Below, piece by piece: positions 1 through 32,000 of a stretch of DNA of 32,000 bases (within the stretch, counting starts at the first letter, position 1; the number at the start of each line of letters is the position of its first letter). The stretch comes from Ignicoccus pacificus DSM 13166 (GTDB taxonomy: Archaea > Thermoproteota > Thermoprotei_A > Sulfolobales > Ignicoccaceae). The notes beneath the pieces were generated by a model. The model was not told the DNA's origin. It ran no database searches and saw only the letters and a list, made by a program, of their open reading frames with translations. The stretch lies in NCBI GenBank assembly GCA_025340205.1, contig CP006868.1, positions 180,001-212,000 of the forward strand. The letters are read 5' to 3'. Both the position numbers and the translations under genes were made by a program.

Positions 1-35
1 TGCTGGATGTAATGCCATAAAGTCGCTGCCCGAGG

Positions 36-305
36 TCACCGCTTAAGCCTCCTTATCCTAGCCCTCATAACCTCCTTGTCAATCATCCACTTGAGCTCTT
101 CCTCGGTTACCTCCCAGCAATGCGGATCACATACGATCCTTCTAAGAGAAAACCAGAGCTTATCGAGGAACCTTGCCACCATTATCCTAAGCTTCTGGGT
201 GCTCTTGGCCCTCCTCTGAAGTAGCCTTACGTAGAGCCTCTTCAGACTCTTCTTGGCCACGAACCACAACGCGCCCTTCAGTAGCCCTTCTAGCAAGATG
301 CTCAC
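36..305 (-). CDS. hypothetical small basic protein (89 aa)
   Basis: Open frame with a GTG start. It is Arg/Lys-rich and its composition matches the neighbouring G+C-rich genes. It is divergent from the radical-SAM gene. I recognise no motif. Confidence 0.35.
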   Translation of the reverse strand: MSILLEGLLKGALWFVAKKSLKRLYVRLLQRRAKSTQKLRIMVARFLDKLWFSLRRIVCDPHCWEVTEEELKWMIDKEVMRARIRRLKR

Positions 306-395
306 CTAAGTTCACTCAAGTGATCGAAGTAAGATGTGGACACCGAACTCCTTTGACCGAGGGGTATTACATAAGACAAGACTTTAGACTAGGGG

Positions 396-2204
396 TTGGT
401 GCTAGAATTTCAGAGGGAACGGGTGAGTGCAGTGGCCACAGTATCCGAGCTGAGGATAAAGGAGCTACCGAGGAAACCTTCGACCTTCAAGGAGACCTAT
501 GTGGAGATAGCTGGAAGGAAGATCCCGATAGGAGGTCCCTTCCCGAAGCCCAAGGAGGGGGAAAGGGTCGTAAAGGTAACCAATAGCCTGTGTCCTCAGT
601 GCTATCGCTTGCTTCCCGCAATAGTGGTTGAGAGGGAAGGTAAGGTCTATATTAGAAGAATATGTCCGGAACACGGCGAGATAGAAGAGGTATACTACGG
701 AGACGCCGAGATTTACCATAGGTTCGAGAAGTGGGAAAGGGATGGAACAGGAACCTTGGCACATGTGGACTTGACGGCTCCGTGCCCGTTCTCGTGTGGC
801 CTATGTCCCCTTCACAAGTCCCACACCGCCTTAGTGAACCTAGTCGTGACTAACCGCTGTGACCTAACTTGCTGGTACTGCTTCTTCTATGCTGAGAAGG
901 CGGGATATGTCTACGAGCCCACTTTAGAGCAGATAAAGTTCATGATTGAGCAAGTGAAGAAGGAGAACGTACCGGTGGCTGTTCAGCTGACCGGCGGAGA
1001 GCCTACTATGAGGAAGGACTTGGTCGAAATAGTTAGACTCCTTAGAGAGATGGGGGTCAGACACATTCAGTTGAACACACACGGAATTAGGTTTGCTGAG
1101 CTCTACCTAGAAGACCCCCAAAAGGCGATCGAGTACACCAGAAGCCTGAGGTACATGCCAGATGGGAGAATCGGAGTAAACACCGTTTACCTATCCTTCG
1201 ACGGAGTAACTCCTCAGACCAATCCCAAGAACCACTGGGAGGTGCCTTACACTTTTGCGGCTTTTAGAAAAGGAGGAATGACCTCAGTAGTCTTAGTCCC
1301 CACGGTAATTAAAAACTGGAACCTCCATGAAGTAGGTGACATCGTCAGATTCGCCGCTTACAATATGGATATAGTGAGAGGAGTCAACTTCCAGCCAGTA
1401 TCCTTAACTGGACTCATGCCGAGGAGGGAAAGGAATCAAGCGAGGGTGACGATACCTGACTTGATAAAGGCGTTGGAGGAGCAGACCGATGGACAGATAA
1501 GGAAGGAGCATTGGTATCCTGTCCCCGTCACCGTGGCCTTCTCCAGATTCATGGAGGCCTTCAGTCCAGATACCCCTCACTTCGAGATGACCAATCATCC
1601 CATGTGCGGAGCGGCGACATATGTATACGTGGAGAGGAAGGGTAAGGACGTAAAGTTCATCCCCTTGCCGGAGTTCGTGGACGTCGAAGGACTGGCGGAG
1701 TACTTGGAGGAGAAAGCTAGGGAGTTAGAAGGAGGTGGAAAGTTCACCAAGGCTAAGGTCGGAATGAAGGTGTTATATAACTTGAGGAAGTTCATAGATC
1801 AAGAAAAGGCGCCGGAGGGCTTCGACTTCTGGAAGATACTCTACAACGTCCTACTCAAGAGGAACTACTCCGCGCTAGCGGAACTCCACTATAAGCTCCT
1901 CTACCTAGGATCGATGCACTTCATGGATCTCTACAATTACGATGTACAGAGAGTGATGAGGTGCAACATCCATTACACCAGTCCAGACGGAAGAGTCATA
2001 CCGTTCTGTACCTACAACGTGCTCAATGACATTTATAGAGACTACTTGATAAAGAAGTACTCGATGAGTCTAGAGGAGGCTAAGAAGAGGATAGGAGAAG
2101 ACGCCTTGAGGAAGTACGTGAGGGATATCAAGAGGCTAACGGCTGGGAAGGAGTATCAGGAGACCTACAAGTTCTTTATGGATAAAATCAAGAAATCCCA
2201 TTAA
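396..2204 (+). CDS. radical SAM enzyme, architecture reminiscent of archaeal tetraether lipid synthase (Tes / GDGT-MAS)
   Basis: Canonical CX3CX2C radical-SAM motif 'NRCDLTCWYC'. A second cluster motif 'CPFSCGLCPLH' lies just upstream. An N-terminal CPQC...CPEH zinc-ribbon/rubredoxin-like element is present. About 600 aa. The TTG at 396 is only the first possible start. Radical-SAM membership is confident; the Tes assignment is from memory of the family architecture. Confidence 0.85.
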   Translation: MVLEFQRERVSAVATVSELRIKELPRKPSTFKETYVEIAGRKIPIGGPFPKPKEGERVVKVTNSLCPQCYRLLPAIVVEREGKVYIRRICPEHGEIEEVYYGDAEIYHRFEKWERDGTGTLAHVDLTAPCPFSCGLCPLHKSHTALVNLVVTNRCDLTCWYCFFYAEKAGYVYEPTLEQIKFMIEQVKKENVPVAVQLTGGEPTMRKDLVEIVRLLREMGVRHIQLNTHGIRFAELYLEDPQKAIEYTRSLRYMPDGRIGVNTVYLSFDGVTPQTNPKNHWEVPYTFAAFRKGGMTSVVLVPTVIKNWNLHEVGDIVRFAAYNMDIVRGVNFQPVSLTGLMPRRERNQARVTIPDLIKALEEQTDGQIRKEHWYPVPVTVAFSRFMEAFSPDTPHFEMTNHPMCGAATYVYVERKGKDVKFIPLPEFVDVEGLAEYLEEKARELEGGGKFTKAKVGMKVLYNLRKFIDQEKAPEGFDFWKILYNVLLKRNYSALAELHYKLLYLGSMHFMDLYNYDVQRVMRCNIHYTSPDGRVIPFCTYNVLNDIYRDYLIKKYSMSLEEAKKRIGEDALRKYVRDIKRLTAGKEYQETYKFFMDKIKKSH

Positions 2205-2287
2205 ATTTTATACTCGATGAAGAGTACTCCCGGTACTGATTAGGTGAAGAGAAGGCATTTGTCAGAGAGAAAAAATATTTTAAGAAA

Positions 2288-2446
2288 TTATATCTTGATG
2301 TTGGAAATTATATTCTGTATAGAAGATATCGCGTTCTGGAAGAGCTCGGGCTTGTAATAGTACAAGCCGCCGATCACTAATCCGAGAAGTAGTAGGAGGC
2401 CACCTACAATCATCAAGGTGGTGGTATCTATCAATCCCTTCTTCAC
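2288..2446 (-). CDS. possible small single-pass membrane protein (52 aa)
   Basis: Hand-translated and below the ORF-track cutoff. GTG start, sequence 'MKKGLIDTTTLMIVGGLLLLLGLVIGGLYYYKPELFQNAISSIQNIISNIKI', with one clear hydrophobic helix. It sits in an otherwise empty 385-bp gap. Confidence 0.3.
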   Translation of the reverse strand: MKKGLIDTTTLMIVGGLLLLLGLVIGGLYYYKPELFQNAISSIQNIISNIKI

Positions 2447-2589
2447 GCTCTCACCGTTAAGCGATAGATCAGAAGGGTATTAAAGAGGAGAGTAATGATG
2501 ATGTAACTAGTTACAATCACCATACTGGTTACCTCCGAGTAATCCCTAAGCGTTATTTCCCACAACTCCATCCCTATGGGGGGTTCGTA

Positions 2590-3546
2590 ATGAAGCGTGA
2601 GGACTTGCTTAAGGAGCCGGTAGAAGACGTAAAGGTTGATCCAAAGGATAGCCTAGAGGATTTCGTGGAAAAGTTAGGGAAGATCTACGGCTTTACTGCT
2701 GGTCATCTCTACAGGGCAGTGGAGGTACTCAGCGAAGGTCTGAAGGAGGCTGATTTAAGATTCTTGTCGTTCACTGCCAATTTGGTATCGACAGGTTTAA
2801 GGGGCGTGATTTCCCAGCTCATAGATAAGGGTTTAGTTGACGTTGTAATAACTACATGTGGTACTCTAGATCACGACATAGCTAGGGCCTTAGGCTACAA
2901 GTACTACAAGGGCTACTTTGAGGCAGACGATACTATGCTTGCAGAGCTCGAGATACATAGGCTAGGGAACATATTCATTCCTATGGAGAACTACGGTCCA
3001 CCCGTTGAGAAGTTTGTGATTAACTTACTTGAAGAGCTTAATGTGGATAGAATAGCACCTTGGGAGCTGATCAGAGAAGCGGGGAAGAGGCTCAACGATC
3101 CAAATTCTATACTAAGGAAAGCATATGAGAGGAACGTACCAATAATAGTTCCCGGCATCACCGACGGGGCCTTCGGGACGGCCATCTTCACCTACTCCCA
3201 GAAGGCTAGGCTACAAGGGAAGGACTTCGTGCTCGACATACTTCAAGATGAAAAGCTGCTTTCTGATAAGGTCTTCCAAAGCGAAAAGTCGGCAGCGTTA
3301 ATCATAGGAGGAGGGATAAGCAAGCACCACACCATATGGTGGAATCAGTTCAAAGACGGTCTGGACTATGCAGTTTACCTAACTACGGCCTTTGAGTACG
3401 ATGGAAGTTTGAGCGGCGCCCAGCCTAGGGAGGCGATAAGTTGGGGTAAGATAAAGCCTAAGGGAAAGAGTGTTGTCGTTTACGGCGATGCTACCGTTCT
3501 CTTGCCGATTCTGCTAGCCGGCGTCTATAGTAGATTAGGGCTCTAG
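2590..3546 (+). CDS. dys: deoxyhypusine synthase
   Basis: 318 aa with the characteristic 'GGGISKHH' NAD/spermidine-site motif, 'FTANLVSTGLRG' and 'TTCGTLDHD'. Length and motif order are typical of archaeal DHS. Confidence 0.9.
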   Translation: MKREDLLKEPVEDVKVDPKDSLEDFVEKLGKIYGFTAGHLYRAVEVLSEGLKEADLRFLSFTANLVSTGLRGVISQLIDKGLVDVVITTCGTLDHDIARALGYKYYKGYFEADDTMLAELEIHRLGNIFIPMENYGPPVEKFVINLLEELNVDRIAPWELIREAGKRLNDPNSILRKAYERNVPIIVPGITDGAFGTAIFTYSQKARLQGKDFVLDILQDEKLLSDKVFQSEKSAALIIGGGISKHHTIWWNQFKDGLDYAVYLTTAFEYDGSLSGAQPREAISWGKIKPKGKSVVVYGDATVLLPILLAGVYSRLGL

Positions 3547-3568
3547 AGGACGGGAAGAGGGTAGGAGT

Positions 3569-3862
3569 ATGACCGCCAGACCTCGCTTCGCTCCCTCAAG
3601 GATGGGCTTATGTCCGCTAGTGATAGCAATGGAAGAAATAGATCACGAAGAACAAAGAAGGTTTGTGAAACTCTATGATGTTGAGACAGGAAAGATGTAT
3701 GACATAGAGTTGCCCTATAACCAATATCTCCTTAGCGAGTTGAAGGGTATGTTCGAGTGCTGGGAGAGGGTATTCGAAGAACTCAAGGTTAAGTGGGAAT
3801 GTGAAAGGAAGAGCGAATGTCCGCTAATGAAGAAGCTCAACGCCTCTTCAAGAACCTCTTGA
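3569..3862 (+). CDS. hypothetical protein (97 aa or shorter from an internal Met)
   Basis: Open frame only. Cys-containing ('ECWERV...WECERKSECP') and acidic. The 3' end overlaps the convergent rnp1 gene by 26 nt. No motif recognised. Confidence 0.3.
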   Translation: MTARPRFAPSRMGLCPLVIAMEEIDHEEQRRFVKLYDVETGKMYDIELPYNQYLLSELKGMFECWERVFEELKVKWECERKSECPLMKKLNASSRTS

Positions 3863-4118
3863 GCCTCTCCTCAGGTCTTCCTTGAATCCTCCATCCCTCT
3901 AAGACGACCTCCTCTCCATTAGGAAGTAGAAATTTGAAATAGCCTTGCTTAAGGACAATTCTTTCTTTTTTGTCATCACCTTCTATCTTTAGTGTATGTC
4001 TAGTTTCCCCCACGATCCTTCCTTTTAGGCCCTTCAAGCTCTCTGTCGGATGTTCGATGATTTCGACGCGCAGACCTATCAGATCATGATACGGTAAGTT
4101 TTGTGGAGTTCTTTTCAT
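3837..4118 (-). CDS. rnp1: RNase P protein component 1 (Rpp29/Pop4 homologue)
   Basis: 'DLIGLRVEIIEH...LKGRIVGETRHTLKI...F..LLPNGEEVVLEG..IQGRPEERLK' matches the conserved archaeal Rpp29 pattern. Its position downstream of L29 is the usual one in archaeal r-protein operons. Confidence 0.88.
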   Translation of the reverse strand: MKRTPQNLPYHDLIGLRVEIIEHPTESLKGLKGRIVGETRHTLKIEGDDKKERIVLKQGYFKFLLPNGEEVVLEGWRIQGRPEERLKRFLKRR

Positions 4119-4143
4119 GATATCACCATTAAAAGGTCTTAGC

Positions 4144-4731
4144 TCACTTCTCCTTCTCCACCTTTATCCCAGTCAAATGCATTAACAATAAGTTCATCAT
4201 GCTCTTTATCTCCCTTACATCTTCGCTCAACAAGTCAACCTTGTGATCCAATCTAGCGACAGCTACCTTTAGCTCTTCAACATCTTTCTCAAGCTCATAA
4301 ACTCTATGCTCCAAGGAGTCGAGCCTCTTGTTGGTATCGTCTATACGCTTGCTCAAAAGCTCAAACTTCTTATTGAAGTCCTCTCTTAGATCGTCAATTC
4401 TTTTGTTCAGTTCATCCCTAACTAGCTCTATCTTCTTGTCCAGCCTTTCCTCCGTCGCTTTGATATCATCCCTAAGCCTCTTCTCACAGCTATCTATCTT
4501 CTTGTCCAGTCTTCCTTCAGTTTCCTTTATCATTTCCCTATTCAGCTGAATCTGCTTGGCTAGTTCATCGTACCTAAGCCTCACTTCATTTAGAACCATA
4601 AAGAGCAATAGGAAGTTCGCTTCTTCGCTAGTCAAAGGCTTTCCGCTTTGGATCTTGTTTATCAGCTCTCCAAACTTCTCTTTTGCAAAATCATAGGCTA
4701 TCTCTAAGGTCTTGTCGACCAGGAAGGCCAA
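4144..4731 (-). CDS. coiled-coil protein with about 22-residue repeats, unknown function
   Basis: 195 aa and charged, with heptad-like periodicity. 'RLDKKI(D/E)' recurs 22 aa apart. At DNA level the exact 16-mer 'ctatcttcttgtccag' occurs at 4428-4443 and 4494-4509, a 66-nt offset. The C-terminus is hydrophobic ('MMNLLLMHLTGI'). The TTG start is uncertain. Confidence 0.6.
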   Translation of the reverse strand: MAFLVDKTLEIAYDFAKEKFGELINKIQSGKPLTSEEANFLLLFMVLNEVRLRYDELAKQIQLNREMIKETEGRLDKKIDSCEKRLRDDIKATEERLDKKIELVRDELNKRIDDLREDFNKKFELLSKRIDDTNKRLDSLEHRVYELEKDVEELKVAVARLDHKVDLLSEDVREIKSMMNLLLMHLTGIKVEKEK

Positions 4732-4814
4732 AGTTGAGCCCCGTCCTTAGTGCTTTGAGGTAGTATTTGTGTGAAGAGAGTTAGGTGAAAGTGGAGGAAA
4801 TGTTAACAAAGAGC

Positions 4815-5033
4815 TTACTCGCTCTTAGGCTTTCTAGCTATCCCTAACTCTTCCTCTCTATTAATGGTCAAGATTCTGGCTATAGTCCTCTTGATTACCC
4901 TTATTCTTCCGGGGTTGTCTATGTGACCCATCTTCGCTTGGTACCTGAGCTTGATCAGCTCTTGCCTTAGCTCCTTGAGCTTCTGCATCCTCTCCTCTCT
5001 GCTCATCTTCCTTATGTCGTCAGGCTTGAGCAT
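4815..5033 (-). CDS. rpl29: 50S ribosomal protein L29 (uL29)
   Basis: 'DIRKMSREERMQKLKELRQELIKLRYQ...' is typical uL29. The ATG at 5033-5031 overlaps the S3 stop (TGATG). The ORF track extends one codon further to a GTG at 5036. Confidence 0.9.
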   Translation of the reverse strand: MLKPDDIRKMSREERMQKLKELRQELIKLRYQAKMGHIDNPGRIRVIKRTIARILTINREEELGIARKPKSE

Positions 5034-5782
5034 CACTGCTCACCTCCACTGCTCTCTTGGGTCTGTTCTTGAGTCTGCTCTTCCTTTACCTCAGCCACCT
5101 CCTCGACCGTTCCCTGAGCCGCCCTCTCGGCCTCTAGCTCCTCTCTGATCTTCTTCACTACTTCAGCCACCTCCTCAGGCTCCTTGATCCTTACGTGGTC
5201 GTCGGTAGGGGCGTCCTTAGCTATGATCACCTCCACTCCCTCTACTCCGGGTTTCAGGAGGACGTGGGCTATAGCCCTCTCAGTTAACCTGACCACTTGA
5301 TTACCGCTCTTGTAGACCTTTCCAGCTATGTACTTCTCGAACCTAGCTCTCTCTCCCCTGAGCTTTCCGGCGATCCTCACTTGTGCTCCCTTAGCTCCGG
5401 CTCCCATGATTCTCCTCAAGGCGTTGTAAGCGGCCCTCCTGAAGTGATAACCCCTCTGGAGGGCTACGGCTAGCCTGAACGCCATTACTCTAGCGTTGAG
5501 CTCAGGGTTCTCAACCCTTACCACGGTAACTTGGGGATTGGGTATTCCGAACCACTCTTCGAGCACTCTGGTGATCTGCCTTATGGTCTGACCCCTCCTG
5601 CCGATTATGACTCCGGACCTCTCAGCATAGATGACAACTCTAGTTCCTAGAGGAGTCCTCTGGAGCTCGACTCCAGCGTATCCCACACTGTGGAACTTGC
5701 TGGCCAAGTACTCGTCTACCTTAGCTTCCATTAATGCTTGGTTCAAGAAGTACTTCTTAACGTTTCTCTTAGCCGCGCTCAC
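5033..5782 (-). CDS. rps3: 30S ribosomal protein S3 (uS3)
   Basis: KH-domain region 'GVIIGRRGQTIRQIT', then 'RRIMGAGAKGAQVRIAGKL'. GTG start and an acidic Q/E/T-rich C-terminal tail. Operon context L22-S3-L29. Confidence 0.95.
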   Translation of the reverse strand: MSAAKRNVKKYFLNQALMEAKVDEYLASKFHSVGYAGVELQRTPLGTRVVIYAERSGVIIGRRGQTIRQITRVLEEWFGIPNPQVTVVRVENPELNARVMAFRLAVALQRGYHFRRAAYNALRRIMGAGAKGAQVRIAGKLRGERARFEKYIAGKVYKSGNQVVRLTERAIAHVLLKPGVEGVEVIIAKDAPTDDHVRIKEPEEVAEVVKKIREELEAERAAQGTVEEVAEVKEEQTQEQTQESSGGEQ

Positions 5783-5783
5783 G

Positions 5784-6263
5784 TTACTCCACCTCCTTAA
5801 CTATTACCTCTAGGTGGGTCCTCCTCTCGAACTCGGGAGTGGCCCTACCGAAGGCCCTGGGCATCCACCTTTTAATTGTCATTCCCTTATGAGAAGCTAT
5901 GTGAACTATCTTCAGCTTCTCCTCGTTCAAGCCCTTGAACTCTGCGTTGTTCTTGACACTCTTAAGTAGCTTCAGGTAGTACTTAGCCACCTTAACTGGA
6001 TACCTTCCGCTGGCTATCTTGGCCTTCGCTCCGAGGCCTCTCTTGTGAGCCACCTTTTTGTTATACCACCTCAGAGGGACTGGCTCCTCCATCTTGATTA
6101 CTCTCTCCAAGTACTTGATGGCTTCATCTAGCATCTTACCTCTAAGCTCTCTAGCTACCTCAGCGGCCTCCTTGGGAGAGATGGGGGCGTCCCATATCAT
6201 TGCCTTAGCGGTCTTGTCAGGGTATTGCTCAGCGATCTTGGAACTATAATGCCAAGTGGGCAT
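5784..6263 (-). CDS. rpl22: 50S ribosomal protein L22 (uL22)
   Basis: 'AKAMIWDAPISPKEAAEVARELRGK...' and 'HIASHKGMTIKRWMPRAFGRA...RRTHLEVIV' are typical of archaeal uL22. It lies between S19 and S3. Confidence 0.9.
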   Translation of the reverse strand: MPTWHYSSKIAEQYPDKTAKAMIWDAPISPKEAAEVARELRGKMLDEAIKYLERVIKMEEPVPLRWYNKKVAHKRGLGAKAKIASGRYPVKVAKYYLKLLKSVKNNAEFKGLNEEKLKIVHIASHKGMTIKRWMPRAFGRATPEFERRTHLEVIVKEVE

Positions 6264-6275
6264 AGTACCACCTCA

Positions 6276-6695
6276 TTACTTAGCTGCCACGAAGAGGCTG
6301 CTCCTAGTGGCCTTGAGACCGGGAGCTCCGTGCTGGACTATCTTGGTGCTGTGGCTGAACTCTCCTAAGTAGTGGCCTATCATTTCCGGAACTATCCTCA
6401 CCGGGACGAACTCCTTACCGTTGTAGACCTCAATGGTGAGACCTACCATTATCGGAAGTATGACCATATCCCTAACGTGCGTCCTAACCTTAACCCTCTT
6501 GCCCTTCTCCATCTCCTTCCTAGCCTTCATTATCTTCTCTAGGAGCCTCCTCTGAGCGTCGCTAAAGCCCCTCTTGAGGCTCCTCCTTTGCCTAGCTGGG
6601 AGAAGCTCTATGAACTCGTCCATGGGCATCTCCAGTAGCTCCTCCAAGGTCTTTCCTCTGTAGCGGAACTTCTTCCACTCGGGCGGGAACTCCAT
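6276..6695 (-). CDS. rps19: 30S ribosomal protein S19 (uS19)
   Basis: '[46 protein letters not shown]' is the uS19 signature. It is the first gene of the local operon. Confidence 0.95.
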
Positions 6696-6822
6696 TTCGA
6701 CACCCCGTTGGCGTGCCAGGAGGTTCTAATAAAGCGTTCGAGGAGCGGTACGACCGAAGGGCGTCTAAGCAACAAATACAGATATATGCTCACATAGACC
6801 TCTCGGTGCGGGTAGCGATCCC
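6696..6822. promoter_or_regulatory. divergent promoter region between the S19 operon and the oxidoreductase operon
   Basis: 127-bp gap. 'ctaataaag' at about 6726-6734 reads as the T/A-rich 'ctttattag' on the minus strand, about 35 nt upstream of the S19 ATG. 'acagatatatgc' at about 6776-6788 lies about 35-45 nt upstream of the TTG at 6823. Both calls are by eye against archaeal TATA expectations. Confidence 0.35.
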
Positions 6823-7950
6823 TTGAAGCCCGGAAAGTACTTCGAGAGCGGAGCTTGGGCGGCGGCCATGGGCGCCTTGGCCTCAGGCGCCACCTTCTTC
6901 TCCTACTATCCAATAGAGCCCGCCACCGACATAGCCGAGGAAATGGTTAGGTACGGACCTAAGAACGGCCTCCTGGTGTTCGAGGCGGAGGACGAGATTT
7001 CCGCCCTCGGAGCTGCCATAGGAGCCTCATGGGCGGGCGCCAAGGCCTTCACCTCCACCAGCGGACCCGGATTTTCGCTAATGCAAGAACACGTCTCTTA
7101 CGCTGCTATGACCGAGACCCCGGTAGTTTTAATAAATGGAATGAGAGAGGGTCCCTCTACCGGCCAAGCCACGAAGGCAGCTCAGCAAGACGTCATGCAG
7201 ACCAAGTGGGGAGGTCACGGAGATTACGAGGTGATAGTTTACGCTCCCTACAACACTCAAGAGATGTTCGATCTTACGGTGAAGGCCTTCAATCAAGCTG
7301 AGAGATGGAGAGTCCCAGCCATGGTAATGGCTGACAAGATGACTATATTGCTAATGGAGGAAGTAGTCATCCCCGAGAAGGTTGAGGTAGTTAACAGAAA
7401 GAGGCCAAAGGTCCCTCCGGAGCAGTTCGAACCCTTCAAGCCCGAGGAGGATTTGGTCCCCCCAATGCCTAGGTTCGGAGATGGCTATAGGGTACACGTG
7501 ACCGGAGTTACTCATAATGAGAAGGGAGTTCCTGTGAGCGACGATCCTTGGGTACATCACAAGCTAGTAAAGAGACTGTGTGATAAGATAAGGAAGAACA
7601 GGGACAAGATAGTGGAGTATGAGGTCTTCGGGGACGAGGATCCTGAGGTACTAATCTTCGCTTACGGGTTCCCAGCTAGGAGCGCTAAGGAAGCAATCAA
7701 GCTGGCTAGGAGTAAAGGTATGAAGGCAGCGTTGTTCAGACCGAAGACTCTCTGGCCCTTCCCGGATAAGGAATTGAAGGAAATAGCCACCAAGGCAAAG
7801 AAGGTGATTGTGGTCGAGTGGAACTACGGTCAGATGCTCAACGAGGTACTCAAGGTAGTTCCCGAGGAGAAGGTTTCCTTCGTTTACAGGATAGGTGAGA
7901 TCCCGATACCCCCCGAATCCATATTAGAGGAAGGAGGTGTTAGGATATGA
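6823..7950 (+). CDS. 2-oxoacid:ferredoxin oxidoreductase, alpha subunit
   Basis: The N-terminal 'SGAWAAAMGALASGATFFSYYPIEPATDIAEEM' resembles the OFOR alpha 'GNEA.A.GA..AG....YPITPSTEI' pattern. It forms a 4-gene operon with the beta, gamma and delta subunits. Substrate (pyruvate, 2-oxoglutarate or other) is not decidable by eye. Confidence 0.85.
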   Translation: MKPGKYFESGAWAAAMGALASGATFFSYYPIEPATDIAEEMVRYGPKNGLLVFEAEDEISALGAAIGASWAGAKAFTSTSGPGFSLMQEHVSYAAMTETPVVLINGMREGPSTGQATKAAQQDVMQTKWGGHGDYEVIVYAPYNTQEMFDLTVKAFNQAERWRVPAMVMADKMTILLMEEVVIPEKVEVVNRKRPKVPPEQFEPFKPEEDLVPPMPRFGDGYRVHVTGVTHNEKGVPVSDDPWVHHKLVKRLCDKIRKNRDKIVEYEVFGDEDPEVLIFAYGFPARSAKEAIKLARSKGMKAALFRPKTLWPFPDKELKEIATKAKKVIVVEWNYGQMLNEVLKVVPEEKVSFVYRIGEIPIPPESILEEGGVRI

Positions 7951-8807
7951 GCTTGGAGGAGTCCAGGAAGAAGCTCACTCAGATGCCCGAGATGAGCTTG
8001 GCTAGAGCAGAGGCGCTACCTCACAGCCTCTGTCCCGGATGTGGAATAGGCACTATACTCAACACATTCCTAAGGGCGATGCACGAGCTCGAGGAGGAGG
8101 GGAAGCTGGACTCAAGCAAGCTGGTGGTGATCTCCGGAATAGGATGTTCCGGAAGGATAAGCGGATTCGTGAAGACGGACTCGATGCATACCACCCACGG
8201 AAGGCCGGTAGCTTTCGCCACCGGAGTGAAGCTAGCTAGGCCGGAGCTCAACGTCTGGGCGTTCGGAGGAGACGCTGACCTCTTCCAGATAGGTCTAAAT
8301 CACACGCTACAAGCAGCGAGGAGAAATATCGACATAAAGGTAGTTATGGTAAACAACTTCAACATTGCAATGACCGGAGGAGTACCTACCGTAACCACTC
8401 CCCCTAAGGCCATAACCAAGTACACTCCCAGAGGCTGGTTCGAGAGGTCCTTCAACATACCTAAGCTCATGGCTTCGGCCGGAGCTACCTACGTGGCTAG
8501 GTGGACCACAGCTCACGTCTTCCAGCTCAAGCAGACGTTCAAGAAGATGGCTCTTAGAAAGGGCTTCAGCTTCCTAGAGGTGGTCTCCCAGTGTCCGGTG
8601 CTCTTCGGAAGGTACAACAAGTTCAGAGATCCTTGGAGCATGGTAGACTACTTTATGAAGATGAGCAGAGTAGTCAAAGGCCCTCAGTACTTAGAGGAAG
8701 CAGCGATAGAGTTCGGTAAACCCATTTTGGTAGGTGAGTTCGTTGAGACTGAGGCTCCCGAGTACACCGAGACCATATACGAGGCAGAGGGGGTGGTGAG
8801 GAAATGA
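7947..8807 (+). CDS. 2-oxoacid:ferredoxin oxidoreductase, beta (TPP-binding) subunit
   Basis: 'CPGCG', 'GIGCSGR' and the TPP 'GGDADLF...N' motif are present. The ATGA start/stop overlap with alpha suggests translational coupling. Confidence 0.88.
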   Translation: MSLEESRKKLTQMPEMSLARAEALPHSLCPGCGIGTILNTFLRAMHELEEEGKLDSSKLVVISGIGCSGRISGFVKTDSMHTTHGRPVAFATGVKLARPELNVWAFGGDADLFQIGLNHTLQAARRNIDIKVVMVNNFNIAMTGGVPTVTTPPKAITKYTPRGWFERSFNIPKLMASAGATYVARWTTAHVFQLKQTFKKMALRKGFSFLEVVSQCPVLFGRYNKFRDPWSMVDYFMKMSRVVKGPQYLEEAAIEFGKPILVGEFVETEAPEYTETIYEAEGVVRK

Positions 8808-9331
8808 AGGTAGACGTTAGGATAACCGGAATAGGCGGTCAAGGAATACTAACCATGGCAAAGATATTGGGATCCGCCTTGGTAAGAGAGGGTAAGTACG
8901 CCACTCTGATACAGAACTTCGACACCTTCATATCCGGAGGAGAGAGCACTGCTGACATGAGGGTGAGCGACCAGCCCATAGAGTACCCAGTGTTCGAGAA
9001 GGCGGATATAACGGTATTCATGGCTAAGAAGACCTATCCAAGGTACATCAATAAGGTGAAGGAGGGAGGAATTGTGGTAATAAACTCAGACGTTATAGAC
9101 GAGGAACCTAAGGGCAACTTCACGGTCATAAAGGTTCCGGCCTCTAGCATAGCTAGGAAGTTAGGAAACGTAAGGGCATCTAACATGGTGATGCTTGGAG
9201 CGTTGGTAGCCAAGCTGTCCCTAGCGAATCCGGAGGTAATAAAGGAATTGATAAGAGAGAAGTTTAAAGACAAGGCAGATCTAAACATCAAGGCTTTCGA
9301 AGAGGGAATGAAGATAGGGAGGGGGATATGA
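8804..9331 (+). CDS. 2-oxoacid:ferredoxin oxidoreductase, gamma subunit
   Basis: 'ITGIGGQGILT' is typical of the gamma subunit N-terminus. 175 aa. There is a 4-nt overlap with beta. Confidence 0.85.
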   Translation: MKVDVRITGIGGQGILTMAKILGSALVREGKYATLIQNFDTFISGGESTADMRVSDQPIEYPVFEKADITVFMAKKTYPRYINKVKEGGIVVINSDVIDEEPKGNFTVIKVPASSIARKLGNVRASNMVMLGALVAKLSLANPEVIKELIREKFKDKADLNIKAFEEGMKIGRGI

Positions 9332-9332
9332 G

Positions 9333-9581
9333 ATGGTGAAGTGGAGGATTGAGATAATAGAGGACTTCTGTAAGGGATGTGAGATCTGTGTCAACATATG
9401 TCCGATAACCAACCTCTACAAAGTAGGGAAGGTGGACAAGCCTGTCTTGAGGATGAGCGAGAGGTTCGGCTACCAGGGGTATCCCTTAGTGGAGGTCGTG
9501 GATCCGACCAAGTGTACTGGCTGTCACCTCTGCGATCACGCTTGTCCAGACTTGGCGATCCACGTCATAAAGGAGGAGTGA
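9333..9581 (+). CDS. 2-oxoacid:ferredoxin oxidoreductase, delta subunit (2x[4Fe-4S] ferredoxin-like)
   Basis: Two CxxCxxCxxxCP motifs, 'CKGCEICVNICP' and 'CTGCHLCDHACP'. 82 aa. It starts 1 nt after the gamma stop. Confidence 0.85.
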   Translation: MVKWRIEIIEDFCKGCEICVNICPITNLYKVGKVDKPVLRMSERFGYQGYPLVEVVDPTKCTGCHLCDHACPDLAIHVIKEE

Positions 9582-9586
9582 TTTTT
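9582..9586 (+). terminator. oligo-T tract after the oxidoreductase operon
   Basis: 'tgaTTTTTagg' lies immediately after the delta stop. Archaeal termination commonly uses oligo-T. Confidence 0.3.
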
Positions 9587-9752
9587 AGGCCAGCAAAGAG
9601 GCCATTGGATTTATTGCCTTTAGAAAAACCCTTCCATCCTTTAGCTCTACCTCGCCTATCACCTCTCCTTCCTTAGTCACGGCTAAAGTCTTCCTTCCGA
9701 GCTTCACGACCTCTATCTCCATCTCGTTGCCTCCTACCTTCAGCAGAGCCAT
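9585..9752 (-). CDS. possible small protein (55 aa)
   Basis: Hand-translated: 'MALLKVGGNEMEIEVVKLGRKTLAVTKEGEVIGEVELKDGRVFLKAINPMASLLA'. ATG start preceded by 'GGTGA' about 8 nt upstream and by 'tattttta' about 40 nt upstream on the minus strand. Below the ORF-track cutoff. Confidence 0.4.
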   Translation of the reverse strand: MALLKVGGNEMEIEVVKLGRKTLAVTKEGEVIGEVELKDGRVFLKAINPMASLLA

Positions 9753-9814
9753 ATTACGTTCACCCTATAGAGTAGGGTAGGGAGAAATGGTTAAAAATAG
9801 GGGAGGTGGGAGAC

Positions 9815-10702
9815 TTAACCTATTTTCGGGAGCTTCGCCTCTTCCCTCACCTTGAACGCGGTAACGGTCCCATCCCTAGAACCTACTATTAGCAAGCCCC
9901 TCTCCCAGTTCAATGCTGTAGGTCTGGTTACAGTCACGTTGAGCGTTACTCTCTTTCCTTCGAAGACAAGGACCTTACCGGAGGTGACGGCTACAGCTAA
10001 TCTTTCGCACCCATCCTCAAAGGAGACGAGCGCTATGCCGCTGATGTTTCTATTCAGTAGGAGTTGAGGTTTCTTCAGCTCTATCACCTTGACAAAGCCA
10101 TCTCCTCCAACGGCTAGCTTACCACCGCAGTAATCGATGGAGTAAACGGGTCCTTTAAAGTCCACTTTACCCAAGACCTCACCGTCAGCTCTAAGCAAGT
10201 AGACCCTTCCGGGAGCGTCAGCGACCAAAACCTTGCCTCCATCATCCTCGAAGTATATCAAAGAATTAGGAAGCACTTGAGTAAGGCCTCTTAGGCCCCA
10301 GACGAGCCTTAGTTCACCGTTGAGGACGTCCAGATAGAACAGTCCGATGTACTTGTCAGCTGCTATCAAGTAGGGAAGCACCAGCTTCAAGGATCCGGCG
10401 AAGTTTGAATTAATTGGAAAGTCCATTACCTTCTTCCCAGAGAGGGTAAGGAAGACTACCTTATCCTGAGTCAAGAGGGCAAAGGTCTTTCCATAAATGT
10501 CAGCATCTCTGACTTCTTCCTTTAAGAATGTCTTATAGAGGACGTTTCCTTTATAGTCAAGTACAACTATAGAACCCTTAAGACCCACCACCAATATCTT
10601 GTCCTTCGTGAAGAGGATATCAAGGGGAACGTCGTTCATTTGGACGTGCCAGCTTGCGGCAAAGGCAATAGGAATCAAGAGCAGTATCAGAGAGTTCCTC
10701 AA
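9815..10702 (-). CDS. secreted beta-propeller-like repeat protein (stand-alone member of the propeller family expanded in the downstream island)
   Basis: Signal peptide 'MRNSLILLLIPIAFAAS'. Repeated short beta-strand/turn units. It shares 'YCGGKLAVGGDG', 'SFEDGCERLAVAV' and 'LNWERGLLIVGSRDGTVTAFKV' with the matching motifs of the 721-, 572- and 1395-aa proteins. Confidence 0.7.
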   Translation of the reverse strand: MRNSLILLLIPIAFAASWHVQMNDVPLDILFTKDKILVVGLKGSIVVLDYKGNVLYKTFLKEEVRDADIYGKTFALLTQDKVVFLTLSGKKVMDFPINSNFAGSLKLVLPYLIAADKYIGLFYLDVLNGELRLVWGLRGLTQVLPNSLIYFEDDGGKVLVADAPGRVYLLRADGEVLGKVDFKGPVYSIDYCGGKLAVGGDGFVKVIELKKPQLLLNRNISGIALVSFEDGCERLAVAVTSGKVLVFEGKRVTLNVTVTRPTALNWERGLLIVGSRDGTVTAFKVREEAKLPKIG

Positions 10703-10808
10703 AGGTCACACGCTCGAATGTGGATCAACGAAGTCGCGGATTAAATGTAGGAGTGCCCTTCGGGAGACCTTTTTTGCCCCCGCGCGAAGGGCGAAGGGGT
10801 TCCGGATA

Positions 10809-11363
10809 ATGGACGTGTGGAGCGCTTTCGAGATGGCGGCTAGCTCGCTAGACGCCAAGCTCGCCAGGATAGACAGGGCTAGGGATGGAATACCCTTCGA
10901 GGGAACTAAGGCGATAAACGTAGCTAACATCCTAACCCATTTCGAGAGCGTGTTGGAAGAGATAAGGTCTTCTCTTGACTGTTTGAAGGAGCTAAAGGAG
11001 AGCTCTATCGCTAAGGGTAAGAATGTGGTAAGGATAGAGGGAACCCACTGGGCGATGACCACCGAGGACAACGCCTTGGTACTCATGAGGACCAACCCCT
11101 CCTTAGTGATAAAGATATCCCCTGAGGAGGTATACATAAGCTCAAAGCACAAGGACTCGAGCGGTTACGAGGCCAAGTTTACCAATACTGACTTCACGGT
11201 CAGAAAGGATAAGGTAGTGGTGAACGCTAGGTACGCCGACTACGACACTCTGAACAAGAAGAGCTACTACATAAGGTACGCCTTCAGAGAGCTCGGAAGG
11301 ATGGTAACCAAGAGAATACCCAGACTAGTTCAAGACCTCAAGATAAGGGGAGTTCACTGCTGA
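10809..11363 (+). CDS. hypothetical protein (184 aa from the ATG at 10809)
   Basis: The ORF track opens at 10599, but that extension overlaps the opposite-strand propeller gene. The first ATG outside the overlap is 10809 ('MDVWSAFEMAASS...'). No motif recognised. Confidence 0.5.
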   Translation: MDVWSAFEMAASSLDAKLARIDRARDGIPFEGTKAINVANILTHFESVLEEIRSSLDCLKELKESSIAKGKNVVRIEGTHWAMTTEDNALVLMRTNPSLVIKISPEEVYISSKHKDSSGYEAKFTNTDFTVRKDKVVVNARYADYDTLNKKSYYIRYAFRELGRMVTKRIPRLVQDLKIRGVHC

Positions 11364-11941
11364 AGCTTTACCACTTCAAATTCATAGAACAGTTGATCCA
11401 AGTGCTCCGTCAAGTCTTTTAAGTACCTTATTGGTACTACTATTGAATCCAAGAACATGGGTTTTCCCCTCAAGGTTATAACTAAGGGAAGCGCTACCTT
11501 ACCATATTTTGAGAGATGCTCGGATGCCTTGAACACCTTCGCCCTATGCTCCTCCGCTATCCTCCTCAAGGCGCTGGGAGAGCTCCTCTGCCACCTTTTG
11601 CATTCTACCACGATAACCTTCTTGCCGTCATACGCCACCACGTCAAACTCCATCATCCTTCCCGGTATCCTCACCCTGAGTGAGTGGATAGTTTCAAAAC
11701 CTAGGGAATCGAAGACTTTCATCACGTAGCTTTCGAAAGCCCTCCAGCTGAGGTAAGGAGCAGCCTCGCTCTCTCTGAGTACGTTGTTGAGCACTGCCCA
11801 AAGGGCCAAGTCTTCCTTAGCGTCCACGCATATCTTGCCTTCACTCTCATAGATGAAGTCAAAGGCGCTTAGCCACCTAAATGGACCGGGATCGGCACAG
11901 CCCTCCTTAAGAAGGAGGAGAACCTTGTCCTTTAGGTTCAT
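11354..11941 (-). CDS. PD-(D/E)xK nuclease, Mrr-like restriction endonuclease domain protein
   Basis: 'FESYVMKVFDSLGFETI...MEFDVVAYDGKKVIVVECKRWQ' fits the Mrr-cat pattern (E...G(F/Y)...D(I/V)...(Q/E)CKR(Y/W)). I prefer the ATG at 11941 ('MNLKDKV...') over the longer track ORF, which runs into the PIN remnant. Confidence 0.6.
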   Translation of the reverse strand: MNLKDKVLLLLKEGCADPGPFRWLSAFDFIYESEGKICVDAKEDLALWAVLNNVLRESEAAPYLSWRAFESYVMKVFDSLGFETIHSLRVRIPGRMMEFDVVAYDGKKVIVVECKRWQRSSPSALRRIAEEHRAKVFKASEHLSKYGKVALPLVITLRGKPMFLDSIVVPIRYLKDLTEHLDQLFYEFEVVKLQQ

Positions 11942-12002
11942 TGAGACACCAGAGGAAGTTGGTGGTTTGACCGGGATTTGAGCGATAAGGGTCCTATGAG
12001 AG

Positions 12003-12437
12003 TCAAACGACTTTGAGCCAAGGTACCCTCTCGAAATCCTTGTCAAGAGTTGCAGTACTCTCTATGCCATACTTCTTGCAAGTGAGAGCTATTAACGCGT
12101 CAGAAGGCATCAATCCGTAATCCGACATAATTTGGATAACTTCATCAGGTTGAGCATCTAACGACAGCGTCATGAAGATGACTAAAAGCGGATTTACATC
12201 ACTGGTAATCAGATCGAGCACTCTCTCTTCTCCTTCCTCGCTGACAACTGCCTTATGCACTTCGAGCTGAGACCCGTAGCAAGTCTTAGATAGCCGTATA
12301 TGACTTCGCTTATGACGATTCCGTTAATGTAGCCTTCATAAGTTCCCTTTGTTATGCTCTTTATTATAGTATAAGCCTTCTCATCTTGAGCAGCTAAGTA
12401 AGGCCAGTATAACGCTAGAGTCAAGGAACATCTTCAT
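12003..12437 (-). pseudogene. vapC: PIN-domain toxin (VapC-like) disrupted by two frameshifts
   Basis: Hand translation from the ATG at 12437 gives a canonical PIN N-terminus 'MKMFLDSSVILALL' and then a stop. The reading continues in a second frame ('YLAAQDEKAYTIIKSI...GIVISEVIYGYL') and returns to the first frame ('...LMPSDALIALTCKKYGIESTATLDKDFERV'). All four expected acidic positions (D6, E in SEV, D in SDA, D in DKD) are present but spread over three frame segments. The start overlaps the antitoxin stop, as in intact vapBC pairs. Confidence 0.6.
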
Positions 12438-12636
12438 TTTCTATTTCCTCAATTACTTCATAGAACTCTTTATCGCTTAGTTCGGGTCTCCTTCTCTTTG
12501 CGATGCCGAATAGTTTTAATACGTCGTTCCTCTTATTTATTGTTATAAGCACTTCTTCGCCCTCTTTTAGATCCAATGGTTGTAAAGGCTTTAGTACGCC
12601 CTTCTCAAATATCGCCTTTATCTCCTTACTTCCCAT
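12421..12636 (-). CDS. DUF104/AF2212-type antitoxin (VapB-like)
   Basis: 'IKAIFEKGVLKPLQPLDLKEGEEVLITI' is the hallmark N-terminal pattern of DUF104 antitoxins paired with PIN toxins. I prefer the ATG at 12636 ('MGSKEIK'), which gives 71 aa. Confidence 0.7.
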   Translation of the reverse strand: MGSKEIKAIFEKGVLKPLQPLDLKEGEEVLITINKRNDVLKLFGIAKRRRPELSDKEFYEVIEEIENEDVP

Positions 12637-12768
12637 CAGTATGTCCCTATGATCCCATTTTAGGGAAACACAATAAGTATGCGTAATTTCCCTCTTATTC
12701 AAGTTAGCGGGCCCGGTAGGGTGCATAGAAGCGAGGAAAGGGTTGGGGATGAAGACACCAGGGAAGGT

Positions 12769-12845
<77 letters not shown>

Positions 12846-12865
12846 GTTCGGAGGCTCTCTCAAAA

Positions 12866-12877
12866 AGTTTATAAACT
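12866..12877 (-). promoter_or_regulatory. TATA box of the tRNA-Ala gene
   Basis: 'tttataaa' at 12868-12875 lies 23-30 nt upstream of the tRNA 5' end at 12845, the canonical archaeal TATA position. Confidence 0.6.
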
Positions 12878-13097
12878 TAATCCGACATTCCCCGTACTAA
12901 GGAGAAAAATACTCGCTTGGACTGAGTAAATTATGTTACTTTTCAAAGGCTTTCAGCATTATACTAATAAAACTTCTCAAAGATCCCTTGGAGCGCTGAT
13001 GAGGACAGCGGGCTACGCTGATGGATGAGGAAGCGACTTCGGGGCCCGAGGCCCAAGATAAAAGGATGTCCATGTAGGGCTCACGGGATAGCGAGCC

Positions 13098-14477
13098 TTG
13101 GAGAAGGATCACATGGACTACGCCGTTGAACTAGATATAGCAATAAAGCCCACGACCCCTGTTCCCATGATAGGCCAAGAGTACGGTTATTACGTAGGAG
13201 CGGGAAATCCGCTGTTCTCCGTAGGAGGAGGAGTCCTCAGGGAGGCCCTAGGAACTATACTGAAGAGGTACCATGCTCTGAGGGGCTACAAGCTCGTGGA
13301 GACCCCTATCTTGGCTAGGACCACCTTGTACGAGCTGACGGGTCACTTGAGTTTCTATAAGGAGAACATGTTCCTCTTGGACATCGAAGGAGACGAATAT
13401 GCCATAAAGCCGATGAACTGTCCCTTCCACGTTCTGATATTCATGAATACATTGCAGAAGTATCAAGGAAGGGTTCCGTTACCTTTCAAGATGTTCGAGC
13501 TAGGGAAGGTTCATAGGTATGAGATAGCGGGAGCGCTGAGAGGGCTGCTAAGGGTAAGGGCCTTCACCCAAGATGACGCACACATATTTGCAAGGGAGCA
13601 AGACGTACTCCCATCCATCCTCGAGATATTTGACATGATGAAAGATGTTTATGAAAAGGTCTTCCACATACCAGTTCACGGAGGAAGCGTCAAGCTGAGG
13701 CTAAGCCTTTCCGATAAGAGCAAAATAGGCACCGAGTTCATGGGAGAACCAGAAGCCTGGGAGTTCGCAGAGGAGAAGCTCTTCAAGGCCGGCGAGGAGA
13801 TAAAGAGGAAGTACGGAATAGAGTTCTTTGCCGAGGAAGGGGAAGCGGCCTTCTACGGTCCCAAGCTGGACGTGGTGGTCTACCTAGGGGAGGAGCAGAA
13901 GGAGTGGCAGATAGGCACCGTCCAGTTCGACTTCAACTTACCTAAGAGGTTCAAGCTAGTTGAAATGTTGAAGGAGACCCATGGAATAGACTCCCTCTAC
14001 ATGATCCACAGGGCTCTGCTGGGAAGCGTTGAGAGGTTCCTAGGAATATACTTGGAGATGTTTAAGGGTAGGTTACCCTTCACTTTGGCACCTCTGCAAG
14101 CGATGGTCGTCGGAATAAAGACTGGAGACGAGGAAACGGACAAGAAAATAGAGCAAATGGTCAGCGAGGTTAACGAGACTCTGTGGAAGAACGAGATAAG
14201 GACTACTCCGTACTTTACCACCAAGACTAGGTTGAACAAGGACGTTAGGAAGATAGAGAGCACCGTAAAGCCTCCGCTTATGATATACATAGGAAAGAAG
14301 GAGGTAGAGAGTGACAAGGTGTTCGCGAGGCCTTGGGACTTCAGCGCTAAGAGGAGGAAGGGAATTAGTGTAAATCCCAGCGAGGTAATGAGCATAGTTG
14401 AGGACATGGAGAAGGACGTAGTAGAATTGATAGGAAGAAGCGTCAGGATACCGGTGGACCTAGGTTACCTTGCTTAA
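13098..14477 (+). CDS. thrS: threonyl-tRNA synthetase, catalytic form lacking the N-terminal editing domain (ThrRS-cat)
   Basis: Class II motifs are present: 'AIKPMNCPFH', 'HRYEIAGALRGLLRVRAFTQDDAHIF' and 'HRALLGSVERFLG'. The Cys and two His positions correspond to the ThrRS zinc ligands. A C-terminal anticodon-binding-like region follows. At about 455 aa it is too short to contain an editing domain. Start is the TTG at 13098 or the ATG at 13113. Confidence 0.88.
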   Translation: MEKDHMDYAVELDIAIKPTTPVPMIGQEYGYYVGAGNPLFSVGGGVLREALGTILKRYHALRGYKLVETPILARTTLYELTGHLSFYKENMFLLDIEGDEYAIKPMNCPFHVLIFMNTLQKYQGRVPLPFKMFELGKVHRYEIAGALRGLLRVRAFTQDDAHIFAREQDVLPSILEIFDMMKDVYEKVFHIPVHGGSVKLRLSLSDKSKIGTEFMGEPEAWEFAEEKLFKAGEEIKRKYGIEFFAEEGEAAFYGPKLDVVVYLGEEQKEWQIGTVQFDFNLPKRFKLVEMLKETHGIDSLYMIHRALLGSVERFLGIYLEMFKGRLPFTLAPLQAMVVGIKTGDEETDKKIEQMVSEVNETLWKNEIRTTPYFTTKTRLNKDVRKIESTVKPPLMIYIGKKEVESDKVFARPWDFSAKRRKGISVNPSEVMSIVEDMEKDVVELIGRSVRIPVDLGYLA

Positions 14478-14510
14478 AAATTATCAAAATGGCTTTTCGC
14501 GAGACGTGAG

Positions 14511-16676
14511 CTACTTACTCCTTCTTCTAGCCCCAAGCAGCATTGCCGATAATAGAGCCAAGAGCGCCGGTATGGGTATCTTGGAGCTGCTGCTGAGAAG
14601 GGTACTGCTGTTCAGCGGGGCGGCTAAGGTGTACGTGGCTTTCATCGCCCCAAAGGCGTCTCCCAAAACGATAGTCCCTCCAAAGCTAATGGGCACGTTA
14701 AACGAGGTGACTGGTAACAGTATTAACGATTGTGTGAAGGTTGAGATCAGACTAGTTAGAGTACTCGATAAGGTCGTTATACCTTCATAGAGAGTTACTA
14801 TATAGCTAGTAACTGCCGACACGTAAGTGCTGCTCGAGTACGTGGTGGTGAACACAGTAACTCCACCGGCCCCGGTGGTAGTAGTGCCTATTGGTTCGAT
14901 TATCGTCTGTGTGGTGAAGGATAGGGTCGGTATAGTTATCGTTCCGTTAATGCTAGTGGTAAACACGGTCGGTGAAAGAAGTACTGCCTTGCCGATCACA
15001 TTAGTGCAGTATATCTTGGGTGCTACATTTAGCATACTTGTAGGCGTTATCGAAACTATAGCAACCGTCTGTGGGTAAACGTTGAGCATGTCTATGTAGC
15101 CGAGATCGATGTGCTGGTTACCGTCAATTCCAGTTAGCGTGCCCTCTATTCCGTACGGCACACATGTAGCGGTGTAGTACAGCGCCGTGGTGCTACCTCC
15201 TTGTAGCTTGTACAAGGTCCACGAGGCGATGCTGGAGGAGGGGGCGAAGTACAGTATTGGGGTCGAAGCGCTGTATACCGTAGGATAGAGTGTGATTGTG
15301 GTTCTATCAGTTACAGTAGTCGTAACCGTTTTTGTCAAGTATATGGTCTTTGTAGCCCATGAAGTAACAACTACCGTTTTGGTGACCGTTACGGTTTCTG
15401 GGGGAGGTGGAATGTACGTTATCCCTATATCCGTGGTTGGTACATATACTGTCGAGTTTACATACACTGTAGTCGGTGAGGGTACGTAAACGGTCGTTGG
15501 CACATACACGGTTCTATTTATGTATACTGTGGTCGGTGAAGGCACGTAAACCGTTACCGGAGGAAGCGTTACGTATACCGTAGTAGTTACAGTCTTGTAG
15601 ATCGTAGTCGGTATGTATTTGTACACGGTCACATAGACAGTGGTAGTAACGGTCGTCGTGATGTATCTATATAATATGCTGGTCAAGGTGGTAGTAGTGG
15701 TCACAACGGGTATCTGAGGCGTGTAGTAGTCAACCCTGTAGATGTAGACGTTGCCATCTTGATTCGCTACTGCTATCAAATCATACCACCAAGCGACGCT
15801 GGAGGAGCTATCTGAACCCACGGAAGTGTAAGCCTCTAGATTACCGTTTACACTATCTCTAATTTTAAGGATAGTGGAACTGAGTCCTTCGAGTATTGCT
15901 ACATATTGGCAATCCGGACTGAAGGCGATGTCAGTTACTCCAAATTCACTTTGGTACCAAATTAACCTAGGCTGCGTAGGGTCTGAGAGACTATACATGT
16001 ATAGGGTATTGTCGGTAGCTACGGCCAAGTAACCTCCGCAAGCGGCTACTATGTTGGGATTGTTTACCGAGATTGAGCCAAGTTGGATTCCGCTATATCC
16101 ATCAATTATATTAACTCTATCGTTGTCATAATCAGCAACGTAGACATATAGATCCGAACCGCTGTGGTATACTGCTACGCCGTGAGGAGGGACCTCTTGC
16201 GAAACCGACCAGCCATACTGAGTATAGATATCCACCCCTCTGATGCCAGCTCCGCCGCTGAGTAAGACCGTATCGTCATCTAGCATAAGGGCATCCCACC
16301 ATCCGGTGTACCCAGTAACGCTGGAAGCTGTGAATGAACTTACCAAGTAACCGTCGGTGTTGAAAATGTAGACAGAACCATCCCAAGTCACGAATGCGAA
16401 GTAACCGTAACCAAAGCTCCCACCCATTATCATTCCCGACACATATGCTGAGTTGATCTGCGAGAACGACTGATCGTAGAAGTAGACGTTGTAATCTCCC
16501 CCTACTGCTAGTATACCATTATATGAGAACGCAGCGCTCTGAGGAGTGAAGGGTACGCTTATGGATCTGACGTACGATAAGCTTATAGCGTTAGCCAACA
16601 CAGTGACTGCTAAGAGAAACAGCGTATATCGCAAGCGCCTCCCCGTTTCCCCCACCGAATATTTGCTTCTCGCCAA
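14511..16676 (-). CDS. secreted surface protein: propeller module, T/V/Y-rich beta region, two-Cys domain, Thr-rich stalk, IPIP-TM-RRRSK C-terminal anchor
   Basis: N-terminal hydrophobic signal ('YTLFLLAVTVLANA'). Propeller motifs 'AACGGYLAVATDN', 'AFSPDCQYVAIL' and 'VAWWYDLIAVANQDGNVYIYRV'. Two-Cys domain 'TATCVPYG...LNVAPKIYCTNV'. The C-terminus is 'KIPIPALLALLSAMLLGARRRSK'. It lies 34 nt downstream of the archaeosortase-like gene on the same strand. The exact start (TTG at 16676 or internal) is uncertain. Confidence 0.8.
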   Translation of the reverse strand: MARSKYSVGETGRRLRYTLFLLAVTVLANAISLSYVRSISVPFTPQSAAFSYNGILAVGGDYNVYFYDQSFSQINSAYVSGMIMGGSFGYGYFAFVTWDGSVYIFNTDGYLVSSFTASSVTGYTGWWDALMLDDDTVLLSGGAGIRGVDIYTQYGWSVSQEVPPHGVAVYHSGSDLYVYVADYDNDRVNIIDGYSGIQLGSISVNNPNIVAACGGYLAVATDNTLYMYSLSDPTQPRLIWYQSEFGVTDIAFSPDCQYVAILEGLSSTILKIRDSVNGNLEAYTSVGSDSSSSVAWWYDLIAVANQDGNVYIYRVDYYTPQIPVVTTTTTLTSILYRYITTTVTTTVYVTVYKYIPTTIYKTVTTTVYVTLPPVTVYVPSPTTVYINRTVYVPTTVYVPSPTTVYVNSTVYVPTTDIGITYIPPPPETVTVTKTVVVTSWATKTIYLTKTVTTTVTDRTTITLYPTVYSASTPILYFAPSSSIASWTLYKLQGGSTTALYYTATCVPYGIEGTLTGIDGNQHIDLGYIDMLNVYPQTVAIVSITPTSMLNVAPKIYCTNVIGKAVLLSPTVFTTSINGTITIPTLSFTTQTIIEPIGTTTTGAGGVTVFTTTYSSSTYVSAVTSYIVTLYEGITTLSSTLTSLISTFTQSLILLPVTSFNVPISFGGTIVLGDAFGAMKATYTLAAPLNSSTLLSSSSKIPIPALLALLSAMLLGARRRSK
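15433..15551 (-). repeat. imperfect about 60-nt tandem duplication inside the CDS, encoding 2x 'VYVPSPTTVY(I/V)N(R/S)TVYVPTT'
   Basis: Two adjacent units (15433-15491 and 15492-15551) are alignable by eye and encode a 20-aa unit twice. They sit within a longer T/V/Y low-complexity segment. Confidence 0.7.
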
Positions 16677-16710
16677 GGAAAATAAGTCTCTATGAGAGTA
16701 AGAAAGATCT

Positions 16711-17586
16711 TCAAGTTACCCGCTCTCCTCGTTGTAACTTCCCAACTCTTTCAACCAGTAAAGGCTCTATTGGCTTCAATATACACCACTCCATCAAATC
16801 TATCTTAAGAACCTTCCCAAAGATCACGATGAATAGTGTTCCGTTTATTATCCATGTTAGCAACGACGTTAACATATGTGCAGAATACCACGGTCTTCCA
16901 AGTACGTAAAAGTTGCTAAATCCTCTTGTAGCGATGTAATTCTCTACTTGGAATCCAAACAGCATTATCAGTAGGATGACTCTAGCTATGTTCGCTGAAA
17001 TGAGTAAGATCAAGAATAGCATACTACTCCCAAGAAAGCGCACAACGAATTTCTTCCCTCTCTTGCTGTAAAGGCTTCTCACAAAGAGAGCTATGATCAG
17101 CGGCGTGAAGAATACTAAATACCTTAACGAACTGCAAGTGTAATGGAACCATACGTTCTCAGTATATATTACAACGATGTTCTGATGAGCACTAAGTGTT
17201 GTTATATGGAGATCGTGAGAGTCGGTGTTCACGAGAATGTTAAAAGAATTATCAAGGTGAAGGTGATTGAAAATGAAGGAAAGTAGTTTCATTTCAAAGG
17301 ATACGAACATGCTCGAGAGAGACGTGAACGCGGATGCCGCATTGAATATAATTAAGCTCAGGAGGGTAATTGAGAAGGACAAAGTGTAGATACATGATCC
17401 ATCTCTATCAATTAGAGCCAAGATTAGGAGTAGGGGGAGAGAAAGCAAGGACATGAACCCTATAGTGCGCGGGATTTCATGAAAGATGTATCCCATAGCA
17501 GTAACTCCTAGAAGAGATAATTGCAATAATAGTAGCAATGCAGCGAGTAATCTGAAGAACAGTTTCAGACGTATCCTCCACTTCAC
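16711..17586 (-). CDS. polytopic membrane protein with exosortase/archaeosortase-like catalytic motifs (candidate archaeosortase)
   Basis: 291 aa with about 7 hydrophobic helices. 'ENVWFHYTCSSLRYLVFF' (Cys151) resembles the family 'CSG(I/L)RS(L)' active-site context at the start of a helix. 'LLISANIARVILL' (Asn199/Arg202) resembles the 'N..R' motif 51 residues later. 'GRPWYSAHMLTS' supplies Arg231/His237. GTG start. The assignment is by remembered motif pattern, not a search. Confidence 0.5.
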   Translation of the reverse strand: MKWRIRLKLFFRLLAALLLLLQLSLLGVTAMGYIFHEIPRTIGFMSLLSLPLLLILALIDRDGSCIYTLSFSITLLSLIIFNAASAFTSLSSMFVSFEMKLLSFIFNHLHLDNSFNILVNTDSHDLHITTLSAHQNIVVIYTENVWFHYTCSSLRYLVFFTPLIIALFVRSLYSKRGKKFVVRFLGSSMLFLILLISANIARVILLIMLFGFQVENYIATRGFSNFYVLGRPWYSAHMLTSLLTWIINGTLFIVIFGKVLKIDLMEWCILKPIEPLLVERVGKLQRGERVT

Positions 17587-17669
17587 TTTCGTCTTCCTCT
17601 GTATGTATAAAGATTAGCCTTATTATCTTTTCTACAAAGAGCATTTGGGGATGAGAGATAGATCGTAGT
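17587..17669. promoter_or_regulatory. back-to-back divergent promoter region (archaeosortase-like gene / giant protein gene)
   Basis: 83-bp gap. 'gtatgtataaag' (about 17611-17622) lies about 28-35 nt upstream of the minus-strand GTG at 17586. 'ccttattatctttt' (about 17628-17642) lies about 30 nt upstream of the plus-strand TTG at 17670. Confidence 0.35.
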
Positions 17670-20600
17670 TTGTTGTTTCTCATCGTAGTGTTGGTATTGA
17701 ACGTCCGCGCCGCGTTAATAGTGATTCCGTTGCCTGACGGTAGAGCGATAACGAATATAATTCCCTATTCTCATTACATAAAAGTGAGAGTCATTGATAT
17801 GAATCATAACTATGCTAACCTTTTAACATTACTTCCTAAGGACTACCCTAACTGCCTAGGTTTGAAGGATGCCTTACCGTTAACCTTTATGTACGGCTGG
17901 GGCAAGTATTACTTAGTACACTATAATACTACAAGTGCCAATATTGACGTTGTCCTCTGTAAACCTTCCGAGTTAGGTGATATCAAGCCAATTATCCGCG
18001 CCATTCAAAAGGGAGACTCAAAAGGAATATCCTTACCAATATCGATCGCTAACGGAAGAGGCATATATGTCTTTATCTCACTCGAACATTTATTCCAGAC
18101 CTTACTCTATGAGCGAGTGTCAGCGACCGTCATTATGGACAATGGTGTCCTATTCGGTTCAATATCTAACGACTCGCCCATCTATACGATGCTCCGCTAT
18201 AGGGACTCCTTACTGATGCTCTTTGAACCGGCGGGTTTCAACGAACTTGATCTTGTTGAACATAATCTTACCTCTAATTCTCTAAGAATTATTTATAGGT
18301 TCCATCAGCCCATATTTGACATTAAAGCTTGTGATTCAACACTAGCAGTACTTACTAAAGCTCCAGAGGGGCTGGAGATAAAGATAGGTAAGGTAGATCG
18401 AGATAAATTCAACATAGAAAAAATAAAGAGGTTGGACGTTGATGCCGACCACGCATCTCAGAGCTTTACTCGTGATTGTAAGTACCTAGCAATATTATAC
18501 AAGGAAAAGAGCAACGCCCACGTCGCGTTACTAAATACGAGCGACCTCTCGGTTATAGGTTCAAAGGAAGTTCGAGTTAGTGGAATACCCATTGCTCTTG
18601 CCCTTCAGGGCAGTGAGTTATCGGCTATTACCCTAATTAAGAGCGATGATGTCTTTTTCCAAGACAGTTCGACTAATCCAATCGATGTTGCGTATATATC
18701 TTTAAGCGATCTTCTGCCCAAGAAGTATTTGTTAGAACTGTTAAAACTAAGAAGGAATGTTCATGAGCTTGGATCTTATGAGTATTATATGATTTTACCT
18801 CCGAAAAGAGGCCAAAGTTTACTAAAGAGAATCGAGGATGTAAAAGATGTTTGGAATAACATCACGTTAGTGATAAAAACAATGTTCGCTCTATTAAAAT
18901 ATAAGTCCTCCAGCGAATTAGTGGAAAGTGCTACTGAGTTGATCAATAGGGCAATAAATGAGACCGAACCTCTACTCGACGTGCTCAACACATCAAGTTC
19001 GATACGATTAGAAAAAGTTAATGCGGAGATAATTAGAAATCTCAACAAGGGTTGCAATATCACCTTCTCTAAGAACTTCCTTCACAATACTCCTCACTTT
19101 ATCTTGAGTACAGCAGAACTTTGTAGTAAAAGCACTGCGGAAAGCGTAGCGGAGCTCTTGTACGAGGGGTTCTTGCGATGCCTCACTCTCTCCAACGTTA
19201 CAAGGCTCAACGTTACCGGTGCGCTGCAGTGCGTCGATGTACGGAAGCAGTTGGAAGCGTTAGCATCTAACGTTTCTCAACTACTCTTCTTCTTGAAGAA
19301 CTTGGTTGTACTTCACTTCATAAATTCCGAAAAAGAATTCGCTTCCAAGCGTTACTTGAGTGATTCAACGCTTGGGCTATTGTTAAGTGACGTTAGGAAG
19401 TTAGACAAGCTGCTAAGGATACTCGCCAGTATGAATATAACCGTTAAACAAGGGAAGATGTTTAACTTGGAGACATTACTCCCGCCTATTAAGGTTAGGA
19501 AGGAATGCTCGCCACCATCAAGTCTACTTGAATTAGATCACTTAATCAATCTATTTAAAGCGAATAATCTGGATACAACGTTGAGACCTGATAGTATAGT
19601 TGAAGGAGCGCTCAAAGGATGGCTTGCACACTCCTACGTCATTTGTAAAGATAAGAATGAAACCGTTATTGAATACTTCCCTCTTCGGAGGAACTCGATT
19701 CCGGTAGTGGAGCTAGGGAACAATACTCTGCTTATTGGGGATGGAAAGGACTTAAGAATTATTTCGTTAATCAACGGAACAATGAAAAGCTATTTATTAA
19801 ACTCAAGCATATGGAAGGCTATACACTTAGGCCGTGATTATATCGTAGCTACTTCGGAAGGCATCTACTTAGTCAGCTTAAGTGGACTGAAGAAGCTAAT
19901 CACCATTCATAAGTCCGGTTATTACTACGCTCGCTATTTAGATGAAGAACTCATTGCTCCAAACCAAGTGTCCATATGTTACTATTTCTATACCCACTAC
20001 GGCACGAACGTTACATGCTTCCTCCTAGATTCAAGAGGGAACGTAATAAGGAGTTATACAAGAGCCTTTAGAAAGATACTAAGTAACGTGTTGTTGTTAG
20101 ACAATTACACGATTGTTAGCTATTCAACTAGTAGTACAGTTTATTACAACGCCGTAGAAATCGCTCAAGTTCCAGGAACGATAAAGTCGGCATTGTGTAG
20201 CCGGCTCTTGGTTGCAACCGATAATGAAAATGGGACAACGATATTCTATTTCCTAGGATATAAGAAAGTTCGACCGCTATGGATTTTGAACGTCTACGAT
20301 GACCTTGTGTGGCGCGGCGATATATGTAACTACGTTTTCCTTAAAAAGAGTAAAAGACTGCTGGACATATTTGGTAATTACTATACTTTAAATATGCTCC
20401 CAAGAGGCGACATGAAGATATATCGCAATGGCTCAAAACTCGTGATGCTGGAAATTTTCCCAGATTCTGATGGAAGATCATTGATTGGAAAGGTAGTAAT
20501 AAAAATCACAGAAGTGGACTTGAAGGAACCAGTCTTGGGACAGGAGAGGATTAAGAAGGTCAGGATATTGAATGGCGATACGTACCTCTCGTACTTAAGT

Positions 20601-21857
20601 TGCTTAATCAATCTTATGAATCCGAATATGTGTTATGACATCGTGAAGTCCGAGAAGGACGCTCTTGTGGTAAAGCTTAAACATGGAGTCTACTGGAAGA
20701 ATAGCATCTATGCTAATATTACTTTAGCGTTCATCAATAAGGCGAATGATACCTTGCATATCGAGATACAGAAGGCGTTACGACTCGAATTACCTCCGGG
20801 TAGTTCAAGGGTTCTCCGTATAAAACACGTACCTATCTACCTTACTCACTATAAAATTTTACCTATATTAATAGAATATCAATCCTCTCCGTACTTGAGA
20901 TTATACAACACCGTATTGGTTAATAACTCTCGTGATTCCCTAAAAGAGGTTTTAGTAAAGAATGTAGAGGGATTTGTAGAAGCTCTTAGCACATCCCCTA
21001 AGTACCTTGCTGTTGCCTTCAACAATATCACTTTCGAACCCAACAATTCAATACTCCATAACGGTCATATCTACATTTTAGATATTAATGGAAGCTTAGT
21101 GGAGCAGTACAATGTAAAAGGCGAGATGGAAGACGCCTCCTACTGCTGTAACAAGTTCGGCTTTGTAAATTTGGATGATTACGCCTACATCTACGACCTC
21201 TCAACTGGAACTTGGAAGAAGGTGTACGTTGGAGACGATTACGATAGAGCAATTACCATGCTTAAGAACGGCTTTCTGGCTGGTTGTTGTAATCTCGCCT
21301 ACTTCGATTTTCAAGGGCACAAAAGGTGGGACGTGAGTATGAATTACATTGTAAACGGTCCAGCTGTTTACAAAGGATACGTTTACGTTCCACAATATGC
21401 TGGCACTATGAACGCGCTCAGAATCCTCAAACTCTCGGATGGAGGTGAGGTAAGGACCATAGAGTTCAATGAACGGGTTCTGGACGCTCAAGTTTGTGGA
21501 AATTACTTAGCTCTTGGAACTGCTCACCATGTTTACCTTTATGACATTAGCGATCCAACGAATCCAAGAGAGCTTTGGAATTACAATGGGATTGCAAGGA
21601 GCTGTAATGGAGGATATTGTTATGGAGCTTGGAACGTCGCTTTCAGTCCGGACTGCAAGTACTTGGTTAGTGCTGATTATGAAGATCAAAAAATCCATCT
21701 GTTTGATGTACAAACTGGTAAGCAAGTGCTGGAGAGGAGGTTTGAAAGTAGTGTTGGCGAAGTCGCTTGGTGGAGGAACAGGATAGCTGTTGGATTGGAA
21801 AATGGTAAGGTTTACGTGTTCAAGCTGATAATACCTCCAATAACTTCCAAGAAGTAG
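17670..21857 (+). CDS. giant (1395 aa) secreted or N-terminally anchored, sequon-rich protein with a C-terminal propeller module shared with neighbouring surface proteins
   Basis: One uninterrupted 4.2-kb frame. Hydrophobic N-terminus 'LFLIVVLVLNVRAALIVIP'. I counted at least 20 N-x-S/T sequons by eye. A helical Leu-rich middle section spans about aa 350-650. The last about 250 aa align by eye to the N-terminal propeller of the 572-aa protein ('SYCCNKFGF/SYCCGKFSF', 'LKLSDGG/VKLSDGG', 'VCGNYLAL/ICGNYLAV', 'NPRELW'). There is no C-terminal TM anchor. The TTG start directly follows an in-frame TAG, so the true start may be slightly downstream. Confidence 0.8.
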   Translation: MLFLIVVLVLNVRAALIVIPLPDGRAITNIIPYSHYIKVRVIDMNHNYANLLTLLPKDYPNCLGLKDALPLTFMYGWGKYYLVHYNTTSANIDVVLCKPSELGDIKPIIRAIQKGDSKGISLPISIANGRGIYVFISLEHLFQTLLYERVSATVIMDNGVLFGSISNDSPIYTMLRYRDSLLMLFEPAGFNELDLVEHNLTSNSLRIIYRFHQPIFDIKACDSTLAVLTKAPEGLEIKIGKVDRDKFNIEKIKRLDVDADHASQSFTRDCKYLAILYKEKSNAHVALLNTSDLSVIGSKEVRVSGIPIALALQGSELSAITLIKSDDVFFQDSSTNPIDVAYISLSDLLPKKYLLELLKLRRNVHELGSYEYYMILPPKRGQSLLKRIEDVKDVWNNITLVIKTMFALLKYKSSSELVESATELINRAINETEPLLDVLNTSSSIRLEKVNAEIIRNLNKGCNITFSKNFLHNTPHFILSTAELCSKSTAESVAELLYEGFLRCLTLSNVTRLNVTGALQCVDVRKQLEALASNVSQLLFFLKNLVVLHFINSEKEFASKRYLSDSTLGLLLSDVRKLDKLLRILASMNITVKQGKMFNLETLLPPIKVRKECSPPSSLLELDHLINLFKANNLDTTLRPDSIVEGALKGWLAHSYVICKDKNETVIEYFPLRRNSIPVVELGNNTLLIGDGKDLRIISLINGTMKSYLLNSSIWKAIHLGRDYIVATSEGIYLVSLSGLKKLITIHKSGYYYARYLDEELIAPNQVSICYYFYTHYGTNVTCFLLDSRGNVIRSYTRAFRKILSNVLLLDNYTIVSYSTSSTVYYNAVEIAQVPGTIKSALCSRLLVATDNENGTTIFYFLGYKKVRPLWILNVYDDLVWRGDICNYVFLKKSKRLLDIFGNYYTLNMLPRGDMKIYRNGSKLVMLEIFPDSDGRSLIGKVVIKITEVDLKEPVLGQERIKKVRILNGDTYLSYLSCLINLMNPNMCYDIVKSEKDALVVKLKHGVYWKNSIYANITLAFINKANDTLHIEIQKALRLELPPGSSRVLRIKHVPIYLTHYKILPILIEYQSSPYLRLYNTVLVNNSRDSLKEVLVKNVEGFVEALSTSPKYLAVAFNNITFEPNNSILHNGHIYILDINGSLVEQYNVKGEMEDASYCCNKFGFVNLDDYAYIYDLSTGTWKKVYVGDDYDRAITMLKNGFLAGCCNLAYFDFQGHKRWDVSMNYIVNGPAVYKGYVYVPQYAGTMNALRILKLSDGGEVRTIEFNERVLDAQVCGNYLALGTAHHVYLYDISDPTNPRELWNYNGIARSCNGGYCYGAWNVAFSPDCKYLVSADYEDQKIHLFDVQTGKQVLERRFESSVGEVAWWRNRIAVGLENGKVYVFKLIIPPITSKK

Positions 21858-21858
21858 C

Positions 21859-21863
21859 TTTTT
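21859..21863 (+). terminator. oligo-T tract after the giant gene
   Basis: 'tagcTTTTTatg' lies immediately after the stop. Confidence 0.3.
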
Positions 21864-22150
21864 ATGCCTTCATCTTTTCAGTAGCTAATGCTTTATTTAA
21901 CCGCTATTAGTTCTACGAAATCCTTTCTCAATATTAATAAGAGATGGATTTCAAGCACTTCCACAGTGACTATTGGAATTCAACTCTACGCTCTTGTTAT
22001 TTGTCTTTGCTACGCTTGTGAATGATGCATCATTATTGATTATCGTTGCTCGTCAAAGCTGCTGAAATAGCTTTTGAATTATTGACATTAATGAAGGTTC
22101 TAAGGTGGTTGAAAAAGATAGGATTCATTAACGTTACGATAGTTAGATAG

Positions 22151-22717
22151 TTAATGAGGAGTAAAGCCAAGGCTAAGGACATAATGAACCACTATAGGTA
22201 TTATAAGGAACGGTAACGCAAAGGACAAAACCCTCCAATCGAACACCATGAAAAGGAAACCCACGAAGCTAATCATGGAGAAAACTACTAATATAAAAAT
22301 CCATATTGGTATGTTGTATAGCAGTAGAGGTACGCTGGCGTAAATTGTTGCTTTACCTAGCCAAGCTAGTTCAGTAAAATAGGCACCACTAAAGGGAAGG
22401 AGGATTGAGAAGAACAGCTGCCCTAGTATGTTATTCTTATCCTCTAGAAGACTGGTAGAGAGTGACAGCGAATAACTGAAGGCTAAGAGGGTTAGGAGAA
22501 ATATCAAGTATTGTGTCAGACCTAATACACTTACCGGCCAATCGAGACCGCTTAATCTAAAGATCGCAGCCGAGATAAGGAATGTCAAGAGAACAATACT
22601 CGTTTGTCCGTTGAGATTGGAATTAGTACGTACAGCATTGTGCGTAGAACCTGTGGAGGAGAGAGCCAAGATCGGTAATATTATCGTTAGTAGAACTAGG
22701 GTAGCACGCTTCTTCAT
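22151..22717 (-). CDS. Cys-free polytopic membrane protein, paralogue A (188 aa)
   Basis: Signal-like N-terminus 'MKKRATLVLLTIILPILALSS' followed by 4-5 hydrophobic helices. It shares 'FRLSGLDWP(V/I).V.G(L/M)..YLIFL..LL.FS(Y/F)S' with the protein at 23544..24131. It is divergent from the 204-aa anchored protein. Confidence 0.7.
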   Translation of the reverse strand: MKKRATLVLLTIILPILALSSTGSTHNAVRTNSNLNGQTSIVLLTFLISAAIFRLSGLDWPVSVLGLTQYLIFLLTLLAFSYSLSLSTSLLEDKNNILGQLFFSILLPFSGAYFTELAWLGKATIYASVPLLLYNIPIWIFILVVFSMISFVGFLFMVFDWRVLSFALPFLIIPIVVHYVLSLGFTPH

Positions 22718-22932
22718 AGCATACCCCTCCGCATAACCTTTCTCTTTATGCTGTAATATGAGTTAATCATTTAAAATGCTATCTTTTAAAGGTCCTGAAG
22801 CGATGTCGTATTGCCATATGATACTATAAACAAAAACAACCCTTAGCTAGACAACAACTCTATCCTTACTGAGTCTCTTTAGAAAACATTTCTATAGTAG
22901 ACTGTTTTTAACAAATCTACGGGTATAGAACT

Positions 22933-23547
22933 ATGAAGAAGTACCTTCTCTTCCTAGCTCTCTTTCCGATAGCGCTTGCTGCGAATACAGCGGAGTTTGT
23001 CATACCTCCTTTTCCTCAGGGTGTGCTCACAGTTTTTGTTTCAATGAACATAGGCCCGGAAGTGATAACCTATAAAAATACCTTCCAACATCCTTTAACC
23101 ACAAATTTAATTGTAATTGATTTAGGTAAGACACCAGTCGTCCCAGTAGGTCTCTCGGTAAGAGGCTACATCCACGTACAAGCGAGTATGAGTAGCGGCT
23201 ATTGCTTTGAACCTTATGAGACCTACACCATCAAGTTGTACAGTATAGGTGAAAACGCAACAAAGCCTGTTACTTCTGTTAAGGGTACTCTTACCAGCAT
23301 ATGCGACTACTATTACACTTACGGTTTTTATGCAAACCCTCCATCGAGGTACAATTACTTCGGCTACCTGCCATTAACAACGTTCACCGCCACTACTGGT
23401 CTTACGTTTCGCAACTATATAACCATGACATTAGACTTAAAGGTCAGTATGACGTCCTTGCCTACGACTTCAATAGTGGTCCCTCTCCTGATAGGGCTAT
23501 CGCTGCTACTTATGAGATTCAAGACACAAGGAAGAAAAATTGCTTAG
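22933..23547 (+). CDS. small secreted protein with a compact two-Cys domain and a C-terminal TM/basic anchor (204 aa)
   Basis: Signal peptide 'MKKYLLFLALFPIALAANT'. 'GYCFEPYE...TSICDYYY' resembles the two-Cys domain of its neighbours. The C-terminus is 'SIVVPLLIGLSLLLMRFKTQGRKIA'. 'ctgtttttaac' lies about 25 nt upstream of the ATG and suggests a leaderless-type promoter. Confidence 0.7.
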   Translation: MKKYLLFLALFPIALAANTAEFVIPPFPQGVLTVFVSMNIGPEVITYKNTFQHPLTTNLIVIDLGKTPVVPVGLSVRGYIHVQASMSSGYCFEPYETYTIKLYSIGENATKPVTSVKGTLTSICDYYYTYGFYANPPSRYNYFGYLPLTTFTATTGLTFRNYITMTLDLKVSMTSLPTTSIVVPLLIGLSLLLMRFKTQGRKIA

Positions 23548-24131
23548 GTCACTAGCTGGTATAGAATACTAACCGTAATTGTGGGAATCAGTAAAAAGAT
23601 CAAGACGAAGCCTAGGAGCCTCGGTTGGAAAATCAATGCCAGTAAGATGAGCGGTATAAATCCGGCCAAGGCTGGTCCTATTATAATTACTCCAATTAGG
23701 TTGAGAGAAAAAGCTGTACCAAATACCGTGGATTGAGCAAGCATATAAATAGAGTAGAAGTAAGGACTCATTAACAAGAGGAATGATGGTAGCGCTGTAT
23801 GAGAGGTCGAGGTCATAAATAGTGATGATGTATCTCCCTTTGCAAGAGATCCTAAGGCAACTGAAAAGGAAAAAGAGAATAAAAGGAGGAAAAAGAGAAA
23901 TATTAAGTAATTTCCCATCCCCGTGACCATAATTGGCCAGTCCAAGCCACTTAACCTAAACGCCATTGCTGAGACAATGAAACCAAGGAGACTTACAAGC
24001 AACGTTTTCTTTCCAAAGGTTGAAAGAAGGAACTCCAAAATATGCATGTTAACGTCATCCGAAAAACCTTGTGCTATTACCGGTGTAACTATGATAATAA
24101 GCAGCAAAATCGCTACTAAGACCTTATTCAT
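23544..24131 (-). CDS. Cys-free polytopic membrane protein, paralogue B (195 aa)
   Basis: N-terminal signal 'MNKVLVAILLLIIIVTPVIAQG'. It carries the 'FRLSGLDWPIMVTGMGNYLIFLFFLLLFSFSFS' motif shared with 22151..22717. It is divergent from the 572-aa protein and overlaps the convergent upstream gene by 4 nt. Confidence 0.7.
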   Translation of the reverse strand: MNKVLVAILLLIIIVTPVIAQGFSDDVNMHILEFLLSTFGKKTLLVSLLGFIVSAMAFRLSGLDWPIMVTGMGNYLIFLFFLLLFSFSFSVALGSLAKGDTSSLFMTSTSHTALPSFLLLMSPYFYSIYMLAQSTVFGTAFSLNLIGVIIIGPALAGFIPLILLALIFQPRLLGFVLIFLLIPTITVSILYQLVT

Positions 24132-24254
24132 AGCTTTGCATCCCCATTACGATTTCTTCATACTACATGTAGTTAAAGTCATCTCTCCGAACACTATGGT
24201 AGAGACAAAACTTTTCTAGGATTATAGGATTGTAAAGGGCGGGCTAGAAAGGAA

Positions 24255-25973
24255 ATGGGGAAGGTGATATTAACACTCTTGGTTACTCTTGGAACGTTAC
24301 TAGCGATGCGATTAGCGTTGCTAGGAACTTTCAGCATAAATTCTATCAACGCAATAGCATTATCTGACGATGGTCGTTATATAGGCGTTGCTGCTGATGA
24401 TGGTGCTTACGTACTCAACCTAGACGGTGATATAGTTGCGAAATACTATAGTTATAACACAATAAGCGATGTTTCCTATTGTTGCGGAAAGTTTAGTTTC
24501 GTTGCATATGATTACGTTTACGTATATGACCTCGTAAGCAAAAAATGGGAGAAGATAAAGATAGATCCAGACTATGGTAAGTACATAGTAGCAACCAACA
24601 ATGGATTCGTAGTTGGAAAAGATGGAGTAGCGTTCTATAAATGGGATGGTACTCAAATGTGGAGTACCAACTACGACCTACTTTCCAAGCCTGTCATCTA
24701 CGATAACTATATCTTAATACCAGAAGACTACAGTTACTATGATTATTATCTAAGAGTTGTTAAATTAAGTGATGGGGGAACCATTGCTTCCCCCCTTGAC
24801 TTCGGGTATAGTTTTAAAATGGCTATCTGTGGGAACTATTTAGCGGTACTAGAATACTATAAGTTAATACTTTACAATATAACGGATGTTAAAAATCCAA
24901 GAGAGCTCTGGTATGACACTGGATTCTCCGATGCTTCTAGTGTTGCGTTTACCGATCATTGTGAATACGTCCTTGTGAGCGATGGGGACGATGTGTATTT
25001 CTACAATGTAACTAATGGAAAGAAGGTGTATAATATGACGATAAGCGGCCTCAAACGCGTAAGTTGGAAACAGTCAATAATGGTTGCAGATCTCGGCAAT
25101 GAGCTTTCGATATATTATCCCCTACCTGAGATAGAATTAACCGATAAAACGCAAACGCTTACGTGGACTGCCATACAATCTAACACCCTATACAGTTTTA
25201 CTGGCACATGCTTCGCCTACGGTATGGCGGCTACTATAATTGGTTTCGGTAATACAATAACGTTTAGTGGATACAAAACCATTATTGTGAGTAATGGGAA
25301 TAGTTACACTTACTCGAGCATAACTACCATAACTCAAGGCGGTAGCGTGACAACAACCATTGACGTAGGAAAAGTAGTATTAGGGAAGACAATAACAAAG
25401 AATCTCACGGTAGTCCTTTCGTTCTCGCCAGCCACAGCACTAAACTTTGTACCGAAAATAGTCTGCACTAACGTAACCGCTACCTCGTATTCCGGTTCCT
25501 TATCCTCATTAAACACTGTAATCACAGAAACACTTACTATATCTTTCCCACATTACACCAGCTCTACCGTCACTTACTATGTGACGACGACTACGGAAAT
25601 AGGAGGTGTAATCTTACCCACTACCGTGACAGCATCATCAGTAACGTATTTCAGTACAATATCAACAACTACGACAACTATTCTGATCACGAAACCAACT
25701 ACCAGTTTCTCAATAATACAGACACTAGGTAATGGTATTATTTCAACAATACTACTTAGTGCCTATCCAGTCAATTTTATGATGATAAAGCCAATAATTA
25801 TACTGTTAACCAACAACGCGGCCAAGTATACTGCCACGCTGTTGTTCACTGGAACATATCTAGCACAAACCATTAATGACGTAACCCCAACCACAAGCGT
25901 CGTGAACACAGTCCCCGTCCCCCTCATCTTGTCACTTATCGGATTCCTCCTAAGAAAGAGAAGTAGGGGGTGA
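24255..25973 (+). CDS. secreted surface protein: N-terminal propeller module, two-Cys domain, Thr-rich stalk, VPVP-TM-RKRSRG anchor (572 aa)
   Basis: Hydrophobic N-terminus. The propeller is alignable to the giant protein's C-terminus, and the 18-mer 'aatccaagagagct(t/c)tgg' is shared at 21561-21578 and 24894-24911. Two-Cys domain 'GTCFAYG...LNFVPKIVCTNV'. The C-terminus is 'NTVPVPLILSLIGFLLRKRSRG'. Confidence 0.8.
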   Translation: MGKVILTLLVTLGTLLAMRLALLGTFSINSINAIALSDDGRYIGVAADDGAYVLNLDGDIVAKYYSYNTISDVSYCCGKFSFVAYDYVYVYDLVSKKWEKIKIDPDYGKYIVATNNGFVVGKDGVAFYKWDGTQMWSTNYDLLSKPVIYDNYILIPEDYSYYDYYLRVVKLSDGGTIASPLDFGYSFKMAICGNYLAVLEYYKLILYNITDVKNPRELWYDTGFSDASSVAFTDHCEYVLVSDGDDVYFYNVTNGKKVYNMTISGLKRVSWKQSIMVADLGNELSIYYPLPEIELTDKTQTLTWTAIQSNTLYSFTGTCFAYGMAATIIGFGNTITFSGYKTIIVSNGNSYTYSSITTITQGGSVTTTIDVGKVVLGKTITKNLTVVLSFSPATALNFVPKIVCTNVTATSYSGSLSSLNTVITETLTISFPHYTSSTVTYYVTTTTEIGGVILPTTVTASSVTYFSTISTTTTTILITKPTTSFSIIQTLGNGIISTILLSAYPVNFMMIKPIIILLTNNAAKYTATLLFTGTYLAQTINDVTPTTSVVNTVPVPLILSLIGFLLRKRSRG

Positions 25974-25979
25974 TGGAAG

Positions 25980-26783
25980 ATGAGGAGGGATGTAATTTTA
26001 CTTCTATTGTTACCAGTTACACACGCATACCTACTCTCAATATCGCCAATCACGGCCACAATTTCGTGGACCATATACACTGTGGGGGCGGAGGGTACAT
26101 TTGCCTATGCTTACAAAGCTACTTGCTATCCGTACGGTCTAAAAGCTGACGTAGGTACCTCAGTTTTGGATATCGGATCAATTGCCTTCTTCGGTGACCG
26201 CTATTCACCGATACTTCAATTAACGGCAAGTGCTGACGTGAAAACCTTAAACAATGTAATGGAAAAAGTATGGTGCGATGATGCGACATTAAAAATCTAC
26301 TATGTTACCACCACGGTAACTATACTCAACTATACAGGTGTACTGGAGGCTATAGTCACTTCGTACGTTACAGCCACCTACTTGTTACCCAAATTAACCA
26401 CTACCCAAATAGGCGCAGGGGCATACATTCCTACAGTTGTGTACGTAACAACAACAGTTACGAAACCTATAATAAAGACAATAACCACTACATTAACGCA
26501 GTCCAATATAACTACTACACTTACCGGAACTGCCTTATATTCCAATACTACCTTTTCATACCTACTGCCGGCGGTGAGTGCGACTAAAATAATATTGAAG
26601 CAGATTCCAACCACAATAATCCTTTTGGACAACGTGGCTTTGCTGGGGATAAAGGTATTGGTCAGTAACCCTCTAACTACCACTAGTGTAGCCCTCACAA
26701 CAACGAGTACAACTACTGTTCCGGTTCCATTGCTGCTTAGTTTAGCCTACGTAGCCTTCTTGAGAAAGAGAAAGAGAGGTTAA
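25980..26783 (+). CDS. secreted two-Cys-domain protein with Thr-rich stalk and VPVP-TM-RKRKRG anchor (267 aa)
   Basis: Signal 'MRRDVILLLLLPVTHA'. 'SPITATISWTIYTV...ATCYPYG...KVWCDDA'. The C-terminus is 'TTVPVPLLLSLAYVAFLRKRKRG'. A 'GGGGGTGAT' Shine-Dalgarno-like element precedes the ATG, which lies 6 nt after the upstream stop, consistent with an operon. Confidence 0.8.
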   Translation: MRRDVILLLLLPVTHAYLLSISPITATISWTIYTVGAEGTFAYAYKATCYPYGLKADVGTSVLDIGSIAFFGDRYSPILQLTASADVKTLNNVMEKVWCDDATLKIYYVTTTVTILNYTGVLEAIVTSYVTATYLLPKLTTTQIGAGAYIPTVVYVTTTVTKPIIKTITTTLTQSNITTTLTGTALYSNTTFSYLLPAVSATKIILKQIPTTIILLDNVALLGIKVLVSNPLTTTSVALTTTSTTTVPVPLLLSLAYVAFLRKRKRG

Positions 26784-26858
26784 ACTTATTATCACTCTAT
26801 TAGCTTATCATTTCTCAATTTTATTAGCGGGAAAACTCCTTATCTCTTGAGGAGAGGG

Positions 26859-27695
26859 ATGGGTTTGAAGGGGACGTTACTCTTGTTAATTGCTCTCGCG
26901 TTTGGTGCTTATGCCAACATCATAGTTAGTATAGACCCTGTCACAACAACTGCTACTTGGAACTACTACACTGTCACGGTGGCAAATAACACGACTAGTA
27001 CGTTGGAAGTAGTAAGGACAGCAACATGTACTGCTATAGGCGCGCAGATGACGTTAATTGGTGAGAAGACGGCAGTAGTTAACATGGGAACTGTAAGAGC
27101 CGATGGTACAAGTTTGGTGCCAGAACCCCAATATTCCACGACCGTAACCTTGTCCTCGCTTAGTATGATCCAGAACTTCGTGCCTTATATATGGTGTGAT
27201 GATGTGACGGTGACCACATATCTACTCAATACTACCACTTCAACCATATCGACTACTGGTCTCTATACGACCAAAGTTCTAAGCACTACAGTTGAGACTT
27301 ACCTATACCCCAGTGTGACCTTAATTCAAGAAGGCCCCGATCTATACGTACCCTCAACTACCTTGGTGACGACATTAGTGACGCGAGCCATAACCTCTAC
27401 AATTAGTACTTGGATAAGCGCTACGACGACTACCATACAAACTCTCTCTTTCGCTCTCGCTTCAACAGTATATAGTATGGCACTGCTGGCGGTAAAACCA
27501 ACAAGCGCTATGATAACATCGCTTCCCACGAGTGTCGTAAACAACGACAACCTGGCTACCATGAACGTACCCGTATACCTCTCAAATACGCTACTTTCAT
27601 CTTCAGGGAACGGCGGTATACCAACCGTAGCTCTATTAACGCTTATAGTACCCTTCTTGAGGAGACTAAGGTCCAATAGAGAAGGGACAGAGTAA
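26859..27695 (+). CDS. secreted two-Cys-domain protein with Ser/Thr-rich stalk and C-terminal TM/basic anchor (278 aa from the ATG; the track ORF starts at a TTG at 26847)
   Basis: Signal 'MGLKGTLLLLIALAFGAYA'. 'DPVTTTATWNYYTV...ATCTAIG...NFVPYIWCDDV'. The C-terminus is 'GGIPTVALLTLIVPFLRRLRSNREGTE'. Confidence 0.78.
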   Translation: MGLKGTLLLLIALAFGAYANIIVSIDPVTTTATWNYYTVTVANNTTSTLEVVRTATCTAIGAQMTLIGEKTAVVNMGTVRADGTSLVPEPQYSTTVTLSSLSMIQNFVPYIWCDDVTVTTYLLNTTTSTISTTGLYTTKVLSTTVETYLYPSVTLIQEGPDLYVPSTTLVTTLVTRAITSTISTWISATTTTIQTLSFALASTVYSMALLAVKPTSAMITSLPTSVVNNDNLATMNVPVYLSNTLLSSSGNGGIPTVALLTLIVPFLRRLRSNREGTE

Positions 27696-27714
27696 GGTTC
27701 AGTAGTCCGTCAAG

Positions 27715-27720
27715 TTTTTT
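27715..27720 (+). terminator. oligo-T tract after the surface-protein operon
   Basis: 'caagTTTTTTac' lies 20 nt after the stop at 27695 and is followed by a very A+T-rich 500-bp gap. Confidence 0.35.
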
Positions 27721-28208
27721 ACACGTGACTTCAAAAACGAAAAACTTCTAGATGTACCTTCTTTCTTCGACTCAATCGTAATCTTAATAAACATTTAAAT
27801 AAACATCTTTCTATCGATTCTCAAATTCTATGCTCTAATTTTAGATTTAAAGGATTAGTTTATTGAATCATGGAGACATAGCAATTGTAGCCTCTATGTC
27901 ATTATATGGGGTTATTACATTCCTCGACTTCTCTCCCCTAAAGAGAATTAGTCGGATTAACCAGATATATAATGTAAACACATTCCGATAACATTCTAAA
28001 ACCAACATCGAAGAGTTAGTTGAAGGAAAGACTGTAGCATTTGACCTCTTAGATTACAATTACCTTAAAACGACACTATGACAATGCTCTATTTTCGCTT
28101 TTATAGAATAATCACCACGGCCCTACTTCTGACGTTTAAATGATTCCCATTCATTAAAATTTCTCTACTAATAATAATTTAAATGCAGAAGTAGCAATTA
28201 TCTTAGGT

Positions 28209-28862
28209 GTGAATTTGCGTTTCCAGATACTCTATTCCCCCACTTACTCCACCTTGGAAGTCGAGTTGGAACAAGGAGAAGAAGTAGAAGCGGAGCCTGG
28301 GGCAATGATGATGATAGAGGGAGATGTGGAAGTGAAACTGAAGAGCAGAGGCATATTGAGAAAGTTAGCGGCCAGAGAGTCAATTTTCACAGTAAAGTAT
28401 ATAGCCAAGGAAAAAAGTAAGGTATGGTTCGTATCACCATTTCCGGGCGATATAGCATATGTTCCTCTAGAGGGAAAAGGACTTATCATTTCCGATAAAT
28501 CCTATTTGGCTCATCACGGCGATCTAAAGCAAAAGGTCGTGTGGAGAGGATTGAAGGGCGTGTTTGGAGGAAGCGGTCTAATGTGGCTTAAGGTCGAAGG
28601 GAATGGAGGAGTTTGGTTAAGCTCCTATGGAGCAATTATGGAGAAAGAGGTGAAGGATGAGAAGTTAATAATAGATAACGTTCACTTGTTAGCAATGGAA
28701 GACACGTTGGACTATAAAGTTAGAAAATTTGGAGGTATTGGGACGGCCCTCTTTGGAGGCGAAGGATTAGTGTTAGAGGTAAGAGGTCATGGTAAGATAT
28801 ACCTACAGACGAGAAACCAAAGATCTCTACTTGAGTCGTTAGGCATACCGAAGGTTCGATAA
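28209..28862 (+). CDS. AIM24/DUF124 (TIGR00266-type) family protein
   Basis: 'STLEVELEQGEEVEAEPGAMMMIEGDVEVK...' and the later 'GGSGLMWLKVEGNGGVWLSSYGAI...L.GGEGLVLEVRGHGKIYLQTRN' match my memory of this family's repeated beta pattern. GTG start with 'aatttaaat' about 25-30 nt upstream. Confidence 0.7.
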   Translation: MNLRFQILYSPTYSTLEVELEQGEEVEAEPGAMMMIEGDVEVKLKSRGILRKLAARESIFTVKYIAKEKSKVWFVSPFPGDIAYVPLEGKGLIISDKSYLAHHGDLKQKVVWRGLKGVFGGSGLMWLKVEGNGGVWLSSYGAIMEKEVKDEKLIIDNVHLLAMEDTLDYKVRKFGGIGTALFGGEGLVLEVRGHGKIYLQTRNQRSLLESLGIPKVR

Positions 28863-29790
28863 GAGAAGAAGTCCTTGGAAAGAGGGTATATCTTTACTTA
28901 AATTGTAAAGGTTCTCTTTATTAGAAGGTCATAGTCAGCGACGGCAGTGCGAAGTTGAGGAGGCTAGTCCTTCTCTCATTGTTTATCCTTCCCTTGCTCT
29001 TCTCCTAAGGCCTCAACTACCAAGGATTGTTAATGATCTTCACTTATGGGCTACCCAAAGGATCAACGAGCTCGATGACATCTTGATGCGGTTCCTTAAC
29101 GCTCTCCCCAGAACCTCTCTAATTGAGACCACTTTCCTTACTGTTTCATGAAAAGGCAACGATGGTAGACATAATAAGCTACGGTTTTAGAATAAGATTG
29201 TTAATCTTAGACTTAGAAGATCTAGGAAAGTCTATATGCGAGAGCATACAAGAGGGCTTCAGTCGAGCCAAGGTGGAGGTACCAAGGAGCGCTTCAAATG
29301 CTGTTCCAAGTGAGGGGGATTATCGACAAAGGCTGGAACGCTTTCATCAATGATCTGAGGAACGCTGCCATTTGCGGGCCGAGTCCGAGCTACCAAATAA
29401 TATCTAATTCAAACTTCATAATACATAGAGTCGGCGAGAACTACGTTAGCTACCAATATGGACCAAACACCTACCAGAAGGCCATTGTAAGCTTACTCGA
29501 GCTTTTATCTCAACTAATGCCGAATGCTCGAGATCTGCTTCACCTTGTAAAAGTCAAATAGTTTTGAATATTGTTCTTTCTATAAGCAATCTACTTCATA
29601 TTGGTGGTTAAGATGGCAAGCAATATAGTTAAGAAGCTAGAGTGTTATCGGAAAATTACTCATGTTGGCTACTTACTCGTTGATATTCTCGGTGCTATCG
29701 ATAATAGCCATAGACTTTCCTTCACTAGTAATAGCAATAGAGATTTACATGAGTCCTTACATCTTTAATCCCTTCGTTCCATGATTTAAG

Positions 29791-30060
29791 ATGTTCGCAC
29801 AAATCGCCCTCTGGGCGTTGTTATCGTTTGTTCTCGCTTACATACTTGGAATAGAGATTAAACAGACGTGTCAGTCAGCAAAGGATCTTGATGTCGTGTA
29901 CTGGTGTTTTGGAGCACGGCTTTACAAAGGATACAACGAAGCGCGAGACCTCGGGAAGTCATGCAAAGAAAGACGTAGAAGAGTAGTATTGATTCATTAT
30001 TTGGGGAAGCCACAAGGTGCTGATCTTGATACCTTAAACGTGCTTTGGCTAACGATTTAG
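29791..30060 (+). CDS. possible small membrane protein (89 aa)
   Basis: ATG start and one N-terminal hydrophobic helix ('IALWALLSFVLAYILGI'). Nothing else supports it. Confidence 0.25.
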   Translation: MFAQIALWALLSFVLAYILGIEIKQTCQSAKDLDVVYWCFGARLYKGYNEARDLGKSCKERRRRVVLIHYLGKPQGADLDTLNVLWLTI

Positions 30061-30247
30061 TGATAAAAATTATGCAATTACCCTTCTGACATTTTCTCCT
30101 TTCTTTATCACCATCATGATTTCTTTGTTGTTCATTGTTTGTTCATTGTTCTTACTTCAAATAACTTCTACAATGAACCATTTCTCTATCCACAACTATA
30201 TTTCATTTACGCTCTTTACGTTAGCTAGGAGATGTGAAGGATTTTTG

Positions 30248-30893
30248 CTTTCTATTCACTATTGTAACTCTCCGTGACTATTACTATCCCTCAGAGTTCG
30301 AGGACTTCGTAAAGACTTTCTATTCACTCTTGTAACTCTCCCTCCTAATATTTGACAAAAGCTTGACACTGATCAGCGTTCAACTTTCTATTCACTATTG
30401 TAACTTCTCAAGTGGGGCAAGTACTCGGGCCTTCCGTTGGATAGAATTGCCTTTCTATTCACTATTGTAACTTCTCATTTCCTGAAAAGTGCATGTGCGA
30501 CATCCTAATGTACGCTTTCTATTCACTATTGTAACTTCTCTCACACCCGACAGCTTCGAGAGGTGGCAGTTAGCCGATAGGACTTTCTATTCACTATTGT
30601 AACTTCTCGAGGTGGAAGGGATGAAGGAAGGGAAGAGAATTGAAAAGTATGTAATAACTTTCTATTCACTATTGTAACTTCTCATCAACGATCCTAGGTT
30701 CATTGATTGTAAGATCCTCTCCTATCTTTCTATTCACTATTGTAACTTCTCTTTATCCTCGGCGATCGCTATCCCGGCCGAGGGAAGATAATACATCTTT
30801 CTATTCACTATTGTAACTCTTCTAATAGCCGGATTTCTCATTGGAGGAATAGTCGGTGCTCTGCTAGCTTTCTATTCACTATTGTGACTCTTC
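30248..30893. CRISPR. CRISPR array, 10 repeats and 9 spacers, with no cas gene in the window
   Basis: The 26-nt repeat CTTTCTATTCACTATTGTAACTTCTC starts at 30248, 30316, 30384, 30451, 30515, 30583, 30658, 30726, 30797 and 30868. Repeats 3-8 are identical. Repeats 1-2 end in ...AACTCTCC, and repeat 2 also has CACTCTTG. Repeats 9-10 end in ...ACTCTTC, and repeat 10 also has GTGAC. The spacers are unique and measure 42, 42, 41, 38, 42, 49, 42, 45 and 45 nt. The reverse complement ends in ...AATAGAAAG, which resembles the crenarchaeal 8-nt crRNA tag AUUGAAAG and so favours minus-strand transcription. Confidence 0.92.
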
Positions 30894-31360
30894 CCAGCCC
30901 CTCCTATTTAACTAGCCCTTCCTTTCACTAATAAGCCATTCCTTTCCCACTGCCTTGATTTGGTTACTTTATTAACTTTGAATACTTAAGCTTTCATGAG
31001 AACAGTTTTGCTCTACTTTAATCAATTAGAATTACCTAACTGAAACTAATGGTCAAACAAAAGAGTTCATTATCATCGGCGTTCCCATGTATGTGCTAAT
31101 GGAAAGAATTGCTTGGTCTTCAAATGAATTGAAGAATTCATATTCAAAGGCGAATAGTGCTCAAGGTAAAGGGAAGAAAGGAGACCATAAATGTTCTGAA
31201 GTGTGCTCATGGAGAAGTGTAAATAATAAGGAACGAGAGTAGTGATGGGGATTTATGGAAGTGATTGACTTGGAAGGAAATAGAGAAGAGACTTCAGATT
31301 CGATGCTAGAAAGCTAAAGGATTCGGAAAGTCGAGAAGAAACAAAATGGGAGCGCAAGGA

Positions 31361-31855
31361 TTACTTCAACTTGAGCTCGAACTCGCAGTAAGGATCTCCC
31401 TTAGCTAGACATTTGACTTCCTTCCCATCTACCTTCCTCCCCCAAGCCTCCTCCAACCATCCAGCGATGAAGCCAACTACGGGAGCATCTACCGGTTTCT
31501 TTCTCCTCTCTTCCGAAAGCTTGGCACCCAACAAGGTTCCCCAAGCCCTTATCACTATCTTCTTCTCATTTCTCTCAACTATTTCCATTCTATCAGCGTA
31601 TCCACTCTTCTCGATTGTGTATATCAAGGCTTCCAGAGCGTGCTCCGGCGTTATGAGGCCTCTTTCTATGACATTCTTTACCATACTCTTTCCCGCCTTC
31701 TTGGCGACGTTGTAAAGTAGACCTCCGGCGAACATCATGACTTTCTCGAAGCCCTTGTAGAGGTCCGCGATAACGTCCTTAGCTATGAGGATGCTTTCAT
31801 TCTCTATGGCTTCCTGGAGTTTTGAAAGTTCGTCCTCGCTAAGAGATGAGGTCAC
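31361..31855 (-). CDS. V4R (4-vinyl reductase-like) domain protein
   Basis: 164 aa. The C-terminal 'GFIAGWLEEAWGRKVDGKEVKCLAKGDPYCEFELK' is the typical V4R ending (C...GD..C.F). Confidence 0.7.
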   Translation of the reverse strand: MTSSLSEDELSKLQEAIENESILIAKDVIADLYKGFEKVMMFAGGLLYNVAKKAGKSMVKNVIERGLITPEHALEALIYTIEKSGYADRMEIVERNEKKIVIRAWGTLLGAKLSEERRKKPVDAPVVGFIAGWLEEAWGRKVDGKEVKCLAKGDPYCEFELKLK

Positions 31856-32000
31856 AAACTCACCGTGTCTCCTTCAAGGAGGATATCTAAATTTTCAATT
31901 CTTAAATGAAAAATAAAAGGAATACCAAGAAGACTATGTACTAATAGCTCAGAGGAACACCCTCACACGGTGAAGAGCCTTCCGTCAGCTTAAGGCCGTG

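Follow-up and report, generated by a model that had tools for sequence, protein, structure and literature searches.

A candidate protein-sorting locus in Ignicoccus pacificus, with a putative divergent exosortase-like membrane protein encoded beside secreted proteins with C-terminal tails

Crenarchaea have been reported to be without archaeosortases and their signals (PMC3387779; PMC6098224), and the locus described here raises the question of whether the crenarchaeon Ignicoccus pacificus DSM 13166 encodes a protein-sorting system of this type. Within the window, that is, the whole stretch of 32,000 nucleotides that was analysed, the initial annotation had picked out nine consecutive genes for membrane or secreted proteins. 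All nine open reading frames were found in their places and on their strands (Table 1), and each product has a signal peptide, an N-terminal hydrophobic signal or multiple transmembrane (TM) segments. The gene for p291 lies, as had been claimed, directly upstream of and co-oriented with that for p721, at a distance of 34 bp, and a gap of 83 bp separates it from the divergent gene for p1395. Two more divergent pairs follow, p188/p204 and p195/p572, with gaps of 215 bp and 123 bp. The layout of three such pairs is therefore as first described, but it brings together two unrelated families of membrane proteins: p188 and p195 share 33% identity as well as the motif FRLSGLDWP, while neither shows similarity to p291, contains a Cys or matches any Pfam or NCBIfam family. 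Judged by their sequences, p188 and p195 are a membrane-protein family separate from p291. Comparison of the three divergent intergenic regions revealed no common cis-element.

Table 1. Features of the locus, with positions in the window
Feature	Position	Strand	Length	Description
p721	14511-16676	(-)	721 aa	signal peptide, WD40 propeller (38-320), stalk, two-Cys module (465-~699), tail
p721 tail	14514..14579	(-)		IPIPALLALLSAMLLGA-RRRSK
p291 (IPA_01160)	16711-17586	(-)	291 aa	orphan 6-TM protein; candidate divergent exosortase/archaeosortase-like cysteine transpeptidase
p291 catalytic-core codons, residues 151-241 (putative)	16864..17136	(-)		C151-S-S, N199-I-A-R202, H237-M-L-T-S241
p291/p1395 divergent intergenic region	17587..17669	.	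83 bp	
p1395	17670-21857	(+)	1395 aa	N-terminal signal/anchor; C-terminal WD40 propeller (1102-1389)
p188	22151-22717	(-)	188 aa	small polytopic membrane protein, no Cys, p195 paralogue
p204	22933-23547	(+)	204 aa	small secreted two-Cys protein with tail
p204 tail	23479-23544	(+)		VPLLIGLSLLLM-RFKTQGRKIA; sole non-paralogous copy
p195	23544-24131	(-)	195 aa	p188 paralogue
p572 (IPA_01190)	24255-25973	(+)	572 aa	signal peptide, WD40 propeller (31-287), two-Cys module, tail
p572 tail	25911-25970	(+)		VPVPLILSLIGFLL-RKRSRG
p267	25980-26783	(+)	267 aa	signal peptide, two-Cys module, tail
p267 tail	26718-26780	(+)		VPVPLLLSLAYVAFL-RKRKRG
p282	26847-27695	(+)	282 aa	signal peptide, two-Cys module, tail
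p282 tail	27618-27692	(+)		IPTVALLTLIVPFL-RRLRSNREGTE
p295	9815-10702	(-)		secreted, WD40 propeller only, no tail; outside 14511-27695

The protein on which the question turns, p291, is identical (100%) to IPA_01160 of I. pacificus. A phmmer search of 1.84 billion representative proteins returned only p291 itself and one spurious repeat, and homologues were likewise absent from word-index and metagenome scans. It had been proposed to be exosortase-like, and profile searches bear this out in part. Among 18,950 NCBIfam models its sole match was exosortase O (XrtO, TIGR04489), over residues 125-219, with an E value of 5.9e-5 for the full-length protein and 3.6e-6 for the core (residues 110-270). 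The score of 22-26 bits is far under the curated cut-off of 250; such cut-offs are 200-250 bits for the exosortase subfamily models and 23 bits for the general exosortase signature TIGR04178. Native p291 was not reported by TIGR04178, and it had no Pfam match at E<=10, Exosortase_EpsH (PF09721) included. Weak as it is, the XrtO match is specific, being found in none of 19 controls (one reversed sequence, eight local shuffles and ten motif-preserving local shuffles), one of which gave a TIGR04178 match of 9 bits (E 1.6). Structure prediction, which had been suggested as a further check, gained nothing for the proposal, as the AlphaFold2 model had a low pLDDT of 54 and gave meaningless matches in Foldseek.

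According to Haft 2006 (PMC1569441), EpsH-family proteins are invariant only at C-x-G, N-x-x-R and H-x-x-x-G, motifs carried by three successive TM segments at the outer face. In p291, of which a single sequence is known, these motifs appear in the family order as C151-x-S, N199-x-x-R202 and H237-x-x-x-S, a pattern that arises in 0.43% of shuffles, with Ser replacing both invariant Gly (S153 and S241). Substitution in silico lowered the score against the XrtO model by 5.2 bits for C151A, 4.2 for N199A and 4.7 for R202A, as against 0.2 for the control Y149A, and the triple mutant lost the match altogether. These losses indicate that C151, N199 and R202 fall on conserved columns of the model, and the three residues supply about half of the 26 bits. 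The change S153G added 4.3 bits and brought four more models of the family over the reporting limit (XrtN at 25 bits, TIGR04178 at 18.4, ArtH at 16.5 and XrtA at 15.6), all of which vanished again with C151A, N199A or R202A; Pfam still gave no match for this variant. An effect of H237A, a loss of 3.4 bits on TIGR04178, was seen only in this hypothetical S153G background. By hydropathy and positive-inside count, p291 is predicted to have its N-terminus inside and six TM helices, as against at least eight described for the exosortase family. Eighteen Lys and Arg residues fall in predicted cytoplasmic segments and four in external ones; with this orientation C151, R202 and H237 would lie towards the outside, in TM4, TM5 and TM6. 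Taken together, p291 is probably a highly divergent exosortase-like enzyme, a homology that we infer from the profile match and the motifs.

The secreted proteins had been described as sharing two unrecognised modules; the sharing is real, but one of the modules, a propeller, belongs to a familiar fold. It is common to p1395, p572 and p721 (BLASTP 4e-39 to 6e-21), and its profile (A2) matched 2ymu_A in the PDB with an E value of 9.4e-24, followed by many WD40 proteins, in agreement with weak WD40-type matches in Pfam. These profile matches identify it as an ordinary propeller of the WD40 fold. The A2 HMM also detected p295 (E 7e-16), the fourth secreted protein of this family, which has weak Pfam WD40/PQQ matches. 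WD40 expansion is known in Ignicoccus, I. hospitalis having 10 WD40 genes that were termed uniquely expanded (Podar et al. 2008, PMC2614490). The two-Cys module is common to p572, p721, p267 and p282, no homologue of it was detected elsewhere, and the AlphaFold2 model of p267 was unusable (pLDDT 36). The stalk that joins propeller and two-Cys module in p721 is rich in Thr, Val, Tyr and Pro, and in p1395 some 1100 residues, with 24 Cys and 26 N-x-S/T sequons, precede the propeller.

Five of the secreted proteins (p721, p204, p572, p267 and p282), all encoded within 13 kb of p291, were said to end in the same C-terminal signal. The five tails are indeed present and have the architecture of a sorting signal, with a Ser/Thr linker, [VI]P, an uncharged hydrophobic core of 12-17 residues and four or five Lys/Arg. 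However, those of p721, p572, p267 and p282 come with one paralogous module of about 260 residues, so that there are effectively two independent occurrences of the tail; p204 is unrelated to this two-Cys module (A1; hhalign probability 0.8%). Within the paralogous module the tail is the best-conserved stretch (41% vs 29% overall). The tails belong to none of the described CTERM classes: none of the PEP-, PEF-, MYXO-, JDVT-, CGP-, Synerg- and Heimdall-CTERM models fits, with matches of 9-17 bits against cut-offs of 20-27 that cover the generic TM and basic part. It is this part of the p721 tail that aligns, sub-threshold, to the MYXO-, JDVT-, PGF- and CGP-CTERM models. PGF-CTERM (TIGR04126) scored 9.3-10.8 bits on the tails against a cut-off of 24.5, over profile positions 13-28, outside which its signature motif lies. 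Among crenarchaeal surface proteins, a C-terminal TM anchor with a basic end is a generic feature. If the tails are processed by p291, its gene being so close to p721 on the same strand would make p721 the likeliest dedicated substrate; p1395, which has no tail, is not a predicted substrate.

Our preferred reading, to which we give a probability of roughly 0.45, is that p291 is a minimal divergent exosortase/archaeosortase processing the neighbouring tailed proteins in the diderm I. pacificus. For its catalysis, substrates, acceptor and destination we infer the following scheme. p291 would reside in the inner (cytoplasmic) membrane with Cys151, Asn199/Arg202 and His237 in the outer leaflet. 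Sec would export p721, presumably co-transcribed with p291, together with the products of a p572/p267/p282 operon and p204, and these could be held transiently by [VI]P-x-[PV], 10-13 hydrophobic residues and 4-5 Lys/Arg. Cleavage by p291 near the Pro motif, via a Cys-acyl intermediate, might then be followed by transfer of the cargo to an acceptor, which could be a lipid, as it is for ArtA, or some other component of the envelope; the cargo would in this way be anchored, or be released from the inner membrane to reach the intermembrane compartment or the outer membrane. This cargo, glycoprotein-like WD40 propellers and the lineage-specific, presumably beta-rich two-Cys module borne on Thr-rich stalks, would most likely serve as a scaffold of the envelope or in adhesion. 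In its fullest form, with a working exosortase-type transpeptidase that clips a [VI]P-x-P-type signal off WD40/two-Cys glycoproteins and so sends them, released or re-anchored, to the intermembrane compartment or outer membrane, the proposal is rather doubtful. A protein-sorting system at this locus, in a lineage that is reported to have none, is plausible but unproven.

Several of these observations would also suit an ordinary lineage-specific envelope island, in which the tails are permanent TM anchors of Thr-rich stalked glycoproteins (SlaB-type) and p291 is an unrelated orphan whose resemblance to exosortases is due to chance. This would agree with an ORFan that scores far under every curated cut-off, draws about half of its 26 bits from three residues and leaves Pfam empty even with S153G, as well as with the paralogy of four tails, the reports on Crenarchaea (PMC3387779; PMC6098224) and a WD40 expansion known in Ignicoccus with no link to a sortase (PMC2614490). 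We consider it somewhat unlikely, however, as the XrtO match is absent from all 19 controls, ten of them keeping the motif residues, the ordered motif has a chance frequency of 0.4%, and the register found by substitution coincides exactly with C, N and R. A single conservative change, S153G, draws in further exosortase-family models, the predicted topology puts all three residues outside, and at 12-17 residues the cores are short for anchoring a protein stably.

Alternatively, p291 could be a true relic of the exosortase superfamily, inactive or with another target, and its adjacency to tailed proteins could reflect general clustering of envelope genes. Retention of Cys, Asn, Arg and His, a position immediately upstream of the tailed p721 on the same strand, and the tail, whose conservation exceeds that of the rest of the paralogous module and which the non-homologous p204 also has, make this improbable, even though Ser at both invariant Gly, six TM segments where the family has at least eight, the lack of a regulatory element common to the genes and the confinement of p291 to a single species, which suggests rapid drift, are what a relic might show. 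It is also conceivable that the functional unit is p188 or p195 with its divergent secreted neighbour, giving two duplicated membrane-partner/cargo pairs to which p291 is peripheral. The two paralogues do each face a tailed secreted gene, but their partners p204 and p572 are non-homologous except for the tail, and no mechanism can be attached to membrane proteins that have neither Cys nor a family match nor similarity to p291, so that we give this idea very little credence. Such pairs would be compatible with the main reading of p291.

Compared with the exosortase/archaeosortase superfamily (EpsH/XrtA, TIGR04178), p291 is alike in being a polytopic membrane protein of about 290 residues, in the order of its residues, Cys...Asn-x-x-Arg...His, on three successive predicted helices that would lie near the outer face, and in the adjacency of its gene to secreted proteins with a motif, a short TM segment and a basic C-terminal tail. 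It is unlike the superfamily in falling below all curated cut-offs, in having Ser for both Gly and six TM segments rather than at least eight, in being without a detectable orthologue, and in its host, a crenarchaeon of the Desulfurococcales. Sulfolobus SlaB-type anchors also have a Thr/Ser-rich stalk, a C-terminal hydrophobic segment and basic residues, whereas the I. pacificus core has only 12-17 residues, opens with [VI]P and has a sortase-like gene adjoining. The propellers of p1395, p572, p721 and p295 resemble the WD40 expansion of Ignicoccus, but in I. pacificus they carry signal peptides, and in two of the proteins the propeller is joined to a stalk, two-Cys module and C-terminal tail, whereas relatives detected in Desulfurococcales MAGs have neither signal peptides nor tails.

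The experimentally studied archaeosortase is ArtA of Haloferax volcanii, which acts on PGF-CTERM proteins by C-terminal cleavage and lipid attachment and in which Cys173, Arg214 and Arg253 are essential. It is similar to p291 in size and in the relative positions of Cys and Arg, and the logic proposed here would be that of ArtA: export by Sec, temporary retention by a C-terminal TM segment, cleavage at the outer face that depends on Cys, and renewed anchoring. Unlike the ArtA system, the locus has no PGF motif in its tails, no match of p291 to an ArtA model and no PssA/PssD-like genes nearby. To our knowledge, Ignicoccus has no S-layer and is alone among archaeal genera in having an outer membrane. 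Haft 2006 (PMC1569441) detected the PEP-CTERM system solely in outer-membrane organisms, with many paralogous secreted substrates of low homology. The I. pacificus locus differs from PEP-CTERM/XrtA in that it has neither a PEP motif nor an EPS locus nor sigma-54/PrsK-R-T regulation, while the outer membrane of Ignicoccus is shared with the hosts of that system, and we speculate that trafficking to the outer membrane may be analogous in the two. If the proposal held in its fullest form, p291 would be the first exosortase-type transpeptidase in the Crenarchaeota/Desulfurococcales, and the locus an archaeal counterpart, with a new C-terminal signal, of the PEP-CTERM pathway of diderm bacteria.

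p291, a membrane protein of 291 aa from Ignicoccus pacificus DSM 13166 that is identical to IPA_01160 and labelled a hypothetical protein by NCBI, is reported by only one NCBIfam model, that of exosortase O (XrtO, TIGR04489). The full protein matches with an E value of 5.9e-5 (22 bits) and residues 110-270 with an E value of 3.6e-6 (26 bits), the alignment running from residue 125 to 219 and from profile position 144 to 233. No match at E<=10 was obtained with a reversed copy of the fragment or with eight block-shuffled ones. Ten further block-shuffles, in which C151, S152, S153, N199, R202, H237 and S241 were kept in place, gave no XrtO match, one of the ten matching the general exosortase/archaeosortase signature TIGR04178 at 9 bits (E 1.6). 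Composition, transmembrane (TM) layout or the motif residues alone therefore do not account for the XrtO match. Only six residues are invariant in the EpsH (exosortase) family. They form three motifs, Cys-x-Gly, Asn-x-x-Arg and His-x-x-x-Gly, carried by three successive TM helices close to the outer face (Haft et al. 2006, PMC1569441). p291 has C151-S-S, N199-I-A-R202 and H237-M-L-T-S241 in the same order, a pattern found in 0.43% of shuffles of p291 when the Gly positions may hold Gly, Ala or Ser. From hydropathy and the positive-inside rule, p291 is predicted to have an N-in topology with six TM segments (18 Lys and Arg residues in predicted cytoplasmic segments versus 4 in external ones), which would place C151 in TM4, R202 in TM5 and H237 in TM6, each on the outer side.

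The alignment register to XrtO was inferred by in-silico substitutions in residues 110-270. The native fragment scores 26.0 bits, falling to 20.8 with C151A, 21.8 with N199A and 21.3 with R202A; the match is lost when the three are combined, and the neutral control Y149A scores 25.8. Restoring Cys-x-Gly by S153G raises the XrtO score to 30.3 bits and brings in XrtN (25.3 bits), TIGR04178 (18.4, with a cut-off of 23), archaeosortase H (16.5) and XrtA (15.6). These four extra models are lost when C151A, N199A or R202A is added to S153G; adding H237A lowers TIGR04178 by 3.4 bits, and R231A or W233A leaves it essentially unchanged. These scores place C151, N199 and R202 in the conserved catalytic columns, and H237 too, though less securely. 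Judged by the same substitutions, the Gly-to-Ser change at position 153 appears to be what keeps p291 just below the detection limit of the general models.

A word-index search of 5.8e9 proteins found no protein except p291 itself, its core fragment found nothing at E<=10, and phmmer against 1.84e9 representatives returned p291 and P0003, the latter rejected as a homologue because its match is a spurious tandem-repeat artefact. No homologue was found in the metagenome scan and no sequence match in the PDB, and Pfam gave nothing for p291, its core, a shorter core or the S153G variants. The single-sequence AF2 model of p291 was poor (pLDDT 54), and its Foldseek matches to the PDB, all with E values of at least 4, are meaningless. 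A tblastn search against plasmids for annotated exosortase genes gave a sole match, to GAF, which was dismissed as chance.

The nine open reading frames (ORFs) of the cluster were all found at the coordinates and on the strands first assigned to them, with intergenic distances that on measurement agree with the initial annotation. Its description of the products as membrane or secreted proteins also stands, each of the nine having either a signal-peptide-like hydrophobic start or several TM segments. The 572-aa ORF, p572, contains IPA_01190.

Coordinates of the cluster genes and other features in the window
Feature	Position	Strand	Remarks
p295	9815-10702	-	295-aa secreted, propeller-only protein without C-terminal tail; propeller HMM E 7e-16
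tRNA-Ala(TGC) gene	12769-12845	-	sole RNA gene detected in the window
p721	14511-16676	-	propeller at residues 38-320
p721 DNA repeats	15462-15630		imperfect 60/75-nt repeats, residues ~321-465
p291	16711-17586	-	candidate exosortase-like protein
p1395	17670-21857	+	propeller at residues 1102-1389
20-nt near-repeat, one copy	21920-21939		ATCCTTTCTCAATATTAATA; just downstream of p1395
p188	22151-22717	-	
p204	22933-23547	+	
p195	23544-24131	-	
p572	24255-25973	+	propeller at residues 31-287
p267	25980-26783	+	
20-nt near-repeat, other copy	26807-26826		ATCATTTCTCAATTTTATTA; promoter-proximal to p282
p282	26847-27695	+	
ORF-free stretch	28863-31360		~2.5 kb without any ORF >=100 aa
164-aa protein	31361-31855	-	cytoplasmic-looking

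Five secreted proteins (p721, p572, p267, p282 and p204) share a C-terminal order of Ser/Thr-rich linker, [VI]P in the form VPVP, IPIP, IPTV or VVP, an uncharged core of 12-17 residues counting from [VI]P, and four to five Lys/Arg. The initial annotation had credited all five with the same tail, and the arrangement is indeed common to them, but four of the five have inherited it with a paralogous module, leaving effectively two independent occurrences. The tail is the best-conserved 22-column stretch of that module (mean pairwise identity 41%, versus 29% overall). Searched alone against NCBIfam, the tails gave only sub-threshold *-CTERM matches (MYXO, JDVT, PGF, CGP, PEF, Synerg and Heimdall), which leave out the signature motifs and span only the generic TM and basic part, so the tails have a sortase-type architecture but belong to no described class.

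The modules of the secreted proteins were defined by all-against-all BLASTP, from which alignments and HMMs were built. The two-Cys module is shared as first proposed: it makes up all of the last ~260 residues in both p721 and p572 and nearly all of mature p267 and p282, and takes in a Thr-rich, beta-rich stretch as well as the tail. Its profile has no match in the PDB or in metagenomes, and it could not be modelled by AF2 run on p267 with its four paralogues (pLDDT 36). The homologue search with p572 was swamped by low-complexity words and returned the query alone. p204 was rejected as a member, showing no relationship to the module. In p721 the DNA repeats encode a Thr/Val/Tyr/Pro-rich stalk of the pattern …TVYVPSPTTVYxNxTVYVPTT…, which probably serves as an O-glycosylated spacer separating the propeller from the two-Cys module. 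The giant secreted protein p1395 has 24 Cys, 26 N-glycosylation sequons and no C-terminal tail, and its N-terminal 1100 aa have no match in the PDB.

The propeller had been taken for an otherwise unrecognised module, and this does not hold. It is a recognisable WD40 fold, the three-sequence profile matching 2ymu_A best in the PDB (E 9e-24) and Pfam giving weak WD40-type matches; a peculiar expansion of WD40 genes has been published for I. hospitalis (PMC2614490). p295, a further member of the propeller family of p1395, p572 and p721, sits 4 kb outside the range first given for the cluster. A GTDB genome scan found propeller relatives at three loci only, all in Desulfurococcales MAGs, where the proteins are without signal peptide or tail and there are no p291-, p188- or two-Cys-like neighbours; the scan missed I. 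pacificus itself, so its silence on other Ignicoccus species is weak evidence. The closest non-Ignicoccus relative (locus L001, 54-2600(+) of the Desulfurococcales MAG contig WAOJ01000040.1) is 48% identical to the p1395 propeller. There the propeller forms the N-terminal part of a protein of 848 aa that has a helical C-terminal region and no signal peptide, suggesting that the same propeller is also used in an apparently cytoplasmic context.

The cluster is flanked by housekeeping genes, with ThrRS immediately upstream and, further up, ribosomal proteins, 2-oxoacid:ferredoxin oxidoreductase and deoxyhypusine synthase. G+C is ~0.47-0.53 in this housekeeping half (1-16000) versus ~0.40-0.42 across the cluster and beyond (16000-32000), a drop that would fit either lower constraint or foreign origin. 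The rest of the window has no pseudogene fragments of the cluster families. The two copies of the near-repeat are 85% identical and could be a shared promoter element or due to chance. The ORF-free stretch, which showed no Rfam match, tandem-repeat array or pseudogene remnant of the cluster families, is apparently non-coding and unusually long for a 1.7-Mb archaeal genome. The neighbouring 164-aa protein may be a candidate V4R-type small-molecule-binding protein, a family expanded in I. hospitalis (Podar 2008).

We consider it probable, at about 0.65, that p291 is homologous to the exosortase/archaeosortase superfamily. C-terminal anchors that are short and end in basic residues are not diagnostic by themselves and p291 lies below every curated membership threshold of the family, as would suit tails that are ordinary anchors and a p291 that resembles exosortases by chance; weighed with the shuffled controls and the ordered motifs, this explanation is possible and rather doubtful. 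Two of the six invariant family residues are substituted in p291, which might also be a drifting relic without a role for the tailed proteins; with p721 encoded on the same strand 34 bp downstream, we regard this as unlikely. Should p291 prove not to be a sortase, the cluster would nevertheless illustrate, in compact form, how the known Ignicoccus WD40 expansion includes secreted, stalk-anchored proteins. It is very improbable, and in any case compatible with a sortase-like p291, that the true functional units are p188 and p195 with their divergent secreted neighbours. These two are paralogous, Cys-free, small polytopic proteins with no family match; they were rejected as relatives of p291, to which they show no similarity, and no cis-element common to the three divergent intergenic regions was found.

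The most likely mechanism, if p291 is a sortase-like enzyme, would place it in the inner membrane, where the tailed proteins, after Sec export, would be retained by their short C-terminal segment. p291 could then cut them near the [VI]P motif via Cys151 and pass them to a lipid or other acceptor, as ArtA does for PGF-CTERM proteins. We infer that the likeliest dedicated substrate is p721, with its gene 34 bp downstream on the same strand, and that p572, p267, p282 and p204 are additional candidates; p1395 and p295 have no tail and do not qualify. In a diderm cell that has no S-layer, loss of the inner-membrane anchor could allow the proteins to reach the intermembrane compartment or the outer membrane.

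Archaeosortases have been reported in a subset of Euryarchaeota, and crenarchaea appear to be without the enzymes and their signals (reviewed in PMC3387779 and PMC6098224). Our literature search found no paper tying archaeosortases to Crenarchaeota or Ignicoccus, apart from statements of absence, and for XrtO, XrtN and ArtH it returned only noise. If the homology is real, p291 would point to a new and very divergent form of exosortase/archaeosortase-type system, one whose signal motif is new and whose host has an unusual cell architecture and belongs to an unexpected lineage: I. pacificus, a hyperthermophilic crenarchaeon, is a member of the sole archaeal genus known to have both an inner and an outer membrane (bioRxiv 10.64898/2026.09.08.750209). 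A sortase-like enzyme whose candidate substrates are few and clustered would make it concretely testable how Ignicoccus sorts proteins among its inner membrane, its outer membrane and the very large compartment between them. p291 would also show how one Gly-to-Ser change in C-x-G hides a family member from every general profile, and other divergent members may thus escape standard annotation. PEP-CTERM/exosortase systems are restricted to bacteria with an outer membrane (Haft 2006, PMC1569441), and a parallel between these diderm bacteria and the outer membrane of Ignicoccus may be drawn as speculation. In ArtA, the characterised archaeosortase, the essential residues are Cys173, Arg214 and Arg253 (PMC9263693), for comparison with C151, R202 and H237 of p291.

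Follow-up and report, generated by a model that had tools for sequence, protein, structure and literature searches.

IPA_01160 of the hyperthermophilic archaeon Ignicoccus pacificus DSM 13166, annotated as a hypothetical protein, is best explained as a divergent sorting enzyme of the exosortase/archaeosortase superfamily whose substrates are encoded next to it, a reading to which we give somewhat better than even chances. It would be a lineage-restricted member of a superfamily of polytopic membrane cysteine transpeptidases, and probably a very divergent one that has previously gone unrecognized; the evidence for homology is faint and falls short of proof. Of the three motifs that make up the active site in this superfamily, the protein, an orphan, displays two. 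The evidence consists of the motifs of the protein, their placement on profile columns, its topology, and its gene neighborhood. Positions are those of the window, that is, the whole 32,000-nucleotide stretch of DNA that was analyzed (Table 1).

Table 1. Position and strand of IPA_01160, its candidate motifs, and the neighboring candidate substrates in the window
Feature	Position	Strand	Remarks
IPA_01160	16711..17586	minus	291-aa polytopic membrane protein; candidate divergent exosortase/archaeosortase-superfamily enzyme
TATA-like box CTTTATAC	17605..17612	minus	~22 nt ahead of the GTG codon; putative, read from the sequence
Extracytoplasmic loop, residues 108–150	17137..17265	minus	no Lys/Arg; predicted β-hairpin just before C151
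C151-S-S-L-R155, candidate catalytic Cys motif	17122..17136	minus	family consensus CSG[IL]R
N199-I-A-R202, candidate N-x-x-R motif	16981..16992	minus	in the next transmembrane helix; mutational scan, HMMER, MAFFT
H237, possible third-motif His	16876..16878	minus	outer start of the last helix; MAFFT only, unconfirmed
IPA_01155, candidate substrate, 721 aa	14511..16676	minus	signal peptide, β-propeller, Thr-rich stalk, C-terminal tripartite tail
IPA_01155 tail	14514..14579	minus	IPIP-ALLALLSAMLLGA-RRRSK
204-aa secreted protein	22933..23547	plus	tail VVP-LLIGLSLLLM-RFKTQGRKIA (23476–23544); no evident relation to the remaining four
572-aa secreted β-propeller paralog	24255..25973	plus	tail VPVP-LILSLIGFLL-RKRSRG (25911–25970)
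267-aa secreted paralog	25980..26783	plus	tail VPVP-LLLSLAYVAFL-RKRKRG (26718–26780)
282-aa secreted paralog	26847..27695	plus	tail IPTV-ALLTLIVPFL-RRLRSNREGTE (27618–27692)

Gene, topology, and candidate catalytic residues

The open reading frame given in a preliminary description of this DNA is sound: the minus strand is uninterrupted from a GTG start across all 291 codons, the plus-strand frame over the same interval contains many stops, and the product is 100% identical to IPA_01160. A scripted check returned the same numbering for C151, N199, R202, R231, and H237 as had been counted by hand. The segment ENVWFHYTCSSLRYLVFF begins at residue 143 and contains C151, LLISANIARVILL begins at residue 194 and contains N199 and R202, and LGRPWYSAHMLTS begins at residue 229 and contains R231 and H237. 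Reading upstream of the start codon, we find a GAGG at a distance of 9 nt that could act as ribosome-binding site; together with the TATA-like box, it makes for plausible expression signals.

Seven helices had been counted in the protein. Our count is six to seven. Residues 88–107 are no more than amphipathic, and the positive-inside rule would give a consistent topology only if they do not span the membrane. The nonhydrophobic loop preceding C151, first estimated at about 45 residues, measures 43. Because this loop is devoid of Lys and Arg, whereas six occur in the loop of residues 170–183, an outward orientation is expected for the Cys, for the N-x-x-R motif, and for H237. Placement of the motifs at the outer face is thus supported by the positive-inside rule, and it agrees with the "Extracellular" entry for the archaeosortase ArtA in Table 1 of PMC9263693. 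Strands in the pre-Cys loop were predicted by both AF2 runs. The models have low overall confidence, with a pLDDT of 54 without guidance and of 65 under guidance of a family alignment; a Foldseek search with the guided model gave a meaningless best E of 5.4, and sequence and profile searches of the PDB found no exosortase-family structure.

The proposal that Cys151, at the predicted outer start of a transmembrane helix, is the family Cys holds on three NCBIfam models. In colinear matches calibrated with a bait sequence, it lies on the catalytic Cys column at position 7 of TIGR04178, 169 of XrtO, and 157 of XrtN, and mutating it in silico (C151A) lowers the XrtO score by 5.1 bits and abolishes the XrtN and TIGR04178 matches. 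Asn199 and Arg202 likewise fall on conserved columns, as had been suggested. HMMER aligns them to "aNalRv"; N199A costs 4.2 bits and R202A 4.7 bits on XrtO, and each substitution removes XrtN and TIGR04178. The R155A change costs 2.6 bits on XrtO, where control mutations R170A and H148A shift the score by <1 bit and a third, R183A, lowers it by 3.4 bits. Cys, Asn, and Arg alone supply ~14 of the 25 XrtO bits. Similarity also extends upstream: HMMER aligns the pre-Cys loop to "reGnvieL..tLeVaeaCSG", N136 precedes the Cys by 15 residues as in the family "GN" motif, and the region is worth ~4.7 bits on XrtO (segment starting at 125 versus at 140).

Two further features had been singled out at the start, with different outcomes. 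The first, CSS in place of CSG, is borne out and weighs against the sorting-enzyme reading. Ser153 occupies the column of a Gly that is at least 95% conserved among the XrtA-like exosortases that we collected, and S153G adds 4–5 bits on XrtO, XrtN, and TIGR04178 and causes matches to XrtY and XrtA to emerge. The second, a third motif formed by R231 and H237, found no support in the curated models: the TIGR04178 score goes up on R231A, and H237 can be changed to Ala or deleted at no cost. Only in MAFFT alignments, and with an insertion of 12 residues before it, does H237 pair with the His that is invariant in the family; a deletion test meant to unmask it as the third motif was negative, with control deletions behaving alike. 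C151, N199, and R202 are in place on their catalytic columns.

When aligned de novo by MAFFT with 49 real exosortases (alignment A5), IPA_01160 places C151, S152, R155, N199, R202, and H237 on columns that are all strictly invariant, and none of 40 local shuffles matched all five of the C/R/N/R/H columns. For the Cys motif, HMMER and both MAFFT alignments agree on a match with the C, S, and R that do not vary in the family. In the smaller of the MAFFT alignments (A4), N-x-x-R is 3 residues out of register, and mafft --add misses the Cys column, such that placement depends on the procedure. By number of conserved columns matched, 4–7% of shuffles equal IPA_01160.

Profile similarity and the question of chance

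All profile matches of IPA_01160 with E <0.1, from two independent libraries, belong to one superfamily. The exosortase/archaeosortase family named in the preliminary description is thus the sole protein-family signal in this protein, at scores that are all sub-threshold. XrtO (TIGR04489) matches the full-length protein with E = 5.9e-5 and a core segment, residues 125–219, with E = 2.7e-6; XrtN (TIGR04476) matches the segment with E = 4.7e-4, and TIGR04178 gives E = 0.07 (10–13 bits). PF09721 matches residues 125–219 alone (17.9 bits, E = 0.002) and leaves the full-length protein unmatched. These scores are far under the curated cutoffs, at 26 of 250 bits for XrtO, 19 of 200 for XrtN, 13 of 23 for TIGR04178, and 18 of 25.7 for PF09721. 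A self-designed near-consensus exosortase bait, which served for column calibration and for retrieval of real sequences, itself reaches only 17–24 bits on XrtO and XrtN; weak scores across subfamilies are therefore normal in this superfamily.

Models of the archaeosortases ArtA to ArtF (TIGR04125, TIGR04144, TIGR03762, TIGR04124, TIGR04293, and others) pick up the consensus bait and return nothing at E≤10 for IPA_01160, either as the full protein or as three sub-segments. On a profile made from 120 real XrtA/XrtD-like exosortases, which had been retrieved with the bait, the protein scores −0.9 bits, a value equaled by 517 of 2000 shuffles, and hhalign against a canonical exosortase profile yields a probability of 4.3%. 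IPA_01160 belongs to no named subfamily. The original family assignment is half confirmed: the exosortase signal is not negligible and the Cys and Arg residues do not fall off their columns, but no ArtA–F model matches and every score stays under its cutoff.

The motifs are known from a single sequence. A phmmer search of 1.84 billion representative proteins detected no homolog, its only extra match being a junk repetitive ORF (P0002); a word-indexed homolog search matched nothing but the protein itself, a genome scan found nothing, and a tblastn search of plasmids gave no match. Scanning metagenomes with alignment A5 as an exosortase pattern returned 600 XrtA-like stretches, 0 of which were confirmed by tblastn against IPA_01160.

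Could such a signal arise by chance? C-S-S-L-R and N-x-x-R strings, combined with generic transmembrane hydrophobicity, might mimic an exosortase signature in an orphan membrane protein of the surface-protein island that evolves fast and has no relation to the family. Such a protein might be, for example, a chaperone, a receptor subunit, or a structural partner, and the tails of the neighboring proteins would then be permanent anchors. Because IPA_01160 was picked by eye for exactly this C/R motif, the bits contributed by the motif are not independent evidence. Shuffles that keep the motif reach TIGR04178 in 25 of 60 cases, with E values as low as 5.7e-6, and a CSGDR turns up by accident in the reversed sequence; chance could account for the motif taken by itself. 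The nonsignificant XrtA-like profile and hhalign results, the sub-threshold standing of every match, the unsupported third motif, and the lack of homologs speak for a chance resemblance as well. The similarity to XrtO and XrtN, however, goes beyond motif and composition. Only 1 of the 60 motif-keeping shuffles reaches XrtO, with a best E of 0.0046 versus 2.7e-6 for the real segment, and XrtN, at 4.7e-4 for the real segment, is absent among the families listed for those shuffles. The reversed protein and six local shuffles give nothing at E≤10. That the matches of both libraries converge on one superfamily, and that the pre-Cys hairpin and the Asn 15 residues before the Cys align too, also argues against coincidence. 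Profile similarity to XrtO and XrtN around the motif exceeds chance, and we regard an accidental resemblance as unlikely, if far from negligible. Should it nonetheless be the answer, the lesson would be one of caution, namely that C…N-x-x-R in a hydrophobic protein suffices to trigger the short TIGR04178 model.

Neighboring secreted proteins with tripartite tails

A low-GC island begins with IPA_01160. It encodes, inside a 13-kb stretch of the window, five proteins with signal peptides, each of which ends in an [IV]P[IV]P-like motif, 10–13 hydrophobic residues, and an Arg-Lys tail. The closest, IPA_01155, starts 34 nt downstream on the same strand; the intergenic region contains no terminator-like site, and the two genes are probably co-transcribed. 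A chance origin of the motifs would thus require a double coincidence, in that they would also have to cluster at the outer face and sit next to five tail-bearing secreted proteins.

The tails match sorting-domain models exclusively, in all cases below threshold. For IPA_01155, these are MYXO-CTERM (16.3 bits, cutoff 20), GC_trans_RRR (15.6 against a cutoff of 15.85), and the JDVT-, PEP-, CGP-, and PGF-CTERM models, and for the 267-aa paralog the archaeal PEF-CTERM model (14.1 bits, cutoff 23). IPIPA and VPVPL also bear a putative likeness to the VPLPA of VPLPA-CTERM. Identity among tails is 29–70%, versus 25–31% over the remainder of the paralogous module. As four of the five candidate substrates are paralogs, the common tails may reflect shared descent. 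Crenarchaeal surface proteins also commonly end in a simple membrane anchor that follows a Ser/Thr-rich stalk.

A homolog search with IPA_01155 returned only itself, and an alignment of the substrate module (A3), scanned against metagenomes, drew 14 stretches, 0 of which were confirmed by tblastn. Two paralogous multi-TM proteins in the window, at 22151–22717 and 23544–24131, were considered as alternative processing enzymes and set aside, having no family match and no evident catalytic motif. A genome scan with the flanking ThrRS gene returned bacterial loci only.

Relation to known sorting enzymes and implications for Ignicoccus

The best profile matches of IPA_01160, XrtO and XrtN, are colinear with it from the pre-Cys loop to the N-x-x-R helix and share the Cys, Asn, and Arg on conserved columns. 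They are, however, bacterial, their scores are an order of magnitude under the cutoffs, and the archaeal protein, far shorter at 291 aa, covers only ~90 of the 451 and 406 positions of these profiles (145–233 in XrtO, 139–215 in XrtN). The canonical exosortases XrtA/EpsH and XrtD (PF09721, TIGR02602), which go with PEP-CTERM or VPLPA-CTERM signals, have all six of their strictly invariant residues in common with IPA_01160 in the 49-sequence MAFFT alignment, but the profile score is not significant, Ser replaces the CSG glycine, and insertions of 3 residues before N-x-x-R and 12 before the His set it apart.

ArtA of Haloferax volcanii, which is about 300 aa long and acts on Thr-rich glycoproteins, is a further point of comparison. 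Like IPA_01160, it is a polytopic membrane protein with Cys and Arg at the outer face, and the substrates of this PGF-CTERM system, like the candidate substrates here, are secreted proteins ending in a motif, a transmembrane helix, and a basic tail. The likeness to ArtA drawn in the preliminary description is right in that C173, R214, and R253 of ArtA are essential (PMC9263693), but the spacing is not the same: Cys to Arg is 51 residues here versus 41, and the 39 residues between R214 and R253 compare with 29 from R202 to R231 or 35 to H237. The third residue is Arg253 in ArtA and a His in exosortases, with R231 and H237 as the candidates in IPA_01160; the signal motif is PGF there and [IV]P[IV]P here; and no ArtA or ArtB–F model reaches IPA_01160 at E≤10.

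A protein of true exosortase/archaeosortase descent could also have lost or changed its activity, serving perhaps as a nonenzymatic factor that binds or retains the tails, with an N-terminal half that is not homologous to the family at all. Such degeneration would account for a Ser on a near-invariant Gly column and for a disrupted third motif in which H237 is parted from "GF" by the 12-residue insertion and goes unscored by the models; extreme divergence, restriction to one species, and location in a low-GC island would fit as well. We nevertheless consider it improbable: the protein keeps the Cys, Asn, and Arg, counterparts of residues that ArtA cannot do without (PMC9263693), and the reading frame is intact, with plausible promoter and ribosome-binding signals and an operon-like linkage to a substrate-like gene.

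If IPA_01160 is an active sorting enzyme, its mode of action can be sketched by analogy with Haloferax ArtA, on which catalysis, cleavage, acceptor, and substrate identity are modeled here. The island proteins, which we picture as secreted, Thr-rich, presumably glycosylated β-propeller surface proteins, would be exported by Sec and then held in the membrane by the [IV]P[IV]P motif, short helix, and Arg-Lys tail. Cys151 and Arg202 at the outer face, with Asn199 and a third residue, would cleave at the proline motif or close to it, and the new C terminus would be moved onto a lipid of the membrane or some other acceptor in the envelope.

According to reviews, crenarchaea appear to be without archaeosortases and their substrates (PMC3387779), and archaeosortases have been placed in a subset of Euryarchaeota (PMC6098224); anchoring mediated by an archaeosortase has been demonstrated in Haloferax only. 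Ignicoccus, the host of Nanoarchaeum, has an outer cellular membrane, no S-layer, and an expanded set of WD40/β-propeller proteins with no assigned role (PMC2614490). We tentatively put forward, as a serious possibility, that IPA_01160 founds an unrecognized clade of archaeosortase-like enzymes in Ignicoccus, a genus of the Thermoproteota (formerly Crenarchaeota), and that this clade has an "[IV]P[IV]P-CTERM" signal of its own and processes and lipid-anchors the β-propeller (WD40-like) surface proteins typical of the genus. If so, the superfamily would reach beyond what the tested curated models detect, and the new sorting motif could be searched for elsewhere. A sortase-like enzyme linked to secreted β-propeller proteins that share a tail would suggest the route by which these proteins are attached to the envelope, and it would offer a first inroad into protein anchoring on the two-membrane, S-layer-free envelope of Ignicoccus.

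An orphan membrane protein with an exosortase-like core

The candidate enzyme IPA_01160 is encoded on the minus strand, by a GTG-initiated reading frame that stays open throughout its interval; the corresponding plus-strand frame carries stops throughout. The product is 100% identical to the 'hypothetical protein' of that name from Ignicoccus pacificus DSM 13166, and a TTTATA box ~22 nt 5' of the start and a GAGG 9 nt upstream are plausible expression signals. The preliminary description of this protein is confirmed as an observation, with its residue numbers (Cys151, Asn199, Arg202, Arg231, and His237) all exact. IPA_01160 is a sequence orphan: among 5.8 billion clusters, a word-indexed search retrieved no sequence other than its own, and an exhaustive phmmer search of 1.84 billion representatives added one repetitive junk ORF.

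At full length, IPA_01160 has no match in Pfam and a single match in NCBIfam, to exosortase O (XrtO; E = 5.9e-5, 22 bits, residues 125–219). Scans of sub-segments sharpened the profile matches, with hits to XrtO (TIGR04489; E = 2.7e-6, 26 bits), XrtN (TIGR04476; E = 4.7e-4), Pfam PF09721 (E = 0.002), and the family signature TIGR04178 (E = 0.07), all on the same Cys-to-Arg core and with mutually consistent NCBIfam coordinates. The reversed protein and six local shuffles gave no profile match at E ≤ 10. All scores are far below curated cutoffs, and no curated model formally admits IPA_01160 as a member. The strongest hits are to bacterial XrtO and XrtN rather than to archaeosortases; none of the ArtA–F models was matched, and the proposed archaeosortase subfamily membership was not borne out. 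Canonical exosortases have CSG where IPA_01160 has CSS, and relative to them IPA_01160 carries two insertions. According to reviews, archaeosortases occur in a subset of Euryarchaeota (PMC6098224), and crenarchaea appear to lack both these enzymes and their substrates (PMC3387779); our literature search found no paper connecting archaeosortases with Ignicoccus or its relatives.

Chance similarity and the catalytic columns

Because IPA_01160 had been picked for its motif, a suitable null must keep that motif, and residues 125–219 were locally shuffled 60 times with CSSLR, Asn199, and Arg202 held fixed. TIGR04178 was matched by 25 of these shuffles (best E = 5.7e-6, better than the real protein), making that match uninformative beyond the motif. 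XrtO was reached by one shuffle (E = 0.0046) and XrtN is absent from the families listed for them, and therefore the XrtO/XrtN-like similarity exceeds the motif. Further tests gave weaker or negative results. Against an HMM of 120 real PF09721 proteins (XrtA/XrtD-like), IPA_01160 scored −0.9 bits, equaled by 517 of 2000 shuffles, and hhalign gave 4.3% probability; the local alignment still pairs Cys151, Asn199, Arg202, and Asn136 with family residues. When MAFFT aligned it de novo with 49 real exosortases, IPA_01160 matched all six strictly invariant columns (Cys151, Ser152, Arg155, Asn199, Arg202, and His237), and local shuffles matched five of the five C/R/N/R/H columns in 0/40 cases and four in 5/40. 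With mafft --add, IPA_01160 was placed differently, the family Cys was missed, and 4–7% of shuffles equaled it in conserved columns matched. The homology signal appears real but weak and procedure-dependent. An unrelated orphan membrane protein with a chance motif, favored by the TIGR04178 and XrtA/XrtD-like results and disfavored by the XrtO/XrtN similarity, is in our judgment a serious if rather unlikely alternative. Residues 60–65, 'DRDGSC' (window about 17392–17409, minus strand), read 'CSGDR' in the reversed control sequence, which shows how easily a short exosortase Cys motif arises.

A self-designed consensus-style exosortase bait, used for calibration and fishing only, aligned to TIGR04178 without indels, so that profile positions 7, 49, 52, and 73 correspond to the family Cys, Asn, Arg, and His, respectively. 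Thr150 of IPA_01160 falls at position 6 and therefore Cys151 at position 7; Cys151 also shares the bait Cys columns in XrtO and XrtN. In an in silico mutational scan (wild type 25.2, 17.1, and 10.4 bits for XrtO, XrtN, and TIGR04178), C151A, N199A, and R202A lowered XrtO to 20.1, 21.0, and 20.5 bits, respectively, and each lost XrtN and TIGR04178. S153G rose to 29.5, 22.4, and 15.0 bits and additionally matched XrtY and XrtA. These scores put the Cys motif and N-x-x-R on conserved family columns, with Ser at the Gly column, and this part of the preliminary description holds. Its third-motif candidates, Arg231/His237, find no support in these models: R231A (25.0, 17.1, and 13.7 bits) and H237A (25.0, 17.1, and 10.8 bits) brought no appreciable loss, and when a 12-residue insertion between 'GF' and His237 was taken out, His237 still contributed no score, its removal cost nothing, and control deletions gained equally. 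IPA_01160 might also be an inactive superfamily relic, which we regard as improbable.

Predicted topology and structure

By the positive-inside rule, the N-tail, loop 170–183, and C-tail (5, 6, and 6 Lys/Arg) are cytoplasmic. The 43-residue loop directly preceding Cys151 (residues 108–150) has no Lys/Arg, and Asn199/Arg202 sit in the outer half of helix 184–212. This distribution predicts that Cys151, Asn199/Arg202, Arg231, and His237 all face outward, in agreement with PMC9263693, whose Table 1 lists 'Extracellular' for ArtA; the topology consistent with the rule has six spanning helices and one amphipathic segment (88–107). A PDB search yielded no member of the family. Single-sequence AF2 was poor (pLDDT 54); guidance by an exosortase alignment gave pLDDT 65 and pTM 0.45 (core 160–260 at 65–83), a run that is not independent evidence. 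The guided model has a β-hairpin (137–146) before Cys151, with strands in the same loop in both runs. Foldseek found nothing in the PDB.

Gene neighborhood and candidate substrates

Features of the window discussed here
Position	Strand	Length (aa)	Feature	C-terminal tail
9815-10702	-	295	Weak WD40/PQQ-like beta-propeller protein	
11354-12046	-		Mrr_cat restriction-endonuclease-like protein	
14511-16676	-	721	IPA_01155, secreted	IPIP-ALLALLSAMLLGA-RRRSK
16711-17586	-	291	IPA_01160, candidate enzyme	
17670-21857	+	1395	Divergently transcribed from IPA_01160; signal- or anchor-like N-terminus	
22151-22717	-	188	Multi-TM paralog	
22933-23547	+	204	Signal-peptide protein	VVP-LLIGLSLLLM-RFKTQGRKIA
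23544-24131	-	195	Multi-TM paralog	
24255-25973	+	572	Signal-peptide protein	VPVP-LILSLIGFLL-RKRSRG
25980-26783	+	267	Signal-peptide protein	VPVP-LLLSLAYVAFL-RKRKRG
26847-27695	+	282	Signal-peptide protein	IPTV-ALLTLIVPFL-RRLRSNREGTE
28209-28862	+		AIM24-family protein (PF01987, E=4e-57)	
31361-31855	-		V4R-domain protein	

Gene context is the strongest new evidence on IPA_01160. Its end lies 34 nt ahead of the TTG start of IPA_01155, which is encoded in the same orientation, and the spacer contains no terminator-like site. IPA_01155 combines a signal-peptide-like N-terminus with a weak β-propeller signature and long Thr-rich stretches, and ends in the C-terminal tail given in the table. GenBank gives it 695 residues from a start 26 codons downstream; because the longer TTG frame gains the signal-peptide-like MARSKYSVGETGRRLRYTLFLLAVTVLANAISL, the annotated frame probably begins too late. 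At ~residues 330–400, a Thr/Val/Tyr-rich stalk is built of long near-repeat runs (e.g. 'TTVYV(P/N)' and 'VYVPSPTTVYVN'). The stalk probably carries heavy glycosylation, and its low complexity overwhelmed the word-indexed homolog search.

Four further signal-peptide proteins within 13 kb bear such tails, and the five have the three-part layout seen in substrates of sortases, exosortases, and archaeosortases. The tails match only C-terminal sorting-domain models (MYXO-CTERM, GC_trans_RRR, JDVT-, PEP-, CGP-, PGF-, PEF-, and Heimdall-CTERM), all sub-threshold (for GC_trans_RRR, 15.6 bits where 15.85 is required). Four of the five are paralogs with a common module of ~250 residues (25–31% identity; tails of the paralogous secreted proteins 29–70%). 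C-terminal anchors are generally frequent in crenarchaeal surface proteins, and this frequency, together with the paralogy, weakens the substrate inference.

The 188- and 195-residue multi-TM paralogs, interleaved with the tail-bearing proteins, each have a signal-like N-terminus and the motif 'FRLSGLDWP', match nothing in Pfam or NCBIfam at a meaningful E-value, and might have an accessory role in the same system. The 1395-residue protein has a C-terminal WD40-like β-propeller resembling that of IPA_01155 ('AWWRNRIAVGLENGKVYVF' vs 'AWWYDLIAVANQDGNVYIY') and ends in '...KLIIPPITSKK', with no hydrophobic tail. The 295-residue protein, outside the low-GC region, fits the genus-wide WD40 expansion noted, unexplained, in I. 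hospitalis (PMC2614490). The AIM24-family, V4R-domain, and Mrr_cat proteins appear unrelated to IPA_01160.

At ~16.5 kb, GC falls from about 0.49 (0.46–0.54) to about 0.40 (0.39–0.42) and stays low to the window end, so that IPA_01160 opens a compositionally distinct island. Housekeeping genes occupy the high-GC left half (1–16500) and orphan surface-protein genes the low-GC part (16500–32000), which may represent an envelope island that is variable or was acquired. Overall, the preliminary interpretation is partly supported, and we lean toward IPA_01160 being a divergent exosortase/archaeosortase-superfamily enzyme with the neighboring [IV]P[IV]P-tail proteins as its substrates. By analogy with ArtA or an exosortase, it would plausibly act as an outer-face Cys/Arg transpeptidase on tail-anchored secreted proteins.

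Follow-up and report, generated by a model that had tools for sequence, protein, structure and literature searches.

The gene island and its C-terminal tails

The window, that is, the whole stretch of 32,000 nucleotides of Ignicoccus pacificus DSM 13166 that was analysed, contains a 13 kb island (about 14.5-27.7 kb) encoding secreted and polytopic membrane proteins. Its genes are the following.

14511..16676, minus strand: p721, a secreted protein with a β-propeller and a Thr-rich module, ending in the tail KIPIPALLALLSAMLLGARRRSK (nt 14514-14582)
16711..17586, minus strand: m291 (IPA_01160), a 291-residue polytopic membrane protein, candidate divergent exosortase/archaeosortase-type enzyme
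17670..21857, plus strand: p1395, a large secreted protein, divergently oriented to m291, with a C-terminal β-propeller and no tail
22151..22717, minus strand: m188, a protein with 5-6 transmembrane (TM) segments, family unassigned, divergently paired with p204
22933..23547, plus strand: p204, a secreted protein not related to the other four tail carriers, with the generic-looking tail SIVVPLLIGLSLLLMRFKTQGRKIA (nt 23470-23544)
23544..24131, minus strand: m195, paralogous to m188 and forming a divergent pair with the row of p572, p267 and p282
24255..25973, plus strand: p572, a secreted protein with a β-propeller and a Thr-rich module, ending in the tail NTVPVPLILSLIGFLLRKRSRG (nt 25905-25970)
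25980..26783, plus strand: p267 (IPA_01195), a signal peptide and the C-terminal module without other domains, ending in the tail TTVPVPLLLSLAYVAFLRKRKRG (nt 26712-26780)
26847..27695, plus strand: p282, a paralogue of p267 with the degenerate tail GGIPTVALLTLIVPFLRRLRSNREGTE (nt 27612-27692)

m291 and p721 share a strand, with 34 nt between the m291 stop codon and the downstream p721 start, and p572, p267 and p282 are consecutive, with gaps of 6 and 63 nt. The propeller of p1395 is homologous to p572 (E=3e-39) and p721 (E=2e-18). No EPS locus was found near the island.

A six-frame scan of the whole window for a hydrophobic run with at least two K/R at the C-terminus returned the five tail-bearing genes and three short, apparently spurious ORFs. 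All five tails display, at the extreme C-terminus, a tripartite layout of motif, hydrophobic helix and basic cluster, an architecture observed directly. Counted from the motif, prolines included, the uncharged stretch has 14-17 residues and is followed by 4-5 K/R. The five C-termini quoted in the initial annotation are exact in sequence and position, and the Thr/Ser-rich stretch that it described before each tail is borne out, with Thr and Ser making up 27-40% of the preceding 30 residues. The N-termini of all five carriers are signal-peptide-like, and their Thr content reaches 13-20%, against 4.7% in p1395. The latter indeed lacks the signal, as had also been remarked, and ends in ...KLIIPPITSKK. 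Tail-less propeller homologues, namely p1395, P0004 and the L002 ORF, fit Haft's criterion 8.

Such tails may serve a dedicated sorting enzyme, the reading that we favour (see below). Alternatively, the carriers may be type I membrane proteins whose Thr/Ser stalk is glycosylated and whose tails are ordinary C-terminal anchors, a serious but rather less than probable explanation. The tail would then be shared through the paralogy of four of the proteins, the prolines would merely cap the helix, and m291 would be either no exosortase relative or inactive on these proteins.

Conservation of the tails

Four of the five carriers (p572, p267, p721 and p282) are paralogues via a C-terminal module of ~250 residues, common to them as a whole, as ordinary anchors would have it. 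Their tails are therefore largely inherited together and are not independent observations, so that the sharing of a signal by unrelated proteins, which is one of Haft's criteria, is barely seen here. p282 and p267 are 31.6% identical (E=5e-22), the bodies of p572 and p267 are barely alignable (E=0.008), and comparison revealed nothing in the p204 body that resembles the other four carriers.

The [VI]P[VI]P motif is present in the tails of p572, p267 and p721, its position being occupied by IPTV in p282 and by IVVP in p204. The signature was assessed with a leave-one-out HMM on C-terminal 35-mers, against a background of 598 decoy ORF C-termini. p572, p267 and p721 score 25.8, 26.6 and 13.5 bits, respectively, with 0/598 decoys as high in each case, p282 scores 8.0 bits (1/598 as high) and p204 1.2 bits (37/598). 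Judged by these scores, the signature is robust across the first three tails, membership of the p282 tail is marginal, and that of p204 is not significant, its tail being indistinguishable from chance by sequence. The motif proposed earlier as common to five tails thus stands for three, is borderline in p282 and falls to chance level in p204. The weak scores of these last two tails favour ordinary anchors, as does the fact that one Leu and one Arg are the sole invariant columns over the five.

The tails of p572 and p267 are nearly identical in protein (TVPVPLxLSL...LRKRxRG), and nearly all their synonymous sites differ, with Ser codons drawn from different families (TCA, AGT). This combination argues for selection and not gene conversion, and indicates that both tails are under purifying selection. 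It also speaks against ordinary anchors, since residue identity has been kept beyond mere hydrophobicity while the synonymous sites and the remaining module are by now almost random with respect to each other. Among the 20-column windows of the alignment of the four paralogues, that of the tail has the highest identity (0.42 vs a mean of 0.22); by BLOSUM score it ranks third, level with two Cys-containing core motifs. The structure model of p267 is too poor for use (pLDDT 35). The hydrophobic stretch is itself short for a permanent membrane anchor, a further point against ordinary anchors.

None of the NCBIfam CTERM models matches the tails at its cutoff, and the caution of the initial annotation that the motif does not equal PGF, PEF or PEP was correct. 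The best scores are those of MYXO-CTERM (16 bits, cutoff 20) and PEF-CTERM (14 bits, cutoff 23), and PGF-CTERM reaches 9.4 bits for a cutoff of 24.5. The wild-type tails do not match the PEP-CTERM model TIGR02595; changing IPIP to IPEP in silico brings p721 to 15.6 bits across the whole model, vs a cutoff of 16, and the p572 and p267 tails remain without a match to this model even with the Glu introduced. A motif-removed control tail (VAVA) still exceeds the LPXTG_anchor cutoff: generic tails resemble sorting signals, and the short CTERM models respond to them. Both the absence of a curated CTERM match and the behaviour of this control favour ordinary anchors.

A candidate exosortase-like protein

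m291, the key item absent from the initial annotation, is 100% identical to Ignicoccus pacificus IPA_01160 and harbors 6-8 hydrophobic segments. Its relevant parts are listed below.

16945..17214, minus strand: core of m291 (residues 125-214), the part aligning to exosortase models
17134-17136, minus strand: Cys151 (in YTCSSLRY)
16981-16983, minus strand: Arg202 of Asn199-x-x-Arg202 (in SANIARVILL)

The core matches NCBIfam XrtO with 27.9 bits (E=9.7e-7; subfamily cutoff 250), XrtN with 18.5 bits (E=9e-4) and TIGR04178 with 16.3 bits (E=0.009; cutoff 23), and the full-length protein matches XrtO with E=5.9e-5. These are the top three of 18,950 models for the core and their alignments are colinear, while one reversed and four shuffled controls gave no model matches. 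All three matches are far below the curated cutoffs, which favours ordinary anchors; Pfam Exosortase_EpsH returned nothing on m291 at E<=10, and the ArtA-E models gave no match whatsoever. The alignment register is unchanged in seven other sub-segments, and Cys151, Asn199 and Arg202 fall on high-information model columns. In silico, C151A, N199A and R202A lower the XrtO score by 5.5, 4.2 and 4.6 bits, respectively, and C151A+R202A by 10.0, vs changes of -0.1, -1.0 and +0.7 bits for the control substitutions Y149A, I193A and F160A. A third catalytic residue could not be placed; H237A, R231A and R221A left the scores unchanged. By hydropathy and the positive-inside rule, C151 and R202 are both predicted to lie at the outer side of the membrane. 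No m291 homologue was found among 1.84 billion representative proteins, and its structure model is too poor for use (pLDDT 54).

m291 is accordingly best described as a candidate very divergent exosortase-like membrane protein, with a match that is sub-threshold but reproducible. A gene of this kind, with Cys and Asn-x-x-Arg on conserved columns and placed directly upstream of one carrier, is not what ordinary anchors would lead one to expect.

Proposed sorting system and alternative explanations

m291 adjoins its proposed substrates, and this exosortase-like neighbour together with the five tails suggests that the island is probably a cut-and-anchor sorting system. We give somewhat better than even credence to the island being a dedicated, very divergent exosortase/archaeosortase-type system for protein sorting. 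As substrates it would have the secreted Thr-rich proteins, probably O-glycosylated, and its signal would consist of [VI]P[VI]P (with two proteins carrying a degenerate form), the short hydrophobic stretch and the terminal Lys/Arg cluster. The enzyme would be m291, encoded next to the p721 substrate. Each protein would be exported by Sec via its N-terminal signal peptide, and then retained in the inner membrane by its C-terminal helix, with the basic cluster predicted to be cytoplasmic. Cys151, with Arg202, would attack at or next to the proline motif, these two residues being predicted to lie where two helices end on the extracytoplasmic side, with a strongly basic cytoplasmic loop between the helices. 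With the C-terminal helix removed, the protein would be either released into the intermembrane compartment or moved to a lipid or other acceptor.

The reading of the tails as sorting signals, already advanced in the initial annotation, retains the tripartite layout and the signal peptides, which are real, and gains a neighbour matching exosortase/archaeosortase models; it is weakened by the paralogy of four carriers, by two tails that are not significantly similar, and by an m291 match below every curated cutoff. If true, the island would hold a sorting system of a kind that reviews report absent from crenarchaea. According to a 2012 review, archaeosortases and their substrates seem to be missing from crenarchaea, whose surface proteins are typically held by a TM segment at the C-terminus, preceded by a Ser/Thr stretch (PMC3387779); both points support ordinary anchors.

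It is unlikely that the tails are true sorting signals served by another enzyme, the candidates being m188/m195 and a protease of rhomboid or CPBP type whose gene would lie elsewhere in the genome. Rhombosortase and myxosortases do process other CTERM signals (bioRxiv 10.1101/2023.06.07.544157), and m188 and m195 are each divergently paired with tail-bearing genes, are 34% identical with an invariant FRLSGLDWP motif, and are explained by no known family, Pfam and NCBIfam searches of m188 having given no match. However, both proteins lack Cys and any recognisable protease motif, match no protease family and are unrelated to m291, and the island already has an exosortase-like candidate.

Very unlikely, finally, is a reading of the island as chiefly a polymorphic cassette of surface proteins that evolves fast, which would be compatible with anchoring or sorting alike. 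A large gene would be followed by shorter ones with alternative copies of its C-terminal module, as in the VARTIG loci of Thermococcales (PMC8416519), and the tail would be conserved as the unvarying anchor of modules that can be exchanged. p267 and p282 do follow p572, their alignment to it is confined to the C-terminal module, with its two conserved Cys and the tail, and no homologues of this module or of m291 turned up in very large databases. However, each of the two genes has a start codon and a signal peptide of its own, signs of recombination are absent, the nucleotide repeats shared by the genes are minimal, and the comparison covers a single genome.

Comparison with known systems

The favoured sorting system resembles ArtA/PGF-CTERM of Haloferax volcanii in its tripartite C-terminal signal placed after a Thr/Ser-rich linker, and in a polytopic membrane protein of ~300 residues whose Cys151 and Arg202 fall on conserved TIGR04178 columns. 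Like ArtA, m291 would remove the C-terminal helix. Ignicoccus, unlike the ArtA host, is a crenarchaeon, and it is not known to have an S-layer. The island signature is [VI]P[VI]P and not PGF. The critical residues of Haloferax volcanii ArtA include Cys173 and Arg214 (PMC9263693), a spacing of 41 residues as compared to 51 in m291, and ArtA Arg253 has no counterpart placed in m291.

Bacterial exosortases (XrtA, XrtN/XrtO) provide the best model matches of m291, those of XrtO and XrtN, although its 27.9 bits are distant from the XrtO subfamily cutoff. PEP-CTERM signals have the consensus core V-P-E-P, which the V-P-x-P of the island resembles with the Glu missing, and their systems occur in diderm (two-membrane) bacteria. 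Ignicoccus, similarly, has two membranes (PMC3387779). Unlike bacterial exosortase systems, the island belongs to an archaeon and has no EPS locus in its vicinity.

The TM anchors of crenarchaea, exemplified by Sulfolobus SlaB and the sugar- and oligopeptide-binding proteins with their Ser/Thr-rich stalks (PMC3387779), share with the island proteins a signal peptide, a Ser/Thr-rich stalk that is glycosylated (probably so in the island), and a hydrophobic segment with basic residues at the C-terminus. Such anchors stay on the protein and have no sortase dedicated to them, whereas the island has an adjoining exosortase-like gene, a short hydrophobic stretch and residue identity kept in three tails.

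VARTIG loci (PMC8416519) likewise show a large secreted protein followed by smaller genes matching only its C-terminal module, with two conserved cysteines and a putative, previously undescribed C-terminal sorting signal, and they too are lineage-specific and fast-evolving. They differ by their Ig domains, where the island has β-propellers and a Thr-rich module, and by a DNNxxxGG motif located after the hydrophobic region, the island motif being located before the helix. No sortase candidate was found in VARTIG loci, whereas the island possesses one in m291.

Gene content and surroundings of the island

The left 14 kb of the window encodes housekeeping functions: ribosomal proteins, pyruvate:ferredoxin oxidoreductase, deoxyhypusine synthase and a class II aminoacyl-tRNA synthetase, which possesses Pfam core and anticodon-binding domains and looks like a ThrRS. 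Also outside the island, at 9815-10702 on the minus strand, a 295-aa beta-propeller-like ORF gives weak WD40/PQQ matches and ends without a C-terminal tail. The genes of the island (14.5-27.7 kb) are listed below; "tail" denotes a proline motif, a hydrophobic helix and a Lys/Arg cluster at the extreme C-terminus, and proteins are named by their length in residues.

Genes of the island
14511-16676, minus strand: p721, secreted protein, tail present
16711-17586, minus strand: m291, membrane protein, tail absent
17670-21857, plus strand: p1395, secreted protein, tail absent
22151-22717, minus strand: m188, membrane protein, tail absent
22933-23547, plus strand: p204, secreted protein, tail present
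23544-24131, minus strand: m195, membrane protein, tail absent
24255-25973, plus strand: p572, secreted protein, tail present
25980-26783, plus strand: p267, secreted protein, tail present
26847-27695, plus strand: p282, secreted protein, tail present

The 291-aa ORF of m291 corresponds to IPA_01160 and p267 to IPA_01195 of Ignicoccus pacificus DSM 13166, each with 100% identity. m291 lies upstream of p721 on the same strand, with a stop-to-start gap of 34 nt. The genes of p572, p267 and p282 are consecutive, separated by 6 and 63 nt. In this row (24255-27695, plus strand), the two short genes behind the large one for p572 encode products that match only the p572 C-terminal module, with its two conserved Cys and the tail, and have signal peptides of their own. 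The layout recalls that of the VARTIG modules of Thermococcales (PMC8416519).

m188 (188 aa) and m195 (195 aa) are paralogues with 5-6 TM segments. They are 34% identical, share an invariant FRLSGLDWP and contain no Cys, and each is divergently transcribed from a tail-bearing gene. Neither matched a Pfam or NCBIfam family, and a reading of the pair as shortened relatives of m291 was considered and rejected.

At about 17 kb the G+C content falls from ~0.50 to ~0.40, and it does not recover before the end of the window (17000-32000), a stretch that includes an AIM24-family gene, a CRISPR-like array and a V4R gene. Since this 40% G+C runs on through the right flank, the island is not compositionally distinct from that flank, and a foreign origin on G+C grounds is unsupported. 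The CRISPR-like array (30248-30889, plus strand) consists of 10 copies of CTTTCTATTCACTATTGTAACT with 0-1 mismatch and a start-to-start spacing of 64-75 nt; none would be expected by chance. No cas genes were identified within the window, and the stretch of ~1.3 kb from the AIM24-family gene to the array (28900-30240) lacks ORFs above 90 aa and Rfam matches.

The C-terminal tails

Haft (bioRxiv 10.1101/2023.06.07.544157) lists the attributes of tripartite C-terminal sorting signals. They include 2-5 basic residues after a TM-like segment, repeated occurrence per genome, N-terminal signal peptides, many pairs of carriers alike in the signal only, homologues without the signal or with another one, and, for dedicated systems, enzyme and target genes that are consecutive or nearby. 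The five C-termini reported in the initial annotation are all exact. A six-frame search for C-terminal hydrophobic runs followed by at least two Lys/Arg returned these five genes and three short, apparently spurious ORFs, so that the 32-kb window holds five tails, all inside 13 kb. Each of the five stands at the very C-terminus and has a TM-like segment and then a basic cluster: an uncharged stretch of 14-17 residues from the motif is followed by 4-5 Lys/Arg, for a total signal length of 20-25 residues from motif start to last residue. By inspection, the N-termini of all five carriers resemble signal peptides, with a basic n-region and a hydrophobic h-region. The Thr/Ser-rich stretch said to precede each tail is indeed present (27-40% Thr+Ser over the 30 upstream residues), and p1395, described as lacking the tail, does lack it and is also Thr-poor (4.7%). 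p1395 has 26 N-x-S/T sequons along with its 4.7% Thr, and in the tail-bearing proteins sequons are few and Thr makes up 13-20%, which suggests two glycosylation regimes inside one island.

The [VI]P[VI]P motif claimed for all five proteins was overstated. Two tails have VPVP, one has IPIP, p282 reads IPTV and p204 IVVP, and only one Leu and one Arg are invariant in the five-tail alignment. Leave-one-out HMMs of the C-terminal 35-mers gave 25.8 bits for p572, 26.6 for p267, 13.5 for p721, 8.0 for p282 and 1.2 for p204; among 598 ORF C-termini used as decoys, the number scoring as high was 0, 0, 0, 1 and 37, respectively. On these motif forms, scores and decoy counts, the signature appears solid in p572, p267 and p721, marginal in p282 and non-significant in p204.

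The comparison with the NCBIfam *-CTERM models proposed in the initial annotation brought no tail to any cutoff, and three of the five matched none of these models. Among the best scores, p267 reaches 14.0 with PEF-CTERM (cutoff 23), and p721 scores 16.0 with MYXO-CTERM (cutoff 20), 9.4 with PGF-CTERM (cutoff 24.5) and 10.1 with CGP-CTERM (cutoff 21). The PEP-CTERM model TIGR02595 (P-E-P, cutoff 16 bits) matches no wild-type tail at E<=10. When the IPIP of p721 is changed in silico to IPEP, the tail matches the whole of TIGR02595 at 15.6 bits (cutoff 16), together with eight PEP-CTERM protein families; it is thus one residue away from PEP-CTERM, though without its defining Glu. Ablating the motif of the p267 tail (26712-26780) in silico from VPVP to VAVA let it pass the LPXTG_anchor cutoff (16.7 vs 15.9 bits). 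The short CTERM models therefore respond to any helix-plus-basic tail and can accept generic ones, and weak matches to them carry little weight.

Paralogy of the carriers and constraint on the tails

p572, p267, p282 and p721 have in common a ~250-aa Thr-rich C-terminal module with one invariant Trp and two invariant Cys, preceded in p572 and p721 by a beta-propeller at the N-terminus, a homologue of the one at the C-terminus of p1395. The only carrier unrelated to the other four is p204, whose tail is not significantly similar to theirs. With the module present in four of the five carriers, much of the pattern of five proteins with one tail is paralogy, and the many carrier pairs without other similarity listed by Haft are not seen here. 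Homologues without the tail do occur: the propeller relatives p1395, P0004 (a database protein) and a 291-aa ORF of the database locus L002 all end without one.

According to the most serious alternative, the tails are ordinary crenarchaeal C-terminal anchors following a glycosylated stalk, common to the carriers through paralogy, and m291 is irrelevant to them. Such anchors have been described in crenarchaea (PMC3387779), and we regard this explanation as a real possibility, though the less probable one. Despite the paralogy, the tail is still under a constraint of its own. It is the most identical 20-column window of the four-paralogue alignment (0.42 vs a mean of 0.22), and by BLOSUM score it is level with the two core motifs that contain Cys. 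The bodies of p572 and p267 can hardly be aligned (E=0.008), and their tails both read TVPVPLxLSL...LRKRxRG. In the codons of these two tails, nearly all synonymous sites differ and Ser is encoded from different codon families, which excludes recent gene conversion as the source of their identity.

m291 as a candidate exosortase

m291, which the initial annotation leaves unmentioned, is by hydropathy a polytopic membrane protein with 6-8 hydrophobic segments in its 291 residues. At full length it matches the exosortase O model (XrtO, TIGR04489) with E=5.9e-5. Its core (residues 100-245) reaches 27.9 bits and E=9.7e-7 with XrtO, but since the core was picked after the first match had been seen, the fair significance is the full-length E multiplied by the nine proteins scanned, ~5e-4, and not the core E-value. 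The core also matches XrtN (18.5 bits, E=9e-4), and m291 scores 16.3-17.5 bits, 16.3 for the core, with the generic exosortase/archaeosortase signature TIGR04178 (cutoff 23). These three models rank at the top among 18,950 for the core, and all are colinear. No model was matched by the control versions of the m291 sequence, one reversed and four shuffled, nor by m188 and m195. The XrtO and XrtN matches are statistically significant yet far under the subfamily cutoffs; every score of m291 with the exosortase/archaeosortase family falls below the curated cutoff, and the Pfam model Exosortase_EpsH is silent at E<=10.

Residues of m291 were changed in silico and rescored against XrtO, XrtN and TIGR04178.

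Effect of in-silico substitutions on the model matches of m291
C151A: XrtO -5.5 bits; XrtN -3.0; TIGR04178 match lost
N199A: XrtO -4.2 bits; XrtN and TIGR04178 matches lost
R202A: XrtO -4.6 bits; XrtN and TIGR04178 matches lost
C151A+R202A: XrtO -10.0 bits; XrtN and TIGR04178 matches lost
Y149A (control): XrtO -0.1 bits; other models unchanged
I193A (control): XrtO -1.0 bits; other models unchanged
F160A (control): XrtO +0.7 bits; TIGR04178 -5.0

These losses indicate that Cys151 (in YTCSSLRY) and Asn199-x-x-Arg202 (in SANIARVILL) sit on high-information columns, and the alignment register is unchanged in seven other sub-segments. On model columns, m291 thus has candidates for both the conserved catalytic Cys and the conserved Arg (Arg214 in ArtA). 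Such positions would be expected of the catalytic Cys and Arg, which in ArtA are the critical Cys173 and Arg214 (PMC9263693). The third conserved residue (the His of the proposed triad; Arg253 in ArtA) could not be placed in m291, because the scores do not respond to H237A, R231A or R221A; the alignments stop at residue 214 or extend without gain in score. By hydropathy and the positive-inside rule, the basic loop 170-183 would be cytoplasmic, and Cys151 and Arg202 would both lie on the outer face. The AlphaFold2 models of m291 (pLDDT 54, low confidence; largely helix, with a short stretch of strand at 119-147) and of p267 (pLDDT 35) have pLDDT values too low for use in fold searches.

In a search for homologues, m291 retrieved itself alone. 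An exhaustive phmmer search of 1.84 billion representative proteins added one spurious repetitive match (P0002), comparison with PDB sequences gave nothing, and tblastn of the core against plasmids gave one irrelevant match only. The profile of the four-paralogue module returned p267 alone among 8000 candidates, a list that Thr-rich words probably saturated. The propeller-domain profile retrieved five metagenomic proteins, all of them tailless; p572, p721 and p1395 were absent from these results and are hence apparently missing from that database. Scanned against genome contigs, the propeller profile found three loci of Desulfurococcales MAGs, without tails or sortase-like genes, and did not return I. 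pacificus itself. Metagenome scans with the module profile and with the p721 N-terminus aligned with P0005 (a database protein) were both empty. In short, no collection searched yielded a relative of the module, m291 or the tail-bearing proteins.

Proposed mechanism and remaining alternatives

We are inclined to think that the island encodes a dedicated exosortase-type sorting system, for which we infer the cleavage, its site and any attachment. The genes of m291 and p721 are consecutive and the remaining four carriers lie at most 11 kb away; if m291 is the enzyme, this is the arrangement of a dedicated system. The Thr-rich proteins would be exported by Sec, and the short C-terminal helix would hold each of them transiently, with the basic cluster inside. 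m291 would then process them via Cys151, at or near the proline motif, after which the processed protein might be released or re-anchored. The evidence for such a system is suggestive and sub-threshold.

Processing by another enzyme is a minor alternative, for which m188 and m195 are one candidate pair, each being divergently paired with a tail-bearing gene. We likewise give little weight to the island being a VARTIG-like polymorphic cassette (PMC8416519) with the tail as its constant end.

Significance and comparison with known systems

Reviews confine archaeosortases to part of the Euryarchaeota (PMC6098224) and state that crenarchaea appear to lack both archaeosortases and their substrates (PMC3387779); a limited literature search found no later paper contradicting this absence. 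Should the tails be plain anchors, the finding is an ordinary one. If the exosortase-type reading holds, a two-membrane crenarchaeon would have a new signature, VP[VI]P, and an enzyme that is an orphan and extremely divergent. A working Ignicoccus system would bring that phylum into the range of the family and would show that family members can diverge past the reach of pairwise searches. It would also provide a testable handle on the positioning of surface and intermembrane proteins in a two-membrane archaeon that is not known to have an S-layer. That handle would cover the expanded WD40/beta-propeller family as well, noted in the I. hospitalis genome (PMC2614490).

We tentatively propose, and would not press, that I. 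pacificus has an exosortase-type system, maybe the first described in crenarchaea, combining a highly divergent enzyme and a new VP[VI]P-type signal in a two-membrane host not known to have an S-layer. Bacterial exosortases occur in diderm (two-membrane) bacteria. The models closest to m291 and its presumed substrates are those of diderm-type bacterial exosortases and PEP-CTERM, not archaeosortases, so the system may serve to move glycosylated beta-propeller proteins out of the inner membrane, either into the intermembrane compartment or to the outer membrane.
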